Shown here piece by piece: positions 1-64,000 of a stretch of 64,000 nt of DNA. The notes under the pieces are model-generated. The model made no database searches. It worked only from the letters and a program-made list of their open reading frames with translations, and had not been told where the DNA came from. Each line of letters starts with the position of its first letter. Position 1 is the stretch's first letter. The stretch is taken from positions 333,856 through 397,855 of the forward strand of contig DAIMCS010000001.1 in assembly GCA_036726225.1 (NCBI GenBank). Reading direction: 5' to 3'. This stretch comes from Patescibacteria group bacterium (GTDB lineage Bacteria > Patescibacteriota > Doudnabacteria > UBA920). The position numbers were made by a program, and so were the translations under genes.

Positions 1-521
1 AGCACGTCGTCTTTGGTGACGGTGTTAATTTTGGAACGGCCCAAAAGTCCGAATTCTTCTAAGCGCTTTTTAATGAAGGAGGCCGTTAGAGCCATGGTGT
101 AGACCGGAGGGTCGCCAAGCTTTGGCAAAATGTAAGGCACGGCGCCAATGTGGTCCAAGTGACCGTGGGTAATAACCACGCCGCGGATTCTGCGCTTGTT
201 TTCTTCCAGCCATTTGGTGTCAGGAATAATATAGTCAATTCCGGGCATTGTGTCGTCGGGAAAAGCCAGCCCCATATCAATGACAATAATGTCATCGCCA
301 AATTCTATGGCGGTCATATTTTCACCAACTTCTTCCACTCCACCCATAGGAATAACCCTTAGGTTTTGGCGGGAAGAAGTATAGCGGCTGGTGGCAAGGC
401 CGGTGGCCTTGTCAATTAAGTTGTCCAAACGGTCTTTGTCGTTTTGAGGCGCACTGAAATTAGGCGCCACGCCCCGATTGTGAGGGTGAGGCCTTTGTCT
501 GTTGTCTTGTCTTTTTAACAT
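1..521 (-). CDS. rnj: Ribonuclease J (RNase J), N-terminal portion. Start codon is at 521 on the - strand and the gene continues past the window start
   Basis: Reverse-complement translation reads MLKRQDNRQRPHPHNRG...IPMGGVEEVGENMTAIEFGDDIIVIDMGLAFPDDTMPGIDYIIPDTKWLEENKRRIRGVVITHGHLDHIGAVPYIL. The HxHxDH metallo-beta-lactamase motif and the overall N-terminal layout match RNase J1. It is missing from the ORF track because it is truncated by the window edge. Confidence 0.85.
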   Translation of the reverse strand, partial: MLKRQDNRQRPHPHNRGVAPNFSAPQNDKDRLDNLIDKATGLATSRYTSSRQNLRVIPMGGVEEVGENMTAIEFGDDIIVIDMGLAFPDDTMPGIDYIIPDTKWLEENKRRIRGVVITHGHLDHIGAVPYILPKLGDPPVYTMALTASFIKKRLEEFGLLGRSKINTVTKDDV

Positions 522-849
522 TTAAAAAAATTGTCCTGTCCATTTGCGTATGGACAAAAATAATTAATATCTATCAGCCCGCCTTAAAAAGGTGGGTGAT
601 AATCTTTGGGCAGTGGCCTGCTCAGCCGACCGTCAACAAAGATTTGCTCGCAATTAGCAAATTGGAATTAGTGACAAGTAACAGGTGAAAGGTTACATGT
701 AACTAGCTGTAATTTGGTAACTGTTTTGGTTTCTTTGGGAAAACTTAACCTTACTTGTTCATTATACGCCTTTTGGGCTTTGTTGTCAACCCCGTTTTAT
801 GGAAACAGGCCCAAGTTGTTTACGATGCGCTTTATGAAGGAATAACTTT

Positions 850-1194
850 ATGCCAAACAATAGTAATGATTTTTATCAAAATAGTGAGGGTTTAAAGCTT
901 AGCACAAGCTTATTAATTCTGCCTGCCGCCTATTTAATTTATAATTTTGTGAATTTTCTGTCCTGCTACAGAGGCGGGCAGCTAAGTTGCAATATTTATG
1001 ATCTAGCGGTGGTTTTTCCGCTTTACGCGGTGGTTACCTCTTTTTTTGGCAGGATTAATTTTTTTACTTATATATTACTTTATCTGCTTAGTTCGGCAGT
1101 GTATTTAATTATTTTTTACCATTTCGGCGTTTGGTTAGAAAGCGCATATCAGCGGCAAAAGCAGCGACCCAATTTTACCTTAAAGAGAGTTTGA
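850..1194 (+). CDS. hypothetical small integral membrane protein
   Basis: 114-aa ORF with several hydrophobic stretches (LLILPAAYLIYNFVNFL, FTYILLYLLSSAVYLIIFY). No recognisable motif. Confidence 0.3.
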   Translation: MPNNSNDFYQNSEGLKLSTSLLILPAAYLIYNFVNFLSCYRGGQLSCNIYDLAVVFPLYAVVTSFFGRINFFTYILLYLLSSAVYLIIFYHFGVWLESAYQRQKQRPNFTLKRV

Positions 1195-1308
1195 TTTTTT
1201 CGGGGCAGAGGGACAGGCCTTAAACCGAGGCCAGGATCCCGACGTTACGTCGGGACACGGGATTGCTCCCATCCCGCACTTTCTATATTTTGAATTTTTA
1301 CAATTCTA

Positions 1309-1395
1309 TGGTGCCGCGGAGAGGAGTCGAACCTCCATGACCTTGCGGTCGTACGCACCTGAAGCGTATGCGTCTGCCAGTTTCGCCACCGCGGC
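1309..1395 (-). tRNA. tRNA-Leu (anticodon CAG), CCA encoded
   Basis: Reverse complement reads GCCGCGGTGGCGAAACTGGCAGACGCATACGCTTCAGGTGCGTACGACCGCAAGGTCATGGAGGTTCGACTCCTCTCCGCGGCACCA. It has a 7-bp acceptor stem, a GGAGG/CCTCT T-arm with TTCGACT loop, an anticodon loop TTCAGGT and a long variable arm typical of Leu. Confidence 0.85.
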
Positions 1396-1532
1396 AAAGG
1401 ATAAGTTTATTGAAAGAAAGTGCGGGACGCTATGCCAACCTGCCCCGTAGCAAATTGCGGAGCAATTTTGCTTCGGGGTTTCGCCACCGCGGCATATCTT
1501 ACATCTTAAATCTAAAACCTTAAATCTGCAAT

Positions 1533-3287
1533 CTATTTCCAAACCCGTTTTTCTGTCACATACCAGTTAACTATGTCGTTAAAGCGTTGGCTTGGGTCGT
1601 AGAGCACGCCAAGCTTTACGTTTTTTATTTTGTTGTCCACCACGTAAATGTATTGTGTTTGGTCTAAGAAAATTACAGGGAACTTTGAGAGTATAAGCTG
1701 GTTGAATTTTTGGTAATTTTCTTCGCGCACTTTTTTGTCAGTGGTGGTACGCGCGTCGGCAATAAGCCGGTCTGCTTCCTGGTCTTTGTAGCCGGTTAGG
1801 TTGTAGCCCGGGTCTTTAACCTGGCTGGAATGCCAAAAAAGGAAGGGGTCGGGGTCGGCGCTAAATTTTTGGGGGAAGAGCAAAACGTCAAAGGCACGCG
1901 GCTTAATTACTTCGTCCATTAATTGTTTTCCCGGCAGCACGCTTAAATTTACTTTAATGTTTAGCGCCCTCCATTGGTTGGCTAAAATTTCTGCCGCTTT
2001 GGCATTGACGCCGGAATCGTTGGTGAAAATTGTAATTTCAAAAACAGTTTGTTTATTGGTTCTTAAATTAGTTTGCGGATCAACTTTCCAGCCGGATTTT
2101 TCCAGTAAAGTATTGGCCTGGGCTAAATCTACATTCGCGGGCAGGGCAGGATTGTTTTTCCCTCCGTAAAACAGAAAAGGGGAGGAGGACAGCAGGGCAT
2201 TATTTTTAAAAACTTCTTCTATAATTTGTTTTTTGTCTGTGGCTAAAGAGAGCGCTTGCCGAATATTTTGGTCAGACAAAATTTTGGTGTTGAGGTTGAA
2301 AAATACCACCTGATGCTGCGGCAGGGCAACGCTTACTACCTGCGCCTTGGGCTGCTTTTCATTTATGTATAAATTGCTGCCTAGCGGAATAAAGCCAAAG
2401 CCATTAATTTCGCGGCTGTGGAAAGCGTTTAAAATGTCGTCTTCTATGTCGTAAAATTTAAAAACCAGCCTGTCTATCTTCGGCGCGCCTCCGTGGTAAT
2501 TGGGGTTAGACTGCAAACTAATTTCCTGGACTTTCCCGCTGGGTAGTTTGTTAATTTCTATAATAGAATATGGCCCGCTGCCCACGGCTTCTAAGTTGAG
2601 CTTGGAAAGCAGGAAATTTTGCGGCTCGACATTTGTCCAAATGCTTTTGGGTAAAATGCCAACCGTAAGGTTGTCCATAAAGGGTCCCGAGACATCTTTA
2701 GTGGTAAACTTTACGCTAAAGTCGGAAAGTTTTTCCACATTGGTAGCCTGCCACAACGGGCGAAGCGGACTTTTATAGGCCTGGTCTTTAAGGAGTTGAA
2801 TGGTAAATATTACGTCGTCAGCTGTCAGCGGTTTGTTATTGTGCCACTTGCCGTCACGCCTAAGGTTGACTGTATATTGTTTTTGGTCCTCCGAGAGCGC
2901 GGGCATACCTTCGGCCAAATCCGGCACAAGCCGGCCTTCGGGGTTGTATTTATACAGGCCGGAGAAAACCAGGTCAGTTAAAGACAGGTCAGGCTCGGTG
3001 CGCGCCAACAGAGGGTTAATATAGGTGGGCTGGCCTAAAACCCCTTCGGTATAAACTCCGCCAAAGGCCGCAGCCGCATTGGTATGTGCGTAGTAGAAAT
3101 TTTTAGCTGAAAAAAATAAACTCAATGCCGCAACAAGCAATAGCACCAGACAGAGAATTTTTTCCCGCCTTCCCATTAAAGAAAAAACTTTCCAAAAAGT
3201 GGAAAGGGTTAACGATCTTAAGTGTTTTATGCCTTCTGCCGCCTGCTTGGCGTAAGAGATTGAGTTTTGTAAAAATCCGTTCTTCAT
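1533..3287 (-). CDS. ABC transporter substrate-binding protein, family 5 (peptide/nickel, OppA/DppA-like), N-terminally anchored
   Basis: 584-aa protein with an N-terminal transmembrane segment. Its length and solute-binding-protein family 5 character (PTYINPLLARTEPD..., YKYNPEGRLVPDLAEG...) fit this family. Confidence 0.75.
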   Translation of the reverse strand: MKNGFLQNSISYAKQAAEGIKHLRSLTLSTFWKVFSLMGRREKILCLVLLLVAALSLFFSAKNFYYAHTNAAAAFGGVYTEGVLGQPTYINPLLARTEPDLSLTDLVFSGLYKYNPEGRLVPDLAEGMPALSEDQKQYTVNLRRDGKWHNNKPLTADDVIFTIQLLKDQAYKSPLRPLWQATNVEKLSDFSVKFTTKDVSGPFMDNLTVGILPKSIWTNVEPQNFLLSKLNLEAVGSGPYSIIEINKLPSGKVQEISLQSNPNYHGGAPKIDRLVFKFYDIEDDILNAFHSREINGFGFIPLGSNLYINEKQPKAQVVSVALPQHQVVFFNLNTKILSDQNIRQALSLATDKKQIIEEVFKNNALLSSSPFLFYGGKNNPALPANVDLAQANTLLEKSGWKVDPQTNLRTNKQTVFEITIFTNDSGVNAKAAEILANQWRALNIKVNLSVLPGKQLMDEVIKPRAFDVLLFPQKFSADPDPFLFWHSSQVKDPGYNLTGYKDQEADRLIADARTTTDKKVREENYQKFNQLILSKFPVIFLDQTQYIYVVDNKIKNVKLGVLYDPSQRFNDIVNWYVTEKRVWK

Positions 3288-3373
3288 AGATCGCAGAGAA
3301 ACACAGATGGCGCAGATATCGCAGATTTTAAATTAGCGCCATTAGCGCAATCTGCGAATAATCTGTGATCTAT

Positions 3374-3595
3374 TTATACAAACAACAAGGTTAAATTAAG
3401 GGCAAGGAAAATTATTCCTAAAACTATAGTTGCAAAAAATAACCATTTTTCAAAACCCCGGCGGGTTTGTACAATATTACCTGCTCCGCCAAAAACGTTG
3501 GACAGCCCGGAAGATTTGTTCTGTACAGCAATTACTACAATTAACAAAACCATAATTAAAATGTTTGCAAACTTCAAAACTAAGCCTAATTTCAT
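3374..3595 (-). CDS. secG: preprotein translocase subunit SecG
   Basis: 73-aa protein with two transmembrane helices. Its central QNKSSGLSNVFGGAGNIVQTRRGFEKWL region matches the Gram-positive SecG pattern ([29 protein letters not shown]). Confidence 0.75.
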   Translation of the reverse strand: MKLGLVLKFANILIMVLLIVVIAVQNKSSGLSNVFGGAGNIVQTRRGFEKWLFFATIVLGIIFLALNLTLLFV

Positions 3596-3737
3596 AAAGT
3601 AAAAGATTTAATTTAGCTCGTGCATTATACTAGGGAAGCATTATGTATGTCAATGCTCATTTATGGCGTAATAATTTTGGAAATCCCGGAATTATGGTAT
3701 ACTAAATAGGTTAAAATAACTACTTTTGGTAATTTAA

Positions 3738-4118
3738 ATGGATTTAGAAACAGCAAAAAAAATAAAAAAAATATTGGTGGTAGAGGACGAAAAGCCTCTA
3801 AATAATGCTTTGCAGTTGGCTTTAAAGCACGCCGGTTTTGAAACCACGCCCGCCTTTGACGGGGAAGATGCTTTAAACAAACTGTCTCAAAATAAATTCG
3901 ACATTGTGCTTTTGGACCTTTTACTCCCGAAAATGACGGGATTTGACGTGATGGCCAAAATGTCCGAGAAGCACGATTTGACCCCGGTAATTGTAATTAC
4001 TAATTTAGGCCAGGAAGAAAGCCGAAAAGAGGCTACTGGTTTGGGCGCAATAAAGTATCTGGTCAAAAGTGAAACCAGCATTGCCGATATAGTCAAACAA
4101 GTGCAAAATTTCAACTAA
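3738..4118 (+). CDS. response regulator, stand-alone receiver (CheY-like) domain
   Basis: Reads ILVVEDEKPL...FDIVLLDLLLPKMTGFDV...KYLVKS. Receiver-domain acidic pocket, phospho-acceptor Asp and conserved Lys are present. No output domain (126 aa). Confidence 0.8.
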   Translation: MDLETAKKIKKILVVEDEKPLNNALQLALKHAGFETTPAFDGEDALNKLSQNKFDIVLLDLLLPKMTGFDVMAKMSEKHDLTPVIVITNLGQEESRKEATGLGAIKYLVKSETSIADIVKQVQNFN

Positions 4119-4162
4119 TTTAAGCCTGCAAAAAGCAAGTTTAATTTTTAATTAAAATAAAA

Positions 4163-5314
4163 ATGACAATAGCACAGAAAAAATGGACCCAAGACAAAGG
4201 CTGGACGGATATTAAAACCGCGGTTTTTAGCCAGCCTCCGCAGTTGGTTTTGGTTTTTGGAGGCTCCGCGGTTATAAAAGCGGGGAAGTATTTTGATGAA
4301 GTAAAAAAGTTTTACCCCGAGTCAAACATTATTAGCTGCTCCACTTCCGGCGAAATCCTTAACGACGAGGTAAACGACGATAGCCTCTCTCTAACTGCTG
4401 TCCAATTTGAAAAAGTTTCCCTGGTTTTTAAGGAAACGGAAATTGACAACATTTCCCAAAGCGAAAATGCCGGTGACGTTTTGAGCAAAGACTTGCCGCA
4501 AAAAGATTTGGTGCATGTTATGGTTTTTTCCGAAGGTTTAAAGGTTAACGGCACTGCCCTGGTGCACGGCCTTTCCAAAAATTTGCCGGCTGACGTTTCG
4601 GTTACCGGCGGGCTGGCAGGCGACGGGGGCGATTTTAAAAATACTTTTGTGGGTTTAAACCAGCCGGCCAAAGAAGGCAAAATTGTAATTGTCGGCTTTT
4701 ACGGAAAAAATCTCAAGGTTGGCTACGGCTCGGTGGGCGGCTGGGACACTTTTGGTACCAAGCGCTTAATAACTAAATCTGACGGCAGCGTTTTGTATGA
4801 GCTGGACGGCAAACCGGCTTTGCAATTATACAAAGAATATTTAGGTGAAAAAGCTCAAGGCCTGCCCGGCACGGGTTTGCTGTTTCCTTTAAGTTTAACT
4901 GTAAAAAATTTGGACGGTTCGGAAGTAGAGTTGGTCAGGACCCTTTTGGCCGTAGATGAAGACAAACAAAGCTTAACTTTTGCAGGCGATATGCCCCAGG
5001 GCGTGTACGCTAAATTAATGAAGGCAGATTTTGACAAATTGGTAGACGGCGCCTCCGGCGCCGCAGGTATGAGCCTTGCTGCACTTAAGCAGGGCAATGC
5101 CGAGTTGGCCATATTAATTAGTTGTGTGGGGAGGAAACTGGTGTTAAAAGAGAGGGTAGAAGAGGAAATAGACGCGGTCAGGGAGAAAGTTGGTGAGGGG
5201 GTTGTGATTACGGGTTTTTATTCTTACGGGGAAATTTGCCCCACGGCGCCCACAGAAAAGCAGTGCCAGCTGCATAACCAGACCATGACTATTACTACCT
5301 TTAGGGAAGAATAG
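4163..5314 (+). CDS. FIST (N+C) domain sensor protein
   Basis: 383-aa soluble protein ending in ...VVITGFYSYGEICP, resembling the FIST_C terminal motif. It sits between a receiver and a histidine kinase, as is usual for FIST proteins. Confidence 0.5.
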   Translation: MTIAQKKWTQDKGWTDIKTAVFSQPPQLVLVFGGSAVIKAGKYFDEVKKFYPESNIISCSTSGEILNDEVNDDSLSLTAVQFEKVSLVFKETEIDNISQSENAGDVLSKDLPQKDLVHVMVFSEGLKVNGTALVHGLSKNLPADVSVTGGLAGDGGDFKNTFVGLNQPAKEGKIVIVGFYGKNLKVGYGSVGGWDTFGTKRLITKSDGSVLYELDGKPALQLYKEYLGEKAQGLPGTGLLFPLSLTVKNLDGSEVELVRTLLAVDEDKQSLTFAGDMPQGVYAKLMKADFDKLVDGASGAAGMSLAALKQGNAELAILISCVGRKLVLKERVEEEIDAVREKVGEGVVITGFYSYGEICPTAPTEKQCQLHNQTMTITTFREE

Positions 5315-5334
5315 AAACCAATATAAAAATAAGT

Positions 5335-6672
5335 ATGCATCGAACTCTGGAAAGACAAATAAAAAAATATCTCCCCGGGGTTAATGTGTCGGCGATTGCC
5401 TGGGAGAATTTTTTTAAGGCAGTTGACGAAGCCTACACTCATTTTGACGATGACCGAAAACTTATGAGCCGTTCTTTGGATTTAAGCTCCAAAGAACAAG
5501 TGGAAGTGAATGAGCGGCTGGCCAAAGAGAAAGCCAAAGACGAAGCAATTCTTTCCAGCATTGGCGACGGCGTAATTGCGGTCAATGAGGAGGGCAAGGT
5601 CTTATTTATTAACCAGGCGGCTCAGAATATTTTAGATTTGCCCAATGAAAACATTACCGGACAGCCAATTTATAATTCAATTGAAATGGTGGACGAACAC
5701 GGTGAATCAATTGAGTTAGACAAAAGGCCTTTTGAGCATGCGTTAAAAACCGGCGAAACCATTACCGCCACCTCTGCGCTTACCCGGTATTATTATGTAA
5801 GGCCGGATGGCACAAAATTCCCGGTTTCCTTTACCACCACGCCCATAAAAATTGAAGGCAAAATTGTGGGAGCAATTGAAGTCTTTCGCGACGCCACTAA
5901 AGAAAAAGAAATTGACCACGCCAAAAGCGAATTCGTCTCACTGGCCAGCCACCAGCTGCGCACGCCGCTTTCCACCATTGGCTGGTACACAGAAATGCTT
6001 ATGGCCGGCGACGCCGGTTCTGTGAATGACGAACAAAAGGGTTACCTGGAAGAAATTTATCACGGTAACCGCCGTATGGTGGAGTTGGTTAATGCCCTGC
6101 TCAATGTTTCGCGCATTGAATTGGGTACGTTTATGCTTACGCCGGAGCCGGTAAATTTTGTCGAGCTCACCAAAAGCGTAATTGCCGAAGTCCACCCCCA
6201 GGTTATACGCAACGGACTTAATATAAAAGAAAATTACGAAGAAAATTTGCCGCTTATACCGGCAGACTCCAAGCTTACCCGAATTATTTTACAAAATTTG
6301 GTGACTAATGCGGTGAAGTATACGCCGTCGGAGGGGACCATTACGGTCAGCCTGTCCTCGGTTTTGGGTCAGCAGATTAATCATGGCAACGCCAACGAGA
6401 AGTATCTTTTAATTACCGTCAGCGATACCGGTTACGGAATCCCAAACAAGGAAAAAGACAAAATTTTTACCAAGCTCTACAGGGCCGAGAATGTGCGGGA
6501 AAAAGAAACCGACGGCAGCGGTTTGGGCCTGTATTTGGTGAAGTCGGTTTTGGCCGCCTGCGGGGGAGAGGTCTGGTTTGACTCGGAGGAAAACAAAGGA
6601 ACCACTTTTTATGTTATTATTCCCTTAAGCGGCATGCGTGCCAAAGAGGGTCAAAGAAGCTTAATAACTTAA
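5335..6672 (+). CDS. PAS-domain sensor histidine kinase
   Basis: H-box HAKSEFVSLASHQLRTPLSTI, N-box VTNAVKYT, G-boxes DTGYGIP and GSGLGLYLVKS. A PAS-like region lies upstream (ILSSIGDGVIAVNEEGKVLFINQAAQNIL). Confidence 0.85.
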   Translation: MHRTLERQIKKYLPGVNVSAIAWENFFKAVDEAYTHFDDDRKLMSRSLDLSSKEQVEVNERLAKEKAKDEAILSSIGDGVIAVNEEGKVLFINQAAQNILDLPNENITGQPIYNSIEMVDEHGESIELDKRPFEHALKTGETITATSALTRYYYVRPDGTKFPVSFTTTPIKIEGKIVGAIEVFRDATKEKEIDHAKSEFVSLASHQLRTPLSTIGWYTEMLMAGDAGSVNDEQKGYLEEIYHGNRRMVELVNALLNVSRIELGTFMLTPEPVNFVELTKSVIAEVHPQVIRNGLNIKENYEENLPLIPADSKLTRIILQNLVTNAVKYTPSEGTITVSLSSVLGQQINHGNANEKYLLITVSDTGYGIPNKEKDKIFTKLYRAENVREKETDGSGLGLYLVKSVLAACGGEVWFDSEENKGTTFYVIIPLSGMRAKEGQRSLIT

Positions 6673-6682
6673 CATTAAAAAA

Positions 6683-7072
6683 ATGACCAATAAACCACGT
6701 AGGACAGTTTTAATAGTAGAAGACGAAAAACCTTTACTCAACGCTATTCGAATTAAGCTTGAAAATTCGGGGTTTGACGTGCTCACCACCCGCACCCTTG
6801 ACCAAGCGTTGCACTATATGGAAGACATCCCTAAAGTAGATGTCATTTGGCTGGACCACTATTTGCTGGGCAAGGGCACAGGTTTGGATTTTGTGGTGGC
6901 CATAAAAAATAACGAAAAATGGAAGGAAATTCCAATCTTCGTGGTTTCCAATACTGCCAGCCCGGAAAAGGTGCGCTCGTATATTAAATTTGGAGTTACT
7001 AAATATTACACTAAGGCCGACTACCGGCTGGACCAAATTATAACTGATATGAGAGAGATGTTAAAAGACTAA
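6683..7072 (+). CDS. response regulator receiver domain protein
   Basis: Reads VLIVEDEKPL...VDVIWLDHYLLGKGTGLDF...KYYTK. Receiver-only, 129 aa. Confidence 0.8.
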   Translation: MTNKPRRTVLIVEDEKPLLNAIRIKLENSGFDVLTTRTLDQALHYMEDIPKVDVIWLDHYLLGKGTGLDFVVAIKNNEKWKEIPIFVVSNTASPEKVRSYIKFGVTKYYTKADYRLDQIITDMREMLKD

Positions 7073-7173
7073 ATTTATGCCCAGTAATACAACTTTCAAT
7101 ATTTTCAATAAATTCAGACGCTGCAATTTGATTATTAATAAAATTTTAGATCCCGAATCTGAGGGGTTTAGAA

Positions 7174-7590
7174 TTGAAAGTTGATATACTGGGTATGCCT
7201 ATAACCAATGTTACCAACGGACATTTAATGTTAATTGTTGAGGACGAAAGGCCGCTGCTTAAAGCTTTGGCCGAAAAATTCGCTCACCAGGGTTTTAGGG
7301 TGCTGACGGCCGAGAACGGCGAGAAGGGTATGAACCTGGCTCTTGAGACCCAGCCGGAAATTATTTTGCTGGACATTGTTATGCCTAAAATGGACGGCAT
7401 TTCGGTTTTAAAACGGCTCCGCTCCGATCCCAAAACTAAAGACGTCCCGATTATTCTTTTGACGAATTTATACGACAACGAAAAGCTTATGGAAGCTTCC
7501 AAGGTCGGGGTGTTTGACTATTTAATTAAGAGTGACTGGAAAATAGAAGACGTGGTAAAAAAGGTGAAGGAAAAACTTAAGATGACTTAA
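7174..7590 (+). CDS. response regulator receiver domain protein (the true start may be an internal Met at 7195 or 7231)
   Basis: Reads MLIVEDERPL...IILLDIVMPKMDGISV...DYLIKS. Receiver-only. Confidence 0.75.
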   Translation: MKVDILGMPITNVTNGHLMLIVEDERPLLKALAEKFAHQGFRVLTAENGEKGMNLALETQPEIILLDIVMPKMDGISVLKRLRSDPKTKDVPIILLTNLYDNEKLMEASKVGVFDYLIKSDWKIEDVVKKVKEKLKMT

Positions 7591-9506
7591 GTCAACGAGA
7601 GTTTTATTTTTTCAGCAAGTTTTTTACCAACCACTAATGCGAGCTCTTCGGGCTTCGCATTTTTTATTTGCGCCACGGTTCCAAAATTTTTCTTAAGGAG
7701 TTTTTTGGTTTTGGGGCCAACGCCTGGTATTTCATCCAGTGCTGACTTTATGGCCTGTTTACTGCGTAACGATCTGTGAAAAGTTATGCCAAAACGGTGG
7801 GCTTCATCGCGCAAACGTTGCAATAGCTGCAGTGCGGGTTGATCGTGGGACAGGATTATAGGATCTGAATCGTGGGGAAGAAAAATTTCCTCAATTCTTT
7901 TTGCCAGGCCAATTATCCTTACAGTGCTAAGTGCTAAGTTATTAGTGCTAAGTACTTCCAAAGCTGTCGATAGCTGGCCTTTGCCGCCGTCGATTACAAT
8001 GAGATCAGGAAGCGGCCATTTATCAGATGTAGCGTGCCCATTCATGGGCGTCTCAGATCGCCGATAAATCGGCACGCTACGCATCAAACGCCGCGACAAC
8101 ATTTCTTTCATCATAAAAAAATCATCCGGAGTTTTTTTGCCCTGGATTTTAAATTTTCGGTATTCAGACTTAGCCGGCAAGCCGTCTACAAAGACCACCA
8201 TGCTTCCAACGGGGTTTGAGCCCTGAATGTTAGAAATGTCGTAGCATTCAATTCTTTTTGGAATTTTTTCTAAATTCAAAACCTCTTTTAGCTGTTCTAG
8301 CGCTTGGTTTATTTTAACCAAATGACCGGCGCGGGCAGAAAGCCAGTTTTTTAAGTGCTCTTCGGCATTGGTTTTGCCTAAAGTTATTAATTTAGCCGTT
8401 TTGCCCTTTTTAGGGGTTAGAATTTCAGTTTTGATGTGGAAGCGAGACTTAATTATTTCCTCTACCAAGGCGGCATTTAAGGCCGGCAATTGAGTATAAA
8501 TGCATTTAGGCGCGCTGGAAGTTTCTATATAGTACTGCTCTAGAAATCTTTGCAGTACACTTGATAGACCGAGGTCCGTCGAATTAATTTCGCGGACCGA
8601 GGAACCTTGGAAAGGGGAGTTTAGCTCATATACAAAATTTTCTTTGTCAAACATTTTACCTTCGCGGATTTTAAACAGGTTTATACAGGCAAAACCGTCA
8701 GAGCGGGCTTCGGAAATAAAATCCCAGTCCACCTTTTTCGGTAAAATTACGTTTTGTCTTTCCTGTAAAATTTCCAAAGACCGTAGCTGATCACGAAGTC
8801 TGGCTGCGGTTTCAAATTTCTTAGAGGCCGATGCTAAAGCCATCTCTGCCTTAATTTCTTTAACAACAGAAGTTATGTCTCCCTGCAGAAATTTAATAAT
8901 TTTATCTAATTGCAGCTGATATTCATCCGAAGTAATTTTACCAATGCAGACTCCCGGACAGCGGTGCATATAAAAGTAAAAACACGGACGGCTGGAAACT
9001 TTTTGCGCTGCGCAAAAAGGAAAAATTTTCCTGACTAAATTTAGAGTATTTTTAATTTTCCAGGCAGCGGAGTACGGCCCAAAGTATTTAATTTTAGACA
9101 TTGGATATTTGATATTGGATATTGTTTGGTTTTTGTTATTTGGTTCTTGAATCTTTCTGCTGTATCCAATCTGCGGAATTTGTGTGGAATAATCAATCGT
9201 AATAAACGCGTAATTTTTGTCGTCTTTTAAATCTATGTTGTATTTAGGAGTATATTGCTTGATAATTGTATTTTCCAAAAACGCACTTTCCAGTTCGTTG
9301 CTGACAACCGTGTAAGTAACATCAACGGCTTCGGCCATTAAAAATGGAATCTGCGGCCGTAGGTCATCGTGCCCAAAATACTGGCTGACCCGGGATTTTA
9401 AATTTTTAGCTTTGCCAACATATAAAACAGCGCCGTTTTTATCTAAAAATTGATAAACGCCGGGGGATTTTGGAATATTTTTTAGTTTTTCTAGCAGCGA
9501 TTGCAT
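7587..9506 (-). CDS. uvrC: excinuclease ABC subunit C (UvrC)
   Basis: N-terminal GIY-YIG domain (GVYQFLDKNGAVLYVGKAKNLKSRVSQYF). A C-terminal helix-hairpin-helix domain (ALDEIPGVGPKTKKLLKKNFG) supports the call. 639 aa. Confidence 0.9.
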   Translation of the reverse strand: MQSLLEKLKNIPKSPGVYQFLDKNGAVLYVGKAKNLKSRVSQYFGHDDLRPQIPFLMAEAVDVTYTVVSNELESAFLENTIIKQYTPKYNIDLKDDKNYAFITIDYSTQIPQIGYSRKIQEPNNKNQTISNIKYPMSKIKYFGPYSAAWKIKNTLNLVRKIFPFCAAQKVSSRPCFYFYMHRCPGVCIGKITSDEYQLQLDKIIKFLQGDITSVVKEIKAEMALASASKKFETAARLRDQLRSLEILQERQNVILPKKVDWDFISEARSDGFACINLFKIREGKMFDKENFVYELNSPFQGSSVREINSTDLGLSSVLQRFLEQYYIETSSAPKCIYTQLPALNAALVEEIIKSRFHIKTEILTPKKGKTAKLITLGKTNAEEHLKNWLSARAGHLVKINQALEQLKEVLNLEKIPKRIECYDISNIQGSNPVGSMVVFVDGLPAKSEYRKFKIQGKKTPDDFFMMKEMLSRRLMRSVPIYRRSETPMNGHATSDKWPLPDLIVIDGGKGQLSTALEVLSTNNLALSTVRIIGLAKRIEEIFLPHDSDPIILSHDQPALQLLQRLRDEAHRFGITFHRSLRSKQAIKSALDEIPGVGPKTKKLLKKNFGTVAQIKNAKPEELALVVGKKLAEKIKLSLT

Positions 9507-9547
9507 GGGTAAATTATAAACGCATTAGCCTGTCTCTGTCCATGTAG

Positions 9548-9579
9548 TTGACTAAAATCACCGAAGAGATTACTATAAT
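9548..9579 (+). promoter_or_regulatory. sigma70-like promoter (TTGACT, 17-nt spacer, TACTAT, overlapping TATAAT)
   Basis: TTGACT at 9548-9553, spacer aaaatcaccgaagagat, then tactataat. It is followed by a strong Shine-Dalgarno GGGGGA and ATG at 9605. Confidence 0.4.
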
Positions 9580-9604
9580 AAGTCCATATTCTAGGGGGAA
9601 GCAA

Positions 9605-10060
9605 ATGCGAGAAGAGCTAAAGCGATTTTTGGAGGAGCAAATCAGCATTCATCAGACGCTGCTCGAGGATGCTGCAAAAGAACAAAAGGTTCTCCTCCCG
9701 GGAGAAAAGTTGGAATTTGTTTTACGGGTGGCGAACGTGCCTTTTGTGGCTGCGAAGATCGAAGGAACAAAAAAGGGAAAGAGGCGTCCTTATGTTGATT
9801 TGGCTGATCAGAATTGGAGTGTAATATCCGCCATTAAGTGGGGAGGGAAGCGCAATCAAAAGATCGTAGATATTTTTCAATCGGCCCAGAATGAGTGGGT
9901 GCCGTACGAAGTTTTCGTTAAAGAATTTGGCGAACACTTCTATTATGAATCCAAATATCAAACAATCAACATGACTTTCCGTTACTCAGGTATGCCGTAT
10001 CGGGTCAAAAGAAGGGATGACAAGGAAGGGCGTTTTTATAAGGTTGTTAAAATCGTTTAG
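9605..10060 (+). CDS. hypothetical protein (the ORF track's TTG start at 9548 probably overlaps the promoter; ATG 9605 with a Shine-Dalgarno is preferred)
   Basis: Reads MREELKRFLEEQ... No recognisable motif. A GGGGGA ribosome-binding site lies 6 nt upstream. Confidence 0.45.
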   Translation: MREELKRFLEEQISIHQTLLEDAAKEQKVLLPGEKLEFVLRVANVPFVAAKIEGTKKGKRRPYVDLADQNWSVISAIKWGGKRNQKIVDIFQSAQNEWVPYEVFVKEFGEHFYYESKYQTINMTFRYSGMPYRVKRRDDKEGRFYKVVKIV

Positions 10061-10193
10061 TTCGGGCTTAAAGCAGGTATTTCGCAGGTCTGGTATAAGA
10101 AAAAATACCAGTCTTGCGGGACACCGGCTTTTTTGTTTCCCTAGCTTCTTGACGTTATCTTGACTTCCGTGATAGACTGACAACCAGTTTGTG

Positions 10194-10288
10194 CCTACAG
10201 AACTACAAAATGGGGACACTACAGATAACTACAGAATTTTTGATCCTTTTGTAGTCATCCGTAGTGCATCTAATCTGTAGTTTTGTAG
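10194..10288 (+). promoter_or_regulatory. palindromic array of 4 CTACA(G/A) units followed by 4 (C/T)TGTAG units immediately upstream of uvrA; candidate operator
   Basis: Forward units at 10194, 10203, 10219 and 10229; reverse units at 10249, 10259, 10275 and 10283. The spacings are mirror-symmetric (9,16,10 against 10,16,8). The array ends 4 nt before the uvrA ATG. Confidence 0.35.
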
Positions 10289-10291
10289 TTT

Positions 10292-13144
10292 ATGAAAGAT
10301 ATTATTTCCATCCGCGGAGCGCGGCAGCACAATTTAAAAAACGTAGATTTAGATTTGCCCAGAAACAAGTTGATTGTAATGACCGGCCTGTCCGGCTCGG
10401 GCAAGTCGTCTTTGGCGTTTGATACAATCTACGCCGAAGGCCAGCGCAGGTACGTTGAATCTTTATCGGCTTATGCCCGCCAGTTTATAGGCCTTATGGA
10501 TAAGCCCGATGTAGATAAAATTGAGGGCTTATCGCCGGCAATTTCCATAGACCAAAAATCAGCTTCGCACAACCCCCGTTCCACTGTGGGCACAGTTACG
10601 GAAATTTATGATTATATGAGGCTGCTTTGGGCAAGAATTGGCATTCCGCACTGTCCGGTTTGCGGCAAAAAAATTGCCGGGCAAACTATTGCCGCCATGG
10701 TAACGCAGCTTTTAACTTTAAAAGTCGGCACGAAAATAGTTTTGCTTGCCCCGTTTATTAAAGACCAAAAAGGCGAGCATCGCGTTATTTTTGAGCAAAT
10801 TAAAAAGGCGGGTTTTGCGCGCGTAAGGGTAGACGGCACGGTTATGGACTTAAACGAAGCGCAAAATTTAAATTTAGATAAACAGAAAAAACATTCTATA
10901 GACGTGGTGGTTGACCGTTTGGCAATTGACCAGGCGGAAAAGGGCAGGCTTTCGGAAAGCTTGGAAAAAGCCCTTGATCTTGGTGATGGCATAGCCATGG
11001 CGGTAAAAATGAACGCGGACAATAAAACGGATGAACACGGACCGGATATTATTCTGTCGCAAAAATTTGCCTGCCCGGACGGCCATGTGCAACTCTCTGA
11101 ACTCGACCCGCGTGATTTTTCTTTTAACAGCCCACACGGCGCCTGCCCTGAATGTAAAGGTTTGGGAACCAAGCTTACCGTGGAGCCGGATTTGGTAATT
11201 CCAAATCAGAGGCTGACTTTAGCCGAAGGCGCAGTTAGGCCCTGGAGCAAAACCACATCCAGACTTTCCTGGTACAGTCGCATTATGCAGGCCGTGGCCA
11301 AGGAATACAATTTTTCTGTAAATACACCGGTAAAAGATCTGCCCAAAAAATATATAGATGTAATTTTATACGGCACGGGCGACAAAAAAGTTAAAGTTTC
11401 CGGCGAATTCCGCGGTGGCGACGGCGAGTTTGAAATGAACACCACTTTTGAGGGCGTAATTCCTAATTTAGAACGCCGCTATGGTGAGACTGACAGCGAA
11501 TATATGCGCACTGAAATAGAAAACTATATGCGCGTTCGCCAATGCCCGGCCTGCAAGGGTCAGCGACTTAAGCCCGAAGTTTTGGGCGTGCAAATAGGCG
11601 GCAAGGGGATTGTGGAAGTATCGGGAATGAATATTGAATCGGCGTCTAAGTTTTATAAAGATTTAAATTTAAACCAAAAAGATACTCTCATAGCCAAACA
11701 GGTGTTAAAAGAAATTAACGCCCGCTTATCTTTTTTACTTAATGTCGGCTTGTCTTATTTATCGCTCGACCGCGCAGCTGACACTCTCTCGGGCGGGGAA
11801 GCCCAGCGCATCCGCCTTGCAACGCAAATCGGCTCCGGGCTTACCGGCGTGCTCTATATATTAGACGAGCCTTCCATTGGCCTACACCAGCGCGACAACA
11901 CCAGACTGCTTCAGACCCTTAAAGAGCTGCGCGATTTAGGCAACACGGTAATTGTAGTAGAGCACGACGAAGAAACCATTCGCGAGGCGGATTGGGTGGT
12001 GGATATTGGTCCGGGTGCGGGCAAGCACGGCGGAGAATTGGTAGCCGAAGGCACGCCACAACAAATTCAAAAAAATTCTAAAAGCCAAACCGGACAGTAT
12101 TTGGCCGGCAAGGAGTTTATAGAAATTCCAAAACGCAGGCGCCCGGGCAACGGACGCAAGCTTTCTATTTTTGGCGCCGAGGAATTTAACCTTAAAGAAA
12201 TTGACGTAGACATTCCGCTTGGAAAATTTGTTTGCGTAACCGGAGTTTCGGGCAGCGGAAAATCAACGCTCTTCCACGACATTTTGGCCCGGGCGCTCTA
12301 TAAATATTTTTACAACAGCAAGGAAGAGCCGGGCAAGCACAAGAAAATTTTAGGCATTGACCATATAGACAAAATTATTAACATAGACCAGTCGCCCATT
12401 GGCCGTACCCCGCGTTCTAACCCCGCCACTTATACAGGCCTTTTTACACCTATCCGTGATTTGTTTGCCGAAACCAAGGAAGCCAAAATGCGGGGATATC
12501 AGGCCGGCCGGTTTAGCTTTAACGTTAAAGGCGGCAGATGTGAAAAGTGCGCGGGCGACGGGGTTATTAAAGTGGAAATGAATTTTTTGCCTGACGTTTA
12601 CATTACCTGCGAGGAATGTCACGGCAAACGCTACAACCAACAGGCTTTGGAAATTCACTTTAAAGACAAAACCATTTCCGACGTGTTGGAAATGACTGTA
12701 GATGAAGCTAAAATCTTTTTTGCTTCCCTGCCTGCCATCCACAAAAAGTTAGAAACACTTTCTCAAGTGGGTTTGGGTTATATGCGTTTAGGACAAAACG
12801 CCACCACTCTTTCCGGCGGAGAAGCGCAAAGAATTAAATTGGCTACGGAACTTTCTCGCGCATCAACCGGCCGTACGCTTTATTTATTGGACGAGCCGAC
12901 AACCGGACTTCATTTTGCCGACACCAAACGTTTAATTAGTGTTCTTAACAAACTGGTAGACAAAGGAAACACCGTCGTGGTTATTGAACATAACTTGGAT
13001 ATGATAAAAACCGCTGACTGGATAATTGACCTGGGCCCGGAAGGCGGGGATAAGGGCGGTACCTTGGTTGCCCAAGGCACGCCGGAAGACATTGTTAAAG
13101 TAAAAAGTTCCTACACGGGACAATATCTGAAGAAAGTATTATAG
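10292..13144 (+). CDS. uvrA: excinuclease ABC subunit A (UvrA)
   Basis: 950 aa with two ABC ATPase modules ([22 protein letters not shown], two LSGGEAQR signatures). Zinc-finger CxxC pairs are present. Confidence 0.95.
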
Positions 13145-13191
13145 GGCAGCTTGCCCCGCATCCCGAATAAAATGAGTGGTGCGGGGTATTT

Positions 13192-13223
13192 AAAAAAAGT
13201 CCTCTAAGCAGAGGGCTTTTTTT
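13192..13223. terminator. bidirectional intrinsic terminator (A7, hairpin, T7) after uvrA
   Basis: aaaaaaaGTCCTCTaagcAGAGGGCttttttt. It is preceded by a second hairpin CCCCGCA...TGCGGGG at 13154-13186. Confidence 0.6.
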
Positions 13224-13858
13224 GTTGGAGTGAAACGTTTGAATAACAGTAACGATAGGTGTATTTAAGTAACTGTTAATTGAACCAAGTTAAAAATTTC
13301 AAAATAAAAAAATTAGGAACAAGTTTCCCCTAAGCCATCCTCAAGTTTTTAACAGCTTGTCCACACCTTATCTATTTTTGTTTTATTCAAGGGAAAAACT
13401 TTTTATCTTTACCGATCTTTTTTTGAGTGCTATAAAGATTAAATCCCTAAAAGAGGAAATTAAAATTTAAACATAGAAATAAAATCTATGCTTGCAAAAC
13501 ATTGTAATCAAGCGAAAATTTTTTTTATTTATTTGAACAAGAAGGCCTGAAATTTTAAGGACTTTAGTCTTTATCTTTCGGGCCTTTTTGTTTTTTACTC
13601 TCAATAAAGGTCGGCTTGCAAAAATAACGCAAGATGAGGGTAAAAATTTCCTGCGCAAGGCCCCCAAAACGGGGCCATAAGTTATATAAATATTTTGTGG
13701 CTCCTGTTGGGGGACAAAAGCCCCCGTTATTTAAAACCTTGTAAGCCTAAAATGGCTATGCTCAGAGGGGAGTCAGGCAGGAAAAAATAAAACTAACCTC
13801 ACAACTTGCCTAAGGGTTAAGTTGTGAATCTGTCTTATAGACAGAAAGAGAGGGATTT

Positions 13859-15580
13859 ATGAAAAAAATAATGAAAAAAGCCGGCCTGTGGGCCGGTACA
13901 GTAGGCGTGGTCATAGCCGGAGCGGCTACTTTTTCCGCCTTTGAAGCTCACATAATAAACGTGACTGCCAGAATTGAAAATGCACTTGCGGTACAAACCG
14001 GTGCAATTGATTTTGGCACCGTATTCCCGCAGGAATTTTTGGAAGCGGCACTTCCGGTGACCATGTCCGAATCTTTCTTAGGCGAGGATAGGGTAGATGA
14101 CATTGAATATGTCATTAAACAAAAACCCAAGGTCAAGCTATTTGACGGCGAGGTAGCAGACCCTAACGAAAATCCAACACCCGGCGACCCGTACGCCACA
14201 ATTTTCCCAACCACGCATCCAGAGGGCATAGTGGCCTGGCGATATTGTGAAGAAAATTTGCCGCTAAATGCTCCTTATTCGGTAACCGAAGCCAACATGG
14301 GTGACGAATACTGGCGTTACTGCTATTTGCCGCTTGCCAACTATTTGTCCAAGCATGAAACTACTGCTGACGGAAGTGTAACTGAAAATGACATTTCCGT
14401 GGACGCTTTCCACCAGTCGTATATGTGGAATGCCAGCACCAGCCAAAGCTCGCTGGATCCGGCCTTTATTGCCCGGGGAAGGCTGGCTAAGAGTGAGCAG
14501 GACACAGAAGATGCATGGACCATTGACTTAATGGTGCCCTGCTTTATAAACCACTGCGCCCAGGAAGCTGACGATCCAAATAATCTTCCCGAAGATCAGA
14601 TTCCGGGGTTCTTTGTGCCCGGACCGTTCCGATTGCCCACCTCCACTGAGCATTCAGTCTTTGGGACTGACTTGTGGATTGAAGTTAGCGGCATTAGCTT
14701 GCCGCCAACAGATGTACCAGGCACTTTAACCGTTACTAAAGTGTTGGTTAATGACAACGACGGTACAGCCACCACTACTGACTTTAGCTTTGCAGTCAAT
14801 GGTGGAGCTTCCGCGCCGTTTGAGGCGGACGGCACTAATGTAATTGCATTGCCGGCCGGCAACTACGACGTAGTCGAGGATGCCGCAGCAGGCTATACTA
14901 CCACTTATGCCAACAGCTTGAACGCAAGCCTGGATTGTCAGGACTTGGTTGTTCCAAGCGGCGGCAATGTGACATGTACAATTACCAACGATGACACTGC
15001 TCCTCCCGCGCCGGAAGTTGGAGAATTAACAGTCATTAAGGTAGTAGTTAATGACAATGGCGGCACAGCTGTTACCGGTGATTTTTCCTTGTTTGTTGAT
15101 GCCGCAGCTGTGGTCTCCGGTGTTTCCACCACCACTGCTGTAGGCAGCCACACCGTGAGTGAAGCCGGATTGTTTGGGTACTCTGCTACTTTTAGCGGTG
15201 ACTGCAATGCTTCTGGTATAGTAGAAGTGTCATCAAGTACTCCCGCTACCTGTACCATTACCAATGACGACATTGCGCCAACCATTACAGTTACAAAGAA
15301 CGTAGTGGGCGGAACTGCTTCGCCTGATGACTTCGACCCGTCAGTTGACGGGGCGGTTGTAACTTCGGGCTCTTCAACTGTCGTGAGCGCAAATGTTGCT
15401 CACGCAATTGATGAAGAGGCAAGTGTAGCAGGTTACACTTTTACCTCAATAACCGGTGTTTCATTTTTAGGAGTGGCATGTCCCCTTGTGCTTGATGGGA
15501 CTATAACTCTTACCCCGGGTGATGTAGTAACTTGTACTATCACTAACACCAGCGTTCCGACAGTTGCTACAACTAACTAA
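13859..15580 (+). CDS. secreted TasA/camelysin-like protein with a putative SipW-cognate signal peptide and three C-terminal repeats of an Ig-like (Cna-B/prealbumin-like) domain
   Basis: The N-terminus reads MKKIMKKAGLWAGTVGVVIAGAATFSAFEAHIINVTARIENALAVQTGAIDFG. The AF....A.GTxD segment resembles the mature N-termini of TasA/camelysin. Three repeats end in VTCTITNDD, ATCTITNDD and VTCTITNTS. The strong ribosome-binding site is agagaggg. Confidence 0.5.
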   Translation: MKKIMKKAGLWAGTVGVVIAGAATFSAFEAHIINVTARIENALAVQTGAIDFGTVFPQEFLEAALPVTMSESFLGEDRVDDIEYVIKQKPKVKLFDGEVADPNENPTPGDPYATIFPTTHPEGIVAWRYCEENLPLNAPYSVTEANMGDEYWRYCYLPLANYLSKHETTADGSVTENDISVDAFHQSYMWNASTSQSSLDPAFIARGRLAKSEQDTEDAWTIDLMVPCFINHCAQEADDPNNLPEDQIPGFFVPGPFRLPTSTEHSVFGTDLWIEVSGISLPPTDVPGTLTVTKVLVNDNDGTATTTDFSFAVNGGASAPFEADGTNVIALPAGNYDVVEDAAAGYTTTYANSLNASLDCQDLVVPSGGNVTCTITNDDTAPPAPEVGELTVIKVVVNDNGGTAVTGDFSLFVDAAAVVSGVSTTTAVGSHTVSEAGLFGYSATFSGDCNASGIVEVSSSTPATCTITNDDIAPTITVTKNVVGGTASPDDFDPSVDGAVVTSGSSTVVSANVAHAIDEEASVAGYTFTSITGVSFLGVACPLVLDGTITLTPGDVVTCTITNTSVPTVATTN

Positions 15581-15634
15581 AACTATTCCATACCTTTCCC
15601 CGTGGAGGGCGGGGAAGGGTATGGGTAGGGTATA

Positions 15635-16159
15635 TTGAGGAACAAAATAAATTTTAAAATACAATTTATGGACGAACAAATAAGGCCCGCCCAGAATCCA
15701 AACGTGAGTGTAAAAAATGAATTAATAAGCAGCACTCCGGTAAAAAAAAGAAGCAAATTAAAGCTGGTGCTGTGGGCAATATTGGCCCTGGTAATTATTT
15801 TGCTTTTAGTGCAATACACAAATGCTGCCAAGTACGAAGCTTTAGTGCAGGTAATTGATGAGGACAGAATTGGCGTTAATCCAACTTCCCAAAGGCTGGA
15901 TTTTGGAGATTTGCCCAAAGACAAAGACGCTATCCGCACTGTAAGTTTGCAAAATCAAAGCAGCTACAAAATGCCCAGCTACGTAATTGTCTGGGAGCGC
16001 GGCGAAATTTCTGACTTAATGCGCGTGAGTAAAAATTTCTTCACTTTGGATCCCGGCCAAACCCAAAGGCTGGATTTTACGGTTCACGTTCCTAGCTCTG
16101 CTGAATTTAAATATTACAAAGGTAGTGTGGTTATTTTTCAAATTCCAAAAATCTGGTAG
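15635..16159 (+). CDS. single-pass membrane protein with a beta-rich extracytoplasmic domain (DUF1573/Ig-like pattern); possible anchoring or assembly partner of the fibre proteins
   Basis: Transmembrane helix LKLVLWAILALVIILLLV, followed by RLDFGDLPKDKDAIRTVSLQNQS...FTLDPGQTQRLDFTVHVP. Confidence 0.4.
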   Translation: MRNKINFKIQFMDEQIRPAQNPNVSVKNELISSTPVKKRSKLKLVLWAILALVIILLLVQYTNAAKYEALVQVIDEDRIGVNPTSQRLDFGDLPKDKDAIRTVSLQNQSSYKMPSYVIVWERGEISDLMRVSKNFFTLDPGQTQRLDFTVHVPSSAEFKYYKGSVVIFQIPKIW

Positions 16160-16183
16160 TTTTGGACTTACGCACAAAATAAA

Positions 16184-16660
16184 ATGGATAAATTTTATGT
16201 TAACGCCATGAAAAAATATTTTATTAGCGCAACAAAAGTTTTAGTGTACCTCGCCTTTGTGGGTCTTGCTATGTACTTTACCCCCAAAGTACTTTCTCGT
16301 AGCCTAAATACGCTCTATCCTTTAGCTACCATTACTTCCGGCTCTATGTGGCCGCAGCTAAAGGTTAATGACTTAATTTTAATGAAAGGCGCAACCGGGG
16401 ACGAAGTAGAGGCAGGGCAGATTATAATTTTTAAGAACCAGCGGGGTTTTACCATTCACCGGCTTCTTCGAAAAGAAAACGGCAAACTTATAACCAAAGG
16501 CGATGCCAACAATGTGGAAGACGTGCCCGTATTGCCGCAAGATGTAATAGGCCGCGCTGTCTATGTTGGCAAAAAGCCGTTTCGGATCCCTTACTTAGGT
16601 TTAATTGCAAGAAATTTACCCCAAATTCGTGCTTTGCAAAAATTGAGCGGTAATAATTAA
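16184..16660 (+). CDS. sipW: signal peptidase I, SipW-type (S26B, archaeal/ER-like)
   Basis: Catalytic Ser box TSGSMWPQLKVNDLILMKG, His box TIHRL and the ITKGDANNVED box (compare SipW ITKGDNN). It has a single N-terminal transmembrane helix. It is distinct from the bacterial-type LepB at 52804. Confidence 0.7.
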   Translation: MDKFYVNAMKKYFISATKVLVYLAFVGLAMYFTPKVLSRSLNTLYPLATITSGSMWPQLKVNDLILMKGATGDEVEAGQIIIFKNQRGFTIHRLLRKENGKLITKGDANNVEDVPVLPQDVIGRAVYVGKKPFRIPYLGLIARNLPQIRALQKLSGNN

Positions 16661-17716
16661 TTGGAAGTTTGTATGGAGAACAAGCTCTCAAAAAGAATTT
16701 CTGTTAATCCGGCTTTAAGGCTTGGCAATGCCAGGCAGTCTTTTGCTGTGCCGGGGGAAAAGCTCCGAGGGAAGTTTAAGTTTGCCTCTCCTAAAGTTTC
16801 CAGTATTACAATGAGCTTTGAGGCAAATCAGCAGCCCAAAAGAAATTTTTTTAGTAAGCAATATTTAAGGATTTTTAATTTAGGCATTGCTTCTTTAATT
16901 GGTATTTTGTTTTCTATTTCCGCCCTGCACGCGTTTGAGGCGCACGTGATTAACGTGACGGCTAAAATAATGCCCAGGCCGTGTTTGATTTTTAATGTGT
17001 ATTCACAAGGCTATTGGAAGAATCACACCGACGAATGGCTTTTGCCCCAAAATTTGGGGCCTTTGGAAATTAATACTGTAGAAGAAGGCTTGGAAATTTT
17101 TGATACCAAAAAAACTCATTTAGATAAGTTGCGCGTTCAGCTGCTGGCGTTAAAGCTTAGCTTAGCTTCGGAGGAAGGCGCGGGCCAGGCCTTAGTGCCC
17201 GGATTGGTAATAACATTACAGCAGTTAGCCGACCAGGTAGATGCCTTACTTTCACAAGACCCGCTTCCTTCAGATACAGTTTTGGAAGATTTAAAAGATC
17301 TCGTAGAAAGTGTGAATGTGGCGCATACAGTATCTACCTGTGAAGGGCATGAGCCCGGTTCTGGCGGGGATGACGATGATGACGATGAAGGTAACGGCAA
17401 TGGGAATGGGAATAACAACAACGACAATGGTCAAAACAATGAAAATAATTCTTCACAGCCTGCTTTAGAGGTAGTGGAGGGAGAAGTTTTGAGCGAAGTC
17501 CAAGGCACAAGCACTACTACGAGTGACACGGCTGCTACATCTACACAAACAACAACTAATTCTGAACAGAAAGAAAAGTCTAACGAGAAATCAGAAGAAA
17601 ATTCTTCCAACTCCCAAACTACTTCATCCGCGCCTGCACAGACGTCTTCTTTAGTACCCAAAGAGCCAAAATCATCAGACACAGAATCACAGGCAGCAGA
17701 AGGCGAAGGCCAATAG
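16661..17716 (+). CDS. secreted protein sharing the AFEAHVINVTAKI N-terminal motif with the 13859 gene; acidic Asp/Asn/Gly/Ser-rich low-complexity C-terminal tail
   Basis: Reads ...GILFSISALHAFEAHVINVTAKIM..., then GGDDDDDDEGNGNGNGNNNNDNGQNNENNSSQP...TSSAPAQTSS. Confidence 0.6.
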   Translation: MEVCMENKLSKRISVNPALRLGNARQSFAVPGEKLRGKFKFASPKVSSITMSFEANQQPKRNFFSKQYLRIFNLGIASLIGILFSISALHAFEAHVINVTAKIMPRPCLIFNVYSQGYWKNHTDEWLLPQNLGPLEINTVEEGLEIFDTKKTHLDKLRVQLLALKLSLASEEGAGQALVPGLVITLQQLADQVDALLSQDPLPSDTVLEDLKDLVESVNVAHTVSTCEGHEPGSGGDDDDDDEGNGNGNGNNNNDNGQNNENNSSQPALEVVEGEVLSEVQGTSTTTSDTAATSTQTTTNSEQKEKSNEKSEENSSNSQTTSSAPAQTSSLVPKEPKSSDTESQAAEGEGQ

Positions 17717-17981
17717 CCGTCATTGAAACTTTTTTGTAAATTTTTCGATATGCTATATAGAAAGGACAGGTATGCGCTTAAAATTTTCCAAACAATTGAC
17801 CATGAGTGTTAAGGCAGGCGGGAAGGGCTTGAGGAGAAAGCTTGAAAAAATGAGCAATGCAATTCGCTATCCCTGGTAAGCTTGTTTTTACCCATAAACA
17901 CTAAACTTTAGCCGTTATGCCTAAAGCTGTTTTGTTGTAAACCGTTAACAAGGCTAATTTAATATTATTGAGCATATTTTT

Positions 17982-18012
17982 AAAAAAAGTCAGCCACGGC
18001 TGACTTTTTTTA
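17982..18012. terminator. bidirectional intrinsic terminator
   Basis: aaaaaaAGTCAGCcacgGCTGACTttttttt: a 7-bp stem and 4-nt loop flanked by an A-run and a T-run. Confidence 0.7.
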
Positions 18013-18080
18013 ATGTTGTTATATATTGACAACAATAATCTTTGCAATAAGCTTGGTTTATAAGAATTAAAGTTAAAAAA

Positions 18081-19724
18081 ATGAAAAAGTTTTTTTATCT
18101 TCTGGGCACAAGCTTGTTATTTTTTGCTTTGCCCCTTTTAGCTTTTGCAGAAGAGCCGGTAGCCCAAATTAAAATAATTTCAAAACCCCAAAGCATTGCT
18201 ACATCCACGCCTTCTTCTGTTTTTACCGTTGAAGCTCAGGACGCTTTGGGCAACAAGGTGGATGTGGCAACCACCACGCGCGTAAATCTCAGCGCAGATT
18301 CGGCAACCGGCCAGTTTTTAACAGCTTCGGCGAGCGTATGCAATACCGCAACGACTAGTAGTGTAACAATTGCCAACGGCAGTTCGCACAAAAGTTTTTG
18401 TTATATAGACGAAAGTCCGGGAAGTTTTACACTGACCCTTTCTGTAATTGACCAGCCTTCTGTGCTGGGTGATTCGCAAATAATTGTAATTTTAGGAGAA
18501 GAACCTGCGCCTACCCCTACGCCTACGCCGAGTCCCGAACCTGTACCGACTACCACGCCAAAAAGTTTATTGGTAAAAATTTACAGGTTTTTGCCTAATC
18601 CGCCCGGGGAAGATTCGGGCAACGAGTGGGTGGAAATTAAAAATTCCGACGAAAATCCGGTATCTTTGGACGGTTGGTTTTTGGATGACGAAGGTATGGA
18701 GCCGGGTAGTAGCGCTTTTGTTTTATCAGGCGAAATATTGCCGGGCGAGATTAAACGGATTATTTTACCCGTCGGCAGCTTTGCACTTAACAATAGCAGC
18801 GGGGATGAAGTGAATTTATATTTTAATGACAAATCAATTGCCCATAAGGTCGTATATGAGGCCACGGCTTACGATGACGGCATATTTGAATTAATTGACG
18901 GGGTTTGGCAGCCGCCCCCACAGCCTTCACCCGGAGGCGGTGGGGGCGGCGGAAGCAGTCAAACCCCGTCTGGCGGGGGCCCTAAAAGCCAATCATCGAC
19001 AGCAACCACTACAGCCGTGGCCTTGAATATTATAATTAGCGAAATTTATCCAAGACCTTTGGAAGGCGGAGAGGAATTTTTAGAGTTGTATAATGTTGCC
19101 ACGAGCACGGCCAACTTGCAGGGGGCCGTATTGCAAATTGGTAACAGGAAAAAAGTTTTTGAAAAAGGCGCAAAAATTGAGCCGGAAAAATATTTTGTAA
19201 TTTATGAAGACGACTTGCCCGTGCGTTTGTCCAACAACGGCCAAACAATTAAATTTTACGACTCTTCCGGCAAACTGCTGGCTCAAATTTTATATCCCAA
19301 AGCAGAGGAAGGCCACGCTTATGGAAGCGATGACGGCAAAACTTATGCCTGGACTAGCACCGTAACTGCCGGCGACAGCAATTTTTATGTACTGTCTGAA
19401 GCCGTGGAAGAAAAAGAATCAGCTAAAGATGAAAAACCTAAAACCACCGCATCCAAATCTACATCATCCGGCATTACTTCATCCCAAGCCAAAGCAATTT
19501 TGAAAACAAATGAGGATCTAAAATTACAAATTTCTGTATTACAGGAATCTATAAACCAGTTAGCGCTAAAATTAGATAATCTTCAAACTCAAAAAACGCC
19601 GGCACAGGCTATCGGACCGCCAGCTCCCACCTCTTTAAAAAAGGGGAGAATTTTAGTGTGGCCAACAGCTATTATAGTTTTAAGCGGTATAGTTTATACG
19701 ATTTTTAGAAAGCCAAAAGATTAA
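18081..19724 (+). CDS. secreted, C-terminally anchored protein with two lamin-tail domains (LTD) and a coiled-coil stalk
   Basis: Signal peptide MKKFFYLLGTSLLFFALPLLAFA. LTD motifs IYRFLPNPPGEDSGNEWVEIKNSDENPVSLDGWFLDDEG and IISEIYPRPLEGGEEFLELYNVATSTANLQGAVLQ. Coiled coil LKLQISVLQESINQLALKLDNLQ. C-terminal transmembrane helix. Confidence 0.7.
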   Translation: MKKFFYLLGTSLLFFALPLLAFAEEPVAQIKIISKPQSIATSTPSSVFTVEAQDALGNKVDVATTTRVNLSADSATGQFLTASASVCNTATTSSVTIANGSSHKSFCYIDESPGSFTLTLSVIDQPSVLGDSQIIVILGEEPAPTPTPTPSPEPVPTTTPKSLLVKIYRFLPNPPGEDSGNEWVEIKNSDENPVSLDGWFLDDEGMEPGSSAFVLSGEILPGEIKRIILPVGSFALNNSSGDEVNLYFNDKSIAHKVVYEATAYDDGIFELIDGVWQPPPQPSPGGGGGGGSSQTPSGGGPKSQSSTATTTAVALNIIISEIYPRPLEGGEEFLELYNVATSTANLQGAVLQIGNRKKVFEKGAKIEPEKYFVIYEDDLPVRLSNNGQTIKFYDSSGKLLAQILYPKAEEGHAYGSDDGKTYAWTSTVTAGDSNFYVLSEAVEEKESAKDEKPKTTASKSTSSGITSSQAKAILKTNEDLKLQISVLQESINQLALKLDNLQTQKTPAQAIGPPAPTSLKKGRILVWPTAIIVLSGIVYTIFRKPKD

Positions 19725-19762
19725 TACACAATGGGATTAATTGTGTATTAAGGGAGGTGGAA

Positions 19763-19796
19763 TTATCACTTGACAGGTTAGAGTGATAATAGTATT
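19763..19796 (+). promoter_or_regulatory. CIRCE-like HrcA operator (TTATCACTT-N9-GAGTGATAA) embedded in a TTGACA-N17-TATTAT promoter
   Basis: The inverted repeat at 19763-19789 differs from the CIRCE consensus TTAGCACTC-N9-GAGTGCTAA by one symmetric substitution. The -35 TTGACA is at 19768-19773 and the -10 TATTAT at 19791-19796. It lies directly upstream of hrcA. Confidence 0.65.
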
Positions 19797-19804
19797 ATCA
19801 ATGT

Positions 19805-20557
19805 ATGAGTGAAAATGACAACATCACCCCCCGCCAGGCAAAAATTTTAGCCGCAATTGTTAAGGAAAATTGTGACAGCGGCCAGCCTGTTGCCAGTGCC
19901 GATTTGGTAGAGAAGTACGACTTTAACGTCTCTTCTCCCACCATCCGCAACGAAATGCAGGTCTTGGAAAAAAACGGCTACATAAAACAGCCTCATACTT
20001 CGGCGGGACGCGTTCCTACGGACAAAGGCTTTAGGTATTTTGTTAATCAGTTAATGGACAGGGTAAAGCTGACTTTAAAAGAACAAGACCATTTAAAAAC
20101 AGAATTAATGAAGATGCAGTTAGCCCACGCTGAAATGGGCAGGCGACTGGCTAAGTTAGTCAGTGAGCATTCCCAGCAGGCATCATTTGTTTTGCTTCCC
20201 GAAGAAGTTTCCAGCGTTGGTCTTTCCAATATTTTAAACAATCCGGCTCTCCTGCCTGAAGACGCAAAAGAAATTGCTGAATTTTTTGACCATTTAGACG
20301 AGCACGCCGAAGAAATGATAAAAGATTACACCGGCAAAGGACCGGAAGCAAAAATTGGCAAAGAAATTACGCTTTCAAAAAATTCAGATTACTCTATGAT
20401 AGTTTCCGGACTAAAGCTTCCCAGCGGTAAAAAAGGAGTAATTGGTTTAGTCGGCCCAAAGAGTATGAAGTACGAAAAGAACTTGAGCCTTATGGAATAT
20501 ATAGCCAAGCTTTTGGGCGGAGGAACAGCAGTAATAATTTTTATGATAATTAAGTAA
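19805..20557 (+). CDS. hrcA: heat-inducible transcription repressor HrcA
   Basis: The N-terminal winged helix reads RQAKILAAIVKENCDSGQPVASADLVEKYDFNVSSPTIRNEMQVLEKNGYIKQPHTSAGRVPTDKGFRYFVNQLM. It is 250 aa and is followed by grpE. Confidence 0.85.
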   Translation: MSENDNITPRQAKILAAIVKENCDSGQPVASADLVEKYDFNVSSPTIRNEMQVLEKNGYIKQPHTSAGRVPTDKGFRYFVNQLMDRVKLTLKEQDHLKTELMKMQLAHAEMGRRLAKLVSEHSQQASFVLLPEEVSSVGLSNILNNPALLPEDAKEIAEFFDHLDEHAEEMIKDYTGKGPEAKIGKEITLSKNSDYSMIVSGLKLPSGKKGVIGLVGPKSMKYEKNLSLMEYIAKLLGGGTAVIIFMIIK

Positions 20558-20642
20558 ACCATTTCGACCGAAGGGAGAAATCTGTTAATTATTAGTGTTT
20601 ATACAGATCTCTCACTCCGCTCGAGATGGAAAATAAAGGGTT

Positions 20643-21176
20643 ATGGAAGAAGACAATCAGCAAAGCAATGCAACATCATCGGAAGTTTCTTTAGACCAAC
20701 TCCAACAGGATTTTGAAAACGCGATGAATAACTGGAAGAGGACCGCGGCAGATTTTGAAAACTACAAAAAGCGCAAAGAAGCGGAAAACAAAGAATTAGT
20801 CGAGTTTGCCAGGGAAGTAACAGTTGCTAAGCTTTTGCCAACATTGGATAGCTTGGGGCAAGCGTTAAAGCACATTCCTCAGAATACAGTAAACAGTACA
20901 CAGCAAACAGAATTTGAGAAACAATTTCAGAATTGGCAAATGGGCATTAATGGAATTTTACTACAATTAGATAAAACTTTAGGGGAACTGGGAGTAAAAA
21001 AGATTGAAGCAGTTGGGAAAAAGTTTGACCCGCATTTCCATGAAGCTATTAGGGAAGCGGAGAGCGAGCAGGATGACGGAATTATTATCGAAGAACTGCA
21101 AAGCGGGTTTGAACTAAACGGGAAAGTTATAAGGCCAAGTCAGGTGATTATCTCCAAAAAGAAAACCGGCGGTTAG
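20643..21176 (+). CDS. grpE: nucleotide exchange factor GrpE
   Basis: GrpE motifs KRKEAENKELVEFAREVTVAKLLPTLDSLGQAL and KKFDPHFHEAIREAES are present. Confidence 0.9.
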   Translation: MEEDNQQSNATSSEVSLDQLQQDFENAMNNWKRTAADFENYKKRKEAENKELVEFAREVTVAKLLPTLDSLGQALKHIPQNTVNSTQQTEFEKQFQNWQMGINGILLQLDKTLGELGVKKIEAVGKKFDPHFHEAIREAESEQDDGIIIEELQSGFELNGKVIRPSQVIISKKKTGG

Positions 21177-21210
21177 ATTACCGCCGGGTATTAACCTCCG
21201 GTCGTGGAAT

Positions 21211-21300
21211 TTAGTCACGCAGGAATGCCCCGCCTCCTTCGTATAGCAGCCAGCATACGAAGATAATTAACACAAGAAACCCTATCCTTCTCAAGAGCAT
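21211..21300 (-). CDS. possible 29-aa hydrophobic peptide (not in the ORF track, which only lists 60 aa and longer)
   Basis: Reverse strand reads AAGGGAGGTGAT ATG CTC TTG AGA AGG ATA GGG TTT CTT GTG ... GAC TAA, giving MLLRRIGFLVLIIFVCWLLYEGGGAFLRD. It has a strong Shine-Dalgarno at the right spacing. It overlaps the palindrome cttcgtatAGCAGCCAGCatacgaag. Confidence 0.3.
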   Translation of the reverse strand: MLLRRIGFLVLIIFVCWLLYEGGGAFLRD

Positions 21301-21367
21301 ATCACCTCCCTTTTTGGCTTATTTTAGCCCATAATCAATATATTTACAAGCAGAAGACAATAAAAGG

Positions 21368-21829
21368 TTGAAAATTTCATTAAGTCGCTTAATCAGTCGG
21401 CCATTAGCAAACGAAAGCAAGAGTAGCATGCAAACCCAGGATTTTATAAACTACCTAAAATCTTTAAAATCCACAGACTGGGAATTGAAGGCCACAGAGG
21501 AATGGACAGTAAAAGATATGGTTGCTCATTTGGTTGGTTGGGAAAAAGCCAATGCAGAAGCGGCGAGCGCGGCGCTTGAGACGAATAAAGACCCTGTCTG
21601 GCTGGAAGTAGAGGACGAAGACAGCTTTAACGCAGAATCTGTAAAATTTTATAAAGCATACTCAAGCCGGCAGCTTTTAGAGGAATGGGAAAATTGGCAG
21701 GTTAAGCTTAACGAAATTACGGAAAAAATAAGCCAAAAAAATTATCAAATACTCTTTAACTGGCTGGCAGAATCTAAAAATCATAAAGAACATCATTTTC
21801 AACAAATTAAAAAGCTAATAATTAGGTAG
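21368..21829 (+). CDS. DfsB/ClbS-like (DUF1706) protein; the start may be an internal Met near 21421
   Basis: Reads WELKATEEWTVKDMVAHLVGWEKANAEAA... This resembles the DUF1706 N-terminal pattern (W.vKD.laHl..W...). Confidence 0.35.
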   Translation: MKISLSRLISRPLANESKSSMQTQDFINYLKSLKSTDWELKATEEWTVKDMVAHLVGWEKANAEAASAALETNKDPVWLEVEDEDSFNAESVKFYKAYSSRQLLEEWENWQVKLNEITEKISQKNYQILFNWLAESKNHKEHHFQQIKKLIIR

Positions 21830-21855
21830 TAATCTGTAAAAAGGAAGGCAACTAT

Positions 21856-22149
21856 ATGACAATAAAAGAAATGTTTGAAGTGCGGGAGATAATGGAAATG
21901 GACGACAAGTCCAAAAAGATAAAGGTTTTAAGTGACGATGACTGCCAAATTGTCAGCAAAGCGTTAAACAAGAATAAAATTATTTTGAATTTAAAGCGTA
22001 CGTCGGACGGCAGTGAAGGCAATGTGTTTGTGTACCTTAAAGATGAGTTTAAAAGCGAGTTCCCAACTTCCAAAAAACTTTTTGCCAGCAGAAAAGTAAT
22101 TGGGCTAACTTTAAGAGAATTTAAGGAGTTTGATATAGAGGGGCTTTAG
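21856..22149 (+). CDS. hypothetical protein
   Basis: 97-aa ORF in a very AT-rich stretch between grpE and dnaK. It has a ribosome-binding site aaaggaagg. Confidence 0.4.
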   Translation: MTIKEMFEVREIMEMDDKSKKIKVLSDDDCQIVSKALNKNKIILNLKRTSDGSEGNVFVYLKDEFKSEFPTSKKLFASRKVIGLTLREFKEFDIEGL

Positions 22150-22176
22150 TGAAGAAAAGATAAGAATTTATTTAAG

Positions 22177-22533
22177 ATGTTTAATCAAATTTCTTTTATT
22201 GTTTCAGTTACATTGTTACTCTGGTCAGCTATTTTTGGCTTAGTTTTGTTATTTTTTATTATCTTTGTTGTTAAACCAGATAAAGCTCGATCGAAAGATA
22301 GCGTAGTTATAGCCCCACGAGAAAGTTTTATAGAAAAAAATAGTAGATTACAAGAAGACCCTGATACTGAATCATTGAGAATTGGAAGTACAGTTGCAGT
22401 CCCAAGCATACAAGGGACCTTTTCACCCATTGTTGGTGGGTATAAATTAAATCAACAAATTTCTCAAAGTGAATTTAATAAGAGTAATTTAGTAATTCGT
22501 CCATATAACAAGGACAATCACAAGAAAGGATAA
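22177..22533 (+). CDS. hypothetical membrane-anchored protein
   Basis: N-terminal transmembrane helix [26 protein letters not shown]. 118 aa. Confidence 0.4.
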
Positions 22534-22537
22534 CTAT

Positions 22538-24412
22538 ATGCCAAAAATTATAGGAATAGACTTAGGAACATCTAACAGTGCCGCATCCGTAATGGAAGCG
22601 GGCAAGCCGGTAATTATTCCGGCGGCAGAAGGTGCATCGCTCGGGGGTAAAGCTTTCCCGTCTTACGTAGCCTTTACCAAAGAAGGCCAGCTTTTGGTTG
22701 GGGAACCGGCAAGGCGCCAGGCTGTAACTAACCCCGAAGGCACCATTTACGAAGCCAAAAGAAAAATGGGAACTAAAGAGAAATTTACTGTGGCCGGAAA
22801 AGAATATACTCCGGAACAAATTTCCGCGTTTATCCTCCAAAAAATTAAAAAAGATTCAGAAACCTTTTTAGGCGGCCCGGTTACTAAAGCGGTAATTACA
22901 GTACCGGCTTATTTTGACGACAGTCAAAGACAGGCAACCAAGAACGCCGGCGAAATTGCAGGCCTTGAAGTTGTTCGCGTAATTAACGAGCCAACGGCCG
23001 CGGCTTTTGCTTATGGTTTGGATAAAACGGGCAAAGACCAAAAGATTTTAGTTTTTGACCTTGGTGGCGGTACTTTGGATGTTACCATAATGGATTTTGG
23101 CGAACACGAAGGCCAGGCAACTTTTGAAGTGCTTTCCACCTCGGGCGACACAGCCTTGGGCGGTAAGGATATGGACAAGGCTTTGATAGATTATTTAACC
23201 ACATCTTTTAAGAGCGAAAGCGGCGTGGATGTTTCGGGCGACAAAATGGCTATGAACCGCGTTAGGGAAGCTGCGGAAAAAGCTAAAATTGAACTTTCCA
23301 CCACTTTGGAAACTGACCTTAACCTTCCGTTCATTACAGCCGATGCCAACGGCCCAAAGCATTTCCAAATAAAAATTACCCGGGCCAAGCTTGAGGAATT
23401 AATAAAACCGATAGTAGACAGAATGAAGCACCCGCTACAGCAGGCTTTAACTGACGCTAAGCTCACCCCGGCTAACATTGATAAGATTATTCTAGTCGGC
23501 GGACCAACCCGTATGCCTGCGGTTAAAGGATTTGTAGAGCAGTATGTGGGCAAGCAGGTAGAAGGCGGCATTGACCCAATGGAAGCCGTGGCCAAAGGCG
23601 CGGCCATCCAGGCCGGAATTTTGGGCGGCGACGTGCAGGGCAAAGAAATTTTGCTGCTCGACGTTACGCCGCTTACTTTGGGACTTGAAACTTTGGGCGG
23701 CGTTCGCACACCGCTTATTGACCGTAATACCACCATTCCGACATCTAAATCCCAAACATTTTCTACTGCGGCTGACAACCAGACATCGGTAGAAATTCAC
23801 GTTATGCAGGGTGAGCGCGAGTTTGCCACAGACAACAAGTCTTTGGGCAGGTTTATTTTAGACGGCATCCCGCCGGCGCCAAGAGGCATTCCCCAGGTTG
23901 AGGTTACTTTTGACATTGACGCTAATGGTATACTTACAGTTAAGGCAAAAGACAAAGCCACTAACAAAGAGAGCAAAATTACCATTCAGGGTTCTTCCAA
24001 CTTAAACAAAGATGAAATTGAAAGGATGAAAAAAGAAGCTGAAGCGCATGCAGAAGAGGATCGTAAGCGGAAAGAAACCGTGGACGTGCGAAACCAGGCC
24101 GATACTTTAATAAGCGTTAGTGAAAAAACCTTAAAAGACGGCGGCGACAAAGTGAAGGCAGAAGACAAGACAGAAGTTGAAGCTAAAATTAAAGCTTTAA
24201 AAGACATTAAGGACAAAGACGACGTAACTGCCATAAAGAAAGCTGTAGATGAGCTTTCTGCGGCAATCCAAAAGGTGGGCGCGGCTATGTACCAGGCTAG
24301 CGGATCAGCGGATCAGCAGTCAGCGAATCAGCCGGGTGAGAATTCAGGCGGACCAAAGCCGGAGGAAAAAGGACCTGTGGATGCAGAATTTAAAGAAGTC
24401 CCCAAACAATAA
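22538..24412 (+). CDS. dnaK: molecular chaperone DnaK (Hsp70)
   Basis: [37 protein letters not shown] and the C-terminal lid with a KK-rich tail. 624 aa. Confidence 0.95.
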
Positions 24413-24474
24413 AATAACCTGCTTTTTGGCTTAATTATTGTTTATAATAAGCCTGGGCGGAAAACAAAAAATTT

Positions 24475-25224
24475 ATGAGCGGTCTAATAAAATTTCTTTT
24501 CCTTTTAGTTTTAATTGGTTTTATTGGCGTTGTAATTTTTATTCAGGCTGCCCTTTTGGGTGACCCAAAGAGTAATTTTAACCAGACTACCCGCTTTACT
24601 TTGGCTAAGTACTCCATTTTTAGAACCATTTTTCGTCTTCATAACGCGGGGGATGCGCGCGGCCAATACTTTTTGCGCAGCGGCCCCATTGCCATAAGCT
24701 GGCTTAAGCCTTACAGCCAAAACGTTGACAGGCCAATGCTGGAAACGTTTGCGGCAGAAATTACCAAGCAAACCGGACGAAAAGTTAACATTTCTTTTGG
24801 AGGGAATTTAAAGGAAGGCAATTACGAGATTGCAGACCTGAAGTCAGAAAAATTAGAAGCCCTCATCCAAAAGCCTGAAGGCAGTTCGCTGGTGGTATTT
24901 TTTGTCCAAGATTATACGCCCAGAGAGGCAGATGAGCTTTCTACCACCTACGGGGAATCGGGGATATTAATTTCTTTAGACAGCCACCAAAAACATATGC
25001 AAAGCTATGGCGGCACTATTGAAAGTTATTTGCTTTCCAGTCTGCTCCATGAATTCGGCCACCAGCTGGGTTTAGAGCACAATGAAAACAGTAACTGCAT
25101 AATGAATGCACGCGCAGGCACGGGTTACAGCTATCTTTCCTCTTTTGGAAAATCTGCCCCGGAAACTTTTTGTCCTTTTGAGGAAAAACAAATTCGGGAA
25201 ATTAAGTTAAAGCTGGAGAATTAG
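24475..25224 (+). CDS. membrane-anchored zinc metalloprotease, metzincin family (HExxHxxGxxH)
   Basis: N-terminal transmembrane helix. HEFGHQLGLEHNENSNCIMN matches the metzincin/archaemetzincin-like zinc-binding motif. Confidence 0.65.
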   Translation: MSGLIKFLFLLVLIGFIGVVIFIQAALLGDPKSNFNQTTRFTLAKYSIFRTIFRLHNAGDARGQYFLRSGPIAISWLKPYSQNVDRPMLETFAAEITKQTGRKVNISFGGNLKEGNYEIADLKSEKLEALIQKPEGSSLVVFFVQDYTPREADELSTTYGESGILISLDSHQKHMQSYGGTIESYLLSSLLHEFGHQLGLEHNENSNCIMNARAGTGYSYLSSFGKSAPETFCPFEEKQIREIKLKLEN

Positions 25225-25242
25225 CATTAAGAATAAAGTATT

Positions 25243-25536
25243 ATGGAACACAATCAGCAGCAGCAACAAATCCAAATAAAGGCGACAGATGAGGTTTTAA
25301 AAGGGCTGTATGCAAATATGGTGCAAGCAGGCCACACCGGTGAAGAGTTTATTTTGGATTTTATGAATGTTATGCCGCCGCAGGGCAGCCTGGTGGCCAG
25401 GGTAATTGTTTCGCCTCCCCACGCTAAGCGCCTTTGTGCAGCTTTGCAGGAAAACATTAAGCGCTACGAAGAAAAATTTGGAACAATAAGTTTGGCGGTG
25501 GTGCCTGACCAGAAGATTGGATTTAAAACAGAGTAG
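25243..25536 (+). CDS. hypothetical protein (DUF3467-like)
   Basis: Reads IQIKATDEVLKGLYANMVQAGHTGEEFILDFMNVMPP...VARVIVSPPHAKRLCAALQENIKRYEEKFG. The pattern is recalled from the DUF3467 family, not verified. Confidence 0.45.
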   Translation: MEHNQQQQQIQIKATDEVLKGLYANMVQAGHTGEEFILDFMNVMPPQGSLVARVIVSPPHAKRLCAALQENIKRYEEKFGTISLAVVPDQKIGFKTE

Positions 25537-25605
25537 TGACAAGTTACAGGTGAAAGGTGACAAGGTATTTGTCACTTGCAACTTGTTACCTGCCACTTAT
25601 TTTTT

Positions 25606-26745
25606 ATGGCTCAAGATTACTACAACATTTTAGGCGTCTCTAAGTCTGCATCGGCGGATGATATTAAACGCGCCTTCCGCAAAAAAGCGCACGAGTTTCA
25701 CCCGGACAAAGGCAATGGCAATGCGGAAAAGTTTAAAGAGGTTAACGAAGCCTACCAAGTCCTCTCCGACTCTGCCAAACGTTCGCAGTACGACCAGTAC
25801 GGCACCACTTTTGACCAGGCTCAAAGAAACGGCGGAGCCGGTTTTGGCGGTGGTAATCCTTTTGGCGGGGGCTTTGACTTTGGCCAGGGCGGAGTGGAGT
25901 TTGATTTAGGCGATATTTTTGGAGATATATTCGGCGGCAGGCAACAGCGCAGCGAGCGCAGGAACCGCGGTATAGATTTAGAAATGGGAATGGAGCTTAA
26001 CTTTGAAGAAGCCGTATTTGGAGTGGAAAAACAAATTGCTTTAGAAAAACAGGATGCCTGTAAAACCTGTTCGGGTAACGGGGCGGCACCGGGAGCTAAA
26101 ATTGTTACCTGCCCTAAATGTCACGGCCAGGGGCAAATTCGGACCACCAGGCGGACAATTTTTGGTAACATAGCGTCCAGCGCTTCGTGCGACCGCTGCC
26201 AAGGTATGGGCAAAATTCCGGAAACCGCCTGTAAGACTTGCGGGGGCAGCGGGATTTTAAGGCAAGAAAAAACTATTTTAGTCAAAGTGCCTGCCGGCAT
26301 AGACGACGGTCAGAGAATTAAAATTTCCGGTGAGGGTGAAGCCGGCTATAGGGGCTCGGGGGCCGGGGATTTATTTTTGGCCGTAAAAGTTATGCCCCAT
26401 AAAGAATTTAAGCGCGACGGCTTTAATTTATATTTCGAACTGCCTGTAAGTTTTACCCAAGCGGCTTTGGGTGCAAAACTTATGGTTAAAACTTTAGACG
26501 GTGACATTGAGCTTAAAATTCCTTCCGGCACCCAAGCCGGAGCGCAGTTTAGGATAAAAAGCAAAGGTGTGCCTTACATAAACAATCCAAAATCCCGCGG
26601 CGATTTAATAATTACCGCACGGGTGGTTGTGCCTAAAAAACTTTCTAAAAATGAAAAACAGCTGCTCAAGCAGCTGGCAGACGAGAGAGGGGAGAGTGTC
26701 GAAATTGACCAAAGCCTGTGGGAAAATATAAAAGATAGTTTTTAA
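25606..26745 (+). CDS. dnaJ: molecular chaperone DnaJ (type I). Start taken at MAQDYY; the ORF track extends 10 codons upstream
   Basis: J-domain [32 protein letters not shown], a G/F-rich region and four CxxCxGxG repeats ([32 protein letters not shown]). Confidence 0.9.
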
Positions 26746-26795
26746 AAAGATGAAGCGACGATTGATGAAAGTCCAATCGCCGCTTTTAGTTTTAT

Positions 26796-27332
26796 CTAAG
26801 GCACCTCCTTTTGTGCTAATTCGATCATCTTTTCCATTTTCGGATGGACATGGTTAAATTTTTCGAACTCCGGTCTCTCACCTTTCAACAGCGCTTGGAT
26901 GATTGCGTCTGCTTGATGGCTTGATCCGTTGGCGTTGAGAACCGCAATAAGCTGTGTCAAATTAGGGATTGTGTTTGCCACAAGCTGAAACTGGGAAAGG
27001 CGATATTGTCGGGAATGGTAGCTAGTTGTCCAGTAAGAAACGTGGACGCCCGCTGCCATGACAAATAGAGCAAGCCCGCCGATAGCGGAAGAATGCCATA
27101 ATAGCACTGTGTAAAGTCCAAACAATGGAACGATAGCAAATTGTAGCGCGAACTTTTGGACCTTTTCTTCTGCCGATAGGCCGGCGAAGGGAACAAGCAG
27201 AGAAGCGAACAGTGCTGTTAGCGTAATAGGCCCTAAGATGTTCAGGGATTCAATCAGTGCTCCCTTGTCCGAAACCACACCAATCGCAATTCCTAAGACG
27301 TAAAAAATCAGGTACTTCACCCAGATGTTCAT
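26796..27332 (-). CDS. hypothetical polytopic membrane protein
   Basis: 178 aa with about 4 transmembrane helices. No family recognised. Confidence 0.45.
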   Translation of the reverse strand: MNIWVKYLIFYVLGIAIGVVSDKGALIESLNILGPITLTALFASLLVPFAGLSAEEKVQKFALQFAIVPLFGLYTVLLWHSSAIGGLALFVMAAGVHVSYWTTSYHSRQYRLSQFQLVANTIPNLTQLIAVLNANGSSHQADAIIQALLKGERPEFEKFNHVHPKMEKMIELAQKEVP

Positions 27333-27347
27333 TTTTTTTCTCCTTTG

Positions 27348-27734
27348 TTAAATGATGAACTCTCCCACATTGCTATAACTGTAATAGATCAGGCCTTTAT
27401 CTTTTCTAACTTTTACCAACATACCTTTGCCCTCAATGTGCTTGGCATCGATTGGGCATTTTCCAGTCTGTTGTAAATAAAGGTGTCCAATGATCTCACC
27501 GTGGCTCCACAGGGTATCAGTTCCAATTATACATTGGAGGTCGCCTCCTATCCCATGCGTTGTTCCGTCGGCAAATTGCTCAAGACCTTCAACCCAAAAT
27601 CTGTGTGAGTTGGAGCTCTTGGTTAATTTTAATTGCAAGAATGCCGAGCGTAGAAGGCCTTTATTAATTCTAATAAGCCTGACGGCACCCGTAATAACTT
27701 GAATTAGAAGTATCTCAAGTTCTCCAAATTCCAT
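27348..27734 (-). CDS. hypothetical protein. Internal ATG at 27734 with a GGAGGA Shine-Dalgarno is preferred over the ORF-track start 27809, which abuts the operator
   Basis: Reverse strand reads TGCAAAGGAGGAATTT ATG GAA TTT GGA GAA, starting MEFGELEILLIQ... Faint metallophosphoesterase-like GH motifs (SHGEIIGHLYL) are present but not convincing. Confidence 0.35.
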   Translation of the reverse strand: MEFGELEILLIQVITGAVRLIRINKGLLRSAFLQLKLTKSSNSHRFWVEGLEQFADGTTHGIGGDLQCIIGTDTLWSHGEIIGHLYLQQTGKCPIDAKHIEGKGMLVKVRKDKGLIYYSYSNVGEFII

Positions 27735-27810
27735 AAATTCCTCCTTTGCACCGCCTTGACAGCGATGACCAAATAGCATAAAATATTTTAAATGAGTGGC
27801 CAATAACACC

Positions 27811-27834
27811 CATTGGTGATTATTATCACCAATG
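27811..27834. promoter_or_regulatory. perfect 10-4-10 inverted repeat CATTGGTGAT-tatt-ATCACCAATG between divergent genes; candidate TrmB operator
   Basis: The arms are exact reverse complements. The site lies 15 nt upstream of the TrmB-family regulator start and upstream of the divergent 27348-27734 gene. Confidence 0.6.
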
Positions 27835-27848
27835 GCTAAAATAACATA

Positions 27849-28604
27849 ATGTTTACTGAAGTTTTTGAAGAAATAGGGCTTTCGCCCAATGAAGCTAAAA
27901 TTTACGAAACCCTGCTTTCAGCAGGGGAAATTGGCGTTGCGGAAATATCACTAAAAGCCAACGTCCATCGCCGCAATGTCTACGATGCCTTAAATCGTTT
28001 AGTAGAGAAAGGCTTGGTTTTTCGTATTTTCCAAAAAGGTGAACATCAATTTAGAGCCGTCACACCAGACAAGCTGTCTGAAGTTTTAGAAAGCAAACAA
28101 AAGAAACTTTCTCAAATTTTACCGCAGCTAAATAATTTATACCAAAGCAAACCTGTTAATGAGGCCGCATTTATCTACAAAGGTAAGGAAGGCTATAAAA
28201 ATTATTTGCGGGATATGACCAGGGTTGCGGAGGATACTTACTTTTTAGGGGCAAAAGGTTTATGGTTTACGCCTTGGGTGGAAAAACAATACCTTCAGGA
28301 TTATCAGGATGCGATGAAACGAAAAGGTAAAAAATATTATACGCTTTATGATCCTCGGGTAAAAGAAAAATTGCCTCAAGCCTTAAAAAACGTGGGCGGA
28401 GAGTATAAAATTTTGCCAAAAAAATACGCGGCTCCGGGAGTAACCGACGTGTTTGGTGATTATGTGGTAACTTTTACCAGCGTAGATGTAGGTAATTTTG
28501 GCGAAGACGGCACAATTTTTGTGATGATCAATCCGCAATTGGCGGAAACCTATAGAATATGGTTTAAGCTTATTTGGGATTTCAGCCCTAACGAGAAAAA
28601 GTGA
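27849..28604 (+). CDS. TrmB-family transcriptional regulator (wHTH plus a C-terminal effector domain)
   Basis: N-terminal GLSPNEAKIYETLLSAGEIGVAEISLKANVHRRNVYDALNRLVEKGLV matches the TrmB-type winged helix. 251 aa. Confidence 0.6.
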   Translation: MFTEVFEEIGLSPNEAKIYETLLSAGEIGVAEISLKANVHRRNVYDALNRLVEKGLVFRIFQKGEHQFRAVTPDKLSEVLESKQKKLSQILPQLNNLYQSKPVNEAAFIYKGKEGYKNYLRDMTRVAEDTYFLGAKGLWFTPWVEKQYLQDYQDAMKRKGKKYYTLYDPRVKEKLPQALKNVGGEYKILPKKYAAPGVTDVFGDYVVTFTSVDVGNFGEDGTIFVMINPQLAETYRIWFKLIWDFSPNEKK

Positions 28605-28638
28605 TAATCACTTAGTTTTGTGCTATAATTAAAGAAAT

Positions 28639-28854
28639 ATGAAAATCCAATACAGCCCGCACGCCAAAAAGCGCTTGAAACAGAGAGGCATTACAAAAGA
28701 CCAGGCGAGGCTTGCTGTTTTAAATTCCGACTATGCGCAACAGACAGATAGAAATAGAATTATTGCAAGAAAAAAACTAAATGGAAAAACCTTAGAAATT
28801 ATTTACGTGAAAGAAAATGGAAAAATAATCGTTATAACTTTATATTACTTATGA
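28639..28854 (+). CDS. DUF4258-like putative toxin
   Basis: Reads MKIQYSPHAKKRLKQRGITKDQARLAV... (71 aa). It overlaps the next gene by 4 nt (ATGA). Confidence 0.45.
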   Translation: MKIQYSPHAKKRLKQRGITKDQARLAVLNSDYAQQTDRNRIIARKKLNGKTLEIIYVKENGKIIVITLYYL

Positions 28855-29081
28855 CCTCCCCATTACAAAAAATTGAATATGATAAAACTATAGACGCCTT
28901 GTATGTTTATGCTGGTTCGGCTGCTAAGAAAGTTTATAAGACTATTAAATTAAATAGTCGAGTTTTGTTTGACATAGATAAAAAAGGGAAAATTGTGGGG
29001 ATTGAGGTTTTAGATGCCTCCAAACCCTGGAAGTTGCCTTTTAAGAAATCAAACTATAAAAGACACTTAGTAGAAGTATAA
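28851..29081 (+). CDS. DUF2283-like putative antitoxin partner
   Basis: Reads IEYDKTIDALYVYAG...FDIDKKGKIVGIEVLDASK (76 aa). The family pattern is recalled from memory. Confidence 0.45.
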   Translation: MTSPLQKIEYDKTIDALYVYAGSAAKKVYKTIKLNSRVLFDIDKKGKIVGIEVLDASKPWKLPFKKSNYKRHLVEV

Positions 29082-29105
29082 GTCAGATCTAAAAAACAAA
29101 AACAA

Positions 29106-29648
29106 ATGTCAGTTTCCGACGCCAACCAATTAATCCATAACTTTAACTGGTACACGCCCTCTTGGGATTTGTTCATTATTTTGGTATGGGCGGTAGTCAG
29201 TCTTTTTTATGCTTTTGCCGCCGGCCGGGGGAGAGTAATTGCGCTTTTGTTTAGCCTGTATACCACCAAACTTTTAGTGCTCCAGGCGCCCTGGCTGACC
29301 AATGCTTTAAATAACCAGTTGCCTAATACCTTAAGTGCCATTCAGCAGTTGGTCACTTTTTTAATAGTTTTTGTATTTGTTTTTATTCTGCTTTCCCGTT
29401 ATGCTTTCCGCACAGCAGCTGACAGCAGGCGTTTTGGGTCAATTCCTTTTCTGATAATATTTTCGTTTTTGCAGATGGGTTTGCTTATAAACACTATTTT
29501 AAGTTTCTTGTCGCTTTCCGGCAGAACTTTTTCACCTTTAATAACTTTAATTTTTATTTCCAGTGTCGCCAATTTTGTTTGGCTTATTGCTCCTTTGGTC
29601 TTTTTGGTATTTTTAGGCAGAGCAGTTTCCCACCATTCCGAAGAGTAA
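29106..29648 (+). CDS. hypothetical polytopic membrane protein (CvpA-like?)
   Basis: 180 aa with 4-5 transmembrane helices. It is followed by the bidirectional terminator AAAAATTCCCG...CGGGAATTTTTTT at 29737-29775. Confidence 0.35.
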   Translation: MSVSDANQLIHNFNWYTPSWDLFIILVWAVVSLFYAFAAGRGRVIALLFSLYTTKLLVLQAPWLTNALNNQLPNTLSAIQQLVTFLIVFVFVFILLSRYAFRTAADSRRFGSIPFLIIFSFLQMGLLINTILSFLSLSGRTFSPLITLIFISSVANFVWLIAPLVFLVFLGRAVSHHSEE

Positions 29649-29719
29649 AAAATATTCTTCGACCTTGTGGAGAAGATTTATTTTACTAAATAACAGGTTC
29701 TCGACAGGTTCGAACACTA

Positions 29720-30607
29720 TTATTTAACCTGCCATCTGGCAAAAATTCCCGTTGAAATCATCCGGGAATTTTTTTGTTTAAGACAGAGTTCCCCAAACTC
29801 AACCTTACCCGGTTTTGATTGTAAGGCATCGGCCAGTAAATTATTTAAGGCTAAAGCCGAAGAATTGGTGGCGTAACCGTTTATGATAAGAAATTTTGCT
29901 TCTTCCGAAAGAAGCTGAACGCAATCGTTTAAAAGCCCCGGTAAGTCATCATTAAATTTCCAGGTTTTGCCCGTGGGGGAGTGGCCAAAAGCCGGCGGGT
30001 CCATAATTATTCCGTCATATTTTGCGCCGCGTTTAACCTCACGTTTAACAAATTTTACGCAGTCATCCAAAATCCACCTTACGGAATCTGCCGGTAAATT
30101 ATTTAATTTATGATTTTCATTCGCCCAGGTAATAGCGGGCTTGCTGGCATCCACGTGCGTTACTATACATCCTGCCTTAGCCAGTACCATTGTCGCGCCG
30201 CCGGTATACGCAAAAAGGTTTAGGATTTTTAACTTGTCACTTGTCACTTTTAACTTGTCACTCATAAACTCCCACTGCGCGGCTTGTTCAGCAAATAGGC
30301 CTGTGTGTTTGAAAGGAGAGAGTTTGAGAGAAAATTTAACGTTATCGAAAACTACCATCCACGGCCGTGGCATTGGCTTTTTAATTTCCCAGTTTCCGCG
30401 TTCTTCCGTGTTAGATTCCGCGTGCTTTCCGCGACTTCTATAAACTGCCCAGGCTTTGTCCCATTGAGCATCGGGCAAAGATTTTTCCCAGATAATTTGC
30501 GGGTCCGGGCGCTGTAAAATAACATCACCCCATCGCTCAAGGCGAAAGCCCGATCCCGTGTCTAAAAGTTCAAAATCCCCAAAATCTTTAAAAGTTTCCA
30601 GCAGCAT
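29720..30607 (-). CDS. class I SAM-dependent rRNA methyltransferase (RlmI/YccW-like) carrying an in-frame tandem 21-nt insertion
   Basis: LNLFAYTGGATMVLAKAGC (SAM-binding motif I region) and GIIMDPPAFG (the DPPxF motif IV) are present. The segment AQWEFMSDKLKVTSDKLKILNLF has about 7 residues more than the corresponding E. coli RlmI segment (recalled from memory). Confidence 0.7.
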   Translation of the reverse strand: MLLETFKDFGDFELLDTGSGFRLERWGDVILQRPDPQIIWEKSLPDAQWDKAWAVYRSRGKHAESNTEERGNWEIKKPMPRPWMVVFDNVKFSLKLSPFKHTGLFAEQAAQWEFMSDKLKVTSDKLKILNLFAYTGGATMVLAKAGCIVTHVDASKPAITWANENHKLNNLPADSVRWILDDCVKFVKREVKRGAKYDGIIMDPPAFGHSPTGKTWKFNDDLPGLLNDCVQLLSEEAKFLIINGYATNSSALALNNLLADALQSKPGKVEFGELCLKQKNSRMISTGIFARWQVK

Positions 30608-30981
30608 TACTCTGCGGAAATGTTTGTAAGCGTAAACCCATCCAAGCTGCCTTGATATGCGACTACGACTTGTTTGCCAATAAGGGAGCTAAAGTCGCGG
30701 CTGGTTTTAATGTAAATTGTATGGTCAGGAGTTACCAGCATTAAGTTGCCTTTGGCAGAATTGTCGGAAGTTTTAAGAGTGCCTTTCCATACATTGCCTT
30801 CAGAGCCGCTTGGCTGACCGCTAGGGCTAGGGCTTGGAGAGCTAGTGGAACCTTTGCTACCGTTTTGGGAACCGGTTGAAGGTTTGCCACTTTCGGGCTT
30901 AGAGCTAACAAACCAAATGACAATAATTATTAACACTGCTGCTAAAATGCTGCCATAAGTGGTCTTTTGTTTCTTATTCAT
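30607..30981 (-). CDS. small membrane-anchored Ser/Pro/Gly-rich extracytoplasmic protein
   Basis: Transmembrane helix ILAAVLIIIVIWFV, then GSQNGSKGSTSSPSPSPSGQPSGSEG and a small beta-rich domain. Confidence 0.45.
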   Translation of the reverse strand: MNKKQKTTYGSILAAVLIIIVIWFVSSKPESGKPSTGSQNGSKGSTSSPSPSPSGQPSGSEGNVWKGTLKTSDNSAKGNLMLVTPDHTIYIKTSRDFSSLIGKQVVVAYQGSLDGFTLTNISAE

Positions 30982-31067
30982 AATTGACGCTTAATTGTTT
31001 AGGCCTTAATTATAGCATTTTTTTAAAAAGTACTAGAATTTGAATATACTAAAATTCGGGATAGTTT

Positions 31068-31331
31068 TTATTTTAGATATTCCTTCATCATCTGCCTTAA
31101 TGTAACTTTGCCTTTAGTCGTTTTGAAGTACCGTTCTCTTCTTAGCGCGTCAGTTTTAGATAAAAATGCTTCGTAAAAGATAAGCTCTAAAGGTCTGCGG
31201 TTTTTAGTTGAAATATTTTTTCCTACATTATGGTACTGGATCCTAACTCTAAGATCGTCAGAGTATCCAATATAAAACAGCCTGTCTCTAAGGCTGCGTA
31301 AAATATAAACGTAATGAAATTTTATTGGCAT
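31068..31331 (-). CDS. small GIY-YIG nuclease family protein
   Basis: YVYILRSLRDRLFYIGYSDDLRVRIQYHN...ERYFK matches the GIY-YIG motif pattern. 87 aa. Confidence 0.65.
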   Translation of the reverse strand: MPIKFHYVYILRSLRDRLFYIGYSDDLRVRIQYHNVGKNISTKNRRPLELIFYEAFLSKTDALRRERYFKTTKGKVTLRQMMKEYLK

Positions 31332-31450
31332 TTGTTTATCTCTCCCTTTTTTGCCCTGTACCAGTCAGCTGCGCTTTCCGGTACAGGGCATAAACCACTC
31401 GCCTAACTATGTTTATGGCTGTGCCATAAACCCGAGCGAAGCGAGTGGTT

Positions 31451-31528
31451 TATGGTGGGATGGGAGGGGATCGAACCCTCGACAAACGGCTTAAAAGGCC
31501 GCTGCTCTACCAACTGAGCTACCATCCC
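31451..31528 (-). tRNA. tRNA-Lys (anticodon UUU), CCA encoded; apparently 2 nt longer than canonical between the D and anticodon arms
   Basis: Reverse complement reads GGGATGGTAGCTCAGTTGGTAGAGCAGCGCGGCCTTTTAAGCCGTTTGTCGAGGGTTCGATCCCCTCCCATCCCACCA. The acceptor, D and T arms are canonical and the anticodon loop is CTTTTAA. Confidence 0.7.
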
Positions 31529-31866
31529 GCGTCGTCGCAACAAGCTTCAGGCTTTCGGAATTAACTTAAGTTAATTCCTTACGCCTTTCGCTGTTGCTCC
31601 TCTTCCTCAAAAACGCGTGCTCGTCCCGACATGTCGGGACTGCGCTACTCGTTTTTGAGGGTTGATTAACTAGTGCCTTCCGGCAAGTGGGCCTTATCCC
31701 ACTTTTCCCTTTGGTAAAATTGGGAACCCTGCTAACATTTTATCCCAACACCGCCTTCAGCATTTTTGGGAGTCTGGTGTGGCCTTAATCAAAGTCTATG
31801 ATATTTTACAATATTCGACTGATTTTTTCAATAGCGCTTAGTATTATCCACATTCATTTGAAAATA

Positions 31867-31875
31867 TGGTATAAT
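31867..31875 (+). promoter_or_regulatory. extended -10 promoter element TGGTATAAT upstream of the prepilin gene
   Basis: TGnTATAAT lies 32 nt upstream of the ATG (31907). The ribosome-binding site GAGGGG follows. Confidence 0.4.
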
Positions 31876-31906
31876 GTACAGGAAATGCACAAGTGAGGGG
31901 ATTTAA

Positions 31907-32428
31907 ATGTTGAAACAAAAAATCAAACACAAAAAATTGAAAAAATACCCGAATCTTACCCAGACAACACCTAACGGCGCTTCCGGGTTTACTTTAATTG
32001 AATTGCTCGTGGTAATTGCCATTATTTCATTGCTATCGGCCATTGCTTTAGTGGCTTTGCAGTCCAGCAGGCAAAAGGGCAGGGATGTGAAAAGATTGAG
32101 CGATATGACCCAAATGGCCACGGCAATGGAACTTTATTTTAACACCCACAAAGGCTATCCAAGCTACCCGACAGACCTGGTACCCAACTTTACTTCGGGC
32201 ATGGTTACCGACCCGATACCCGCTGACGGCGCTTGCCCCAACCTTATTTACCCGCTTACTTCCGAAATAGCCGACAGCTATTATTATTACCCGAGTCCTA
32301 CCGGCGGGTCTTACGTAATAGACGGTGTGACAGTGTTCCCGGACTATTTGTACTATTTTTGTTTAGGCAACGTAACCGGCAGCTTTCCGCCGGGCATTCA
32401 CTACATTTCGCCCAGAGGTGTAAGATAA
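31907..32428 (+). CDS. prepilin-type N-terminal cleavage/methylation domain protein (type IV pilin/pseudopilin-like)
   Basis: GASGFTLIELLVVIAIISLLSAIALVAL is a class III signal peptide with the G|FTLIEL motif. Confidence 0.75.
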   Translation: MLKQKIKHKKLKKYPNLTQTTPNGASGFTLIELLVVIAIISLLSAIALVALQSSRQKGRDVKRLSDMTQMATAMELYFNTHKGYPSYPTDLVPNFTSGMVTDPIPADGACPNLIYPLTSEIADSYYYYPSPTGGSYVIDGVTVFPDYLYYFCLGNVTGSFPPGIHYISPRGVR

Positions 32429-32439
32429 TTAAAATCTTA

Positions 32440-32466
32440 ACACCCCTCCGTGGAGGGGTGTTTTTT
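32440..32466 (+). terminator. intrinsic terminator (10-bp perfect stem plus T6)
   Basis: ACACCCCTCCgtGGAGGGGTGTtttttt, immediately after the prepilin stop codon. Confidence 0.75.
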
Positions 32467-32493
32467 ATTGGTAGAAACATTATAATAGTGAAG

Positions 32494-33960
32494 ATGGATC
32501 AATTGAAAGAAATAAAACAGGCCATTTATAAAAAAAGGCCAAAATTGAAAAGAATTATAGACAACAATAAGAGTTTGTCAGTTTTAGATTATGTTCAGGA
32601 TATCATTGTTAATAGTAATAAAGTGTTAGAAGCACGACAAGAAGAAATTTTAGAAGTTATAAGACAGGTTGTGAAAGAATCGTTGGGAGATAGTGTTGCT
32701 TTAAGTGTAAAAGAACAGCTAAAAAAATATTACACGGTTTCTACTGCTGACCATCACGGGCCTTTAATGCACCCTTTTTTTATAAGTTCTAATCTAATAC
32801 AAGGCTGTATAAAAAAAGATGGTTATGAAAATGTTGTTGTTTTGGCATGCGGAAGTATCTCCTTAAATAATTCATCTTACCCCCGTGGATTGATTGCTCA
32901 TATACCAACCAACAGTGGAATTTCTACAGAACATTTTCCACTGTTTCCATGGTCTTTGAGGCAAAGCCCAGTTTTAACACTAAAAGCTTATTCTCATCAA
33001 CAGGTTGACAGTATGTTGCGGTCATTATCAGATAAGCTAAAAAGATCTAGTTTACCCAATGAATTACAACAAGTTTTTTTGGAGAAGGTACAGAGGATTT
33101 ATGCCTCTGACCAAGTTCTAAGTCGTAAATATTTTTCAGAGCAGGTAACAATAACTAATTTTAAACTTTGGAAGGAATTTCCTTCCTATAACGATGACAA
33201 AATACCAAATTTAATTTATTTGGAGCTAGAAGAAATTGTCAGTAGGTTATTATTGAAGTATCATTTATTCCAAGACACTGAAATTAGTAAATTATTTTTT
33301 GACTCCCGCATTCAAGAGAGCTTAATGGAGTTTGCAAACAAAATTCCTGGGGCTTTCTCTTTGGAAGATACTGCAGGCAGTTTTTTATTTTGGGGAGTTG
33401 ATAAAAAAAATAAAAAAAGAGTTTCACTTTGGAAGGCAGGAGATCAATTGGAGTCTTTGGACAAAAGCTTTTTCATTAAGTTAGAACAGGAGGGTTTGGC
33501 AAAAGCATTGTCCGAAAAGAGCATTATTCCGACTTCATTGCTGTGTTTTTTTGTTTTATGTTCTTATTATAAGTTAAAGTGCTTAGGGGGCTTTAGCCAA
33601 ACTACTTATTTGCCTCAAATGTTAGACGCTTATTCAAAAATATTCCAACAAACTAGTATAGATACCCAAAACAAAAGCTTAGCTGAAGGATTTTGTTCTG
33701 ACATGCTTTTGGCTTACGGATCTAACGCAAAAAATGAGATTCTGCCCCTTTATGGGTTAGATATTCTAGCTTATAGTAAGAAAGAGTTTTGGCCTTCATT
33801 CGAAAAAACGGCGGAAAGGTTGCATTTAGAAGAAGCTGTAATGCCTTTATTACCCGATCTTTATAAAATATTGTACTCAGAGCGGAGTGATCTAAAAATA
33901 GAGCAAATTGTCAGAAACCAGTTATTAGTAAATAAAATTGTCCCATGTCTGCAAATTTAA
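32494..33960 (+). CDS. hypothetical 489-aa protein of unknown function. Start taken at MDQLKE; the ORF-track start 32233 overlaps the pilin gene and the terminator
   Basis: A -10 TATAAT at 32481 and an ATG at 32494 are consistent with this start. No family recognised (it contains ...YYTVSTADHHGPLMHPFFISSNLIQG...). It overlaps the next gene by 16 nt, which suggests translational coupling. Confidence 0.55.
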   Translation: MDQLKEIKQAIYKKRPKLKRIIDNNKSLSVLDYVQDIIVNSNKVLEARQEEILEVIRQVVKESLGDSVALSVKEQLKKYYTVSTADHHGPLMHPFFISSNLIQGCIKKDGYENVVVLACGSISLNNSSYPRGLIAHIPTNSGISTEHFPLFPWSLRQSPVLTLKAYSHQQVDSMLRSLSDKLKRSSLPNELQQVFLEKVQRIYASDQVLSRKYFSEQVTITNFKLWKEFPSYNDDKIPNLIYLELEEIVSRLLLKYHLFQDTEISKLFFDSRIQESLMEFANKIPGAFSLEDTAGSFLFWGVDKKNKKRVSLWKAGDQLESLDKSFFIKLEQEGLAKALSEKSIIPTSLLCFFVLCSYYKLKCLGGFSQTTYLPQMLDAYSKIFQQTSIDTQNKSLAEGFCSDMLLAYGSNAKNEILPLYGLDILAYSKKEFWPSFEKTAERLHLEEAVMPLLPDLYKILYSERSDLKIEQIVRNQLLVNKIVPCLQI

Positions 33961-34703
33961 TTAAATTTTATAAGTATTCCCCAGGAGGCAATATCACTGC
34001 TTTAATATTGGGTTCAAAGAGTCCTAAGGAGAATTCTCGCGTTGCACGGAAGGTAATGAAAAGTGAAAAGGAAGTTGAGCAGGTGGCTTTTTTAAACCCT
34101 AAACTCGGTAATAAAATTTTTTTGCGTATGATGGGTAATGAGTTCTGTTTGAACGCAGCTCGAGTAGCTGGGGCTTATTATTTTGATAAAACTAAGAAAA
34201 CAGTTGTAAAAATTCAAGTGTCGGGTTTTGCAAAAGCTTTAGAAATAAATAAAAAACCGGGCAATATAATTTCAGCTAGGGTGCCGATGCAAATTTTAAA
34301 GAGAAATAATCAATTAGAAAAAGGCTGGTTAGTTGAGTTGGAAGGGATTAAATATTTTATAGGGTTCAATCTTAAAAATTTTGAAAAAGATATGAGGGGA
34401 ATCATAAAAGCATACAAGCGGAATAGCCCCGCCATGGGCGTAATTAATGTTTTTAAAAATGAAAATTTATATTTTATAAAGCCTGTGGTATGGGTAAAAC
34501 TTACAAATTCTTTGACTCACGAAACAGCTTGTGCTTCAGGTAGTGTTGCAGTGGCTTTAGTATTGAAGCAGATTGAGAAAAAGAAAAGTTATTTTTCTTT
34601 AATTCAACCGAGCGGGGTATCCTACAAAATTAACTTGTCAAAAAAATATGTCACTGTTAGTAGCAGGGTTAAGAATATGGGTATCAAACAAATTACGGCT
34701 TGA
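33945..34703 (+). CDS. DapF-fold protein (diaminopimelate epimerase/PhzF/proline-racemase superfamily), possibly dapF
   Basis: The second catalytic-Cys motif THETACASGSVAVALV parallels DapF GETQACGSGACAAVAV. The first half, GGNITALIL...MMGNEFCLNAARVAGAYYF, loosely parallels GLGNDFMVVD...CGNGARCFARF. Confidence 0.45.
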   Translation: MSANLIKFYKYSPGGNITALILGSKSPKENSRVARKVMKSEKEVEQVAFLNPKLGNKIFLRMMGNEFCLNAARVAGAYYFDKTKKTVVKIQVSGFAKALEINKKPGNIISARVPMQILKRNNQLEKGWLVELEGIKYFIGFNLKNFEKDMRGIIKAYKRNSPAMGVINVFKNENLYFIKPVVWVKLTNSLTHETACASGSVAVALVLKQIEKKKSYFSLIQPSGVSYKINLSKKYVTVSSRVKNMGIKQITA

Positions 34704-34748
34704 TATAATTAGCATGCTAAGTTAGAATATTTAAATAAGATACATTTT

Positions 34749-35468
34749 GTGGCAAATTTAATTAAAATCGCGAATTTAAAGAAAGACTATAAAAATGATG
34801 ATGTAATTACGCCTGTGCTCCACGGCGTGTCTTTTTCTATAGACGCCGGCGAATTTGTGGCCATAATGGGACCTTCGGGCTCGGGCAAGTCTACCTTAAT
34901 GCACATTTTAAGTTTTTTGGACCGTCCCACGGCCGGGCTTTACGAATTTAAAGGCAAAAATACCAAAGAGTTTGCAGACGAATATTTAGCCGAGCTGCGC
35001 AACACCGAAGTCGGTTTTGTTTTTCAAAGTTTTAATTTGCTTGCCAGAACCACGGTTTTAGATAACGTAAAACTGCCGCTTATTTACAGTAAGAAAAAAA
35101 ACCACGACGAACTCGCCAAAAGAGCTTTGGATGCTGTTGGCCTGTCTCACCGCCTAAATTATTTTACCAATCAAATTTCCGGCGGTGAAAAACAGCGCGT
35201 GGCTATTGCCCGGGCTTTAGTAAATGACCCGGCGGTAATTTTTGCAGACGAGCCCACCGGCAATTTGGATTCCAGAAGCGGCAATATTGTTATGGAGATT
35301 TTACAGAAATTAAACGAACAAGGCCGCACAATCATCCTTGTCACTCACGAACAGGACACGGCTAACCACGCTAAAAGAATTATCCGCCTTAAAGACGGCA
35401 ATATTGTGAGTGATGAGAAGGTTACTAATCGTACTATTGCGACAGATGGCAAAGTCCTTGTGAAATAA
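34749..35468 (+). CDS. ABC transporter ATP-binding protein, MacB/LolD/FtsE-like
   Basis: Walker [11 protein letters not shown]-loop, signature [15 protein letters not shown] and Walker [12 protein letters not shown]. Confidence 0.85.
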
Positions 35469-35476
35469 AAGTTTAT

Positions 35477-35500
35477 GGCGCGGTACTCAAGGCCCGCGCC
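35477..35500. terminator. GC hairpin GGCGCGG-N10-CCGCGCC between convergent genes (no clear U-run)
   Basis: A 7-bp perfect stem lies between the ABC ATPase stop and the stop of the - strand small gene. Confidence 0.3.
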
Positions 35501-35511
35501 ACGGTTTGATG

Positions 35512-35715
35512 TTATGAAATCTCCTCCTTTAGGGCAATTGCTGCGATTAGGCAAATGGTGCCAAAGGCGCCGGCAGAAAGATATCCTATTACGCCTGCTG
35601 CCTGTTTAAGCCAAACGGCCCAGTTAATACAGGCTAAGACCACAGGGTGCAAAGCGTAAGCCAGCGTCATCAAAGCTAATAGAAAACATCCGTACATCAG
35701 TGCCTTCTTTGTCAT
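35512..35715 (-). CDS. small two-transmembrane protein encoded antisense between the ABC ATPase and permease genes
   Basis: Reverse strand reads ACGGAGGGAAGCA ATG ACA AAG AAG GCA, giving MTKKALMYGCFLLALMTLAYALHPVVLACINWAVWLKQAAGVIGYLSAGAFGTICLIAAIALKEEIS. The Shine-Dalgarno GGAGGG is 6 nt upstream. Confidence 0.45.
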   Translation of the reverse strand: MTKKALMYGCFLLALMTLAYALHPVVLACINWAVWLKQAAGVIGYLSAGAFGTICLIAAIALKEEIS

Positions 35716-35762
35716 TGCTTCCCTCCGTAATTATTATAGTGTCTTTGTTAGTTTTATCCAAG

Positions 35763-37034
35763 ATGAATTTTCTCAGCACAATTAAACTGGTATTCCGCAC
35801 ATTGCTTGCCAGAAAAGGCAGGTCGTTTTTAACCATTTTAGGAATTGTTATTGGCGTGGCCGGGGTAATCATAATCATCGCTTTAGGGGCCGGTGCGCAG
35901 TCATTAGTTTTAGGGCAAGTTACCAAGCTCGGATCCAACTTGCTTTACGTTGAACCCTGGAAAGGTGACCCCAACGGCCCGCCCAGCCAGCTTTTTGGGC
36001 TGGTAATTACCACCTTAACCAGTGAGGACGCGCAGGCCCTTCGTGACACTTCCAGGGTGCCGCACGCAGAAGCAGTCAATGCTTCGGTTATTGGTTCGGC
36101 TACAGTTGCGTGGGGCTCTGAAAGTGTGGACACAAATTTTACCGGGACAGATTACAATTATCCTAAAATAATTAACTTCACCATGCGCAGAGGGGATTTT
36201 TTTTCGGAAAGCGAGGAGCGGGGTAATGCTAACGTTGTGGTGCTCGGTTCGGTTGTGGCCGACGAACTCTTTGGGCCCTCAGGTCAAGATCCTGTCGGGC
36301 AGGTTGTGAAAGTAAAAAGTTCTTCGCAAAAAGATCCAGGAGGAATACCGTTGCGGGTTGTGGGGGTAATTAACGAACGCGGCAGCGCTTTTTTCCAAAA
36401 CCAGGATGATTTTATTTTTATGCCGCTTGAAATTGCCCAAAAGCAAATTTTGGGAATTAATTATTTGCAAGGCATAGGCATAAAGGTGGACCGGGCCGAA
36501 AATGTGGACCAGACAAGCGAGGATATAAGTGCTCTTATGAAGGAACGGCACCATATTTTAGAGGAGGAAGATTTGGACTTTACCATAAGAAACCAAGCCG
36601 AAGCCATAAGTATTTTTAGCTCAATTACCAGCGCTTTGAGTTTGTTTTTGACAGCGATGGCGGCCATTTCATTAATTGTCGGCGGCATTGGCATTTTAAA
36701 TATTATGATGGTCACAGTTGCCGAGCGCACGAGGGAAATTGGCCTGCGCAAAGCGGTCGGCGCTTCCAACTCCGCTATCCGTAACCAATTTTTGCTCGAG
36801 TCCGGGACCCTGACGCTTTTGGGGGGAGTAATTGGCATTATTGTCGGCATAATTGTCTCCTACCTTGTTTCTATTTTAATGAAAGCTTTGGGTTATGATT
36901 GGGCGTTTGTTGTTTCTGTTTTATCAATTATTTTGGCGGTGGGTGTTTCCATTTTAACCGGCGTGGTGTTTGGGCTGTATCCGGCTTTTAAGGCCTCACG
37001 CCTAAACCCCATTGAGGCGCTAAGATATGAATAG
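35763..37034 (+). CDS. ABC transporter permease, MacB/FtsX family with a large periplasmic domain (start at MNFLST)
   Basis: An N-terminal transmembrane helix, then a MacB-like periplasmic core, then the FtsX 3-TM module ...GGIGILNIMMVTVAERTREIGLRKAVGA... Confidence 0.8.
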   Translation: MNFLSTIKLVFRTLLARKGRSFLTILGIVIGVAGVIIIIALGAGAQSLVLGQVTKLGSNLLYVEPWKGDPNGPPSQLFGLVITTLTSEDAQALRDTSRVPHAEAVNASVIGSATVAWGSESVDTNFTGTDYNYPKIINFTMRRGDFFSESEERGNANVVVLGSVVADELFGPSGQDPVGQVVKVKSSSQKDPGGIPLRVVGVINERGSAFFQNQDDFIFMPLEIAQKQILGINYLQGIGIKVDRAENVDQTSEDISALMKERHHILEEEDLDFTIRNQAEAISIFSSITSALSLFLTAMAAISLIVGGIGILNIMMVTVAERTREIGLRKAVGASNSAIRNQFLLESGTLTLLGGVIGIIVGIIVSYLVSILMKALGYDWAFVVSVLSIILAVGVSILTGVVFGLYPAFKASRLNPIEALRYE

Positions 37035-38514
37035 AGAAAGATCATCCGAATTTAATAAGCCGGAGCAAATCACACCTCATAGCGAGCCGACATCCGAGAC
37101 TGGAAAAAATTTGCTGGAGGTTTTAAATCAAATAAAAAATTATCTTGACGCTTGCGATGGGTTGCTAAAAAAACCGTCATTGGATCAGGAAGAACTTAAA
37201 GTTTTTCGTAGCTTATATGAGAAAGTATTTGAATTGCAATTTGAAACTTTTGATTTTTTTAATCCGCATTCAGAACTTGCGCAATCTTTAAACCAAAGGG
37301 TCTCGGCAATTGAAGCAGTGCTTATTCATAAATTAACCGAATCGGCATCTGTTAAGGCATTAGATAATTTAGGAGTGGATTTATTAAATTACTTGAGTTA
37401 TTCAAATAATAGTGAAATCGCAAAAAAAGCAATGACAATTCTTGACCGGGATTTTGAAACTTTTATGGCGAGCAAAACAACGCCGCAGGGTAATCTTAAT
37501 GCAATTTATGAGATATCAAGCGCGATAGTGGCCAATGGGTCTGCAAAAGAACAGGCAAGAGTAGAGAAAGTATTGGCAGGGTCCGCTGCCCAAAATTCCG
37601 ATATGAAAGATTTGGATGTTCTTTTAATCCCTCATTTTCTAACTAACCATTCCCGTCAGGTCAGGAATTTGGGCGTGAAGATTTTTGAAAAAATTTGCCA
37701 AGAGATAGATTTGCCTCCTAAAAACACAAGAGAGGCTTGGATAGCTAATACTGACCTTCCGAGGAGAAGTATGCCATCCTCCATAAAAAGAGCCGACAGA
37801 GAGATATTTATGAATGTTTTTTATTCGAATATGCGTTCAGTCAAAAATTTAGAGTCTGTTCAGCCGGGCATTTGCAGGGATTTGTATCAAAAGTTCGGAG
37901 TGCTTAATTTCGGAAGGTTTGATGATAAGGTTTGGCTTGCTCAAAAAGCAGAAGAAAATGACATGCGGCCATATGTTTTAGTCATAAGCGGTCAAGCGGA
38001 TTGGAATGCGGCATCTTTTGAGCCGGAAAGCAGGCGAACTTATTCAAATTTGTTTGCAGCTTTGTCGGGTAAATTTCCCTTGCGGATTCTAGAAGTTGGG
38101 GATAAACTCCAACTTGCTAAATTAATCCGGTATCTCAAGTCTAAATATTCCAATAATCCAGCCGCGGTAGTCTTTAGCGGACACAATAAAAAAGAATTTA
38201 TTTTAGGAGAGTCGCGTAGAGGCAGAAGGTATTTTAAGAATTTTTTAACCGAAACAACCTTAACTGACCCGCGAGCGGAGAAATATCTGGATATAGCCGA
38301 TCAAGACACGGTTTTCGTATTTGATTCCTGTGGTGTGGACAGGAGCAATACTTTTGCCAGTAAGCTTATTTCAAAAGCCGGTAAACAAGTAATCTTTCCC
38401 GATGGGGATTCATCGGTGGAAGAATTTAATCCTGAAATTTTGTCCGACGGAAGTATATCTTTCGATAAAATAAAATACGGTTTTGATGTTAAAACCGTCA
38501 ATTTGCACAAATAA
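37027..38514 (+). CDS. hypothetical protein: N-terminal helical domain plus a C-terminal domain with a clan-CD (caspase/CHAT-like) His-Cys signature
   Basis: The C-terminal region reads ...PYVLVISGQADWNA...AAVVFSGHNKKEFILG...DTVFVFDSCGVDRS... This is a hydrophobic strand followed by SGH, then a hydrophobic strand followed by DxC, which is the classic order for clan CD peptidases. It overlaps the upstream permease by 8 nt. Confidence 0.35.
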   Translation: MNRERSSEFNKPEQITPHSEPTSETGKNLLEVLNQIKNYLDACDGLLKKPSLDQEELKVFRSLYEKVFELQFETFDFFNPHSELAQSLNQRVSAIEAVLIHKLTESASVKALDNLGVDLLNYLSYSNNSEIAKKAMTILDRDFETFMASKTTPQGNLNAIYEISSAIVANGSAKEQARVEKVLAGSAAQNSDMKDLDVLLIPHFLTNHSRQVRNLGVKIFEKICQEIDLPPKNTREAWIANTDLPRRSMPSSIKRADREIFMNVFYSNMRSVKNLESVQPGICRDLYQKFGVLNFGRFDDKVWLAQKAEENDMRPYVLVISGQADWNAASFEPESRRTYSNLFAALSGKFPLRILEVGDKLQLAKLIRYLKSKYSNNPAAVVFSGHNKKEFILGESRRGRRYFKNFLTETTLTDPRAEKYLDIADQDTVFVFDSCGVDRSNTFASKLISKAGKQVIFPDGDSSVEEFNPEILSDGSISFDKIKYGFDVKTVNLHK

Positions 38515-38603
38515 AACATTTTATGTTGACTTCCTTTCAACAATCCATTAAAGCGCCTCGTTGACAATAGGGTAATGAGTTAAAGTTTAAAAAATTTATT
38601 ATT

Positions 38604-39848
38604 ATGTGGACATCAGTTAGACAAGCTGTAGCTGCGCTGCGCGCGAATTTAGTTAGGACAATCCTAACCACTCTTGGCATTGTTATTGGCATTGCCACCA
38701 TCATCCTTGTGCTTTCGGCAGGCGCAGGTTTTCGGCAAATTGTAAACAACCAAATTGCATCTTTAGGCACCAATACTCTGGTAATTGCCACGCGCGTCCC
38801 TCCCACCACCAAAAACCGCGCCGCTGCCAACAACGGCCCGGATTTTAACATCACGGTGGCTATCACCTCTTTAAAAATGAAAGATTTGGAAGATGTAAAA
38901 CGGCTGCCTAACGTTACCAATGCCTACGGCATTGCGGTCAGCCAGGGCGTGGCAAGCTATAAACAGAACAAAAAGAATACAATGTTCATTGGCGTCTCTG
39001 TTGAACGTTTCGAAATTGACAAAGGCACATTAAAAGAAGGGAGATTTTTTACTGACGGCGAGGACAAAGGCGCGGCCCAAGTCGCGGTCTTAGGTTCCCA
39101 GGTTGCCGACGATTTGTTTGACCAGGACAATCCGGTAGGCAAGTATATGCGCCTTGGGACTTTGAATTTTTTGGTAATCGGCGTTTACAATTCACGCGGC
39201 GGCCCTGTTGGCGGAGGGGACGACGGTATTTACATCCCGCTGGTAACAACGCAAAAAAAACTTTTAGGCATTGACCATATTGCCAGGGGCGTGGTGGAAA
39301 TGAGAGATTTAAATTTAGCCCAAGCCACGGCCGAAGACATTAGGATTGTTATTAGGCAAAACCACGACATCCAGGACCCGCAGCGGGACGATTTTACTGT
39401 TGCCACCCAGGCCGACGTTTTAGGGACTTTAAATACAATTTTTAACGGCATTACCATCCTTTTAGTTGCCATTGCCGCCATTTCTTTAATTGTCGGCGGG
39501 GTAGGCATTATGAATATTATGTATGTTGTTGTCACCGAGCGCACGGCGGAGATAGGCCTTAAAAAAGCCTTAGGCGCAACCAACTCCAGAATTTTAAGCG
39601 AGTTTTTAATTGAAGCAATTTTAGTCACGGTTTTAGGCGGTATTATTGGCATTGGTTTAGGCGCGTTTTTGGGCTGGGCAGTATCTGTTGTGGCCAACGC
39701 GTTTAATTTAGGCTGGGAGTTTATTGTCCCGCTTTATTCCATATTGTTAGGAGTCGGCGTTTCGGGGGCGATTGGCATAGTTTTTGGAGTGCTGCCCGCC
39801 CGCCAGGCCTCTAAGTTAGACCCCATTGAAGCTCTAAGGTACGAATAA
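38604..39848 (+). CDS. second ABC transporter permease, MacB/FtsX family
   Basis: Same architecture as the 35763 gene; ...GGVGIMNIMYVVVTERTAEIGLKKALGA...LDPIEALRYE is the same C-terminus. Confidence 0.8.
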   Translation: MWTSVRQAVAALRANLVRTILTTLGIVIGIATIILVLSAGAGFRQIVNNQIASLGTNTLVIATRVPPTTKNRAAANNGPDFNITVAITSLKMKDLEDVKRLPNVTNAYGIAVSQGVASYKQNKKNTMFIGVSVERFEIDKGTLKEGRFFTDGEDKGAAQVAVLGSQVADDLFDQDNPVGKYMRLGTLNFLVIGVYNSRGGPVGGGDDGIYIPLVTTQKKLLGIDHIARGVVEMRDLNLAQATAEDIRIVIRQNHDIQDPQRDDFTVATQADVLGTLNTIFNGITILLVAIAAISLIVGGVGIMNIMYVVVTERTAEIGLKKALGATNSRILSEFLIEAILVTVLGGIIGIGLGAFLGWAVSVVANAFNLGWEFIVPLYSILLGVGVSGAIGIVFGVLPARQASKLDPIEALRYE

Positions 39849-39917
39849 TCTTTTGTTTTAGCCAAAGCGTTATACTATGCATGGTATAATTAATTCGGCA
39901 ATAATTAAAATAAAATA

Positions 39918-41147
39918 ATGATCAACATTGTAATTTTGGGAGCAGGTTTTGCAGGTGTTATAGCCGCGCTTAAGCTGTCTAAAAAAATCGGCTACCAGGC
40001 GAACATTACTCTCATTGACAGGCACGACTACCATCTTTTCACCACTAATTTATACGAGATAGCCGCTTCCGAAGAGGAATTAAACACCCTTGCCCAGCTC
40101 AAAAAAAGTATTACACTGCCTTTGGCAGAAATTTTTTTGGGCCACAAAGTTAATGTTATCAAAGCGGAAATCCGGGAAGTTAATGCAGAAGCTAAAACCG
40201 TTACTGCCGGAATAAAAAAAATTAAATACGATTATTTGGTAATTGCTCCCGGCTCGGTAAGTGATTATTTTGATATTGAGGGAGCGCAAAAGTTTGCTTT
40301 GCCTTTAAAAAATTTGACCGACGCTTTTAATATTCGGAACCAGGTTGAGTTTGCAGTCCAAAGGCAAAGAATGGAAATGAAGAAAAAAAATATTCGCATC
40401 GTGGTTGCCGGAGGGGGTTACACCGGAGTGGAAGTTGCCGGCGAGCTCACCCAACTGCTGGATGTGCTTGCCTGGAAATATGAATACCCTAAGGAAAATA
40501 TGGAAGTCGTTGTCATTGAAGCCGCGCCGGAACTTGTGCCGGGGCTTTCCCCGCGCTTGAGCGCCGATGCCCACGGAAGATTGCGCGACTTAGGCGCGCG
40601 AATTTTGCTTTCCAGCCCGATTGCAAAAATTGACGAGCATCACGTTGAATTTAATAACGCAGACAGGATGGAGTATGATGTTTTAATTTGGGCAGCCGGG
40701 GTTAAGGCGGCCAATTTGCCTTTTGCCCAGGCTTTAGAAAAAGACAAAAAGGGCAGAATTTTAGCCAACGAATTTTTACAAGCCAGGGAATTTTCAAATG
40801 TTTTTGTGTTGGGGGATGGCGCCTCCATAAACAACCGTGACGGCAGGCCTGCCCCGCCAACTGCGCAAGACGCTATTGAGCAGGCAAAATATTTAGCTTA
40901 CGCTTTGCCTTTAATTATGCAAAATAAAAGGCCAAAAATTGCTTATGCGGGCAAGGCCCACGGCTACATTGTGAGCATTGGCGGCAAATGGGGAATTTTA
41001 AATTACGGCGGATTTTATTTTACAGGCTGGCTTGCTTACTTTGTGCGCCAGTTGGCCAATATAAATTATTTCAGGCAACTCGTGGGCTTATGGAAAGCTA
41101 TAAAGTATGTTTTGTTCCAAATGGAAATGTACAGCAGGAATGACTAA
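39918..41147 (+). CDS. FAD/NAD(P)-dependent pyridine-nucleotide disulfide oxidoreductase, type II NADH dehydrogenase (NDH-2)-like
   Basis: Two Rossmann motifs, IVILGAGFAGVIAA and IVVAGGGYTGVEVAGEL. 409 aa. Confidence 0.65.
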   Translation: MINIVILGAGFAGVIAALKLSKKIGYQANITLIDRHDYHLFTTNLYEIAASEEELNTLAQLKKSITLPLAEIFLGHKVNVIKAEIREVNAEAKTVTAGIKKIKYDYLVIAPGSVSDYFDIEGAQKFALPLKNLTDAFNIRNQVEFAVQRQRMEMKKKNIRIVVAGGGYTGVEVAGELTQLLDVLAWKYEYPKENMEVVVIEAAPELVPGLSPRLSADAHGRLRDLGARILLSSPIAKIDEHHVEFNNADRMEYDVLIWAAGVKAANLPFAQALEKDKKGRILANEFLQAREFSNVFVLGDGASINNRDGRPAPPTAQDAIEQAKYLAYALPLIMQNKRPKIAYAGKAHGYIVSIGGKWGILNYGGFYFTGWLAYFVRQLANINYFRQLVGLWKAIKYVLFQMEMYSRND

Positions 41148-41200
41148 ACAAAATTTATCAAAAAAACCTCGTCTTAAAAATTAAGGCGAGGTTTTTAAAT

Positions 41201-42814
41201 TTATACCGGTCTGGGAGGAGAGGGAATGTTGGGCAATATTTTGTGTTCCCGTAAATGCCTAAAGAAGCGCACCAGCATCATTATCCCAAAGGCCAAAATA
41301 ATTAACACTAACACAGAAAATATAACCGCGTTAGTTAGGTGCTGCTGGTAAAAAATTCTAAATACATCCCAGGCAGAGTCTTTGGACTGTTTGTCGGCAA
41401 TTAAACTTTCACATTCGGAAATGGGTTTTTTAAGCTGGTCTTTAACCGGGAAATGCAAATTAACACTGCTGGCTGCGGCATTAAAATAATCCAAAGCTTG
41501 TTTACAAACGCTGTTTTTTTGGCTGGCTAAACCTAACAGTAGGTTTAAACGGTAGGGGCCCGGTTCATTTTTTATATTATTTTTTTCCAGAATTTCTTTA
41601 GCCAGTTCTACAGGCAGGGCAAACCCAAAATTATCCCCGTCTACTCTGGCGCCGGTTTCAAAAGTAATAATGCCAATAACGTTTCCACCCCTGTCAATTA
41701 GCGGGCCGCCGCTTGAGCCCGGGGAAATTTTATTATCCAGCTGGATAATTTTTTGGCCTTCGTGGGTTTTTATGGCGCTAAGCGCGCCTTCGGTAAAAGT
41801 GGCTTCAAAAAGGTCGGCTTGGCTAATTTTGGCGTTGGAAGGGTAGCCTAAGCTTATTGCTTTTTCTCCAATTACCAAACTTTCACTGCTTCCCAAAAGC
41901 AAAGCGGGCAGGTTTTTTTCCGAAATTTTAATGAGAGCCACATCTTTATAGTTGGTTTCAAAATCTTCGTCAAAATCCACTATGGTAACAGGCAGGCCGG
42001 TTTCAAAAACTTCGGCAAGTTCCGAGTTTTCGGTCAGTTTGTTGTCTGCCATGGACTTGTCTATTACAACCAAGCTTTGTTTAACCAAATCTTCCAAATG
42101 GGCTTCCACGAATTTGTCAATTTCCGCGTACAGGGCGTCTGCAATTTTTGCATCGCTCTGGGCGCTGGCCACACCATAAACGGAATCTAAATAATTTTGG
42201 TAGGCTTTATATTCCTTATCGCTTAAATTGTCTTGAGCCTGTTTAAAAAGTTCGGCATAATGGGTTTCCACCTCTTTGGTCATTTGGTCGTAAGCCGAGG
42301 TTTTAGCTATTACATGGGCGTTGGTAATTATGTAGCCGTCCGGGTTTACCACAAAGCCGCTGCCTAAAAGCCCCGTGTCCACGTCTATTACGTGCTTGGG
42401 CAGGTCGTCCCTGGGGGTTAGGGCAAAAGTTTTTAAGTCCACGTTAAAGTCGGGTATGGCCAGGCTGCCGGTTAAAGAATTTATAATATTAACCACGCCG
42501 GGTTTGTTTAAAAAAATAGCCTGCTCCTGCGTAAGCTCGTCAAGATTCAAACTTTCAGTTTTGGCTCCTAAAACTTGAGGGATAGTTTTTTGCTCAGGCA
42601 AAAAAGCAACTCGACGGTCATGGCTGCTTTGCGTAGGTTTAATTCTGGGCTGCCAGCTAATTCTTGCCTGCGCAGTTTTTGCGTGCGGTTTATAAGTGAA
42701 GTTTTCAGCTTTGGTTTGTGTAAGTTCCGGGCCAAAATTGGTCACAACAAAAAAAGCAAAGGCCCAACTAGCTATGGAGACTAATGCTGCTGCAGAAACT
42801 AATAATTTTTTCAT
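41201..42814 (-). CDS. trypsin-like serine protease (S1C/HtrA-like) with an N-terminal signal peptide and a C-terminal transmembrane anchor. Start at MKKLLVSAAAL; the ORF-track N-terminal extension would overlap topA
   Basis: The catalytic triad context is His TNAHV, Asp DVALIKI and Ser GSSGGPLIDRGGNVIGI. The signal peptide is MKKLLVSAAALVSIASWAFA. Confidence 0.75.
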   Translation of the reverse strand: MKKLLVSAAALVSIASWAFAFFVVTNFGPELTQTKAENFTYKPHAKTAQARISWQPRIKPTQSSHDRRVAFLPEQKTIPQVLGAKTESLNLDELTQEQAIFLNKPGVVNIINSLTGSLAIPDFNVDLKTFALTPRDDLPKHVIDVDTGLLGSGFVVNPDGYIITNAHVIAKTSAYDQMTKEVETHYAELFKQAQDNLSDKEYKAYQNYLDSVYGVASAQSDAKIADALYAEIDKFVEAHLEDLVKQSLVVIDKSMADNKLTENSELAEVFETGLPVTIVDFDEDFETNYKDVALIKISEKNLPALLLGSSESLVIGEKAISLGYPSNAKISQADLFEATFTEGALSAIKTHEGQKIIQLDNKISPGSSGGPLIDRGGNVIGIITFETGARVDGDNFGFALPVELAKEILEKNNIKNEPGPYRLNLLLGLASQKNSVCKQALDYFNAAASSVNLHFPVKDQLKKPISECESLIADKQSKDSAWDVFRIFYQQHLTNAVIFSVLVLIILAFGIMMLVRFFRHLREHKILPNIPSPPRPV

Positions 42815-42903
42815 TTGTATTTTTATTTCAAAAGCTTTTCTAACTTGTATATTATTATAGCAGAAATTGGGAAATTTTGCAAGTAATAAAAAAAACTTCA
42901 GAG

Positions 42904-45186
42904 TTATTCTGAAGTTTTTTTCTTGGCATAAGATTTTTTGGGTTTGGGTGGGTTGGCTTTCCAATCTTCGAATGCTTTTTGTAATTGTTCCTGGCTTTCC
43001 GGTTTTGCGTTCATAACAAAAGTGCAGTCCGGGAAACGGGTACAAGCAAAAAAAGCTTTACCGCGGCCGCGGGATTTTTTCTCCACAATGTCACCCGGTT
43101 TTTCTTTACGTTCGTCCGTAGCCAGGCAGTTGGGGCATTTGTAGCCGGTCTTGTTCCAAATTTTAGAAATGCCTTTGCATTTTGGGTAATCTTGGCAGCC
43201 CAGGAAAAAGCCAAAACGGCCGCGGCGTACGTTCATTTGTTTGCCGCAAATAGGGCACATTTCGCCTCTGGTTTTTTCTTCCAGTTCCTTTATTTTTGCC
43301 GCTTCCTCGGGCATTGGCTGAGTAATTTTGCTTTCCGGGTCGGGGCAAGCCAGGAATTTTCCGTTGCGCCCGTACTTAATAAGCATCATTTTGCCGCAAT
43401 GGGAGCAGGGGACTTCGGAGACTTCAATTTGCTTTTCCACGCTTTTTTCTTTTTCAATCAAATGCTTTTTAAACGGGTCATAAAATTCCTGCATAACTTT
43501 AACCCACTTTATATTGCCGGCTGCAATTTCATCCAGTTCTTCTTCTATGTGCGAGGTAAAATTAATGTCAACAATTTCCGGGAAATTTTCAACCAGCATA
43601 TCATTAACCAAAAAACCTTCCTCTGTGGGGGAATATTTTTTATCAACCTTGTTCACATAACCCCTGTCCTGGATGGTGGAAAGGGTGGGGGCGTAGGTGG
43701 AAGGGCGGCCAACACCGGCAGCTTCCAGGGCTTTTATTAAAGTGGCATCGCTATAGCGTGCCGGAGGCTCGGTAAAATGCTGGAGTGGGCTAAGTTCGTG
43801 CAGTTTTAATTTTTCATCCACGGAAAGTTCCGGCAGCACGCCTTCAATTTCGTCCTCGGCCTTTTCGTCCTGGCCTTCAGTGTAGGCGCGAATAAAACCG
43901 TCGAATTTAATAGTTTGACCGTTGGCCCGAAACATATATTTATCTTTGGCCAAAATATCGGCCGCAGTTTGTTCTAAAACTGCCGGCGCCATTTGGCAGG
44001 CAACAGTGCGTTTCCAAATAAGGTCGTAAATTTTAAACTGACCGCGGTCCAAAAATTCTTTAATGTCGGAAGGTTTTTTTAAGACATCGGCCGGGCGGAT
44101 GGCTTCGTGGGCTTCTTGGGCGCCTTTGGATTTGTTGGTAAAGGTGCGCGGTTCGTCTAAAGCATATTTGTCACCGAACTCCGACTTAACCACGTCAGCA
44201 ATAGCAGCCAAAGCAGACTGGGCTAAGTTTAAACTGTCTGTTCTCATATAGGTAATAAGCCCTTGGTGGCCTTCGTCTCCCAATTTTATGCCTTCGTAAA
44301 GTTGTTGGGCAATAACCATGGTTTGCTTTGCGGACATACCGAACTTGCGCGCGGCTTCTTGCTGCAGGGTAGAGGTAATAAACGGGGCGGCAGGGTTTCT
44401 TTTTACTTCCTTAGTATTTATTTCTTTAATTTGATATTCCGCGCCTTTAAGGTCGTCAACAATTTTTTTTGCGTTCGTTTCTGCGTTAATGTCCATCTTG
44501 CCTACGGACTTGTCGTCTATCTTTGCAAGTTTTGCAACAAAAGTTTTGTCGTCTTTGAGTTTGGAAAGCTGCGCTTCTATGCTCCAGTATTCTTCTTGTT
44601 TAAAGTTTTGGATTTCGCGTTCGCGTTCAACAACCAAGCGAACAGCTACCGACTGCACGCGTCCGGCCGAAAGCCCGTATCTTATTTTGCGCCACAAAAA
44701 AGGCGAAAGTTCGTAGCCCACCAATCTATCCAGCACTCGTCTGGCTTGCTGCGCGTCCACTAAGTTAAGGTCCAAATCGCGCGGGTTTTTCATGGCTTCG
44801 TCTATGGCGGACTTGGTTATTTCGTGGAAAACTATGCGTTTTATGCGCCTGTCTTCTTTGCCTTTGGCAATTTGGGCTTCATCGCCCAAGTCCAATGCCT
44901 GCACCAAATGCCAGGAAATGGCCTCACCTTCGCGGTCCTCGTCAGTGGCCAATATAATAGAAGGGGCGCCTTTGGCGTCCTGTTTAAGTTCGGCTATTAT
45001 TTCTTTGGCTTTGGGCGGAATAATATAGACAGGCTCAAAGTCATTTTTTACATCAATGGATATTTTAGATTTTGGTAAATCGCGGACGTGTCCCATACTG
45101 GCTTTTACAATGTATTGTCCGCCCAAAAAACGCGAAATGGTTTTCGCTTTTGTAGGTGATTCTACTATTATTAGGGGCTTGGACAT
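42904..45186 (-). CDS. topA: DNA topoisomerase I
   Basis: TOPRIM N-terminus MSKPLIIVESPTKAKTISRFLGG and an active-site Tyr region. C-terminal zinc-ribbon repeats (CSHCGKMM, CPICGKQM, CPNC). Confidence 0.95.
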   Translation of the reverse strand: MSKPLIIVESPTKAKTISRFLGGQYIVKASMGHVRDLPKSKISIDVKNDFEPVYIIPPKAKEIIAELKQDAKGAPSIILATDEDREGEAISWHLVQALDLGDEAQIAKGKEDRRIKRIVFHEITKSAIDEAMKNPRDLDLNLVDAQQARRVLDRLVGYELSPFLWRKIRYGLSAGRVQSVAVRLVVEREREIQNFKQEEYWSIEAQLSKLKDDKTFVAKLAKIDDKSVGKMDINAETNAKKIVDDLKGAEYQIKEINTKEVKRNPAAPFITSTLQQEAARKFGMSAKQTMVIAQQLYEGIKLGDEGHQGLITYMRTDSLNLAQSALAAIADVVKSEFGDKYALDEPRTFTNKSKGAQEAHEAIRPADVLKKPSDIKEFLDRGQFKIYDLIWKRTVACQMAPAVLEQTAADILAKDKYMFRANGQTIKFDGFIRAYTEGQDEKAEDEIEGVLPELSVDEKLKLHELSPLQHFTEPPARYSDATLIKALEAAGVGRPSTYAPTLSTIQDRGYVNKVDKKYSPTEEGFLVNDMLVENFPEIVDINFTSHIEEELDEIAAGNIKWVKVMQEFYDPFKKHLIEKEKSVEKQIEVSEVPCSHCGKMMLIKYGRNGKFLACPDPESKITQPMPEEAAKIKELEEKTRGEMCPICGKQMNVRRGRFGFFLGCQDYPKCKGISKIWNKTGYKCPNCLATDERKEKPGDIVEKKSRGRGKAFFACTRFPDCTFVMNAKPESQEQLQKAFEDWKANPPKPKKSYAKKKTSE

Positions 45187-45375
45187 ATGTTTAATCGCTG
45201 ATAGATCGCTGAGTTGGTATTTTAGTTTCAGCGTCCAATCAGCGCTGGTGTTAAGATCAGCGTTTGTTCAGCGTCGATACAATCGCAAGTTTAACCATAA
45301 AAAAAAAGTTTGTCAAACTTAGGGTTGCTTTTTTTAAAGAAAAGATGTATTTTATGGAGTAAACGGAGGTTAGGT

Positions 45376-45498
45376 ATGAAGGCAATGAAGATTGTGGCCG
45401 CCCTCTTTTTTATCGGGGTGATTTTTCTTACCCCACAGGGTAGGCATTTGATTTGGAAGTTTTTGGAGGGCCTCGCCACAGCCGGCAGCGTCAGATGA
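45376..45498 (+). CDS. possible 40-aa small membrane protein
   Basis: Ribosome-binding site GGAGGT 5 nt upstream of the ATG. Reads MKAMKIVAALFFIGVIFLTPQGRHLIWKFLEGLATAGSVR. Confidence 0.3.
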   Translation: MKAMKIVAALFFIGVIFLTPQGRHLIWKFLEGLATAGSVR

Positions 45499-45525
45499 TT
45501 TACAACCTAAGGAGGTAATTGAGAG

Positions 45526-45810
45526 ATGCGTTTTTACTTGCTGGATGCATACGTTTCAAGAAGAACCCGCGCAATCAACAAGCTGCTTGAAAAAGCACGC
45601 AAGGCAACCAAAGGCAATTCCAATGCAAAAGCTCCTATGTCTATTGTGGGGCTGATTCTGGGTTTTGATTTTGTAGCAAGCCTTCCTTCCAAAAGAAGGG
45701 AGCGTAAGGCAAGAAGCGTGCCCGATTCCCGCGCTTTGAGATTGGCCAACAAATCCAGACCCAAACGTCGGGCTCCTAAAATCCCGCTTCATATTCGGCG
45801 GGGTTATTGA
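45526..45810 (+). CDS. hypothetical highly basic 94-aa protein
   Basis: Strong ribosome-binding site AAGGAGGT. The C-terminal half is Arg/Lys-rich (SKRRERKARS...RPKRRAPKIP). Confidence 0.4.
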   Translation: MRFYLLDAYVSRRTRAINKLLEKARKATKGNSNAKAPMSIVGLILGFDFVASLPSKRRERKARSVPDSRALRLANKSRPKRRAPKIPLHIRRGY

Positions 45811-45916
45811 TTCGCGCTGCAACAAGCAGTTTTTGGGCGGAGAGCTGAACTCTCCGCCCAAATTTCATTTTATTATACTTTCTATAAACAGATCCTTCAC
45901 TTCGTTCAGGATAATA

Positions 45917-47077
45917 TTAACGCAACTTCGTTTCGTTAATATTAATTTTTTCTAAGATTTTTTTACTCTCATCAGCCGTGGCCGGGCGGGGAGTGGAGTA
46001 GTTTTCGATAATAACCGGTAAAAGTTCGATCGATTCTAATTCAGCTGGGGTTTTTGAGCCTTGTAGGTCGGATTCTTTATTTTTTGAAATTGTTATTTTA
46101 AGCGTAAGGCCTTCTTTGGTATCTTCACTGAACATTTGGTCAAAAATAAAATTACCCAAAGAGTAGAAAATATACTTACCGTTATATGTTTCTATGGTTT
46201 GCACCCAATGCGGATGGTGCCCTATTACCATGTCTGCTCCGGCATCTATGGCGGCACGCGCAAAGTCGATTTGAGATTGGTTTGGTTTGCGAGTGTATTC
46301 CGTACCCGCATGCATAGTCACAACAACGAAATCTGTTCCATGAGTTTTGGCTTTGCGAATGCTGGATACAAGATTAGCGACTTCCTCAATTCGTGCTACG
46401 TAGTTGTTGGTGGTTTTGCCGTTGTCATTTATGGAAGCATATGATGCTCCAATAAAACTAATTTTTATTCCATTTGCTTCAACCATCTCAGGAAGCCAGG
46501 CATCGCTAGTATCGTGAGGAAGGGTTGAGCCTACCCAACTTGCGCCAATACTTTTAATGTCATTTTGATGTAAAAATTCGTAAGTATATTTAAGTCCATT
46601 CAAACCTTGGTCAAGGGCGTGATTGTTGGCAAGGCTAAGGATTTTAAAATTGTAATCTTTAAGTGGAAGTACGTATTCTTTAGGCGAGCTAAAAACTAAA
46701 GAATGGCCGCCAATTATTCCGCCTGCTTTGGCCACCGGCGTTTCTAAATTGCCAAAATTGAAATCTGTGGATTTTAGTACTGCTGCCATTTTAGAAAAGG
46801 GAAGGTCGGCTTGGCCCGAATCTTTTATTGTCGCCGCAACGTTTCTAGAAAGCATAATGTCGCCCACGGCCAAAAAGGTAGCCGTGGTTTTATTGTTCTG
46901 CGGATCCCTTAAGCTTTGAGCTTTTTGATAAAAATTTTGTAAGTCAGTTTGCAGCGCATCTGCCCCTTGTTCTTTATTTTCAACCAGGTAGTGAGCTGTA
47001 TCTTTGCCGTAGTAAAATAAAGCCGCATTAACCGCCACAAGTGTCAAAGCCAAAGTAATTTTTAATTTAGTATTCAT
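45917..47077 (-). CDS. capA: CapA/PgsA-family metallophosphatase (poly-gamma-glutamate/capsule biosynthesis-type)
   Basis: Reads MHAGTEYTRKPNQSQIDFARAAIDAGADMVIGHHPHWVQ...YSLGNFIFDQ. It has an N-terminal signal anchor. Confidence 0.75.
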   Translation of the reverse strand: MNTKLKITLALTLVAVNAALFYYGKDTAHYLVENKEQGADALQTDLQNFYQKAQSLRDPQNNKTTATFLAVGDIMLSRNVAATIKDSGQADLPFSKMAAVLKSTDFNFGNLETPVAKAGGIIGGHSLVFSSPKEYVLPLKDYNFKILSLANNHALDQGLNGLKYTYEFLHQNDIKSIGASWVGSTLPHDTSDAWLPEMVEANGIKISFIGASYASINDNGKTTNNYVARIEEVANLVSSIRKAKTHGTDFVVVTMHAGTEYTRKPNQSQIDFARAAIDAGADMVIGHHPHWVQTIETYNGKYIFYSLGNFIFDQMFSEDTKEGLTLKITISKNKESDLQGSKTPAELESIELLPVIIENYSTPRPATADESKKILEKININETKLR

Positions 47078-48174
47078 TATCTGTTTAAAATATACTGTTG
47101 TCCGCCTAAATTTTTTACGCGGCCTTTCATTTCCAAAAAGGTCAGAGTGGAGGTGACTTTAGAAGCTTTGAGGCCGGATTCTTTAATAAGCTCGTTTATT
47201 ATGACCGGTTCAAAAGTAAGAAGTTTAAGTATGACCGTCTCATCCGGGCTATCGCCGAATAAATTTTCAGCTTGTTTTTGAAGGGATGAAGCTTCCAAAT
47301 TTAAATCCTGGAATATGTCGTCAGCAGAGGTTACGGCTTTAGCGCCCATTTTTATTAGGTTGTTAGGGCCCTGGCTTTGTTGGCTGTAAATGGGGCCCGG
47401 CACGGCAAACAGCTGCCGGTTTTGGTCAAGCGCATGTTTGGCAGTAATTAGAGTGCCGCTTTCCAGGTCGCATTCAACAACTAAGGTTGCAACCGAAAGC
47501 CCGGAAATAATTCGGTTGCGCGCCACAAAGTTTTGTTTAAAGTTGGGAGTGCCAATAGGATATTCCGAAATTAGGCATCCGCCGGAATCCACAATCTGTT
47601 TGGCTAAAAGCGCATGATGTTTTGGATACAAACTTTTTTCGTCCAGGCCCCCGCCGAGTACGGCAATGGTCCGGCGGCCATTTTTTACGGCAATTTCGTG
47701 GGCCGCAGAGTCCACGCCAAAAGCCATACCTGAAACAATTGTTGCGCCTGCGTCGACTAAGGGTTTGACTAGTTGTGGAATTACAGTTCGTCCATAGTTG
47801 GTAATTTGCCTGGTGCCAACGACGGCAATGCAAAGCTCTTCACTTTCTTCCATAGTGCCTTTGTAGTAAAGTATGGGCGGCAGTTTGGCAATTTCCAAAA
47901 GTAATTTGGGATATTTTTCGTCTCGGAAGCTTAAAATTTTAATTTGCTCGCTTTCCAGTTTTTGTTTTTCAGCTTCCAGATTAATTTGTTGTCTCATTGC
48001 AATAAAACTTTTGGCAACTTCAGCATCTATACCCGCGTTAACTAATTCTGACTGTGAAGCCAGGTAGGCATTGCTAAAATTTCCAAACCGTTTTGCTAAA
48101 AGCATTAAGCGGGCAGGTCCAAAATTCGGTAGGAGGTTTAGGCCGTGTAAATATATAGAGTCAGGAAAAAGCAT
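47077..48174 (-). CDS. dprA: DNA processing protein DprA (Smf)
   Basis: IAVVGTRQITNYGRTV...IVSGMAFGVDSAAHEIAVKNGRRTIAVLGGGLD matches the DprA Rossmann-like core. Confidence 0.85.
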   Translation of the reverse strand: MLFPDSIYLHGLNLLPNFGPARLMLLAKRFGNFSNAYLASQSELVNAGIDAEVAKSFIAMRQQINLEAEKQKLESEQIKILSFRDEKYPKLLLEIAKLPPILYYKGTMEESEELCIAVVGTRQITNYGRTVIPQLVKPLVDAGATIVSGMAFGVDSAAHEIAVKNGRRTIAVLGGGLDEKSLYPKHHALLAKQIVDSGGCLISEYPIGTPNFKQNFVARNRIISGLSVATLVVECDLESGTLITAKHALDQNRQLFAVPGPIYSQQSQGPNNLIKMGAKAVTSADDIFQDLNLEASSLQKQAENLFGDSPDETVILKLLTFEPVIINELIKESGLKASKVTSTLTFLEMKGRVKNLGGQQYILNR

Positions 48175-48204
48175 AAAAATTGCCTAAGTTAAGCCTTTTT
48201 AGCT

Positions 48205-48233
48205 GTTGACATTTAGGCCAAAAAGGAGTATAA
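48205..48233 (+). promoter_or_regulatory. perfect consensus sigma70 promoter TTGACA-N17-TATAAT with no annotated CDS downstream
   Basis: TTGACA at 48205-48210, spacer tttaggccaaaaaggag (17 nt), TATAAT at 48228-48233. Confidence 0.6.
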
Positions 48234-48484
48234 TAGTATAAATAAAAATAAAAAACCAGGAGGCTTTTTTTATTCATTGTATTTTAACATATTGTGTCCG
48301 ACACCCTATTTGCAAGTCGCCAAAGCTGGTATCATCCCTCCTATTACTGGCCAAGGCATCAAGTAAAGGTTTGTAGACGATTGTTTGCAGCCTTTCACTT
48401 GCAGGTAGGGTAGTGGACGGAATTATGAGGAAAGCAACCTTGACGGTTTCTTTCCTCATTACTCCTTTTTTCCCTTCAAAGTTA

Positions 48485-48548
48485 TTTTGCGGACGGAATA
48501 AATCCGATCCGCAAAATGCTACATTAAACGCCTATGGGCGTTTTTTTT
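48485..48548 (+). terminator. two consecutive intrinsic terminators closing the orphan transcript (and flanking the pth 3' end)
   Basis: TTTTGCGGAcggaataaatccgaTCCGCAAAA (9-bp stem) and AACGCCtatgGGCGTTttttttt. Confidence 0.55.
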
Positions 48549-49095
48549 AGGCGGAAATAAATTTTTTTACCTCTTCTTCAACTTTAGGTAAAAGTTCTTT
48601 TCGTACTTTTGAAAGCTCATCTTCGGTAAAATTTTGCAAAACAAAAGCATCTGTGGAAGTTTCGGTCCTAGAAGCCCTGGTTTCTATTCCCACTCTCACT
48701 CTATGGAAATCTTGCGTGCCTAAATTGTCTATTAAGCTCTGCACGCCGTTATGGCCTGCAGAGGAGGAGGAATCGGTAACCCGAATTTCGCCAAAGGGCA
48801 AATCTACCTCATCGTGGATTATGAGCAAATCTTTTTTTAAGTCCAGTTTATAAAAATTACAAATTACTCTAAGCGCCTGGCCGGAGTCGTTCATATAAGT
48901 CTGTGGCTTTAGGAAAATAATTTTTTTTCCATTCATTTCAATTGTGTGGACTTCGGACTTAAAGTCGTGGCTGGGCTTTTCGCGCATAAAGTCATCGCCG
49001 TCATTCAAAATATAATCCACGGCCATAAAGCCCACGTTATGGCGGGTTTTTTCGTATTTTTCTCCCGGGTTGCCCAGGCCGACAATGAGTTTCAT
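48547..49095 (-). CDS. pth: peptidyl-tRNA hydrolase
   Basis: MKLIVGLGNPGEKYEKTRHNVGFMAVD plus conserved His/Asp context. 182 aa. Confidence 0.9.
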   Translation of the reverse strand: MKLIVGLGNPGEKYEKTRHNVGFMAVDYILNDGDDFMREKPSHDFKSEVHTIEMNGKKIIFLKPQTYMNDSGQALRVICNFYKLDLKKDLLIIHDEVDLPFGEIRVTDSSSSAGHNGVQSLIDNLGTQDFHRVRVGIETRASRTETSTDAFVLQNFTEDELSKVRKELLPKVEEEVKKFISA

Positions 49096-49134
49096 AGAAG
49101 TATAGTATCAGGCAAATGTTATAATTGACAAGTT

Positions 49135-50508
49135 TTATTTTTTATCCTTGCCCCTTAATCTCAAAATAATCGGTGTACCCCAAAAGTCTAAATATTTTAT
49201 TATGGAATTTTCGACAAATTTTCTAAATTGTGTGGAAATGGCAGCGGGGTAGTTAACAAAAAGTTCAAACGCCGGCGGGTTAACATCGGTTTGGCGCAGG
49301 CTAAAGACTTTAGGCTTCCTTTGGTCGCGAAGCAGTTTGGGCGGATTTTTTTTAAGCAGTTTTTGCAAAAAATCATTTAAGCTTTGCTCATCGGCAAGTT
49401 TATGGCGGCGGTCATAAATGGGCTTGAGGGCAGAGATGGCTTCGTCTAGACCTTTGCCGGAAACGGCGGAGACAAAAATTAGCGGGCACATCCACAAAAA
49501 AGGGAAGTGGTGTGAAATGTAGTCGCGTACACTTTTATAAGAATCGTCAGCCCTTTTTACGCCCCCCTTATCTTTACCTTCAATTGAGCCGGGGACGAGA
49601 TCTATTTTATTGGCTAAAATTATGCAGCCTTTTTCCATATTAAAAATTTCGCTGGCAATAATTTGGTCCTGCTTGGTAATTTCCCCTGCCGCGTCAATGA
49701 CAAAAAAACACACGTCGCTCCTGCGAATGGCTTTGAAAGTTTGAAAGCCGCCAAAGACATCGGGCTGCTCGGCCCGGTACGCTTTTTTCTTAAGCCCGGC
49801 GGTGTCTATAAAAGTATATTCTGTTCCGTCAATAATAATATTTTCGTCAATTGCTGTTCGGGTTGTGCCGGCAACGGCAGAAACAACTGTGCGTTCCTGT
49901 TTTAAAATGCTGTTAAACAGGCTGGATTTGCCCACGTTGGGTTTTCCGACAATGGAAACGGCAATGCCTACTTGCGCACTTACTTCCTGCTCTTCTTTTT
50001 TTGGCAAAACGCTGACAATTGCATCCAGCATATCTCCCATCCCCAGTCCGCTGACCGAAGAAATTGGAAAAACTTTTTTTATTCCCAAAGCCTGAAATTC
50101 TCCCAGTTTTTCGTCGTGGATTTTTGGCGAATCCAGTTTATTTATTGCAAGCAGTATGGGTTTTTTTAAATTGCGGAATTTTTTTAAAACCGTTTCGGGC
50201 AACTGCCTGGCTGCAAGTTTTCCGTCCAGGGTTAAAATTAAAACGTCTGCCTCTTCTATTGCCACGTCTATTTGTTTAATAACATTTTTTTCCAACTCGC
50301 CTTGCGGGCTGTGGTCCAGTCCGGCAGTGTCCACCAAAGTAAAAGCCGCTCCGTTCCAAAGAGTGTTTATGTACTGCCGGTCGCGGGTAGTGCCGGCCAC
50401 AGTAGAAGTCACGGCCAAAGGTTTGCCCGCGATTTTATTTATAAGCGTAGATTTTCCCGCATTTGGCGGGCCGACCACGGCAACAATTGGTAAATTGTGA
50501 TTGATCAT
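49135..50508 (-). CDS. der: ribosome-biogenesis GTPase Der (EngA), two G domains plus a KH-like domain
   Basis: GPPNAGKSTLINKI and GKPNVGKSSLFNSIL P-loops, with DTAG motifs in both halves. Confidence 0.9.
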   Translation of the reverse strand: MINHNLPIVAVVGPPNAGKSTLINKIAGKPLAVTSTVAGTTRDRQYINTLWNGAAFTLVDTAGLDHSPQGELEKNVIKQIDVAIEEADVLILTLDGKLAARQLPETVLKKFRNLKKPILLAINKLDSPKIHDEKLGEFQALGIKKVFPISSVSGLGMGDMLDAIVSVLPKKEEQEVSAQVGIAVSIVGKPNVGKSSLFNSILKQERTVVSAVAGTTRTAIDENIIIDGTEYTFIDTAGLKKKAYRAEQPDVFGGFQTFKAIRRSDVCFFVIDAAGEITKQDQIIASEIFNMEKGCIILANKIDLVPGSIEGKDKGGVKRADDSYKSVRDYISHHFPFLWMCPLIFVSAVSGKGLDEAISALKPIYDRRHKLADEQSLNDFLQKLLKKNPPKLLRDQRKPKVFSLRQTDVNPPAFELFVNYPAAISTQFRKFVENSIIKYLDFWGTPIILRLRGKDKK

Positions 50509-50544
50509 AACTGGTAAGAATAAGTCTTGTTTAATTTTTTGTGC

Positions 50545-52104
50545 CTAATTTGGCGTGCTGGAAGCATTGGGTTCGGTGCTGGTGGATATTCTTGCGGGCG
50601 GGGCAATGTAGGCAGGCGGGGCGTTTTCTACGGGAGCGTTTTGCCCTAAGACTACAATTACGTCCACGCGTTCTTTGACAACGTTGACGCCCGGCGGGGG
50701 TACGTTAGTTTGCGTAGCCTTGAGTTGGTTTTTTATAAATTCCGCGGTTGCCGGCTTGGGGTTGACTTCATAAACCAGGGTGGAGGGGAGGTTGTCTTTG
50801 GTGTAGGTAAGTTCGTAAACAATTAACCCGGCATTCGTCAGCTTGCGGAAGGCGGTGTTGTACCTGTCCGGATTTGCAGTGGAGTTGGCCAGCCAGACAA
50901 TGCTTTTTTCAGCCGAAAGTTTTCCAATGGCAAAACTGTTTTTAAAAAAGTTAGCTACATCCTGTTCGCTTTTGCCGCGGCAGGGGGTGAGCACATATGC
51001 GCCATTGGAAGCTAAAATTAGCGGACAAATAAGTCCGGTTTCCGGGTCCAGGCTGGAAGACAGGATTTGTATGTCCTTGCCTTTGGTTAAGTTGTAAATT
51101 CTCAACAGGCCGCCGGGCGTAATGTTGGTATGGAAGTGGTCGGCAAAAATGCTTAGCAGCTCATTGAGGTCCGAAGCGTTTTTTATAATGTTGAGCGATA
51201 AGACTTTTTGTTTAAAACTGTTTATAATTTTTTGCTGGCGAATTGAGCGGGCAAAGTCCGAACCTTCGTTGTTGTCGCCGTGCCTGCTGCGGGCGAACTG
51301 CAGGGCTTTGGTGCCGCTGAAATGCTGCTGGCCGGGTTCAAAGGTAATGGGCGGAAGGTAGCCTGTGCCGCTGTCCGGAAAAGTTGAGTCTGTAAAGCCT
51401 CTTTCAACATAGACATCCAGCCCTCCCAGCTTATCCACGGCTTTTTCAAAACCCGAAAAATCCACAATCGCAAAGTAAGGCACTTTAAGTCCGCTTATTT
51501 TCTCCACCACCTCTCTGGCATAGCGGCCGCCCTGGTCCCAGTCTTTTTTTCCTACAAAACCATATGTGAAAGCGGAATTTATTTTATCTTCCCCGTCTGA
51601 ATTGGGAATTTTTACCAAATAGTCGCGCGGAATGGAAGTTAAGCTTACTTCATTAATGTCCGGGCGGATTTGCGCCAAAATCATGGTGTCGGTTAAAAAC
51701 GGGCCGTCGTGGCCTTCCCCGCCAATACCCAAAAGTAAAATGTTAATCTGGCCCAAGTCTTCACCAACCAGCCGGTCATAGTCGCCGCCGCGGATTAAAT
51801 TAATAATTTGCCTAAAAAAAGTGGTTTGGTTGCCCACAAAAATTTTGTCAGACAATTTAGAAGCCCGAAAAAGCACAAAAGCCCCTAAAATTAAGACCGC
51901 AATTACAATCAGTGAAAAAATTTTTTTTAAAATCCTTTTTTTTGGGGATTTTTGCCGCAGCGTGACTAAACTAACCTCACTCGGGTTTCGCTCGCCATTC
52001 CTAATTATTACAGAAGGAGGTCTTTGTTGGCTGTTTGGGTTTATTGAATCTAAGTTTTTTCCGGCAGGGCCGGATCCCGCTTCGCGGGGCGTATTTTCAT
52101 TCAT
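50545..52104 (-). CDS. LytR-CpsA-Psr (LCP) family cell-envelope protein
   Basis: INILLLGIGGEGHDGPFLTDTMILAQIRPDINEVSLTSIPRDYLVKIP is the LCP core. It has an N-terminal transmembrane helix. 519 aa. Confidence 0.8.
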   Translation of the reverse strand: MNENTPREAGSGPAGKNLDSINPNSQQRPPSVIIRNGERNPSEVSLVTLRQKSPKKRILKKIFSLIVIAVLILGAFVLFRASKLSDKIFVGNQTTFFRQIINLIRGGDYDRLVGEDLGQINILLLGIGGEGHDGPFLTDTMILAQIRPDINEVSLTSIPRDYLVKIPNSDGEDKINSAFTYGFVGKKDWDQGGRYAREVVEKISGLKVPYFAIVDFSGFEKAVDKLGGLDVYVERGFTDSTFPDSGTGYLPPITFEPGQQHFSGTKALQFARSRHGDNNEGSDFARSIRQQKIINSFKQKVLSLNIIKNASDLNELLSIFADHFHTNITPGGLLRIYNLTKGKDIQILSSSLDPETGLICPLILASNGAYVLTPCRGKSEQDVANFFKNSFAIGKLSAEKSIVWLANSTANPDRYNTAFRKLTNAGLIVYELTYTKDNLPSTLVYEVNPKPATAEFIKNQLKATQTNVPPPGVNVVKERVDVIVVLGQNAPVENAPPAYIAPPARISTSTEPNASSTPN

Positions 52105-52254
52105 AATAAATATAAGTTTGACCGCAACTTTAGATCTAATTATAACCGAAAAACCGGAAACCGTGTAGGCTTGGGGTTTTAAGCCTGAATTTGACTTGCA
52201 AAGCCTCTTTAAAGAGTGTTATATTTTACGGGTCAATCGCCCTCACTGCGTTCG

Positions 52255-52282
52255 TTTTTGTCCGCCTAAGGCGGACAAAAAA
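52255..52282. terminator. bidirectional intrinsic terminator TTTTTGTCCGCC-taa-GGCGGACAAAAAA
   Basis: A 7-bp GC stem flanked by a T-run and an A-run, following the LCP gene. Confidence 0.6.
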
Positions 52283-52302
52283 CTCACTTCGTTTCGGACG
52301 TT

Positions 52303-52357
52303 GCCCCTTCATCCCAAAAACGCGTGCTCTCCCGACTAAAGTCGGGATGCGCTCCAC
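52303..52357 (+). repeat. conserved ~55-nt hairpin element (A-run, GC hairpin containing TCCCGAC/GTCGGGA, T-run), member of a tRNA-associated family
   Basis: TCCCAAAAACGCGTGCTCTCCCGACtaaaGTCGGGATGCGCTCCACGTTTTTGGGA. It is clearly homologous to 31605-31660. Confidence 0.6.
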
Positions 52358-52406
52358 GTTTTTGGGAGCCCAGATTTAAAAATAAATTTCTAAAGAACTT
52401 GTTATT

Positions 52407-52500
52407 GGATCCGTAGCTCAGCTCCGACGCTTCGGCAAGCCGAAGGTCGGAGTCCCGACCGGAGCGTCGGGACTGGTCAGCCGCCCGCCTTGCGCCGCTC
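52407..52500 (+). other. GC-rich structured segment beginning with a tRNA-like 5' fragment (GGATCCGTAGCTCAG) but lacking a T-arm or 3' half; possible pseudo-tRNA or small structured RNA
   Basis: It shares the 10-mer TAGCTCAGCT with the adjacent tRNA-Val. It is followed by nested hairpins CTCCGAC..GTCGGAG, CTTCGG..CCGAAG and GTCCCGACcggagcGTCGGGAC, and it ends in a T5 run. Confidence 0.35.
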
Positions 52501-52525
52501 TTTTTAAATGTTTATTTTTTAGTCA

Positions 52526-52602
52526 GGGCATTTAGCTCAGCTGGTTAGAGCGTTGCATTCACATTGCAAAGGTCGCAGGTTCGATTCCTGCAATGCCCAC
52601 CA
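52526..52602 (+). tRNA. tRNA-Val (anticodon CAC), CCA encoded
   Basis: GGGCATTTAGCTCAGCTGGTTAGAGCGTTGCATTCACATTGCAAAGGTCGCAGGTTCGATTCCTGCAATGCCCACCA is a canonical cloverleaf. Confidence 0.85.
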
Positions 52603-52682
52603 GAACAAAATTACAAGGCGAAGCGGGCGCCATCACTCCGTTCATCCCGATTGGCATCGGGATTCACTATGTTCTGGACGTT

Positions 52683-52724
52683 GTGCCTCATCCCAAAAAT
52701 CGCAGTTCCATTCCTTAAGTCGAT
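52683..52724 (+). repeat. divergent copy of the A-run/hairpin/T-run element (TCCCAAAAATCG...CGATTTTTGGGA)
   Basis: A 12-bp perfect stem. Its ends (catcccaaaaa / tttttgggagccc) match those of 52303-52357. The two copies bracket tRNA-Val. Confidence 0.5.
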
Positions 52725-52803
52725 TTTTGGGAGCCCTCGCCAACGCCAAATTGAAAGTAACCCTTGACCGAAATCTTATAATCCGTAGTATTAATATACT
52801 GAC

Positions 52804-53424
52804 ATGGAGAATGAAGACAAAAATTTACAAGCAACAGTTGCCCCAAACTCCCAAAGCCAAAGCGTGGGAGCATTTGTCTGGGACTTGGTTAAAATTTTAG
52901 TAATTGCCATTGCAATCATTTGGCCGTTTAGAACTTTTGTGGCTGAACCCTTTGTAGTTTCCGGGTCTTCTATGCTGCCAAATTTCCATAATCACGATTA
53001 CTTAATAATAGACCGCCTCTCTTACAGGTTAGGGGAGCCTTCAAGAGGCGATGTAGTGGTCTTGAGGTTTCCAAAAGACGAAACCCAATATTTTATAAAA
53101 AGAATTATTGGACTGCCAAACGAAAAAGTATGTTTCTCGCCCACCTGCGACGGCCAAGACGGGCACGTGTATATTTTTAACCAGCAGCACCCCGAAGGCC
53201 TAAAGCTTTCAGAGTCCTATTTAACCGAACTGACCTATCCTTACGCAGACGTTTCGGGCAGAATTTTAGCAGACAACGAATTTTATGTGTTGGGTGACAA
53301 CAGGGACGCAAGCTCTGACTCCCGCACCTGGGGCATTTTGCCTAAAAGCGATATTGTCGGCAAAGTTTGGAGCAGGGTGTATCCATTTTCAAAAGCAGAA
53401 TTTTTTAAAACCCCAACGTATTAA
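52804..53424 (+). CDS. lepB: signal peptidase I (bacterial type, S26A)
   Basis: SGSSMLPNF Ser box, KRIIGLPNEKV, and the VLGDNRDASSDSRTWG box. It has an N-terminal transmembrane helix. Confidence 0.85.
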   Translation: MENEDKNLQATVAPNSQSQSVGAFVWDLVKILVIAIAIIWPFRTFVAEPFVVSGSSMLPNFHNHDYLIIDRLSYRLGEPSRGDVVVLRFPKDETQYFIKRIIGLPNEKVCFSPTCDGQDGHVYIFNQQHPEGLKLSESYLTELTYPYADVSGRILADNEFYVLGDNRDASSDSRTWGILPKSDIVGKVWSRVYPFSKAEFFKTPTY

Positions 53425-53429
53425 TTGAG

Positions 53430-53490
53430 CAAGATTGACCATGATTGATCAAGAATGACAAGATTGGAAAAAATCATGTCAATCATTCCT
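53430..53490 (+). repeat. copy 1 of a ~60-nt promoter-like repeat composed of tandem 10-bp units
   Basis: cAAGATTGACC ATGATTGATC AAGAATGACA AGATTGgaaaaaat... The first 37 nt are identical to 54852-54888. Confidence 0.6.
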
Positions 53491-53537
53491 GCCTGCCGGC
53501 AGGCAGGTAAATCTTACTTAATCTTGTAAATTCCTTT

Positions 53538-54839
53538 ATGGGCAGGCCAAAAAAAAACTCAAATCTCCAAGTCAGTACAGCCCCGCTTAAAAAAATCCAA
53601 AGCCTTTTAGGATTGGAAGACATAGTACCGGAGTCCGAAAGCCTTTGGCCGGTATTGCTAAAGAGGCTTTCCCGGCTTTCCAGGGTTTATGGTTTTGAAA
53701 GAGTGGAAACTCCGCTTTTGGAAGATGCCCGGCTTTACGAAAGTTTCTATAAGCAGGATGCAACAAAATTTAGCCGTACTTTAAGACTGCCCTTACCCAA
53801 AGCCGAAGCAGTTGTCAGGAGCGACTTTTTGCCCGGAATATTGAGGGCTTACCATCAAAACAAAATTTACGAAAAATTTCCGCTTTCCAAATGGTTTTTT
53901 GGCGGTTTTGTTGTCAGTGAAGATGAAGAAAAAAATTTGGTCTCTGACTACCAGTTTGGTCTGGAAGTTTTTGGCGGTTTTGACCATTTAACCGAAGCCC
54001 AGGCCGTTGGCGCGGTATGGGAATTTTTAAACGCCTTGGGGCTTAAAGATTTAGTTTTGGAAATAAACCACGTGGGCCAGGACGAATGCCAGCTGGCGTA
54101 TCAGGAAACTTTGCGCGACTTCCTTTCACCTAAAAAATTCCAGCTCTGCGACAACTGCAACGAACATTTGCAGGGCAGGACCCTAAATGTGCTGCGCTGC
54201 GAAAATTTAGACTGCCAAGCCCTGCTTGCCGACGCCCCCGCGGTTTTAGATTTTTTGGACGAGACGTCTAAAAAACATTTTACAAATATTTTGGAAGCGT
54301 TAGACGAGTTGGGCATCCCTTACCAGTTAAACCCGCTTTACGCAGGTCCCACGGGCCATGGCAAAACTAACGTGGTCATAAAGGCAAAACTTAAAGGCGT
54401 AAATGTGGTGGTGGGCGAGGGCGGGTATCATGAAAGTTTAATGCAAAATTTGTGCGGCAAAAATTATTGCTGCTTTGGTTTTATTTCCAGCCTGTCTAAA
54501 ATTAAAACTTTGCTTGAGGCAAGTAAAATTACAGTCAGCAGGGAGCAAAAAAGCGAAGTCTTTTTAGTTCCCCTGGGCGACTTGGCCGCAAAAAAAGCTT
54601 TAAGACTGTTTAGGGACCTGGCTTTTGAAAAAATTTCAGTCTACGACCATTTTGGCAACGCCGGAGTAAAAAACCAACTCAAAGCAGCAGAGACCTTTCA
54701 GGCGCCAATTGCCCTAATTATGGGACAAAAGGAAGCGGTGGATGAAATGGTCATACTGCGCGACGTTAAAAGCGGTATGCAGGAAATTATTTCCTATGAT
54801 AAAATAGTGCAGGAAGTAAAGAAAAGGCTTGGGAGATAG
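53538..54839 (+). CDS. hisS: histidyl-tRNA synthetase-like protein (class II aaRS HisS/HisZ family) with a divergent catalytic core
   Basis: ...LRCENLDCQALLADAPAVLDFLDETSKKHFTNILEALDELGIPYQLNPL parallels E. coli HisRS [53 protein letters not shown]. It has a C-terminal anticodon-binding-like domain. The motif-2 and motif-3 regions (GEGGYHESL) are degenerate relative to canonical HisRS. Confidence 0.55.
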   Translation: MGRPKKNSNLQVSTAPLKKIQSLLGLEDIVPESESLWPVLLKRLSRLSRVYGFERVETPLLEDARLYESFYKQDATKFSRTLRLPLPKAEAVVRSDFLPGILRAYHQNKIYEKFPLSKWFFGGFVVSEDEEKNLVSDYQFGLEVFGGFDHLTEAQAVGAVWEFLNALGLKDLVLEINHVGQDECQLAYQETLRDFLSPKKFQLCDNCNEHLQGRTLNVLRCENLDCQALLADAPAVLDFLDETSKKHFTNILEALDELGIPYQLNPLYAGPTGHGKTNVVIKAKLKGVNVVVGEGGYHESLMQNLCGKNYCCFGFISSLSKIKTLLEASKITVSREQKSEVFLVPLGDLAAKKALRLFRDLAFEKISVYDHFGNAGVKNQLKAAETFQAPIALIMGQKEAVDEMVILRDVKSGMQEIISYDKIVQEVKKRLGR

Positions 54840-54851
54840 CTTGAATATTGA

Positions 54852-54915
54852 CAAGATTGACCATGATTGATCAAGAATGACAAGATTGTAGGAAAAAATT
54901 GTGTTCAATCAAATT
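54852..54915 (+). repeat. copy 2 of the ~60-nt tandem-decamer repeat, upstream of the HIT gene
   Basis: cAAGATTGACCATGATTGATCAAGAATGACAAGATTGtaggaaaaaatt... About 85 percent identity to copy 1 over about 60 nt. Confidence 0.6.
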
Positions 54916-54916
54916 T

Positions 54917-55252
54917 ATGCCGGATTGTATATTTTGCAACATCGCGAATAAGACCTTGCAGGCAAGTATTTTGTTTGAGGACGAATTTTTGCTGGTAATT
55001 AAGGATATTTTACCCAAAGCGCCCGTGCATCTTTTAGTTATGCCAAAAAAGCACATAGCCGGCGTAAATACTTTAGAAAACCAAGACGAAGAATTAGCAG
55101 GGAAAATTATTTTTGCCGCCAAAGCTATGGCCGAAAAGCACGGAATTTCCCAAAGCGGTTACAAGCTGGTGTTCAATGTAGGCAGCGATGGCGGCCAAAT
55201 TATCCCACACTTACATTTGCATTTATTGGGAGGCAAGAAGCTGGCTGAATAA
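54917..55252 (+). CDS. HIT (histidine triad) family hydrolase
   Basis: HLHLHLLGG histidine triad; N-terminal MPDCIFCNIAN. Confidence 0.8.
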   Translation: MPDCIFCNIANKTLQASILFEDEFLLVIKDILPKAPVHLLVMPKKHIAGVNTLENQDEELAGKIIFAAKAMAEKHGISQSGYKLVFNVGSDGGQIIPHLHLHLLGGKKLAE

Positions 55253-55400
55253 TTTTACGAATTACGAATTTTTTACGAACGTTGTCATCGATTTTTGTAA
55301 GTTCGTGCCTTTAGTACTTAGTAAAGCTAATGGTTTGCCAAAGTTAAATATATTATGTTATAATCACCCCATCTAAAAGAAAGGGGTGAATTTTTTCTTT

Positions 55401-55640
55401 ATGGTTGAAGTTAAGAAGAAAGACAACGAATCATTTGACAGTTTACTTAGAAGGTTTAACCGCAAAATTCAACAGAGCGGCGTGCTTATTCGTGCCCGCA
55501 AAACCAGATTTTTCGATCCTCCTAAATCCCGCAATTTGCAAAAAGTTGCAGCGCGCAGACGCCAACAAATTCGAACTGAAAAAGAGGAATTAAAAAAAAT
55601 GGGCAAACAGCTGCCGCCTAAGCGTTACGGGCGCCGCTAG
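55401..55640 (+). CDS. rpsU: 30S ribosomal protein S21 (bS21)
   Basis: Reads MVEVKKKDNESFDSLLRRFNRKIQQSGVLIRARKTRFFDPPKSR...RR. This is the S21 pattern (short basic protein, FD..LRRFKR, GVL). The ribosome-binding site AAAGGGGTGA lies upstream of ATG 55401. Confidence 0.65.
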   Translation: MVEVKKKDNESFDSLLRRFNRKIQQSGVLIRARKTRFFDPPKSRNLQKVAARRRQQIRTEKEELKKMGKQLPPKRYGRR

Positions 55641-55702
55641 CGCATAATTGGTAATTTATAGTTCATAAACGCTATTTGTTATCAATTAATTGTTATTTGT
55701 TT

Positions 55703-56185
55703 ATGATTTCCTTACAGCAGATTGAAACCGATTTAACCACTGCAATTAAAGCCCGCGACCAAATGGCTGCGGACGTTTTGCGCGGGCTTAAAACCCGCAT
55801 TCAAAACGAAAAAACGGCTGCTCGCAGGCGTCCTGACCCGGCACTTAATGCGGGGGAAGCGTCTTTGGGCGATTTGTCTGAGACGGAAATTGTTGCTCTC
55901 ATTCGCAGCGAAGTTAAAAAACGCAAAGAAGCGGCTACTTCTTACGAAAACGGCGGCCGAAAAGAGTTAGCGGAAAAAGAAAACCGGGAAGCTGAAATTT
56001 TACAAAAGTATTTACCGCAGCAAATGTCCGAAGAAGAATTATCGGCCTTGCTCGATAAGACAATTTTGGAAAATGGTTTTTCTGCCAAAGATTTTGGCCA
56101 GGCAATGGGCAAAATTAAATCTGCTGTCGGGGATAAAGCCGACGGCGCGACTTTGGCAAAACTTCTGAAAGAAAAATTAAAATAA
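55703..56185 (+). CDS. GatB/YqeY domain protein
   Basis: LQQIETDLTTAIKARDQMAADVLRGLKTRIQNE... is a YqeY-like helical domain. 160 aa. Confidence 0.65.
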   Translation: MISLQQIETDLTTAIKARDQMAADVLRGLKTRIQNEKTAARRRPDPALNAGEASLGDLSETEIVALIRSEVKKRKEAATSYENGGRKELAEKENREAEILQKYLPQQMSEEELSALLDKTILENGFSAKDFGQAMGKIKSAVGDKADGATLAKLLKEKLK

Positions 56186-56192
56186 AGAATAC

Positions 56193-56290
56193 ATCGAATC
56201 TGCGAATTAAGACGAATTAACGAATAACTACGAATGCAGCATTCGTAAATTCGCAGACCTTCGTAGATTCGTTCCATTCGTTGATTCGAT
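56193..56290 (+). promoter_or_regulatory. nested palindromes and tandem CGAAT/ATTCG units upstream of ftsA
   Basis: Inner palindrome TACGAATGCaGCATTCGTA (56229-56247). Outer palindrome CTGCGAATT...AATTCGCAG (56200-56256). Tandem cgaattaaga/cgaattaacg/aataactacg units. TACGAAT is also present twice at 55258-55272. Confidence 0.4.
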
Positions 56291-56296
56291 ATATTT

Positions 56297-57544
56297 ATGG
56301 CTAAAGAAAGTTATATTGTAGGGCTCGATGTCGGCACCTCCAGCGTTCGGGTGGTGCAGGCTAAGCTTCAGGCTCAAAGCAATGAGTTTAGCGTGATTGG
56401 CGCAAGCGAAGTTGCAAGCGTCGGCCTTAGGCGTGGGGTGATTGTTGACATTGAGGAGGCGGTGTCTTCTATTTCCAGCGCTTTGGAAAAACTCGAGCGT
56501 ATGACAGGCGTGCCGGTTTCTTCCGCCAATGTTTCTGTTTCGGGAAGCCATGTGTCATCTATTTCTTCTCACGGCGTAATTGCCGTATCCCGGGCTGACG
56601 GGGAAATTACGGAAAATGATATTGTCCGCTGTATAGATGCCAGCCAGGCCATTTCCATCCCGCAAAACAAAGAAGTTCTGCACGTCTTTCCCAAAACTTT
56701 TACGCTCGACGGCCAAACCGGCATTAAAGACCCGCTGGGTATGAGCGGCATCCGTTTGGAAGTGGATACCATAATTGTGCAGGCCGGCCTGCCGTTTGTA
56801 AAAAATCTTACCCGCGCCATTGCACAGGCGGGTTTGGAAATAGACGAGCTGGTTTTAGCGCCGGCTGCGGCAGGTGAAGCTGTATTAAGCAAGCGGCAAA
56901 AAGACTTGGGCGTGTGCGTTGTGGATTTGGGCGCCGGCACCACAGGCTTGGCCATTTATGAAGAAGGTGACCTTCTCCATACTTCGGTTTTGCCGGTGGG
57001 CCAAAGCCACATTACCAACGACATTGCCATTGGGCTTAGGTGCTCAATTGAAACCGCGGAAAAAATAAAACTGCAATTCGGCCACTGCGAGCCCAAGGCA
57101 GTGGAAAAAAACCAGGAAATAGATTTGTCTAAAATTGACAGCACCGAAGAAGAATCTACCACGCGCGGTTATGTGGTGGAAATTATAGAAGCGCGCCTGG
57201 AAGAAATTTTCAATCTCATAAACGGCGAACTAAAAAAAATCCAGCGTGACGGCAAACTGCCTTCCGGCATAGTGCTAACCGGCGGGGGAGCCAACCTTCC
57301 CGGGGTGGTGGATTTTTCCAAAAAACATTTGCGCCTGCCTTCTTCTTTGGGCCTTCCCCAAAATATGAGCGCCATTGTCGACCGTGTCCATGACCCAAGC
57401 TTTGCTACGGCTGTTGGCTTAACCCTTTGGGGCGGCAAATTCTCCGGCGGCAAAAGCGCGGGTTTTTCGGGCGCGTTAAAAAATATAATGTCCAACCAAA
57501 CCGTAGCCAAAGTGCGCAAGTGGTTTAAATCGTTCCTTCCTTAG
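56297..57544 (+). CDS. ftsA: cell division protein FtsA (actin-like ATPase)
   Basis: YIVGLDVGTSSVRVV, an actin-fold phosphate-binding loop context, and a C-terminal amphipathic tail. 415 aa. Confidence 0.75.
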   Translation: MAKESYIVGLDVGTSSVRVVQAKLQAQSNEFSVIGASEVASVGLRRGVIVDIEEAVSSISSALEKLERMTGVPVSSANVSVSGSHVSSISSHGVIAVSRADGEITENDIVRCIDASQAISIPQNKEVLHVFPKTFTLDGQTGIKDPLGMSGIRLEVDTIIVQAGLPFVKNLTRAIAQAGLEIDELVLAPAAAGEAVLSKRQKDLGVCVVDLGAGTTGLAIYEEGDLLHTSVLPVGQSHITNDIAIGLRCSIETAEKIKLQFGHCEPKAVEKNQEIDLSKIDSTEEESTTRGYVVEIIEARLEEIFNLINGELKKIQRDGKLPSGIVLTGGGANLPGVVDFSKKHLRLPSSLGLPQNMSAIVDRVHDPSFATAVGLTLWGGKFSGGKSAGFSGALKNIMSNQTVAKVRKWFKSFLP

Positions 57545-57650
57545 GCCTTAAAATTTTAAACTCCCTAAAACAGGGGGTTTTTATTGTGGCTTAAGCTTGG
57601 CACAAACTGCTGAATTTGGCGTTATTTATAGTAGTTATTATAGAGCAGCA

Positions 57651-57679
57651 TTGACAAAACAGTTGTTTTTTGATATAAT
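57651..57679 (+). promoter_or_regulatory. perfect consensus sigma70 promoter TTGACA-N17-TATAAT at the left edge of the G+C-richer island
   Basis: TTGACA at 57651-57656, spacer aaacagttgttttttga (17 nt), TATAAT at 57674-57679. Confidence 0.6.
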
Positions 57680-57805
57680 AGTAAGTTATTGTAGGCATTT
57701 TGTAGCCTTTAAAGTTAGAGGTTATGGATGTGCCCAGCAATACCGCTGGCACTTTTAAACAGCGGTAATTGGGCCGCAATTTTTGAAATTTCAAAGGAGA
57801 GGACA

Positions 57806-59398
57806 ATGAAGAAAGTTCGTGAGTTTTTTGCAGTGGTGCTTTGTATGACCTTGTTTGTTTCCACAACCCAGCCGCTGATGGCGCAACAGGCGCCGCAGGC
57901 ACAACAGAATCCGTTGGTCACAGAACAAAGGATGACTAACGGACAGGTGACCACGGTTTGGCAGCTCATCATCCCGGCACAGCCTGAAGACAGGGATGTC
58001 TTGCAACTAAATCGTCTGGTATACGGTTTTAGTTTGATCCAGAGCGGCGGCAAGGTCACGGAGTTTATAAAGGAGTACCAGGCGCGAGTCGTTCCGCCAA
58101 ACGCCTACATGGAAGCCGCCAGTTTGGTGATCCAGTACGCGGGCAACCGTGTGCTCACCGACCCGGTGGACACCATCGGCTTTGGACCGAACGACGTTCA
58201 GATTATCAGGACTGCGGATGAAATTCGCAGGTACTATGATTTGAACCCCGGCAGCTTTAGCCCCGTACTTTGGCAGCGCGACCCCATTGGCGACTGCGTG
58301 ATTGTTCAGCGAAGGGATTTGCTGAAAAACGCCGACGCCATTGAGGCCCGGATCCAAAAAATTTTTGCCAGCGAGCCGAACAAGGCTCAGGCATGGATTC
58401 GGGCTTTCCGGTCTTGTGCCAACCAGAACGGCGACAGCCCTACATGTAGGGACGTTCGCGTGGCCGACTTCCCATTCCTACAACGCAATCACGGCAGGAA
58501 TAGCGTTGGAGAGAATGAGCGGTACGATCCAAGAACAACCAACCGTCCGGATGCCCACATGACAATTTATTGGGTGCCGGAATTAAACACCTGGAAGGGT
58601 AATGGCTGGGAATGTTGCGGTAACCCCTTGGAGTTTTTTGTCTCCTTGAGGCTTACTGCCAACGTTATCACCAAGCTCGTCCAGACCCCGCAGTTCGACT
58701 GCATGGTCATGCTGGATAAGAACGTGTTGTCCAGCAGGGCGGATGTTGCGACTGCCCGACTGACCCTTACCCCGCCTCAGAATCCGGACGACGTTTTGGT
58801 AGACTGGTTTTTAAACGGTCTGCCCTTAGGTCGAAACCAGATGATGGTTGATGTTTCCGGGGCTGCGGTCACCCAGCTTGATACCGATCAAACAGTATTG
58901 GCTGTGGTGGCTGTCGGCGACAAGGAAGTGCGCTGTTCAGGCCCTATCCGTCTACATCTTGATGTTCAGCTAGTACCCATCACGTATCGTTGCACCATTA
59001 CGCTGGACAAGCGCAAGCTTGTCGACCGCGATGATGTGGCAAACGCCCGGCTCACCATTACCCCCACGCCCAAAGAAACACCCCGGGTCGATTGGCATCT
59101 TAGAAAGATGCCAATAGGCAAGGATACCATGACTGTCCAAATCAAGGGCAGACAGTTGGGCGCGCCGGACACTGACCACGACGTGCTGGCATCGGCCACG
59201 GTGGAAGGGAGAGTCGTCGAGTGTCTGGAGACCGTCTCTTTCACCCAACCTCCCGGCGGTAATGGCAAGAAGATAGGTATAGCAGCCGGTATTGGAGCTG
59301 CTATCGTGGCGGCCGTCTTTGCAACAAGGGGCAAGGACTCTCGGCCGGTTCCTACCGGTAACCCGATCAAGACGGATCCGGAGGTTATCCGACGTTAA
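57806..59398 (+). CDS. secreted Cys-rich protein of unknown function with two ~90-aa internal repeats and a C-terminal transmembrane anchor (start at MKKVREFF)
   Basis: Signal peptide MKKVREFFAVVLCMTLFVSTTQPLMAQQ. The repeats are CMVMLDKNVLSSRADVATARLTLTPPQNP...VDWFLNGLPLGRNQMMVDV and CTITLDKRKLVDRDDVANARLTITPTPKE...VDWHLRKMPIGKDTMTV. C-terminal IGIAAGIGAAIVAAVFA. Confidence 0.55.
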   Translation: MKKVREFFAVVLCMTLFVSTTQPLMAQQAPQAQQNPLVTEQRMTNGQVTTVWQLIIPAQPEDRDVLQLNRLVYGFSLIQSGGKVTEFIKEYQARVVPPNAYMEAASLVIQYAGNRVLTDPVDTIGFGPNDVQIIRTADEIRRYYDLNPGSFSPVLWQRDPIGDCVIVQRRDLLKNADAIEARIQKIFASEPNKAQAWIRAFRSCANQNGDSPTCRDVRVADFPFLQRNHGRNSVGENERYDPRTTNRPDAHMTIYWVPELNTWKGNGWECCGNPLEFFVSLRLTANVITKLVQTPQFDCMVMLDKNVLSSRADVATARLTLTPPQNPDDVLVDWFLNGLPLGRNQMMVDVSGAAVTQLDTDQTVLAVVAVGDKEVRCSGPIRLHLDVQLVPITYRCTITLDKRKLVDRDDVANARLTITPTPKETPRVDWHLRKMPIGKDTMTVQIKGRQLGAPDTDHDVLASATVEGRVVECLETVSFTQPPGGNGKKIGIAAGIGAAIVAAVFATRGKDSRPVPTGNPIKTDPEVIRR

Positions 59399-59440
59399 CC
59401 ACGAACTCTTGACTGATAGCAAGAAAATCTACTATCGGAA

Positions 59441-59471
59441 GGCTCGAAACTCTATGTTTCGGGCCTTTTTT
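59441..59471 (+). terminator. intrinsic terminator
   Basis: GGCTCGAAACtctatgGTTTCGGGCCtttttt. Confidence 0.55.
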
Positions 59472-59590
59472 ATTTGCCTAATTTATGAGGGAAATGTGGA
59501 AATTCTCGCTTGGTAACCTTTACTTTGAGGTTTTCGATATATATAATAATGTGACCAAAATTGCACTTTCCAACCCAATAGGAGGACCAA

Positions 59591-60778
59591 ATGTCAGCAA
59601 GAATGACGTTATTCGGATTGATGTTTTTGTCGATTTTCAGCTTAGCCGTTCCGGCTTACGCGACTGACAATACGGAATTTTCCTTGCCTAAGGGCTGGAA
59701 TCCTAGTTGGGTTGCCCGACTCGTTACAGGTGAAAAGGCGAACTTCGCCAAGTTTACCTTTTTCCATCCCAATGGCAGACAAATAATTCTGTTCGACAAA
59801 GCAGGCAAGCTGACCGATAAGCAATACCGTTTACCTGTCAACACCAAGATAGTTATTCCGGAAAATCTTGTTATGACAAAGCAAGTTGCCGCAAGCGGAA
59901 AGACGCTTGCGCAGCTGTGCAGCCAGTACCGTGTTAGCACGTCGGATTGTTTGGAGGTTCGCACCGCGAACCGCCTTGCCAATCTGAATGCAAAAATAGC
60001 AGGCGACGTCAGAATTCCCGTGTGGTTTTCTGTTGTAGATGTTGCCGCACTGCCGGTTCCCCCGGGTTTCCAAACCTTAGGGGGCGTTGCTGTCGACTCG
60101 TCTAAAGTTCGTCCGGCTTTTCCCGTTGCGGAGTTGCCGCCGTCGAATTGGTCAGATGACCCGAGTTTGCTTATTGCAACAACTGCGGTTGTTCTGCTCT
60201 TAGCAGCGGTGTTGTTATTCATAATATTTCGTCCTGCTTTTGCTTTGCCTTATCTTAAACTACCGACATGGCTTAATATCTCCTGGCCTTTCCAAGCATG
60301 GCCTAACATATCATATTCTAAATACATACCCAGCCTGGCCTGGCCTAACATACAGTTACCCGGCTTTAAAAAGACAGTTAGCTTTTTTATGCCGGACAGA
60401 AACCGCCCATATAACATAGCAACATACTTTCGCCGAATGAGCAGGGACGATCTGGACGCATGCGTACTGTTTAAACAGGCTTTTGTGGACTATCTGGCGA
60501 GCGCAAATACTTACAGAGTACGCGAGCTGGACTTAACCGGATCCCAGGTTTTCCGTAACGGAACAGTTTGTTTGACCGTATACGGAAAAGGAAACAACAA
60601 CTTCCCCAACCTTAGGGACCACGCCCAAAACGTTGACCAGGCTGTCAAAAGTTTTATGAACGAACCAGAAGCGAAAAGTTTTTTGTTAGTGGACGCGCAG
60701 GCAGTTCACTCCGAAAAACTGGACAAAGATGGTGTGAAATTCGAATTTTGGCTTAGACCCAACTTAAAAAAGGAGTAA
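59591..60778 (+). CDS. signal-peptide protein with a LysM-like domain, a single transmembrane helix and a cytoplasmic domain with AWPNI repeats; unknown function
   Basis: Signal peptide MSARMTLFGLMFLSIFSLAVPAYA. LysM-like ...QVAASGKTLAQLCSQYRVSTSDCLEVRTANRLANLNAKIAGDVRIPV. Transmembrane helix LLIATTAVVLLLAAVLLFIIF. Repeats WPFQAWPNISYSKYIPSLAWPNIQLPGF. Strong ribosome-binding site AGGAGG. Confidence 0.5.
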   Translation: MSARMTLFGLMFLSIFSLAVPAYATDNTEFSLPKGWNPSWVARLVTGEKANFAKFTFFHPNGRQIILFDKAGKLTDKQYRLPVNTKIVIPENLVMTKQVAASGKTLAQLCSQYRVSTSDCLEVRTANRLANLNAKIAGDVRIPVWFSVVDVAALPVPPGFQTLGGVAVDSSKVRPAFPVAELPPSNWSDDPSLLIATTAVVLLLAAVLLFIIFRPAFALPYLKLPTWLNISWPFQAWPNISYSKYIPSLAWPNIQLPGFKKTVSFFMPDRNRPYNIATYFRRMSRDDLDACVLFKQAFVDYLASANTYRVRELDLTGSQVFRNGTVCLTVYGKGNNNFPNLRDHAQNVDQAVKSFMNEPEAKSFLLVDAQAVHSEKLDKDGVKFEFWLRPNLKKE

Positions 60779-60782
60779 ACAG

Positions 60783-62525
60783 ATGTATCTCATCGTACCC
60801 GGTACAGGTGATGGCGGCGGCAATATGACACTGCACCACGCCTGGGGATTGCATGGATGGCTTCAATTTTTAGAGCGGTGCGGCAGACGAAACCTCGCAG
60901 GTTTTGTGCGGGAAGAGACCAAATTCTTCTTCATCAATTCGGTGAAGGAGACTTTGAAGAACGTCGTCAAACGTATGCCTCCCGGCCTTCAGGTAGGCAC
61001 ACTGCTTTTGGAAGGCTTGAAAGACGGCACCGGACAAGAACCGGAAGTAGCCAGAGACGCCGCCGAAAAGACAATAAAATCGGGAAAAGTGGCGGAGCTG
61101 CTTTTGGAAGGGAAACCCGTTGTTTGCGTGCACAACCAGGCCTTTGGTCAAGGGGGGACGGGCTTGGGAGCCGGACCGCTTTTGACCCGGTACTTTCGGG
61201 ATGAGTTAGGCCTGATGACCATACCCAACATAACCACTTCCTCGGTTATGACCCACCAGGTAAATTTTACGCAAAGCAAATACATTAACGGGGTTATGGA
61301 TGAACACGCAGAGGCTGGCATCTCCGTCGCCCATTTCAGTACGGATTCGATTTTTGAAAGGGACGACGTTACGCCGGAGGAAGCGTTTGCGGAAATGGAC
61401 AGGCTGCAGGCAGCAATGTTTGGCCCGACTGTCAGGTGGCTGTCGCATCCCAGCCGCGTTGATTATATGGACTTGATGAGGAAAATTTACTTCAACCCCA
61501 AAGGCTCCAAGGCCAGATCATGGCTCATCTCCTGTGTGCCGGCCTGGGGTAATTCGTCCGTCCAAATTGTCAACCAGCTGTTAAACAACCGGTACTGCGT
61601 TTTCGAACTCGCAGAAGCCGGCGGCGGTGTGCTGATTGTTGAGGGGAAACTCTCCGCAAAGGCATATGCCGGAATCCTCTCTGAATTGACTGCCCGTATA
61701 AACTCCGTTTACGGAGGCAAAGACGGCAACCCCAACTTTACCATAAAAGATGTTTGGCTTCCCGGAAGCGAAACCGAACCAAATATCGGTTTGTGGTTGG
61801 GGACTTTCAATGGCAGCATTCCGATTAAGCAGGTGCCGCGTTTAGACCTGGCAGACAGAATGGGTGCAATTGAAATCGTGGAAGACGGAGATAAGGCATC
61901 TCAACCTCAAGCAGAAGCTCCGGCGTCAGTTGCGGTTGCCCTCACCGCTGTCGACGTGGCAGAACAACCCCCCGCCCCGCCCCCACCGCCAGACCCCGAG
62001 ATGCTGGAATTTAAAGACAAGTTCTTTTCGGAAGCCACCAGGCCCGAAGAGATCACCTTTGCAGCTCTCGTGAGAAAGGCGGAATCCAACGGCGAGACTA
62101 CCAAGCAACTGCTTCAGCACCAAGAGGCCTCCACGGTCTTGTCGTTGATGCAGGCGGTCCGTACGTTTCTGGAACCGACTGACAAAGGCTACAGCCCGTC
62201 TTGGAAAGAGCTTGCGTCGGTGTTCAAGATTCTAGGTAGGCTTCAGCGCAGCGGCGGGGTGCATACCTCCTGGAAAGATGCTTTGCTCCAGGCCATCCGG
62301 AATGACCTGGGCTGCTTTAAAGGGCCCAAAGAAGTCGCCAACAACGGCGCTTCGGCGAGCTACAAAATTGGCGATTCTACTCCCATTGGGCTTATCAGAA
62401 CTTATGCGGCCAAAAGTGGCGACAGCTTCGACATAGCCAGGTTCTACGAGGGGTGTTATGACTTTTTGGGACCGGAGGTCTACAAAAATCTCTGGATCAC
62501 AAGTTCGGAACCTGTCGTAGCCTAA
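60783..62525 (+). CDS. 580-aa cytoplasmic-type protein of unknown function: N-terminal ~360-aa domain, PPAPPPPPDPE linker, C-terminal ~170-aa domain
   Basis: No signal peptide and no recognised motif. It starts 4 nt after the previous stop codon, which suggests an operon. Confidence 0.5.
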   Translation: MYLIVPGTGDGGGNMTLHHAWGLHGWLQFLERCGRRNLAGFVREETKFFFINSVKETLKNVVKRMPPGLQVGTLLLEGLKDGTGQEPEVARDAAEKTIKSGKVAELLLEGKPVVCVHNQAFGQGGTGLGAGPLLTRYFRDELGLMTIPNITTSSVMTHQVNFTQSKYINGVMDEHAEAGISVAHFSTDSIFERDDVTPEEAFAEMDRLQAAMFGPTVRWLSHPSRVDYMDLMRKIYFNPKGSKARSWLISCVPAWGNSSVQIVNQLLNNRYCVFELAEAGGGVLIVEGKLSAKAYAGILSELTARINSVYGGKDGNPNFTIKDVWLPGSETEPNIGLWLGTFNGSIPIKQVPRLDLADRMGAIEIVEDGDKASQPQAEAPASVAVALTAVDVAEQPPAPPPPPDPEMLEFKDKFFSEATRPEEITFAALVRKAESNGETTKQLLQHQEASTVLSLMQAVRTFLEPTDKGYSPSWKELASVFKILGRLQRSGGVHTSWKDALLQAIRNDLGCFKGPKEVANNGASASYKIGDSTPIGLIRTYAAKSGDSFDIARFYEGCYDFLGPEVYKNLWITSSEPVVA

Positions 62526-62551
62526 AAGCCTATTCTTGCGTTTTGCATAAT

Positions 62552-62603
62552 CCCCCAAACTTTTTTTGCGCATTCTGCGTTTAGAAGTTTGGGGGATTGT
62601 TTT
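62552..62603 (+). terminator. intrinsic terminator with an 11-bp perfect stem
   Basis: CCCCCAAACTTtttttgcgcattctgcgtttagAAGTTTGGGGGattgtttt. Confidence 0.6.
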
Positions 62604-62754
62604 ATATCCCATTGACTAAAGTTAAAATTTTTGGTATAAATTAAGGCTATCTATAACTTATTATTTTGTTTTGGTTTTGTAAGTTAATTAAGGAAAATTA
62701 ACGTACGGGACCAGGCCAAAATGTGGTCTAGAACAAAATTCAACGGAGGCAGTT

Positions 62755-63528
62755 ATGAAAAAGATGATGATTCAGGTTTTGGTGATTTTTGCATTAGTGC
62801 TGTTTTTTGCAAACTTCGGTCTTGCTGCCGGGTGCGACATTCGTGTTCTGCCCAGCGCTAACGGTCCGATGCAGGCTTTGGTTGACGCAGGAATGAGCGT
62901 TAACCTGCTGTACGCTTTAAGGCATTCGGACGGTCGGGCAATTGATCCCAGTGAGCACAAAAAACTTTATGACCCTTACTTTTGTCTGGCAGAAGGCGCA
63001 AAGCCGGACAGTAAAAAAACTTCGGCTCTGCTGAAGTCGGCAGATGGAATTAGCCAGACGGCTGTGCAATCTGCGGCAGCCTGTTCTGCTACCGGCTGTG
63101 AAGAAAAACTTGCGGCGGTAAAAGCCGAGGTTAGCTCTTTGCAGAACCGGCTCAACGGCAAGTCGGACGAACTTGCGGCCGCAGACCGCTTAATAAAAGA
63201 GCTGAAGGGAGACGGGAGCAAAACCAAGCTTAAAACAGATGTTTCGGAAACGGACGATCCGGTTACGCTCGATGCGCTTCGGTACGAGCTTAAAAAAGTT
63301 CGAGAACAGCGAGACCAAAGAATCTCCAGATGGGGGTTACTTTGGGTTCTGCCCGCATTTATTGTCGGCGGGGGGTTAGGCCTTTTTAGAAATCGTAAAG
63401 CATTAAAAGATTCGCAAAATGAGCAGGGTTTTTTACGCAGGGAAAACCGCAAGCTAAAATCACAAGTCAGCGAATATGAACTGCTGCTCGTTGGTAGGGA
63501 TGATAAATCCCACCGCACCCGCTTTTGA
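62755..63528 (+). CDS. secreted/anchored coiled-coil protein of unknown function
   Basis: Signal peptide MKKMMIQVLVIFALVLFFANFGLAAG. A Cys-containing N-terminal domain, then a coiled coil (LAAVKAEVSSLQNRLNGKSDELAAADRLIKELK), a transmembrane helix LLWVLPAFIVGGGLGLF and a basic tail. Confidence 0.5.
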   Translation: MKKMMIQVLVIFALVLFFANFGLAAGCDIRVLPSANGPMQALVDAGMSVNLLYALRHSDGRAIDPSEHKKLYDPYFCLAEGAKPDSKKTSALLKSADGISQTAVQSAAACSATGCEEKLAAVKAEVSSLQNRLNGKSDELAAADRLIKELKGDGSKTKLKTDVSETDDPVTLDALRYELKKVREQRDQRISRWGLLWVLPAFIVGGGLGLFRNRKALKDSQNEQGFLRRENRKLKSQVSEYELLLVGRDDKSHRTRF

Positions 63529-63633
63529 GCGAATCTGTAAACCAAATGCAGGGGGAAGCATTTGGTTGGCCAATAAGCACTAATACAATATATACTTCTT
63601 GCCTTGCTTGGTACATCATCTAATTGCATATAA

Positions 63634-63671
63634 CTGACCTAGAGACAGGGCGTCTACTAGGTCAGTTTTTT
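63634..63671 (+). terminator. intrinsic terminator closing the island
   Basis: CTGACCTAGagacagggcgtctaCTAGGTCAGtttttt (9-bp stem, T6). Confidence 0.7.
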
Positions 63672-63699
63672 GTATGAAAAAATTTACTCTTTATGCCTA

Positions 63700-63728
63700 T
63701 TGACAAAAACTCTAAAATCTGCTATAAT
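63700..63728 (+). promoter_or_regulatory. perfect consensus sigma70 promoter TTGACA-N17-TATAAT
   Basis: TTGACA at 63700-63705, spacer aaaactctaaaatctgc (17 nt), TATAAT at 63723-63728. Confidence 0.6.
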
Positions 63729-63734
63729 CGAAAG

Positions 63735-63945
63735 TCCTAATTTAATACTATAAAATTGATTGCTTGTGGTGAGCAAAAACCCTGTAAATTCCTGTCCAAG
63801 GTCCCATTTTTGGAGCTTTAGACAGGCACCACAATTTACAGGGTTTTATGTTCACCGGAAGAAATTCTTGGTGGATATCCCGCGTGTGGTGCGCGGGATT
63901 ATGGAAAATTTAGATCTTTGACATCCCAAAAGGAGGGTAAGTCAA
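63735..63945 (+). ncRNA. structured ~210-nt 5' leader (candidate cis-regulatory RNA) between the consensus promoter and the next CDS
   Basis: A 14-bp long-range stem AAACCCTGTAAATT...AATTTACAGGGTTT encloses a CCTGTC/GACAGG helix. A second hairpin ATCCCGCGtgtggtgCGCGGGAT follows. GGTGG...CCGCG is reminiscent of, but does not match, the T-box motif. The Shine-Dalgarno AAGGAGGG is at 63930-63937. Confidence 0.35.
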
Positions 63946-64000
63946 GTGTATGGAAGAATCACAGTCAGGGGTTGGCCGGAAAAAACCCGTATTACGGTTT
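63946..64000 (+). CDS. 5' end of a CDS running off the window (GTG 63946 or ATG 63950); identity unknown
   Basis: The GGAGGG Shine-Dalgarno lies 8 nt upstream of the GTG. Only about 18 codons are visible. Confidence 0.3.
   Translation, partial: MYGRITVRGWPEKTRITV

Follow-up and report, generated by a model that had tools for sequence, protein, structure and literature searches.

Genome-specific heptamer repeat families have been known in cyanobacteria since 1990 and were later described in Xanthomonas and the Beggiatoaceae. The sequence analysed here carries repeats of this kind: a known type of bacterial simple-sequence repeat in a new lineage. Among the long simple-sequence repeats of many bacteria, heptamers rank first in abundance, and genome-specific families include GGGAATC in Xanthomonas, GGGGA(C/T)T in Nostoc, the STRR of Calothrix and TAACTGA in the Beggiatoaceae (PMC4692102, PMC4679880). 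The arrays described in Xanthomonas, Nostoc and Beggiatoaceae are heterogeneous and about four units long, some of them forming inverted pairs or lying directly before start codons (PMC4692102, PMC4679880). For the general excess of heptamer repeats, slippage or unequal exchange has been proposed (Mrazek 2007, as cited in PMC4692102 and PMC4679880).

The window, a 64,000-nt stretch of contig DAIMCS010000001.1, comes from a Doudnabacteria-like Patescibacteria genome; no published report of such heptamer families in Patescibacteria was found. As in the described families, the unit is 7 nt long, the arrays are heterogeneous with about four units, and one unit family is found at dispersed, mostly intergenic places, with some inverted pairs capable of forming stem-loops. 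The same gene spacers in related genomes also differ in array length and sequence. Like the TAACTGA arrays of the Beggiatoaceae, the arrays are found within a few nucleotides before a start codon and, now and then, in frame inside an ORF. Differences are the patescibacterial host, the coexistence of several unit families of 7-10 nt, homologous modules that keep the order of four units while the unit length changes, and in-frame arrays in conserved housekeeping enzymes whose length stays canonical. Moreover, one unit family of the described kind occupies 100-200 dispersed loci per genome (PMC4692102, PMC4679880), whereas the family of interest here has three sites in ~83 kb, a count that covers part of the genome.

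REP sequences, mobilised by RAYT transposases, are G+C-rich palindromes of 20-40 nt whose conserved end is GTAG or CGTC, and the REP, BIME and REPIN elements of Enterobacteria and Pseudomonas have been proposed to act in mRNA stabilisation and attenuation (PMC3116915, PMC2817692, PMC3733652). The window shares with them short imperfect palindromes, dispersed in many copies over intercistronic or 3' operon spacers. Unlike REPs, the arms are A+T-rich tandem arrays that differ between hairpins, share no conserved tag and vary in sequence from spacer to spacer; of the three sites of the repeat, only one (site 2) is palindromic.

Two other systems are close in part. Ogata et al. reportedly described, in 2000, Rickettsia palindromic elements (RPEs) lying in frame in protein-coding genes; RPEs are insertions of ~100-150 bp that add residues. 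Here too, in-frame repeat DNA is tolerated in surface segments of conserved proteins, but the array in a methyltransferase gene of the window adds no residues. The closer analogue is the large G+C-rich in-frame insert found at the same spot in the relatives L018, L019 and L021. Intra-operon stem-loops for differential expression are known from the Bacillus subtilis dnaK operon, between dnaK and dnaJ, and from the malE-malF REP. The window likewise has a stable stem-loop inside an hrcA-grpE-dnaK-...-dnaJ operon, just upstream of dnaJ; in contrast to that of B. subtilis, it is built of tandem units and is missing in several relatives.

Three sites of a degenerate heptamer array

Two near-identical 24-mers, AGTGACAAGTAACAGGTGAAAGGT at 670-693 and AGTGACAAGTTACAGGTGAAAGGT at 25535-25558, had been noticed in the preliminary description. 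They were confirmed, with two matches against 0.00 expected from shuffles, and the identity of the two sites reaches 26 of 28 nt (670-697 vs. 25535-25562). The recurrence of the 12-mer AGTGACAAGTTA had rightly been considered improbable by chance: with at most one mismatch, it occurs five times in the window against 0.27 expected. Two of its copies do lie within the methyltransferase gene, on the minus (coding) strand at 30230-30241 and 30251-30262. They do not form the simple tandem duplication first described, being 21 nt apart inside an array of five heptamers; a copy with one mismatch lies at 30237-30248.

Rather than a discrete 24-nt site, the 24-mer is four successive units of a degenerate heptanucleotide tandem array with the consensus RGTKAMA. 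Period 7 is present at all three sites (units AGTGACA, AGTWACA, GGTGAAA and AGTTAAA), with four head-to-tail heptamers at site 1, four plus an inverted four at site 2 and five at site 3. TRF detected the arrays at 25536-25566 and 30232-30262, as well as five more period-7 arrays in the window. The three-unit pattern (RGTDAMA)x3 has seven overlapping matches in the window (0.00 expected), all at the three sites; no further match turned up in 82.7 kb of the source genome, and 0 of 80 unrelated loci had one. Besides the three RGTKAMA sites, these 82.7 kb hold three further AGTG-containing arrays. Neither viral contigs nor any of the non-source loci contain the 22-mer core. A metagenome scan with (RGTDAMA)x4 returned at least 120 stretches, all of them generic heptamer arrays on unrelated contigs (GC 21-68%), and none among the matches listed contained the 24-mer. 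At gathering score, Rfam 15 gave no match at the sites and only two tRNAs in the window.

Site 1 (670..697, plus strand) is a solo array of four heptamers, AGTGACA, AGTAACA, GGTGAAA and GGTTACA, in the spacer that separates the divergent rnj (minus strand, ATG at 521) and ORF 850-1194. A weak, degenerate inverted partner can be read from the sequence at 735..760 on the minus strand (reverse complement AATGAACAAGTAAGGTTAAG...), and the minimum free energy structure pairs 669-685 with 745-762 at an energy no better than that of shuffles. Neither strand of 660-770 folds significantly (z = -0.5 and -0.2), and site 1 was rejected as a hairpin. A sigma-70-like promoter, TTGACA-17-TATAAT, is predicted at 761..789 on the minus strand by consensus match only (12/12). 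It would give an rnj transcript with a leader of ~233 nt containing the reverse complement of the motif. No RGTKAMA array is present upstream of rnj in the relatives L207-L209, and the alignment of four rnj leaders yields only a 4-bp consensus stem.

Site 2 (25531..25602, plus strand) is an array hairpin filling the spacer between a DUF3467 gene (25243-25536), within whose TAG stop codon it begins, and dnaJ. The left arm (25535-25562) is composed of AGTGACA, AGTTACA, GGTGAAA and GGTGACA. The right arm (25569-25597) reads AGTGGCA, GGTAACA, AGTTGCA and AGTGACA on the reverse complement and is followed by TTATTTTTT and the ATG of dnaJ at 25606. The palindrome reported earlier at this place was borne out: the 72-nt hairpin has a predicted energy of -25.5 kcal/mol (z = -3.7), and none of 200 shuffles reaches this stability. 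Its stem is long, imperfect and rich in A+U; UUAUUUUUU follows it, and the terminator consensus scan made no call there. A U-tract after the hairpin is seen in the window only and is absent in the relatives L007 and L008.

The orthologous dnaJ spacers of close relatives carry hairpins built from other units; the best of the relatives compared are 74-75% identical to the source. In L008, the hairpin is made of CGTTTAG arrays (-34.8 kcal/mol, z = -6.7); the other values are -31.7 kcal/mol (z = -4.1) for L007, -21.6 kcal/mol (z = -2.9) for L210, -23.4 kcal/mol for L213 and -36.0 kcal/mol for L216. The dnaJ spacers of L009, L012, L013, L018, L211 and L212 have no hairpin. Several relatives have a bare spacer of 6-40 nt in its place, which suggests that the hairpins are dispensable.

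Site 3 (30228..30262, minus strand) lies in frame in a PF10672 (RlmI-like) methyltransferase gene (29720-30607). Its five heptamers, AGTGACA, AGTTAAA, AGTGACA, AGTGACA and AGTTAAA, encode SDKLKVTSDKLK, residues 116-127 of the 295-aa protein. Where an AGTGACA unit would give an in-frame TGA, the array has AGTTAAA instead, which suggests that it is shaped by selection against stop codons. The segment had been taken for an insertion of about seven residues, possibly by in-frame invasion of the coding region, and an alignment of orthologues had been suggested as a check. Neither claim survived it. The stretch from the conserved W to (I/V)LNLF counts 15 aa in the window, without extra residues; almost all of the ~50 orthologues examined from Paenibacillus and Clostridia have exactly this length, and the segment aligns gap-free to the solved structure PDB 2igt. 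In addition, relatives have the same heptamer family at this spot: AAGTGAA, AAGTGAA and AAGTTAA in L216 (KLKVKSEKLK), and AAGTTAC, AAGTGAC and AAGTAAC in L212. Among relatives, the spot is hypervariable in length, and the peptides there are translated arrays, confirmed at the DNA level for L216, L212, L210, L213, L017 and L009.

Repeat families of the window and of related genomes

The RGTKAMA array belongs to a set of 7-10-nt repeat families in this genome, which occur in three settings. In the first one, inverted pairs form long imperfect hairpins extending from a stop codon to the next start, as upstream of dnaJ, hisS, ftsA and uvrA. The hairpin of the yqeY-ftsA spacer (56186..56296, plus strand; units ACGAATNN and ATTCGNN; -38.2 kcal/mol, z = -5.9) ends right before the ftsA ATG at 56297, and its unit family is shared by a small array, TTACGAA x2.3, at 55255..55270 (plus strand). 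The hairpin at 10191..10291 (plus strand; units CTACARAA and TTYTGTAG; -39.3 kcal/mol, z = -5.9) abuts the uvrA ATG at 10292. A fourth one spans the distance from the stop codon of an S26 peptidase gene to the hisS ATG at 53538 (53424..53530, plus strand; -37.3 kcal/mol, z = -3.8), and its left arm, ATTGAGCAAG ATTGACCATG ATTGATCAAG AATGACAAG, is made of units of 9-10 nt. The absence of a Shine-Dalgarno sequence as a mark of hairpin-preceded genes was considered and rejected; a weak SD-like motif is present in just 12 of the 43 window genes.

The second setting is that of solo arrays in leaders and spacers, like site 1 and an array upstream of an HIT-family gene. Intergenic heptamers, ATCTTAA x4.6, also lie between the stop of an SBP_bac_5 gene and a tRNA-Leu gene (1496..1527, plus strand). 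In the third setting, arrays lie in frame in length-tolerant segments of housekeeping proteins: the methyltransferase, UvrC and GrpE. The uvrC gene contains two of them on the minus strand. One at 7923..7953 (AGTGCTA x4.4 in plus-strand reading) encodes VLSTNNLALST with no length change versus orthologues, and the other at 9100..9124 (ATTGGAT x3.6) encodes TISNIKYPM within a 15-aa insertion relative to Clostridia orthologues. In grpE, ACAGTAA x3.6 (20886..20910, plus strand) encodes TVNSTQQTE, which is part of a variable-length loop.

Unit for unit, the left arm of site 2 can be aligned with a module made of 9-10-nt units (ATTGACAAG...) and found in L007, in L213 and at hisS (score 33 vs. 14 +/- 3.9, p about 5e-4). 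The order of the four units is kept in these homologous modules, while the unit length shifts from 7 to 9-10 nt. With nhmmer, at least nine module copies were detected in ~95 kb from three genomes. The array upstream of the HIT-family gene, between the hisS stop (54839) and the ATG at 54917, is a second four-unit copy (54847..54888, plus strand), identical in 37 of 37 positions to 53430-53466; its fold is not better than that of shuffles. The same copy is identical in 39 of 41 positions to 6069-6108 in the dnaJ spacer of L007, a non-orthologous site in a genome whose proteins are only 68-74% identical to those of the source.

Period 7 is over-represented in the window: autocorrelation gave three clusters for this period versus 0-1 for each other period from 5 to 11, and 6 of the 12 arrays with at least three copies have it. 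Period-7 arrays number 42 in 425 kb of Patescibacteria-labelled loci and 17 in 952 kb of other bacteria, an enrichment of ~5-fold; in the other bacteria, periods 9, 6 and 10 predominate. The unit families tend to be specific to one genome, for example AATNAAG in L009, CTAYAAG in L017, AATATCT in L039 and GATTGACAA in L213. Units at a distance of at most 1 make up 21% of within-locus pairs versus 8% of between-locus pairs (Fisher p = 0.001, the pairs not being independent), and p = 0.0002 was obtained without the window, genome-specific oligonucleotide bias being partly controlled. Likewise, 8-mers are shared between the dnaJ spacer and the methyltransferase hot spot much more within one genome than between genomes (diagonal 21 vs. 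permutation mean 4.6, p = 5e-4; p = 0.0035 without the window, with the same bias partly controlled and the pairs again not independent). Between species, the turnover of length and units at these two places is extensive, and L213 contains a perfect expansion of 12 units.

Origin and possible function of the arrays

The preferred reading, to which a probability of roughly 70% can be given, is a lineage-specific family of short-period repeats with REP-like placement, which probably arose by slippage and copying and which, if active, would act as intercistronic RNA stem-loops. Of the three origins first offered for the 24-mer, a sequence prone to slippage comes nearest, and a REP-like element fits the placement and the hairpin potential; a regulator site finds no support. 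Replication slippage or unequal exchange would amplify and homogenise the units. Because the arrays are imperfect, slippage would be inefficient. Same-strain contigs carrying the same methyltransferase (L001-L006, at least 99.98% identical) show no copy-number variation at sites 2 and 3 and so no direct trace of slippage. A phase-variation locus was set aside, the arrays being imperfect and invariant among the contigs compared.

Whole multi-unit modules may also be copied from site to site, as judged from the order of variant units shared between sites 1 and 2, between the two flanks of hisS and with L007. That this order is kept between paralogous sites and between genomes with ~70% identical proteins argues against free slippage and points to copying or constraint. 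The spacer-filling hairpins could, by a weaker line of reasoning, be intercistronic stem-loops on polycistronic mRNA. As such they might block exonucleases, mark places of mRNA processing, bring about partial termination or cover the start codon that follows, and would thereby set the relative expression of adjoining cistrons, such as dnaK vs. dnaJ.

The shared order of variant units would suit a miniature non-autonomous mobile element (REP/REPIN/MITE-like or SDR-like) of ~30-40 nt as well, with four sub-repeats and usually an inverted partner. An enzyme of the host or of the element itself would copy it into spacers between genes, and its heptamer periodicity would be a matter of internal structure and not of how it arose. 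The 95% identity over 41 nt to a non-orthologous site in L007, the number of module copies in three genomes, and a hairpin potential and intercistronic placement as in REP/BIME are in its favour. It is nevertheless doubtful. Defined ends and target-site duplications are not visible; the arrays begin in stop codons and grade into their flanks, and an unsystematic look identified no transposase, RAYT included. The quite different hairpin units in orthologous spacers look like turnover in place, the unit length drifts in homologous modules, and the 12-unit expansion of L213 is ordinary tandem amplification. Chance or compositional coincidence, for which the small copy number alone speaks, is refuted by the shuffled sequences for the 24-mer, the 12-mer and the three-unit pattern, and its probability is negligible.

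An operator by which a DNA-binding regulator would co-control rnj, dnaJ and possibly the methyltransferase, for instance in a stress regulon, is very unlikely, even if near-identical 24-mers stand upstream of two genes, including a heat-shock gene, and the units, as read from the sequence, resemble TTGACA-type or response-regulator direct repeats. The hrcA-grpE-dnaK-dnaJ operon has a CIRCE-like element elsewhere: a search for the consensus TTAGCACTC-N9-GAGTGCTAA with at most three mismatches has its sole match at 19763-19789 (TTATCACT-N11-AGTGATAA), directly upstream of hrcA. CIRCE has in common with site 2 an inverted repeat tied to the dnaK/dnaJ operon; unlike CIRCE, the motif has the opposite arm arrangement and period-7 arms. 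The CtsR operator is a direct heptad repeat, RGTCAAA-NAN-RGTCAAA. This pattern (at most two mismatches) does not match at the sites either, and its total count is at chance level. The dnaJ copy is internal to its operon and begins in a stop codon, and the third copy is coding. Upstream of rnj, the motif is absent in the relatives L207-L209, and at dnaJ relatives have unrelated units or nothing in its place. Finally, the 7-nt spacing has no helical phasing, and a phased DNA site could not accommodate its change to 9-10 nt from one homologous copy to another. Less probable still is a pairing in trans, in which the rnj leader, transcribed from the predicted promoter (789-761), would pair over 23 of 24 nt with the dnaJ hairpin (5' arm) and also with the mRNA of the methyltransferase, so that RNase J expression would be coupled to both transcripts. 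The perfect consensus promoter is oriented to transcribe the motif antisense in the rnj leader, and the 24-nt complementarity follows from the sequences of sites 1 and 2. Such complementarity is, however, automatic within one repeat family, the idea is purely inferential, and the array is missing from the rnj leader of relatives.

Instead of the arrays being passive products of slippage, it can tentatively be imagined that a clade-specific "array-hairpin" element is actively propagated, its four-unit module (TGACAAG type) being copied among intercistronic spacers and trading units with coding arrays at constant protein length. If this were true, ~95% module identity between genomes with ~70% identical proteins would call for a dedicated mechanism of copying, be it templated repair, a recombinase or a reverse transcriptase, or else for a conserved RNA-binding partner acting at the start-codon-proximal hairpins of housekeeping genes (dnaJ, hisS, ftsA, uvrA and the rnj leader).

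Protein-length variation concentrates at such arrays, which can lead to miscalled frameshifts in metagenome-assembled genomes and can wrongly pass for operators or insertions. As Patescibacteria have tiny genomes with few repair and mobile-element genes, the presence of the phenomenon here narrows the search for the mechanism by which one heptamer unit spreads to many loci. With the same unit families found in this clade both in operon-spacer hairpins and in frame in conserved enzymes, and with the unit order kept in homologous modules as the unit length shifts, hypotheses on slippage, gene conversion and templated copying become directly testable.

Heptamer runs at three sites

The 24-mer of the preliminary description is found at both positions claimed for it, as AGTGACAAGTAACAGGTGAAAGGT at 670-693 and AGTGACAAGTTACAGGTGAAAGGT at 25535-25558. 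No such pair occurs in any shuffle of the window, and the identity runs on to 26/28 nt. In register, these two sites and a third one, inside a methyltransferase gene, are all runs of heptamers. The first is located between the ORF at 850 and rnj, a minus-strand gene whose ATG is at 521, and reads AGTGACA AGTAACA GGTGAAA GGTTACA. The second starts inside the TAG stop of the DUF3467 gene and extends to 9 nt upstream of the dnaJ ATG (25606), with a left arm AGTGACA AGTTACA GGTGAAA GGTGACA and an inverted arm that reads, as reverse complement, AGTGGCA GGTAACA AGTTGCA AGTGACA; the palindrome already noticed here folds at -25.5 kcal/mol (z = -3.7). The third (minus strand, AGTGACA AGTTAAA AGTGACA AGTGACA AGTTAAA) specifies SDKLKVTSDKLK, part of an RlmI-like methyltransferase of family PF10672. 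Two copies of the 12-mer AGTGACAAGTTA are indeed present on the minus strand of this gene (30230-30241 and 30251-30262), not adjacent as first described, but with a one-mismatch copy between them. Its recurrence beyond chance is borne out by 5 matches in the window versus 0.27 expected, and a chance origin of the repeated motif is excluded.

Tandem Repeats Finder assigns a period of 7 to the second and third sites, and detects period-7 arrays of other units in the window at 1496, 7923, 9100, 20886, and 55255. By autocorrelation over periods 5 to 11, period 7 yields three clusters and each other period at most one. Matches to the family pattern (RGTDAMA)x3 are confined, in the window, to the three sites; no further match was present in 82.7 kb of the source genome assembled from flanks, nor in any of 80 loci from other organisms. 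Outside the window, the source genome carries period-7 arrays of the AGTGATT and CAGTGAA types at -5446 to -5416 (L214 3705-3735) and 72024-72051 (L215 19270-19297), counted in window coordinates. AGTG occurs in 6 of the ~11 period-7 arrays of the 82.7 kb, versus ~5% for random units by our own estimate.

Loci labelled Patescibacteria contain 42 period-7 arrays in 425 kb, compared with 17 in 952 kb of other bacteria, where periods 9, 6, and 10 predominate. Units differ by a distance of at most 1 in 21% of array pairs within a locus versus 8% between loci (p = 0.001; 0.0002 without the window), and the methyltransferase site and the dnaJ spacer have 8-mers in common far more within a genome than across genomes (p = 5e-4; 0.0035 without the window), although in both tests genome-specific oligonucleotide bias is not fully removed and pairs are not independent. 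The effect is present separately in four or five genomes.

Arrays in coding regions

The array in the methyltransferase is not an in-frame insertion, as had been proposed: the distance from the conserved tryptophan to (I/V)LNLF is 15 residues, the same as in nearly all of the ~50 Paenibacillus/Clostridia orthologues examined (xWMIDKIxxxxRxIK), and the segment aligns without gaps to the solved structure 2igt; hence, nothing is inserted. Methyltransferase homologues come from Patescibacteria, named, for example, Candidatus Doudnabacteria. Contigs encoding the identical protein represent one strain (identity of 99.98% or more) and are invariant at the second and third sites. In closer relatives, the length of this hot spot ranges from 10 to ~45 residues, and its peptides (e.g., KLKVKSEKLK, KISNFKFQISNE, RVMNYESRIMNE) are translated arrays, as the DNA confirms. 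Locus L216 has AAGCTAA AAGTGAA AAGTGAA AAGTTAA AAGTG (15 aa, the unit family of the window), and L212 has AAGTTAC AAGTGAC AAGTAAC GAGTTAC, including GTGACAAGTAAC, the 12-mer of the first site; the others are (TTATGAA)x4 in L210, (AAATTTC)x4 in L213, (AAGCTAA)x4 in L017, and (AATTAAG)x4 in L009. Since the DNA of relatives holds arrays there, the array at this hot spot is old in the clade. The two units of the window copy that would give an in-frame TGA are AGTTAAA instead of AGTGACA, which we read as selection against stop codons.

Other housekeeping genes of the window contain period-7 or period-8 arrays in frame as well: uvrC (7923-7953 and 9100-9124, one leaving the length unchanged and the other within an insertion of 15 aa compared with Clostridia), grpE (20886-20910, in a variable loop that in L007 carries an insert of 35 aa), and the C-terminal tail of dnaK (24299-24332).

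In relatives (L018 2185-2352, L019 10337-10495, L021 10313-10450; alignment A1 columns ~115-140, 172-200, and 420-470), large G+C-rich inserts occur in frame at the methyltransferase hot spot as well as at further indel hot spots of this protein. G+C-rich palindromic stretches are also found within uvrC (8029-8080) and an LTD-domain gene (18897-18970). Stretches and inserts alike resemble RPE-like in-frame palindromic elements and make up a second type of insert within coding regions of the clade.

Array hairpins, leaders and other structures

The second site belongs to the operon hrcA-grpE-(small ORFs)-dnaK-peptidase-DUF3467-dnaJ. A CIRCE-like inverted repeat at 19763-19789, TTATCACTTGACAGGTTAGAGTGATAA (TTATCACT-N11-AGTGATAA), precedes hrcA (19805) by 16 nt and probably serves this hrcA-grpE-dnaK-dnaJ operon as its HrcA operator. 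Its half-site AGTGATAA is one base apart from the heptamer-array core AGTGACAA, and the canonical half-site AGTGCTAA is contained in the uvrC array AGTGCTAAGTGCTAAG.

Synteny around the dnaJ spacer is kept in relatives. A hairpin is present there in L008 (77 nt, inverted CGTTTAG arrays, -34.8 kcal/mol, z = -6.7), L007 (9-10-nt units ATTGACAAG ATTGACATG ATTGAGCAAG AATGACAAG, -31.7 kcal/mol, z = -4.1), L213 (unit family of L007, -23.4 kcal/mol), L210 (ATCTWTA units, -21.6 kcal/mol, z = -2.9), and L216 (CGGAT units, -36.0 kcal/mol). In L017, CTATAAG-type arms flank an inserted small gene; ~400 nt separate them (18251-18719), and the translated insert resembles the small four-helix-bundle proteins of 23S rRNA intervening sequences. 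The spacers of L009, L012, L013, L018, L211, and L212 measure only 6-40 nt, without a hairpin. Given these different units and bare spacers, the hairpin is recurrent in position, yet dispensable and free in sequence. L216 carries an array of the window's unit family in another spacer of the same operon, 3' of grpE (19481-19509, minus strand, GGTGACG GGTGACT AGTGACA GGTCACG).

In the window, three more long hairpins, made of inverted arrays of 8-10-nt units (z = -3.8 to -5.9) and each with a separate unit family, fill the stop-to-start spacers that precede uvrA (10191-10291, inverted CTACARAA arrays, -39.3 kcal/mol, z = -5.9), hisS (53424-53530, -37.3 kcal/mol, z = -3.8), and ftsA (56186-56296, inverted ACGAATNN arrays, -38.2 kcal/mol, z = -5.9). 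Comparable hairpins are present in the spacer between two FtsX genes in L210, L213, and L216; that spacer has none in the window.

The 5' arm of the hisS hairpin (53424-53466) is a four-unit module, ATTGACAAG ATTGAC(C)ATG ATTGAKCAAG AATGACAAG, with a second copy after hisS (54847-54888); the two are identical at 37/37 positions (53430-53466 and 54852-54888). At least nine copies were detected across three genomes by nhmmer. The module is located at 6069-6108, 6506-6547, and 630-674 in L007 and at 2622-2733, 4956-4994, and 17178-17218 in L213, where a perfect (GATTGACAA)x12.4 expansion is also present. In an alignment with the L007 module, the left arm of the dnaJ palindrome matches unit for unit (AGTGACAAG-TT-ACAGG--TGA--AAG-GTGACAAG; score 33 versus 14 +/- 3.9 in shuffles); hence, the 24-mer is a short-unit version of this older module.

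Upstream of rnj (521-789, minus strand), a perfect TTGACA-17-TATAAT promoter (789-761) predicts a leader of ~233 nt, ending in a hairpin and T-run (559-534) immediately before the ATG. In relatives, leaders of ~185-345 nt likewise carry a small hairpin close to the start (L207 1-402, L208 2755-3000, L209 2713-3000), and the consensus stem of the four-sequence alignment is 4 bp only. The leader may regulate RNase J in cis. As even a weak Shine-Dalgarno-like motif precedes only 12/43 window genes, and A/T-rich sequence (TTTATG, AAAATG) most starts, initiation in this organism probably proceeds largely without such pairing; its lack at hairpin-preceded genes is hence uninformative.

A ~55-nt nested-hairpin element (CCCAAAAACGCGTGCTC...TCCCGAC..GTCGGGA..GCGCT..CGTTTTTGGG), without a match in Rfam, occurs at 31603-31662 and 52311-52368, with a tRNA gene at a distance of ~75-160 nt in each case (tRNA-Lys 31453-31528, tRNA-Val 52526-52602). 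The most stable GC-corrected local structures in a sliding fold are 31351-31460 (z = -6.7), abutting tRNA-Lys, and 63761-63870 (z = -6.0). Two contigs of otherwise identical strains (L005 1-282, L006 1-283) diverge from the window at ~31476, in or beside tRNA-Lys, and L006 (2112-3114) does so after 29648 as well, which suggests that the strains differ by a rearrangement or by integration at the tRNA gene.

Origin and possible role of the arrays

In many bacterial genomes, heptanucleotides are the commonest long simple-sequence repeats, with polymerase slippage as a proposed explanation. Xanthomonas (GGGAATC), Nostoc, and Calothrix have heterogeneous, genome-specific families of ~4 units, some as inverted pairs, and the TAACTGA arrays of Beggiatoaceae are located directly upstream of start codons and now and then in frame; their spread is without explanation to date (PMC4692102, PMC4679880). 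Our literature search found no account of such repeats in Patescibacteria. These families are exactly this kind of object, and we therefore assign the motif to a lineage-specific family of short-period repeats. The arrays would be amplified by slippage, one of the origins first considered, and whole modules would be copied between sites, given their common unit order. At the RNA level, the most economical function of the spacer-filling hairpins would be that of intercistronic stem-loops.

A REP- or MITE-like mobile element would account for a 41-nt module that is identical at 39/41 positions (95%) between the window and L007, whose proteins are only ~70% identical; however, it has no defined ends, conserved tag, or known enzyme, and such an origin is rather unlikely. 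A DNA operator, the regulator site initially envisaged, is very improbable, and pairing in trans between the rnj leader and the dnaJ hairpin, possible on paper only, is still harder to credit.

Follow-up and report, generated by a model that had tools for sequence, protein, structure and literature searches.

A Putative Operon for Export and Assembly of Surface Adhesins in a Patescibacteria Group Bacterium

Why would a bacterium encode an archaeal-type signal peptidase between two exported proteins that resemble each other only in a short N-terminal peptide? The initial annotation had proposed a TasA/camelysin-like fibre locus. Our analysis of the window (the whole 64-kb stretch of DNA) suggests instead that four genes, here called P1, MEM, PEP, and P4, form an operon for the specialised export and assembly of surface adhesins, typical of Parcubacteria-type CPR bacteria. 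We give this reading a probability of roughly 0.55, and an adhesive surface fibre is the most likely product. A description of such an operon was not found in the libraries and papers searched. All four open reading frames are present on the + strand, as follows.

13859..15580, + strand: P1, tagged "N"-class subunit, ORF of 573 aa
13937..13975, + strand: tag copy 1, AFEAHIINVTARI, aa 27–39 of P1
13976..14713, + strand: N-domain of P1, an ASH/PapD-like β-sandwich with a variable Cys-containing insertion
14711..15577, + strand: three SpaA_2 prealbumin-like repeats of P1 (PF19403), also DNA repeat D2
15668..16159, + strand: MEM, single-pass type II membrane protein of 163 aa, within an ORF open from 15635
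16184..16660, + strand: PEP, S26B (Sec11/SipW-type) signal peptidase, 158 aa (TIGR02228; SEC11C/A)
16673..17716, + strand: P4, tagged "O"-class protein; alternative starts TTG 16661 and ATG 16811
16931..16969, + strand: tag copy 2, AFEAHVINVTAKI, in P4
17980..18013, + strand: terminator-like hairpin, 15 pairs and a T run, from a consensus scan only

The hairpin, as read from that scan, closes the four-gene unit. MEM most likely begins at its M12 (nucleotide 15668) and not at 15635, and P4 at ATG 16673, preceded by GGAAG at a distance of 5 nt, or at 16811, in preference to TTG 16661. The operon has as its neighbour an LTD protein at 18081, with an ordinary AFA↓EEP signal (the arrow marks the cut) and no tag.

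The tag and the proteins built around it

The two exported proteins have in common the peptide AFEAH(I/V)INVTA(R/K)I, which follows their hydrophobic segment without a gap, as the initial annotation had seen: the copies AFEAHIINVTARI and AFEAHVINVTAKI are identical at 11 of 13 residues, and BLASTP aligns P1 with P4 at 14/28 identities (E 3e-5). These are the only tag copies in the window. Because their DNA is 77% identical, with mostly synonymous differences, the conserved entity is the peptide and not a DNA repeat. Eight tag residues (A27, E29, H31, N34, V35, T36, A37, and I39) do not vary among 44 family members, and all 120 of 120 top homologues carry the tag with no more than one residue changed. 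Both of these measures are independent of the search pattern, by which positions 0–5 and 7–10 were preset in a separate 206-sequence tag table.

The fuller consensus reads [signal]-P-(L/M)-(F/L/M)-(A/S)-AFEAH(V/I)(I/V)NVTAxI. The tag sits beyond a stretch of ~20 uncharged residues, a point in favour of the initial annotation. Cleavage is probable directly before it, at (A/S)↓AFEAH, with A↓FEAH as a possible alternative. The site [L/M]-[F/L/M]-[A/S]↓A-F-E-A-H combines an aromatic P2, a small P1, an Ala P1′, and a Phe P2′ position, as does TasA at T-W-A↓A-F-N-D (A27↓A28-F29). The tag is detected by no existing NCBIfam or Pfam model. In particular, TIGR04088, the SipW-cognate signal, gave no match to N-terminal pieces of 66–73 aa from the motif proteins (E<=10), to full-length window proteins (E<=1), or to 68 tagged proteins, for which the scan began at the tag, past the signal core (E<=0.01).

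P1 consists of a Sec-type signal (aa 1–26), the tag, an Ig-like N-domain of ~250 aa that starts IENAL..IDFGTVFPQE, and three repeats. The last, first described as VTCTITN-type, turn out to be SpaA_2 (PF19403), a prealbumin/Ig-like module matched in three stretches at 8e-19 and the sole Pfam match of P1. The C-terminus of P1 reads ...TNTSVPTVATTN and lacks both an LPXTG motif and a TM segment. At least 381 Patescibacteria proteins belong to the family defined by residues 1–285, and their C-terminal partners are SpaA_2, VWA, LTD, or none. In the AF2 model of the P1 monomer (pLDDT 85.7) the N-domain is a single sandwich with an insertion; the tag is coil at pLDDT <50 and the remainder is confident. 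The low value may reflect merely a flexible linker beside the signal helix. The tagged domain is an ASH/PapD-like β-sandwich, defining an unannotated Patescibacteria family, and it has this common fold together with MEM, the matches including chaperones of chaperone–usher systems. A TasA jelly roll was rejected for the tagged domain (Foldseek TM ~0.2).

P4 is laid out as a long N-terminal region, a TM/signal segment, the tag, a Cys..GYWKNH body, and an acidic, Asn-rich tail, the Asp/Asn/Gly low-complexity C-terminus that had already been noticed. It has no match in Pfam, NCBIfam, or PDB. Its place directly after PEP is the slot held by "O" genes in related loci. P4 possibly has a cytoplasmic N-region of ~75 residues, which would be odd for a cleaved signal.

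The single-pass membrane protein with a β domain that had been placed between the motif proteins is MEM, and its β domain is an Ig-like β-sandwich. An N-in TM helix is followed by the juxtamembrane strand AAKYEALVQVI and then by an ASH/MSP/PapD-like sandwich; the fold is PapD-like, the protein has one domain only, and its TM helix is N-terminal. In the predicted structure the strand equivalent to the tag is part of the sandwich in cis. An hhalign pairing of TM, tag, and IDFG in P1 with TM, KYEALV, and LDFG in MEM reaches 29%, which is not significant. MEM bears no resemblance to an accessory subunit of the SPC22/23 type, as found in the ER signal peptidase complex (Sec11 with Spc3/SPC22/23).

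PEP and its neighbours in related genomes

The assignment of the gene at 16184 to the S26B peptidases is upheld. PEP scores 76.2 bits on TIGR02228 (archaeal-type signal peptidase I; cutoff 51.85), SEC11C and SEC11A are the best-matching relatives of solved structure (6e-9), and 66 homologues all retain S54 (SGSMWP), H92 (IHR), D107, and D113. It carries the catalytic Ser and His, the latter replacing the bacterial Lys, and the conserved Asp of the GDxN box. One hydrophobic stretch (aa ~13–33), an N-terminal TM helix, precedes the catalytic boxes, and the sequence predicts an enzyme anchored in the membrane at its N-terminus with the catalytic domain outside. PEP fails the SipW equivalog model NF046067 (39.8 bits, cutoff 190). 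Since the same window encodes a LepB-type S26A peptidase (52804–53424; TIGR02227, 130.6 bits), PEP is an extra enzyme beside the housekeeping one. LepB is reported to cut poorly where P2′ is aromatic (PMC10269814).

A degenerate-DNA scan of genomes turned up 119 genome blocks with the tag. Almost all of them come from MAGs of Patescibacteria, with names that include Parcubacteria/Paceibacterota, Doudnabacteria, Ryanbacteria, Wildermuthbacteria, and others. The 121 blocks analysed contain 217 tagged ORFs. PEP is present in 72 of these blocks (not an exact linkage rate, because 47 of 48 PEP-negative blocks end too near the tagged genes to tell whether PEP is there), MEM in 70, and both in 63; MEM is immediately followed by PEP in 62 of the 63. 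A median of 17 bp separates PEP from the nearest tagged gene, and the two share a strand in all 72 cases. Gene orders are stereotyped (NNMPO, NMP, MPO, NMPO, etc.): one to four tagged N-domain genes, MEM, PEP, and then one tagged gene with an unrelated body, a pattern that P1–MEM–PEP–P4 fits. The upstream proteins have the conserved Ig-like N-domain, then SpaA, VWA, LTD, or nothing, and the downstream bodies include the GYWKNH domain, LTD, CBM96, an Fn3-associated domain, SdrD-B, and others; these passengers are all modules of the adhesin kind. Across 120 related loci no further gene family proved to be conserved, a sortase, usher, or ATPase included.

Co-occurrence of the motif with an S26B peptidase, which the initial annotation had suggested looking for in related genomes, is seen in 72/121 blocks. 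A dedicated peptidase system in a CPR-like organism, also part of the initial annotation, is borne out by the synteny, by co-orientation in 72/72 cases, and by the addition of PEP to LepB. The pairing of a dedicated peptidase with cognate substrates is strongly supported, and the sequence comparisons support a dedicated unit of motif proteins and peptidase that many of these ultrasmall CPR/Patescibacteria have conserved.

A proposed route from cleavage to fibre

Precursors of the tagged proteins would cross the membrane via Sec. PEP, probably in complex with MEM, would then cut them at (A/S)↓AFEAH, a site whose aromatic P2′ residue should make it a poor one for LepB-type enzymes. Once released, the N-terminal strand, such as AFEAHVINVTAKI, could enter the Ig-like N-domain of a neighbour by donor-strand complementation, and the result would be a linear fibre displaying SpaA, VWA, or LTD modules. 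Having a donor strand and no acceptor domain, the "O" protein would take one end of the fibre as tip adhesin or cap. MEM may be a membrane-tethered chaperone or a basal anchor; its juxtamembrane strand (KYEALVQVI) resembles the tag. Cleavage, polymerisation, and strand insertion are all proposed by analogy, and the fibre of the initial annotation is likewise something we infer.

A more far-reaching version of this proposal is offered tentatively, at somewhat less than even odds: the operon may specify a second, independent class of CPR pilus, widespread among Parcubacteria-type lineages, in which a Sec11-type peptidase, possibly obtained from archaea along with fibre genes, licenses donor-strand subunits and AFEAHVINVTAxI acts as a universal connector. 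If so, any passenger (VWA, LTD, CBM, SpaA, or the GYWKNH domain) could be plugged onto the fibre through that peptide, and a one-domain, membrane-tethered PapD-like protein would be the chaperone or anchor of this second class.

The alternative that survives best, though we think it unlikely, is that the tag serves only in sorting, as a determinant of recognition and cleavage perhaps presented by MEM, and that the mature products stay monomeric, as adhesins either released or displayed. All of the evidence for a dedicated peptidase and its substrates fits equally well with this idea, and the passengers are ordinary adhesin modules. However, 13 near-invariant residues past the cut far exceed what an S26 enzyme normally reads, and the tag is unpacked in cis in the P1 model. 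Moreover, the tag is most often carried by a conserved Ig-like domain, of which an operon has one to four paralogues, as for pilins, and the fold of MEM is that of pilus chaperones.

Comparison with known systems

The adhesin-assembly reading has a precedent within CPR bacteria. Pam pili of Candidatus Mycosynbacter amalyticus (Troman et al.; bioRxiv 10.64898/2026.03.03.709456) form by donor-strand exchange, demonstrated there and proposed here, with membrane-anchored PapD-like chaperones. Both are CPR-specific operons of Ig-like subunits with membrane-anchored PapD/FimC-like proteins and no usher, ATPase, or sortase; in both, too, the subunits at the tip and at the anchor, presumed ones here, are unlike the major ones. 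Given this overlap, and the statement of the Pam authors that sequence searches underestimate its spread, our locus might be a very distant branch of the system described in 2026, but we regard this as improbable. In the pilins PamA/PamB, an NTD of nine strands is followed by a linker that supplies the donor strand and by a truncated-Ig CTD; by that description, the single-sandwich N-domain modelled for P1 does not seem to follow the two-domain plan, and an inter-domain linker does what the invariant N-terminal tag would do here. MEM, with one domain and an N-terminal anchor, differs from the Pam chaperones, which are two-domain proteins with their TM helix at the C-terminus. The Pam paper mentions no peptidase, cleavage, or Parcubacteria: Pam has no dedicated peptidase, in contrast to the S26B enzyme here, and is found in Saccharimonadia and Microgenomatia, as opposed to Parcubacteria/Paceibacterota, Doudnabacteria, and others.

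The tapA–sipW–tasA operon of Bacillus subtilis likewise encodes an extra archaeal/ER-type signal peptidase between its own substrates, whose mature N-termini share a conserved segment that opens A-F behind a small residue at P1. Donor-strand exchange through the N-terminus builds the TasA fibres, and TapA donates its own N-terminus (PMC9674648, PMC10151520); this segment is the donor strand, and it is all that TapA shares, just as the substrates flanking PEP are alike only in their N-terminal strand. The TasA-like layout of the initial annotation holds for the cleavage pattern (x-aromatic-small↓A-F here, matching x-aromatic-A↓A-F) but does not extend to homology. Peptidase_M73/TasA (PF12389) matches neither P1 nor P4 at E<=1, nor their N-terminal pieces at E<=10; hhalign pairs the family with TasA at 14% probability, over signal and first strand, leaving the body unaligned; and a profile search of PDB sequences misses TasA (5OF1, 8AUR). 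The substrates have no sequence or fold similarity to TasA or TapA, and the tag differs in sequence, is far more invariant, and is portable onto many passenger domains. PEP falls far below the SipW cutoff, and the obligatory membrane-anchored MEM has no counterpart in the Bacillus operon. Because similarity to TasA or to the SipW-cognate signal is absent, a finding that the initial annotation had named as decisive, TasA homology is refuted, and a true TasA/camelysin-family matrix-fibre locus in this CPR organism is highly improbable. TasA "outside Firmicutes" would not be new in any case, since PF12389 homologues have already been reported in Patescibacteria.

That PEP is a general signal peptidase merely lying beside secreted proteins, as S26B enzymes are in archaea and the eukaryotic ER, can be set aside in view of the LepB-type enzyme in the window, the synteny and strand agreement in 72/72 loci with a fixed order across many CPR lineages, and the ordinary signal of the untagged LTD neighbour.

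Other systems differ more plainly. Chaperone–usher pili (Pap/Fim) are set apart by the lack here of an usher and an outer membrane, by the one-domain, membrane-anchored MEM, and by the dedicated signal peptidase in the operon. Archaeal donor-strand fibres (cannulae CanA/CanX, DUF1102 tubes, ABP pili) match no better than generic ASH/MSP domains, have no sequence similarity, and depend on an archaeal peptidase that is the general one. Cognate sorting systems (sortase/LPXTG, exosortase/PEP-CTERM, TIGR04088) also put a short conserved signal, linked to a processing enzyme, on unrelated surface proteins; in contrast, the present tag is N-terminal, past the signal-peptide core, and its substrates appear confined to the operon instead of dispersed. 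A sortase-dependent Gram-positive pilus was rejected, because P1 has no LPXTG/TM end and the 120 related loci have no sortase-like family. By analogy, it is in the proposed mechanism of strand complementation that the operon would resemble both TasA/TapA/SipW and the Pam pili of CPR bacteria.

Four clustered genes and a shared N-terminal tag

An S26B signal peptidase (PEP) and a PapD-like single-pass membrane protein (MEM) are genetically locked to a set of surface proteins with a common N-terminal tag. The window sequence contains four ORFs in this region, all in the same orientation and separated by gaps of 12–87 nt.

Features of the operon and of the window around it
13859-15580, + strand: P1, tagged protein with an Ig-like N-domain, 573 aa, three SpaA_2 repeats at its end
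15635 onward, + strand: MEM, 163 aa; the ORF opens at 15635, with the conserved start M12 (also the start in public gene calls) at 15668
16184-16660, + strand: PEP, 158 aa
16661 onward, + strand: P4, second tagged protein; the ORF opens at TTG 16661, with ATG 16673 the start in public gene calls and ATG 16811 a further option
17980-18013: hairpin of 15 pairs with a T run
18081-19724, + strand: 547-aa protein, two lamin-tail (LTD) domains, TM anchor at the C-terminus
31456-31528, - strand: tRNA gene
52526-52599, + strand: tRNA gene
52804-53424, + strand: LepB-type (S26A) signal peptidase I (TIGR02227, 130.6 bits, cutoff 47)

The initial annotation described these ORFs correctly, apart from the start-codon details of MEM and P4 and the DUF1573 label of MEM; ATG 16673 of P4 has GGAAG 5 nt upstream. 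Its account of two secreted proteins with a common motif after the hydrophobic segment holds for P1 and P4. The three Ig-like repeats it saw at the end of the first protein are the SpaA_2 repeats of P1, and the tail of the second is indeed acidic, as well as Asn-rich. According to the gene calls of the identical JGI contig Ga0137465_1000001 (496 kb), the operon lies between uvrC/uvrA (about 7600-13144) and the hrcA-grpE-dnaK-dnaJ heat-shock cluster (19805-24000). The LTD protein just downstream has an ordinary signal, LLAFA↓EEP, and no tag; LTD, here found in an untagged protein, is the commonest passenger on tagged proteins in other loci.

The tag follows directly on each hydrophobic segment, as AFEAHIINVTARI in P1 and AFEAHVINVTAKI in P4, and no further copy occurs in the 64-kb window. 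A DNA-level repeat or recombination site is ruled out, since the two copies are only 77% identical as DNA and differ mostly at synonymous positions. Across 44 aligned members of the P1 N-domain family, A-F-E-A-H-(V/I)-(I/V)-N-V-T-A-x-I-E-N-A-L varies little or not at all, and the tag or a one-residue variant is present in all of the 120 best homologues. The N-V-T of the tag (13955-13963 and 16949-16957) is invariant and forms an N-glycosylation sequon (N-x-S/T). Two further invariant residues are E and H, which come two and four residues past the putative cut. These residues may hint at glycosylation, or at an assembly governed by metal or pH. An N-domain-like SdrD_B protein in block L001 of the genome survey (GCA_030697645.1, 15049-15864) has a degenerate tag, TQVLRVRAAVDVLLVSDTAIPFGTVFPGE, from which AFEAH is absent, and it is possible that some operon members have lost the cleavage motif.

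Residues 1-285 of P1 retrieve at least 381 proteins, every named one from Patescibacteria, in which the N-domain either occurs by itself (about 250-300 aa) or is joined to SpaA_2, VWA or LTD domains. The AF2 model of this region is confident (pLDDT 85.7, pTM 0.77), with the tag as coil of pLDDT below 50. The proposal that P1 and P4 are homologues of TasA/camelysin is refuted. Pfam models, Peptidase_M73/TasA among them, give no match in the tagged region of either protein, and the SipW-cognate signal model TIGR04088 finds nothing, not even in N-terminal fragments with a threshold of E≤10. The 44-member family profile reaches 14% probability against TasA, over the signal and first strand only, and has no match among PDB sequences. 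Comparison of the P1 model with the TasA fibre yields a TM-score of 0.19-0.22 (Foldseek), and no PDB entry matches the model at E≤0.001. The P4 family is small; its members have in common with P1 the tag alone, followed by a Cys..G(Y/F)WK(N/T)H body; for that of P4, Pfam, NCBIfam and the PDB offer no homologue.

The peptidase, its putative cleavage site and the membrane protein

The suggestion that the peptidase is of S26B type is borne out: PEP scores 76.2 bits with TIGR02228, the model for signal peptidase I of archaeal type (cutoff 51.85), and falls below the cutoff of the Bacillus SipW equivalog (39.8 bits against 190). Among proteins of solved structure, human SEC11C and SEC11A are its best relatives, and S54, H92, D107 and D113, the Sec11-type Ser/His/Asp set, are invariant in 66 homologues. 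With the LepB-type enzyme at 52804-53424, the genome has a signal peptidase of bacterial type as well as one of archaeal/ER type. Because the LepB-type enzyme is present in the same 64-kb window, PEP is an additional, specialised peptidase, and the operon accounts for the occurrence of an archaeal/ER-type enzyme beside the normal one in these bacteria.

The tag is preceded by an uncharged stretch of 19-21 residues. Read only from positions left free by the search pattern, the flanking preferences are P at -4, L/M at -3, F/L/M at -2 and A/S at -1 (90% small). The resulting (L/M)-(F/L/M)-(A/S)↓A-F-E-A-H mirrors T-W-A↓A-F-N-D of TasA, whose mature N-terminus is A28, as checked against 8AUR. An aromatic P2' residue is reported to impair cleavage by LepB (PMC10269814), which provides a rationale for a dedicated enzyme. 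A cut one residue later, A↓FEAH, is a possible alternative to the cut before AFEAH. The site, and expression itself, could be tested by metaproteomics, with AFEAHIINVTAR or AFEAHVINVTAK as the diagnostic tryptic peptide.

MEM, modeled from a 16-sequence alignment, begins with a TM helix in N-in orientation. Next comes the juxtamembrane strand A-x-K-Y-x-A-x-V-x-V, followed by a sandwich some 110 residues long. The single-pass topology and beta domain of the initial annotation stand, but its DUF1573 label does not: Pfam returns only sub-threshold PapD-like/ASH matches. The juxtamembrane strand belongs to the sandwich in the MEM model, whereas the tag is coil in that of P1. In hhalign, TM, tag and IENAL..IDFG of the N-domain family align with TM and KYEALV..LDFG of MEM, at 29% probability only. 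The MEM family comprises 864 representatives (E≤1e-3) among 1.84 billion cluster representatives. An analogy with Spc3 was dropped because SPC22/23 is absent from the matches. The MEM gene contains an exact 17-nt direct repeat, CCCAAAGGCTGGATTTT (15888-15904 and 16062-16078), coding for QRLDF in two separate sandwich strands.

The MEM-like proteins include a second subgroup, which is AT/Lys-rich (E about 1e-10 to 1e-14); an example lies within 250-5703 of a 6-kb Logan contig (SRR22387808) that may be archaeal. There the gene adjoins those of a 684-aa surface protein and of two paralogous TM proteins of 210-215 aa, which are rich in N-x-S/T sequons and carry GYVNLTVNTNLAVD after the TM segment; no peptidase is encoded within the 6 kb. 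Kinship of this locus with the CPR N-domain family was rejected (hhalign 1.5%).

Distribution and gene order in Patescibacteria

At least 119 blocks match a degenerate DNA pattern that encodes A(F/Y)EAH(V/I)xNVTA, where we estimate from the information content of the pattern that fewer than one would match by chance. Among these matches nearly all are Patescibacteria MAGs, with names that include Parcubacteria/Paceibacterota, Doudnabacteria, Ryanbacteria, Wildermuthbacteria, Azambacteria and Giovannonibacteria. The only one of these matches with a named label outside Patescibacteria, Candidatus Humimicrobiaceae (DATKUR010000016.1, GC 39%), has a normal tagged N-domain protein that by eye seems to run into a VWA-like region, and its block is without PEP or MEM; the contig has probably been mis-binned. 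The labels 'Gammaproteobacteria' and 'Saccharibacteria' that several binchicken MAGs bear likewise look generic.

The analysis covered 121 blocks, none longer than 8 kb apart from L001; they contain between one and five tagged ORFs each, 217 in total. The co-occurrence foreseen between motif and S26B peptidase is found in 72 of these blocks; MEM homologues occur in 70, and MEM and PEP are neighbors, in that order, in 62 of the 63 blocks with both. PEP-negative blocks end too near the tagged genes for PEP presence to be judged in 47 of 48 cases. The median distance from PEP to the nearest tagged gene is 17 bp, and the strands agree in 72/72 blocks, which gives strong support to the proposal that a CPR organism has a dedicated peptidase and substrates cognate to it; we consider such a relation very probable. 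With N a tagged N-domain protein, M MEM, P PEP and O a tagged protein whose body is of another kind, the stereotyped order is N(1-4)-M-P-O. The commonest arrangements are NNMPO (13 blocks), NMP (12), MPO (11), NMPO (10), which is that of the window, and NNMP (9). Clustering of all ORFs in the survey blocks revealed no further conserved component (sortase, usher, ATPase or glycosyltransferase), the remaining recurrent clusters being antisense shadows of conserved genes. O bodies and N-domain fusions bear adhesin-type modules: LTD, CHB_HEX_C/Fn3_assoc, SdrD_B, VWA, SpaA variants, CBM96/DNRLRE, malectin, DUF11 and dockerin.

Proposed assembly and related systems

CPR bacteria are ultrasmall, mostly uncultured and seemingly grow while attached to a host cell. 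The machinery of surface attachment, of which to our knowledge almost none is annotated, is central to how they live. Tag, MEM and S26B peptidase form a compact, easily recognised marker by which an entire group of surface adhesins can be picked out in many genomes of Parcubacteria type.

PEP would remove the signal at (A/S)↓AFEAH, probably in concert with MEM, and the freed amphipathic strand would complement the Ig-like N-domain of another subunit. The product would be a fibre showing SpaA, VWA or LTD modules, with an O protein at one end, because O has the strand without an acceptor; MEM would serve as tethered chaperone or basal anchor. Fibre assembly by donor strand, which we infer, is tentative, at a little short of even odds. 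For the whole account of peptidase, tag, MEM and fibre assembly we estimate a probability of about 0.55. If the donor-strand reading is true, the operon would specify a second CPR pilus class alongside the Pam pili, and the tag would be a natural plug-in connector for surface display.

The locus was first presented as a TasA/camelysin-like fibre locus outside Firmicutes. That would not be new, because Pfam TasA homologues have already been reported in Patescibacteria, and the locus is not TasA in any case. The operon is not described in Pfam or NCBIfam models or in the literature searched; queries with tag and GYWKNH strings, and for SipW, Sec11 or signal peptidase in Patescibacteria, found nothing specific, a June 2026 preprint on Pam pili being the sole related work. 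The well-supported idea of a dedicated peptidase and its substrates extends to this operon, which is widespread and stereotyped.

TasA fibres with TapA provide a precedent (PMC9674648, PMC10151520). A second precedent is the Pam pili, described in a CPR bacterium of the Saccharimonadia: these filaments form by donor-strand exchange, their PapD/FimC-like chaperones are anchored in the membrane, and no trans-envelope machine takes part (bioRxiv 10.64898/2026.03.03.709456). On the published description, they differ from the operon: the Pam donor strand is an inter-domain linker, the chaperones have two domains and their TM helix at the C-terminus, a peptidase is not mentioned, and Pam is known from Saccharimonadia and Microgenomatia. 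We rate the operon as SipW/TasA-like and Pam-like logic made from different parts.

Follow-up and report, generated by a model that had tools for sequence, protein, structure and literature searches.

Gene content and transcription signals of the block

We analysed a window of 64,000 nucleotides from a Patescibacteria (CPR) genome, and the genes discussed here occupy positions 31907-39848 (Table 1). The initial annotation described eight genes in the same direction, a 16-nt overlap between the genes for a 489-aa protein (p489) and a 252-aa protein (33945-33960), an 8-nt overlap between permease 1 and a 495-aa protein (p495; 37027-37034), and a small antisense gene between the ATPase and permease 1 genes. 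The ORF listing placed all genes, both overlaps and the small minus-strand ORF of 67 aa as described, and gene callers reported the same genes, the 67-aa ORF included, on four independent metagenome contigs. The p489 gene is nested in a longer ORF beginning at 32233, and the 423-aa form of permease 1 was also called by independent gene callers.

Table 1. Features of the block, with positions in the window
Feature	Position	Strand	Evidence or description
Type IV prepilin-like gene, 173 aa	31907..32428	+	Pfam N_methyl 1.2e-8; NCBIfam IV_pilin_GFxxxE 8.9e-8
Intrinsic terminator after the prepilin gene	32439..32462	+	10-bp stem with 6 GC pairs, then TTTTTTATT
p489, ~488-489 aa, CPR-wide uncharacterised family	32494..33960	+	BshC-like / class I aaRS-like fold; proposed ATP-dependent amino-acid ligase
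HisR/CntK-like cofactor-independent two-Cys amino-acid racemase, 252 aa	33945..34703	+	NCBIfam HisR 3.7e-22, CntK 6.1e-19; overlaps p489 by 16 nt
MacB/LolD-type ABC ATPase, 239 aa	34749..35468	+	ABC_tran 4.6e-33; MacB 1e-72; LolD 1.5e-70
GC-rich hairpin between the ATPase gene and the convergent 67-aa ORF	35476..35501	.	8-bp stem, -16 kcal/mol
Hydrophobic ORF, 67 aa, about two TM, lineage-specific	35512..35715	-	ORF listing; called on four contigs
MacB-type permease 1, 423 aa from ATG 35763	35763..37034 (ORF from 35700)	+	MacB_PCD 5.2e-43; FtsX 2.2e-20
p495, 495 aa, inserted between the permease genes	37027..38514	+	Helical N-terminal half; clan-CD-like His/Cys domain, about residues 255-495
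MacB-type permease 2, 414 aa	38604..39848	+	MacB_PCD 2.8e-36; FtsX 3.2e-20

Transcription signals were read solely from promoter consensus matches and from the folding of predicted terminators and hairpins. Promoter-like sites lie upstream of the prepilin gene (31847-31875) and of the ATPase, permease 1 and 67-aa genes. The terminator after the prepilin gene is a strong one, with a folding energy of -17.5 kcal/mol (z = -2.7), and 1 of 200 shuffles folded equally well. The prepilin gene, whose assignment was upheld by its N_methyl motif, would thus form a monocistronic unit with its own promoter-like site and its own terminator, and locus comparison showed that it adjoins p489 in the three closest relatives only. 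The hairpin at 35476-35501 has a modest z of -1.44 and T-rich tracts flanking both sides, and it is a possible bidirectional terminator. Because of this terminator and this hairpin, the block is probably not transcribed as a single unit.

The p489-racemase pair

The p489 family comprises 119 homologues spread CPR-wide, none of which carries a Pfam domain. The protein had been described as showing no recognisable motif, whereas H87, N126, E246, F299, W300, G365, G366, Q369 and L373 are family invariants. Concerning remote homology, which the initial annotation had proposed to check, sequence profiles of Pfam and PDB gave no match to p489, BshC and aminoacyl-tRNA synthetases (aaRS) included, and the structure search did: the AF2 model is confident (pLDDT 92.3, pTM 0.93), and Foldseek against PDB matched it to BshC (4wbd, E = 3.1e-8, prob 1.0), followed by class I LysRS (1irx, E = 0.1), TyrRS and GluRS. 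The fold match to BshC, a bacillithiol synthase or putative cysteine ligase, is moderate, with a TM-score of only about 0.4. p489 shares the overall fold and the size (about 490-540 aa) of BshC and of class I aaRS, MshC-type ligases included, and has an invariant His-x-Gly after the first core strand, at the position of the HIGH-type motif of class I aaRS. Since no reconstitution of the BshC reaction has been achieved (PMC5790435), the term ligase is applied to p489 by analogy. Another difference from BshC lies in the linked genes, which in the case of p489 encode racemases, class IV aminotransferases and an ATP-grasp ligase and are not bshA/bshB; the p489 substrate is probably not cysteine.

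The 252-aa protein overlapping p489 had been read as having a DapF fold with both cysteines kept, and this part of the reading stood: its only two Cys, C68 and C196, occupy the two catalytic positions of the DapF superfamily. The suggestion that it is dapF for peptidoglycan biosynthesis did not, as DapF (TIGR00652) scored only 14.3 bits (E = 0.02) against a cut-off of 114.65 bits, whereas the HisR and CntK models scored 79 and 68 bits. The best PDB match was HisR (9cr1, 6.4e-16), and a precomputed Pfam match to CntK_N was also present. C68, C196, E45, E66 and E193, present in 12/12 CPR racemase orthologues, correspond to C67, C209, E49, E65 and E206 of HisR, whose Glu trio is proposed to bind the imidazole ring of histidine (PMC11602996). 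In fold, length, the pair of catalytic Cys and the Glu trio, the racemase agrees with HisR of Fusobacterium nucleatum and CntK of Staphylococcus aureus. It differs from them in its identity of only about 25-30%, far under equivalog cut-offs, in its CPR host, and in its partner, a BshC-like protein instead of the staphylopine genes cntLM or the Fusobacterium neighbours. Its product is most likely D-histidine, and its substrate could differ because 79 bits lies under the 400-bit cut-off of the histidine racemase equivalog.

Although these two genes had been treated as background, gene linkage identifies them as a real conserved unit, and they are the only conserved pair within the block. The racemase gene is the immediate same-strand downstream neighbour of p489 in 11/80 CPR loci, with p489 lacking an adjacent racemase in the other 69, and the 11 loci are scattered over five or more separate parts of the p489 family tree, across deep CPR lineages. 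A class IV aminotransferase (Aminotran_4, 8.6e-47) recurs near p489 in 9 loci and a cyanophycin-synthetase-like ATP-grasp ligase (PDB 7lg5, 5e-35) in 6, including two with the order p489, racemase, ATP-grasp (L004 and L071); a VanX-like M15 peptidase lies near p489 in L042. The distant proteobacterial homologues of p489 (25-26% identity) stand in the order DapF-fold epimerase, MFS transporter, p489 homologue, with solute-binding proteins and sensor kinases after them.

The analysis establishes fold, residue conservation and gene linkage; the ligase chemistry and the substrate of the pair are inferred. The 16-nt overlap would couple the two genes translationally. p489, whose BshC-like / class I aaRS-like fold would be nucleotide-binding, would most likely use ATP to activate the D-amino acid of the racemase, or a partner acid, and ligate the activated acid to an amine or hydroxyl acceptor, and the product may be a small D-amino-acid-containing conjugate or a cell-envelope modification. 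Together, p489 and the racemase probably make a D-amino-acid conjugate.

The ABC exporter and the genes inserted into it

The matches to ABC_tran, MacB_PCD and FtsX bear out the initial call of a MacB-type exporter with an ATPase and two FtsX/MacB permeases. In the two closest relatives with the exporter (L078 and L052), the gene order is HlyD adaptor, ATPase, permease, permease, with the HlyD-family adaptor (Pfam HlyD_D23 1.3e-17) directly upstream of the ATPase gene, an ATPase-permease gap of only about 112 nt, and permease 2 directly after permease 1. The identity of the window's proteins to theirs is 78-83% for the ATPase, 70-71% for permease 1 and 57-61% for permease 2. No HlyD adaptor gene is present in the window, and no p495 gene lies between the permeases in L078 and L052. 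The 67-aa ORF has no homologue in 83 related loci; it is preceded by GGAGGG 5 nt before its ATG and by a promoter-like TGGATA-16-TATAAT (35760..35733).

The ancestral exporter would have had the adaptor, one ATPase and two different permeases in the order seen in L078 and L052. In this genome, the adaptor gene appears to have been lost and the ATPase gene to have been split from the permease genes by the 67-aa membrane-protein gene, which is convergent and has expression signals of its own. With its MacB/LolD-like ATPase and two MacB_PCD+FtsX permeases, the exporter resembles MacAB, YknXYZ and LolCDE-type (type VII) exporters, and the relatives' versions share the HlyD-family adaptor as well. 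The window's exporter differs from these systems in lacking an adaptor gene, in the convergent small gene between the ATPase and permease genes, and in the unrelated gene between the two permease genes. The 67-aa gene and p495 are insertions into an ordinary ABC exporter.

The clan-CD-like reading of p495 gained support. Exhaustive phmmer found 710 homologues, mostly over residues 255-490, and E276, R297, D325, E356, H386 and C435 are invariant in 60/60 of them. The motifs VVFSGH and FVFDSC are both present, with His386 (codon 38182-38184) lying 49 residues before Cys435 (38329-38331) and each residue following a hydrophobic stretch. In the PDB profile search, two of the three matches among 177,635 sequences were His/Cys proteases with the dyad aligned, DUF4347/Tce1 (9qpe, E = 0.019) and CHAT (8tl0, E = 0.15); Pfam gave weak independent matches to DUF4347, C13 and C25, and hhalign set the family dyad on H121/C163 of caspase-3. 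These matches converge, but each is non-significant (E = 0.0014-0.15; hhalign probability 33-48%) and below every Pfam gathering threshold. The family His/Cys aligned with residues 77 and 131 of the 9qpe_G chain, namely His186/Cys240 of Tce1, its proposed catalytic dyad, and the top structural match of Tce1 is the cysteine protease domain of TcdB (PMC13323088).

The His-then-Cys order is common to DUF4347/Tce1 (PA0256, a T6SS effector), C80 domains (TcdB, MARTX), CHAT and caspases (MEROPS clan CD), and the C-terminal domain of p495 would be nearest to DUF4347/Tce1 (C80-like) and CHAT. The p495 family differs from DUF4347/Tce1, CHAT and caspases in its four further invariants (E276, R297, D325, E356), its conserved 55-residue N-terminal extension, its variable helical N-terminal half and its occurrence on CPR-like contigs, outside any T6SS, CRISPR or toxin context. 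The p495 sequence lacks a signal peptide, and four sampled homologues lie in unrelated housekeeping contexts with no ABC genes beside them. The gene would be a lineage-specific insertion encoding the helical half and a clan-CD-like cysteine hydrolase domain, and its product is probably a cytoplasmic His/Cys protease acting independently of the exporter. Because the 8-nt overlap with permease 1 suggests co-expression, p495 and the exporter may be functionally tied in this lineage.

Interpretation of the block

The initial annotation also suggested a single processing-and-export module. On this reading the eight genes would make up one operon, with a secreted or pilin-like substrate that is matured by the clan CD protease and leaves the cell through the MacB-type transporter. 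The tight co-directional packing, the two overlaps and the clan-CD-like character of p495 are consistent with this, but synteny has already largely refuted it: the permeases are adjacent in L078 and L052, and a third relative (L040: prepilin, p489, racemase, ndh) has no exporter. The terminator after the prepilin gene, the convergent gene splitting the ATPase from the permeases, and the absence of a signal peptide from p495 and of ABC genes from the four sampled contexts also make the one-operon explanation very unlikely. PilD-type aspartic peptidases are, moreover, the usual processing enzymes of prepilins. A synthesis-plus-export cassette dispensing with the protease has a better, though still low, probability. 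Here the pair would make a small molecule containing a D-amino acid (for instance a signal, metallophore or envelope precursor), the adjoining MacB-type transporter would export it, and lineages would differ in their exporter. In the window and in L052 the exporter genes follow immediately on the pair, with only 45 nt between the racemase stop and the ATPase start in the window, an MFS gene stands at +3 in L045, and the proteobacterial loci combine epimerase, MFS transporter, solute-binding proteins and sensor kinases. Nevertheless, L040 carries the pair but lacks an exporter, L078 combines p489 with the exporter but lacks the racemase, none of the neighbours in the 8 other racemase loci (11 minus L052, L040 and L045) was recognised as an exporter gene, and the relatives' exporter comes complete with an adaptor, as a self-contained MacAB/YknXYZ-type unit would.

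It is highly improbable that the 252-aa protein is DapF for peptidoglycan, placed by chance beside a lipoprotein/macrolide-type exporter and an unrelated p489. The superfamily fold, the two catalytic Cys and the deposition of CntK PDB entries as 'diaminopimelate epimerase' would fit, but the model scores together with the retained E45, E66 and E193 speak against a DapF identity, and the pairing with p489 in 11 loci of deep CPR lineages argues against chance. For p495, there is a small chance that the His/Cys belong to another alpha/beta fold, a non-proteolytic enzyme or a pseudoenzyme, as the clan CD matches fall below significance, the AF2 model is poor (pLDDT 46) and gave only helical-repeat noise in the fold search, and in the window copy Asn replaces the Gly that most family members have after His, while the Gly three residues past Cys is likewise replaced, by Asp. 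Against this stand the spacing and hydrophobic surroundings of the dyad, its alignment with the PDB protease profiles and caspase-3, and the independent C13 and C25 matches.

We consider it fairly probable that the block combines, as a mosaic, four or more independent units of this Patescibacteria (CPR) genome, namely the prepilin gene, p489 with the racemase, the exporter, and p495. In place of a processing-and-export system, the block holds two uncharacterised families.

Gene order of the block and its exporter

The block comprises, in order, a prepilin gene, the gene of a 489-aa protein (p489), a racemase gene encoding 252 aa, an ABC ATPase gene, a 67-aa ORF, a first permease gene, the gene of a 495-aa protein (p495), and a second permease gene. 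All of the genes listed in the initial annotation were present in the ORF map, including the hydrophobic minus-strand ORF of 67 aa that separates the ATPase gene from the first permease gene, as were the two gene overlaps (coordinates in the table). Four independent contigs from soil metagenomes carry this sequence, and the gene models called on them were identical, with the 67-aa ORF included. Searches against Pfam and NCBIfam likewise agreed with the reading of the prepilin motif, the MacB/LolD-type ATPase, and the two MacB_PCD+FtsX permeases. The prepilin carries an N-terminal G-F-T-L-I-E class III signal/methylation motif followed by a hydrophobic helix (N_methyl, 1.2e-8; TIGR02532, 8.9e-8), and the exporter is of the MacB type, with an ABC ATPase and a permease in which four TM helices are combined with a MacB periplasmic core domain and with an FtsX domain.

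For the comparison of gene order, 80 genome loci with p489 relatives were retrieved, and each was searched with every protein of the block. The taxon labels of the homologues and related loci were nearly all Patescibacteria/CPR (Peregrinibacteria, Peribacteria, Magasanikbacteria, Kerfeldbacteria, and others). The three closest relatives, loci L078, L052, and L040, share the flanking genes and differ in the interior of the block. In L078, prepilin and p489 are followed by ~2.9 kb of inserted DNA, the ATPase gene, both permease genes (1, then 2), and ndh. L052 has this order too, except that a racemase gene follows p489 and the insert measures ~2.2 kb. In L040, prepilin, p489, and racemase lead straight to ndh, without the exporter. 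A type II NADH-dehydrogenase-like flavoprotein gene (Pyr_redox_2, 7.9e-43) lies 3' of the block in the window and is syntenic in all three relatives, so it marks the right-hand limit of the variable region.

The block is not one conserved module. The initial annotation had offered two integrated readings, namely a single processing-and-export module or dapF next to an exporter. The former fails on synteny, since the closest relatives differ inside the block. The latter fails on the identity of the 252-aa protein, which best matches the histidine racemases HisR and CntK and scores 14.3 bits against the DapF model TIGR00652 (E = 0.02), for which the cut-off is 114.65; Pfam DAP_epimerase gave no match to this protein at E <= 0.1. 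The separate parts of that interpretation, namely a probable clan-CD-like p495, a two-cysteine DapF fold, and a MacB-type exporter, were retained.

In L078 and L052, the insert 5' of the ATPase gene encodes a membrane-fusion adaptor of the HlyD family (Pfam HlyD_D23, 1.3e-17), and the permease genes are neighbours, with a gap of 98-121 nt. No p495 homologue was found in the 83 loci searched. As these two loci have the adaptor and contiguous permeases and lack p495, the ancestral exporter is interpreted as an ordinary four-gene MacAB/YknXYZ-like unit. The adaptor gene is absent from the 64-kb window (tblastn with the L078 adaptor, best E = 0.57), and in this genome the exporter would have lost the adaptor and gained two foreign genes, the 67-aa ORF and p495. 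The association of the p489-racemase pair with the exporter is not conserved among the closest relatives; by analogy with proteobacterial cassettes containing an MFS transporter, the pair could be functionally tied to the exporter that lies 3' of it, and we consider this unlikely.

Some details of the L052 locus were also observed. The match to its second permease falls in three separate pieces in different frames, which suggests frameshifts (a pseudogene) or assembly errors, and a 102-aa AbrB/MazE-like protein (Pfam MazE_antitoxin, E = 0.0022) is encoded between its racemase and HlyD adaptor genes.

Transcription signals were found in the block. The GC-rich hairpin 10 nt past the prepilin stop codon is followed by a T-run (-17.5 kcal/mol, z = -2.7). 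The second stem lies between the stop codon of the ATPase gene and that of the 67-aa ORF convergent with it, and T-rich tracts flank the stem on either side. For the 67-aa ORF, a Shine-Dalgarno sequence (GGAGGG) and a promoter-like site (TGGATA-16-TATAAT) were recognised. These matches to consensus signals argue for, but do not prove, at least three transcription units: the prepilin gene; p489 with the racemase gene, and perhaps the ATPase gene; and permease 1, p495, and permease 2.

Outside the block, the gap between the GIY-YIG and prepilin genes contains a tRNA gene and several strong inverted repeats, and Rfam matched no family other than the tRNA there. The stand-alone GIY-YIG protein has 79% identity to its L078 counterpart at the same position. 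At its longest, the ORF of the HtrA-like protease would share ~140 nt with the 3' end of topA, and, with gene callers giving 537 or 587 aa, its true start is uncertain.

Coordinates of the features in the window and in related loci
Sequence	Positions	Strand	Feature
Window	31068-31331	-	Stand-alone GIY-YIG domain protein, 87 aa
Window	31340-31680		Tract within the 575-nt gap from the GIY-YIG gene to the prepilin gene
Window	31348-31394		Inverted repeat
Window	31389-31402/31441-31454		Inverted repeat, perfect, 14 nt
Window	31453-31528	-	tRNA-Lys(UUU)
Window	31549-31586		Inverted repeat
Window	31605-31660		Inverted repeat, inner palindrome 31623-31640
Window	32439-32462		10-bp GC-rich hairpin and T-run
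Window	32494-33960		p489
Window	33945-33960		Gene overlap, 16 nt
Window	35476-35501		8-bp GC stem
Window	35512-35715	-	67-aa ORF
Window	37027-37034		Gene overlap, 8 nt
Window	37027-38514		p495
Window	39918-41147	+	NADH-dehydrogenase-like flavoprotein
Window	41201-43045	-	HtrA-like Trypsin_2 protease
Window	42904-45186	-	topA
L021	10522-11622		351-366-aa protein, no Pfam match
L044	4015-5070		351-366-aa protein, no Pfam match
L052	10423-10731		AbrB/MazE-like protein
L052	14605-15855		Second permease match, in pieces
L094 (JHVJ01000003.1)	6791-13822		Marinobacterium jannaschii cassette
L095	3319-11307		Proteobacterial cassette

The predicted fold of p489 and its HisR/CntK-like partner

We detected 119 homologues of p489; nearly all are CPR proteins, and no Pfam domain was found in any of them. 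By sequence, BshC was out of reach: no Pfam match to it was obtained among 43 family members (E <= 1), and a profile search of the PDB with the family found nothing, the BshC entry 4wbd included. An NTP_transf_2 match to p489 (E = 6e-4, just under the cut-off) was rejected as spurious, as it occurred in 1/43 family members. The AF2 model built from the 43-sequence alignment had a pLDDT of 92.3 and a pTM of 0.93, and Foldseek gave it a single significant match in the PDB, BshC 4wbd (E = 3.1e-8, prob 1.00, TM 0.42/0.39), with class I LysRS and further synthetases of that class next in rank. BshC is a putative cysteine ligase in bacillithiol synthesis. On this model, p489 is predicted to have the BshC-type three-dimensional fold. 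Its invariant H87-x-G89 (ADHHGP) lies after the first core strand (81-85) and before the helix 94-104, where a HIGH-type motif would be expected, and no KMSKS-like motif was recognised in p489. The reaction of BshC itself has never been reconstituted (PMC5790435), and for this reason the assignment of p489 as a ligase is an analogy.

The 252-aa protein had its best matches to HisR (NCBIfam, 3.7e-22), CntK (6.1e-19), and PDB 9cr1 (6.4e-16), and a precomputed Pfam CntK_N match also exists. HisR and CntK are the two known cofactor-independent histidine racemases. Both catalytic cysteines, on the two pseudo-symmetric domains, are retained, C68 and C196 being the sole cysteines of the protein and aligning with HisR C67 and C209; E45, E66, and E193 align with HisR E49, E65, and E206; all five residues are conserved in 12/12 CPR orthologues. 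In HisR, these glutamates were proposed to form hydrogen bonds with the imidazole ring (PMC11602996). The scores are far under the NCBIfam equivalog cut-offs (79.3 bits vs 400 for HisR, 68.5 vs 300 for CntK); therefore, the protein is named only HisR/CntK-like. From these alignments, D-histidine is its most likely, but unproven, product.

The p495 family and clan CD peptidases

A word-indexed search for homologues returned only p495 itself, and exhaustive phmmer was required to obtain 710 cluster representatives (E <= 1e-3), mostly matching residues 255-490. E276, R297, D325, E356, H386, and C435 were invariant in 60/60 aligned homologues. The family consensus has a hydrophobic strand ending in GGHG and a later one ending in SCSTG; the window protein, with SGHN and DSCGVD, keeps the dyad and misses two flanking glycines. 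H386 and C435, 49 residues apart, follow AAVVF and TVFVF, where strands were predicted from a low-confidence model only. The layout of clan CD, a His and then a Cys each closing a hydrophobic strand, is thus seen in p495 as had been proposed. The N-terminal half shows poor conservation (phmmer) and a helical structure in the AF2 model (pLDDT 46).

Profile searches of the PDB with full-length p495 were dominated by helical-repeat designs, and trimming to the C-domain revealed DUF4347 and CHAT matches. Among 177,635 PDB sequences, the C-domain profile found three, the first being 9qpe_G (DUF4347, E = 0.019) and the third 8tl0_A (CHAT, E = 0.15), and the family His and Cys align with those of both. 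Entry 9qpe is Pseudomonas Tce1 (PA0256), for which the top structural match was the TcdB cysteine protease domain and the proposed dyad is His186/Cys240 (PMC13323088). The p495 dyad aligns at 9qpe chain positions 77 and 131, which with the offset of 109 are exactly these residues. Pfam matches of p495 members were weak (DUF4347, best 0.0014, in 3/27 and 7/60 members; Peptidase_C13, 0.028; Peptidase_C25, 0.24). With hhalign, the dyad was aligned to that of a DUF4347 protein (P = 1.8e-4, probability 48%) and to His121/Cys163 of caspase-3 (P = 4.6e-4, probability 33%). A search for DUF4347 relatives, intended for a second profile, yielded just four sequences, and Foldseek with the single-sequence AF2 model of p495 (pLDDT 46) gave only helical-repeat noise.

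None of these matches is significant alone, and all point to clan CD, which supports the motif-based guess of the initial annotation; we regard p495 as quite probably clan-CD-like. PADLOC and NCBIfam scans of the C-domain gave nothing meaningful, so p495 is not among the catalogued defence proteases. The contexts of four homologues, each sampled individually, were unrelated housekeeping regions on CPR-like contigs, and on this basis the family is not tied to exporters. The family is large, with > 700 sequence clusters, and appears, as judged from alignments, to form a new branch of the clan CD cysteine hydrolases, with the recently described T6SS effectors of the Tce1/DUF4347 type as relatives.

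A candidate D-amino-acid ligation pathway

In 11/80 loci, the HisR-like racemase gene directly follows p489 on the same strand, after a gap of a few tens of nt at most. On the neighbour-joining tree of the family, these loci occupy at least five separate positions. Near p489, we also found a class IV aminotransferase gene in nine loci (Aminotran_4, 8.6e-47), from a family that includes D-amino-acid transaminases, and a cyanophycin-synthetase-like ATP-grasp ligase gene in six (PDB 7lg5, 5e-35); the order in L004 and L071 is p489, racemase, ATP-grasp. In L042, a homologue of the VanX-like M15 D-Ala-D-Ala dipeptidase is encoded 3' of the pair. Co-occurrence with bshA and bshB and bacillithiol production would mark a BshC system; the p489 neighbours recorded in the 64-kb window and the 17-kb loci were racemase, aminotransferase, and ATP-grasp genes. 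Tandem or near-tandem p489 paralogues occur in 8/80 loci (L008, L025, L032, L037, L046, L051, L072, L082), with up to three copies in L008. A PBP gene adjoining p489 in eight loci was discounted as independent linkage, as these loci are a single clade with identical synteny. In two Peribacteria loci, L021 and L044, a protein without a Pfam match is encoded 3' of the pair.

The most distant homologues (25-26% identity) are in Marinobacterium jannaschii and on a second proteobacterial contig, in the order DapF-fold epimerase (379-420 aa; DAP_epimerase, 4.7e-20), MFS transporter (630-679 aa), p489 homologue, two PF04392 solute-binding proteins, dCache hybrid histidine kinase, and response regulator. 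This cassette looks like one for the synthesis, export, and sensing of a small molecule. The CPR pairs and the proteobacterial cassettes link the p489 family to racemases of the DapF superfamily in two phyla; in a broader sense, its gene neighbourhoods connect it with enzymes making or ligating D-amino acids.

The BshC-like protein and the HisR-like racemase, as a conserved pair, are a candidate for a new D-amino-acid ligation pathway. The racemase would supply a D-amino acid, and p489 would activate it with ATP and ligate it to an acceptor; we infer this chemistry on top of the linkage and fold demonstrated here. Tentatively, the pair may constitute a two-enzyme pathway that has so far gone unrecognised, with a wide distribution among CPR bacteria and occurrences in some Proteobacteria, in which a ligase resembling BshC and class I aaRS joins a racemase-derived D-amino acid, predicted to be D-histidine, to an acceptor, the product being a new exported small molecule or an envelope modification. 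The wiring of the proteobacterial core to an MFS exporter, solute-binding proteins, and sensor kinases suggests a signal or a metallophore.

In small CPR genomes, tight co-directional packing does not equal one functional module, which bears on operon-style inference from CPR metagenomes. These genomes are rich in conserved proteins of unknown function, and in the literature we found no description of the p489 or p495 family in CPR; both now receive testable assignments. The p489 family has a fold (BshC-like/class I aaRS-like) and recurrent partner enzymes for D-amino acids or peptide ligation, which provides a concrete biochemical hypothesis in organisms supposedly without most biosynthesis, and it may also inform the still unreconstituted reaction of BshC.
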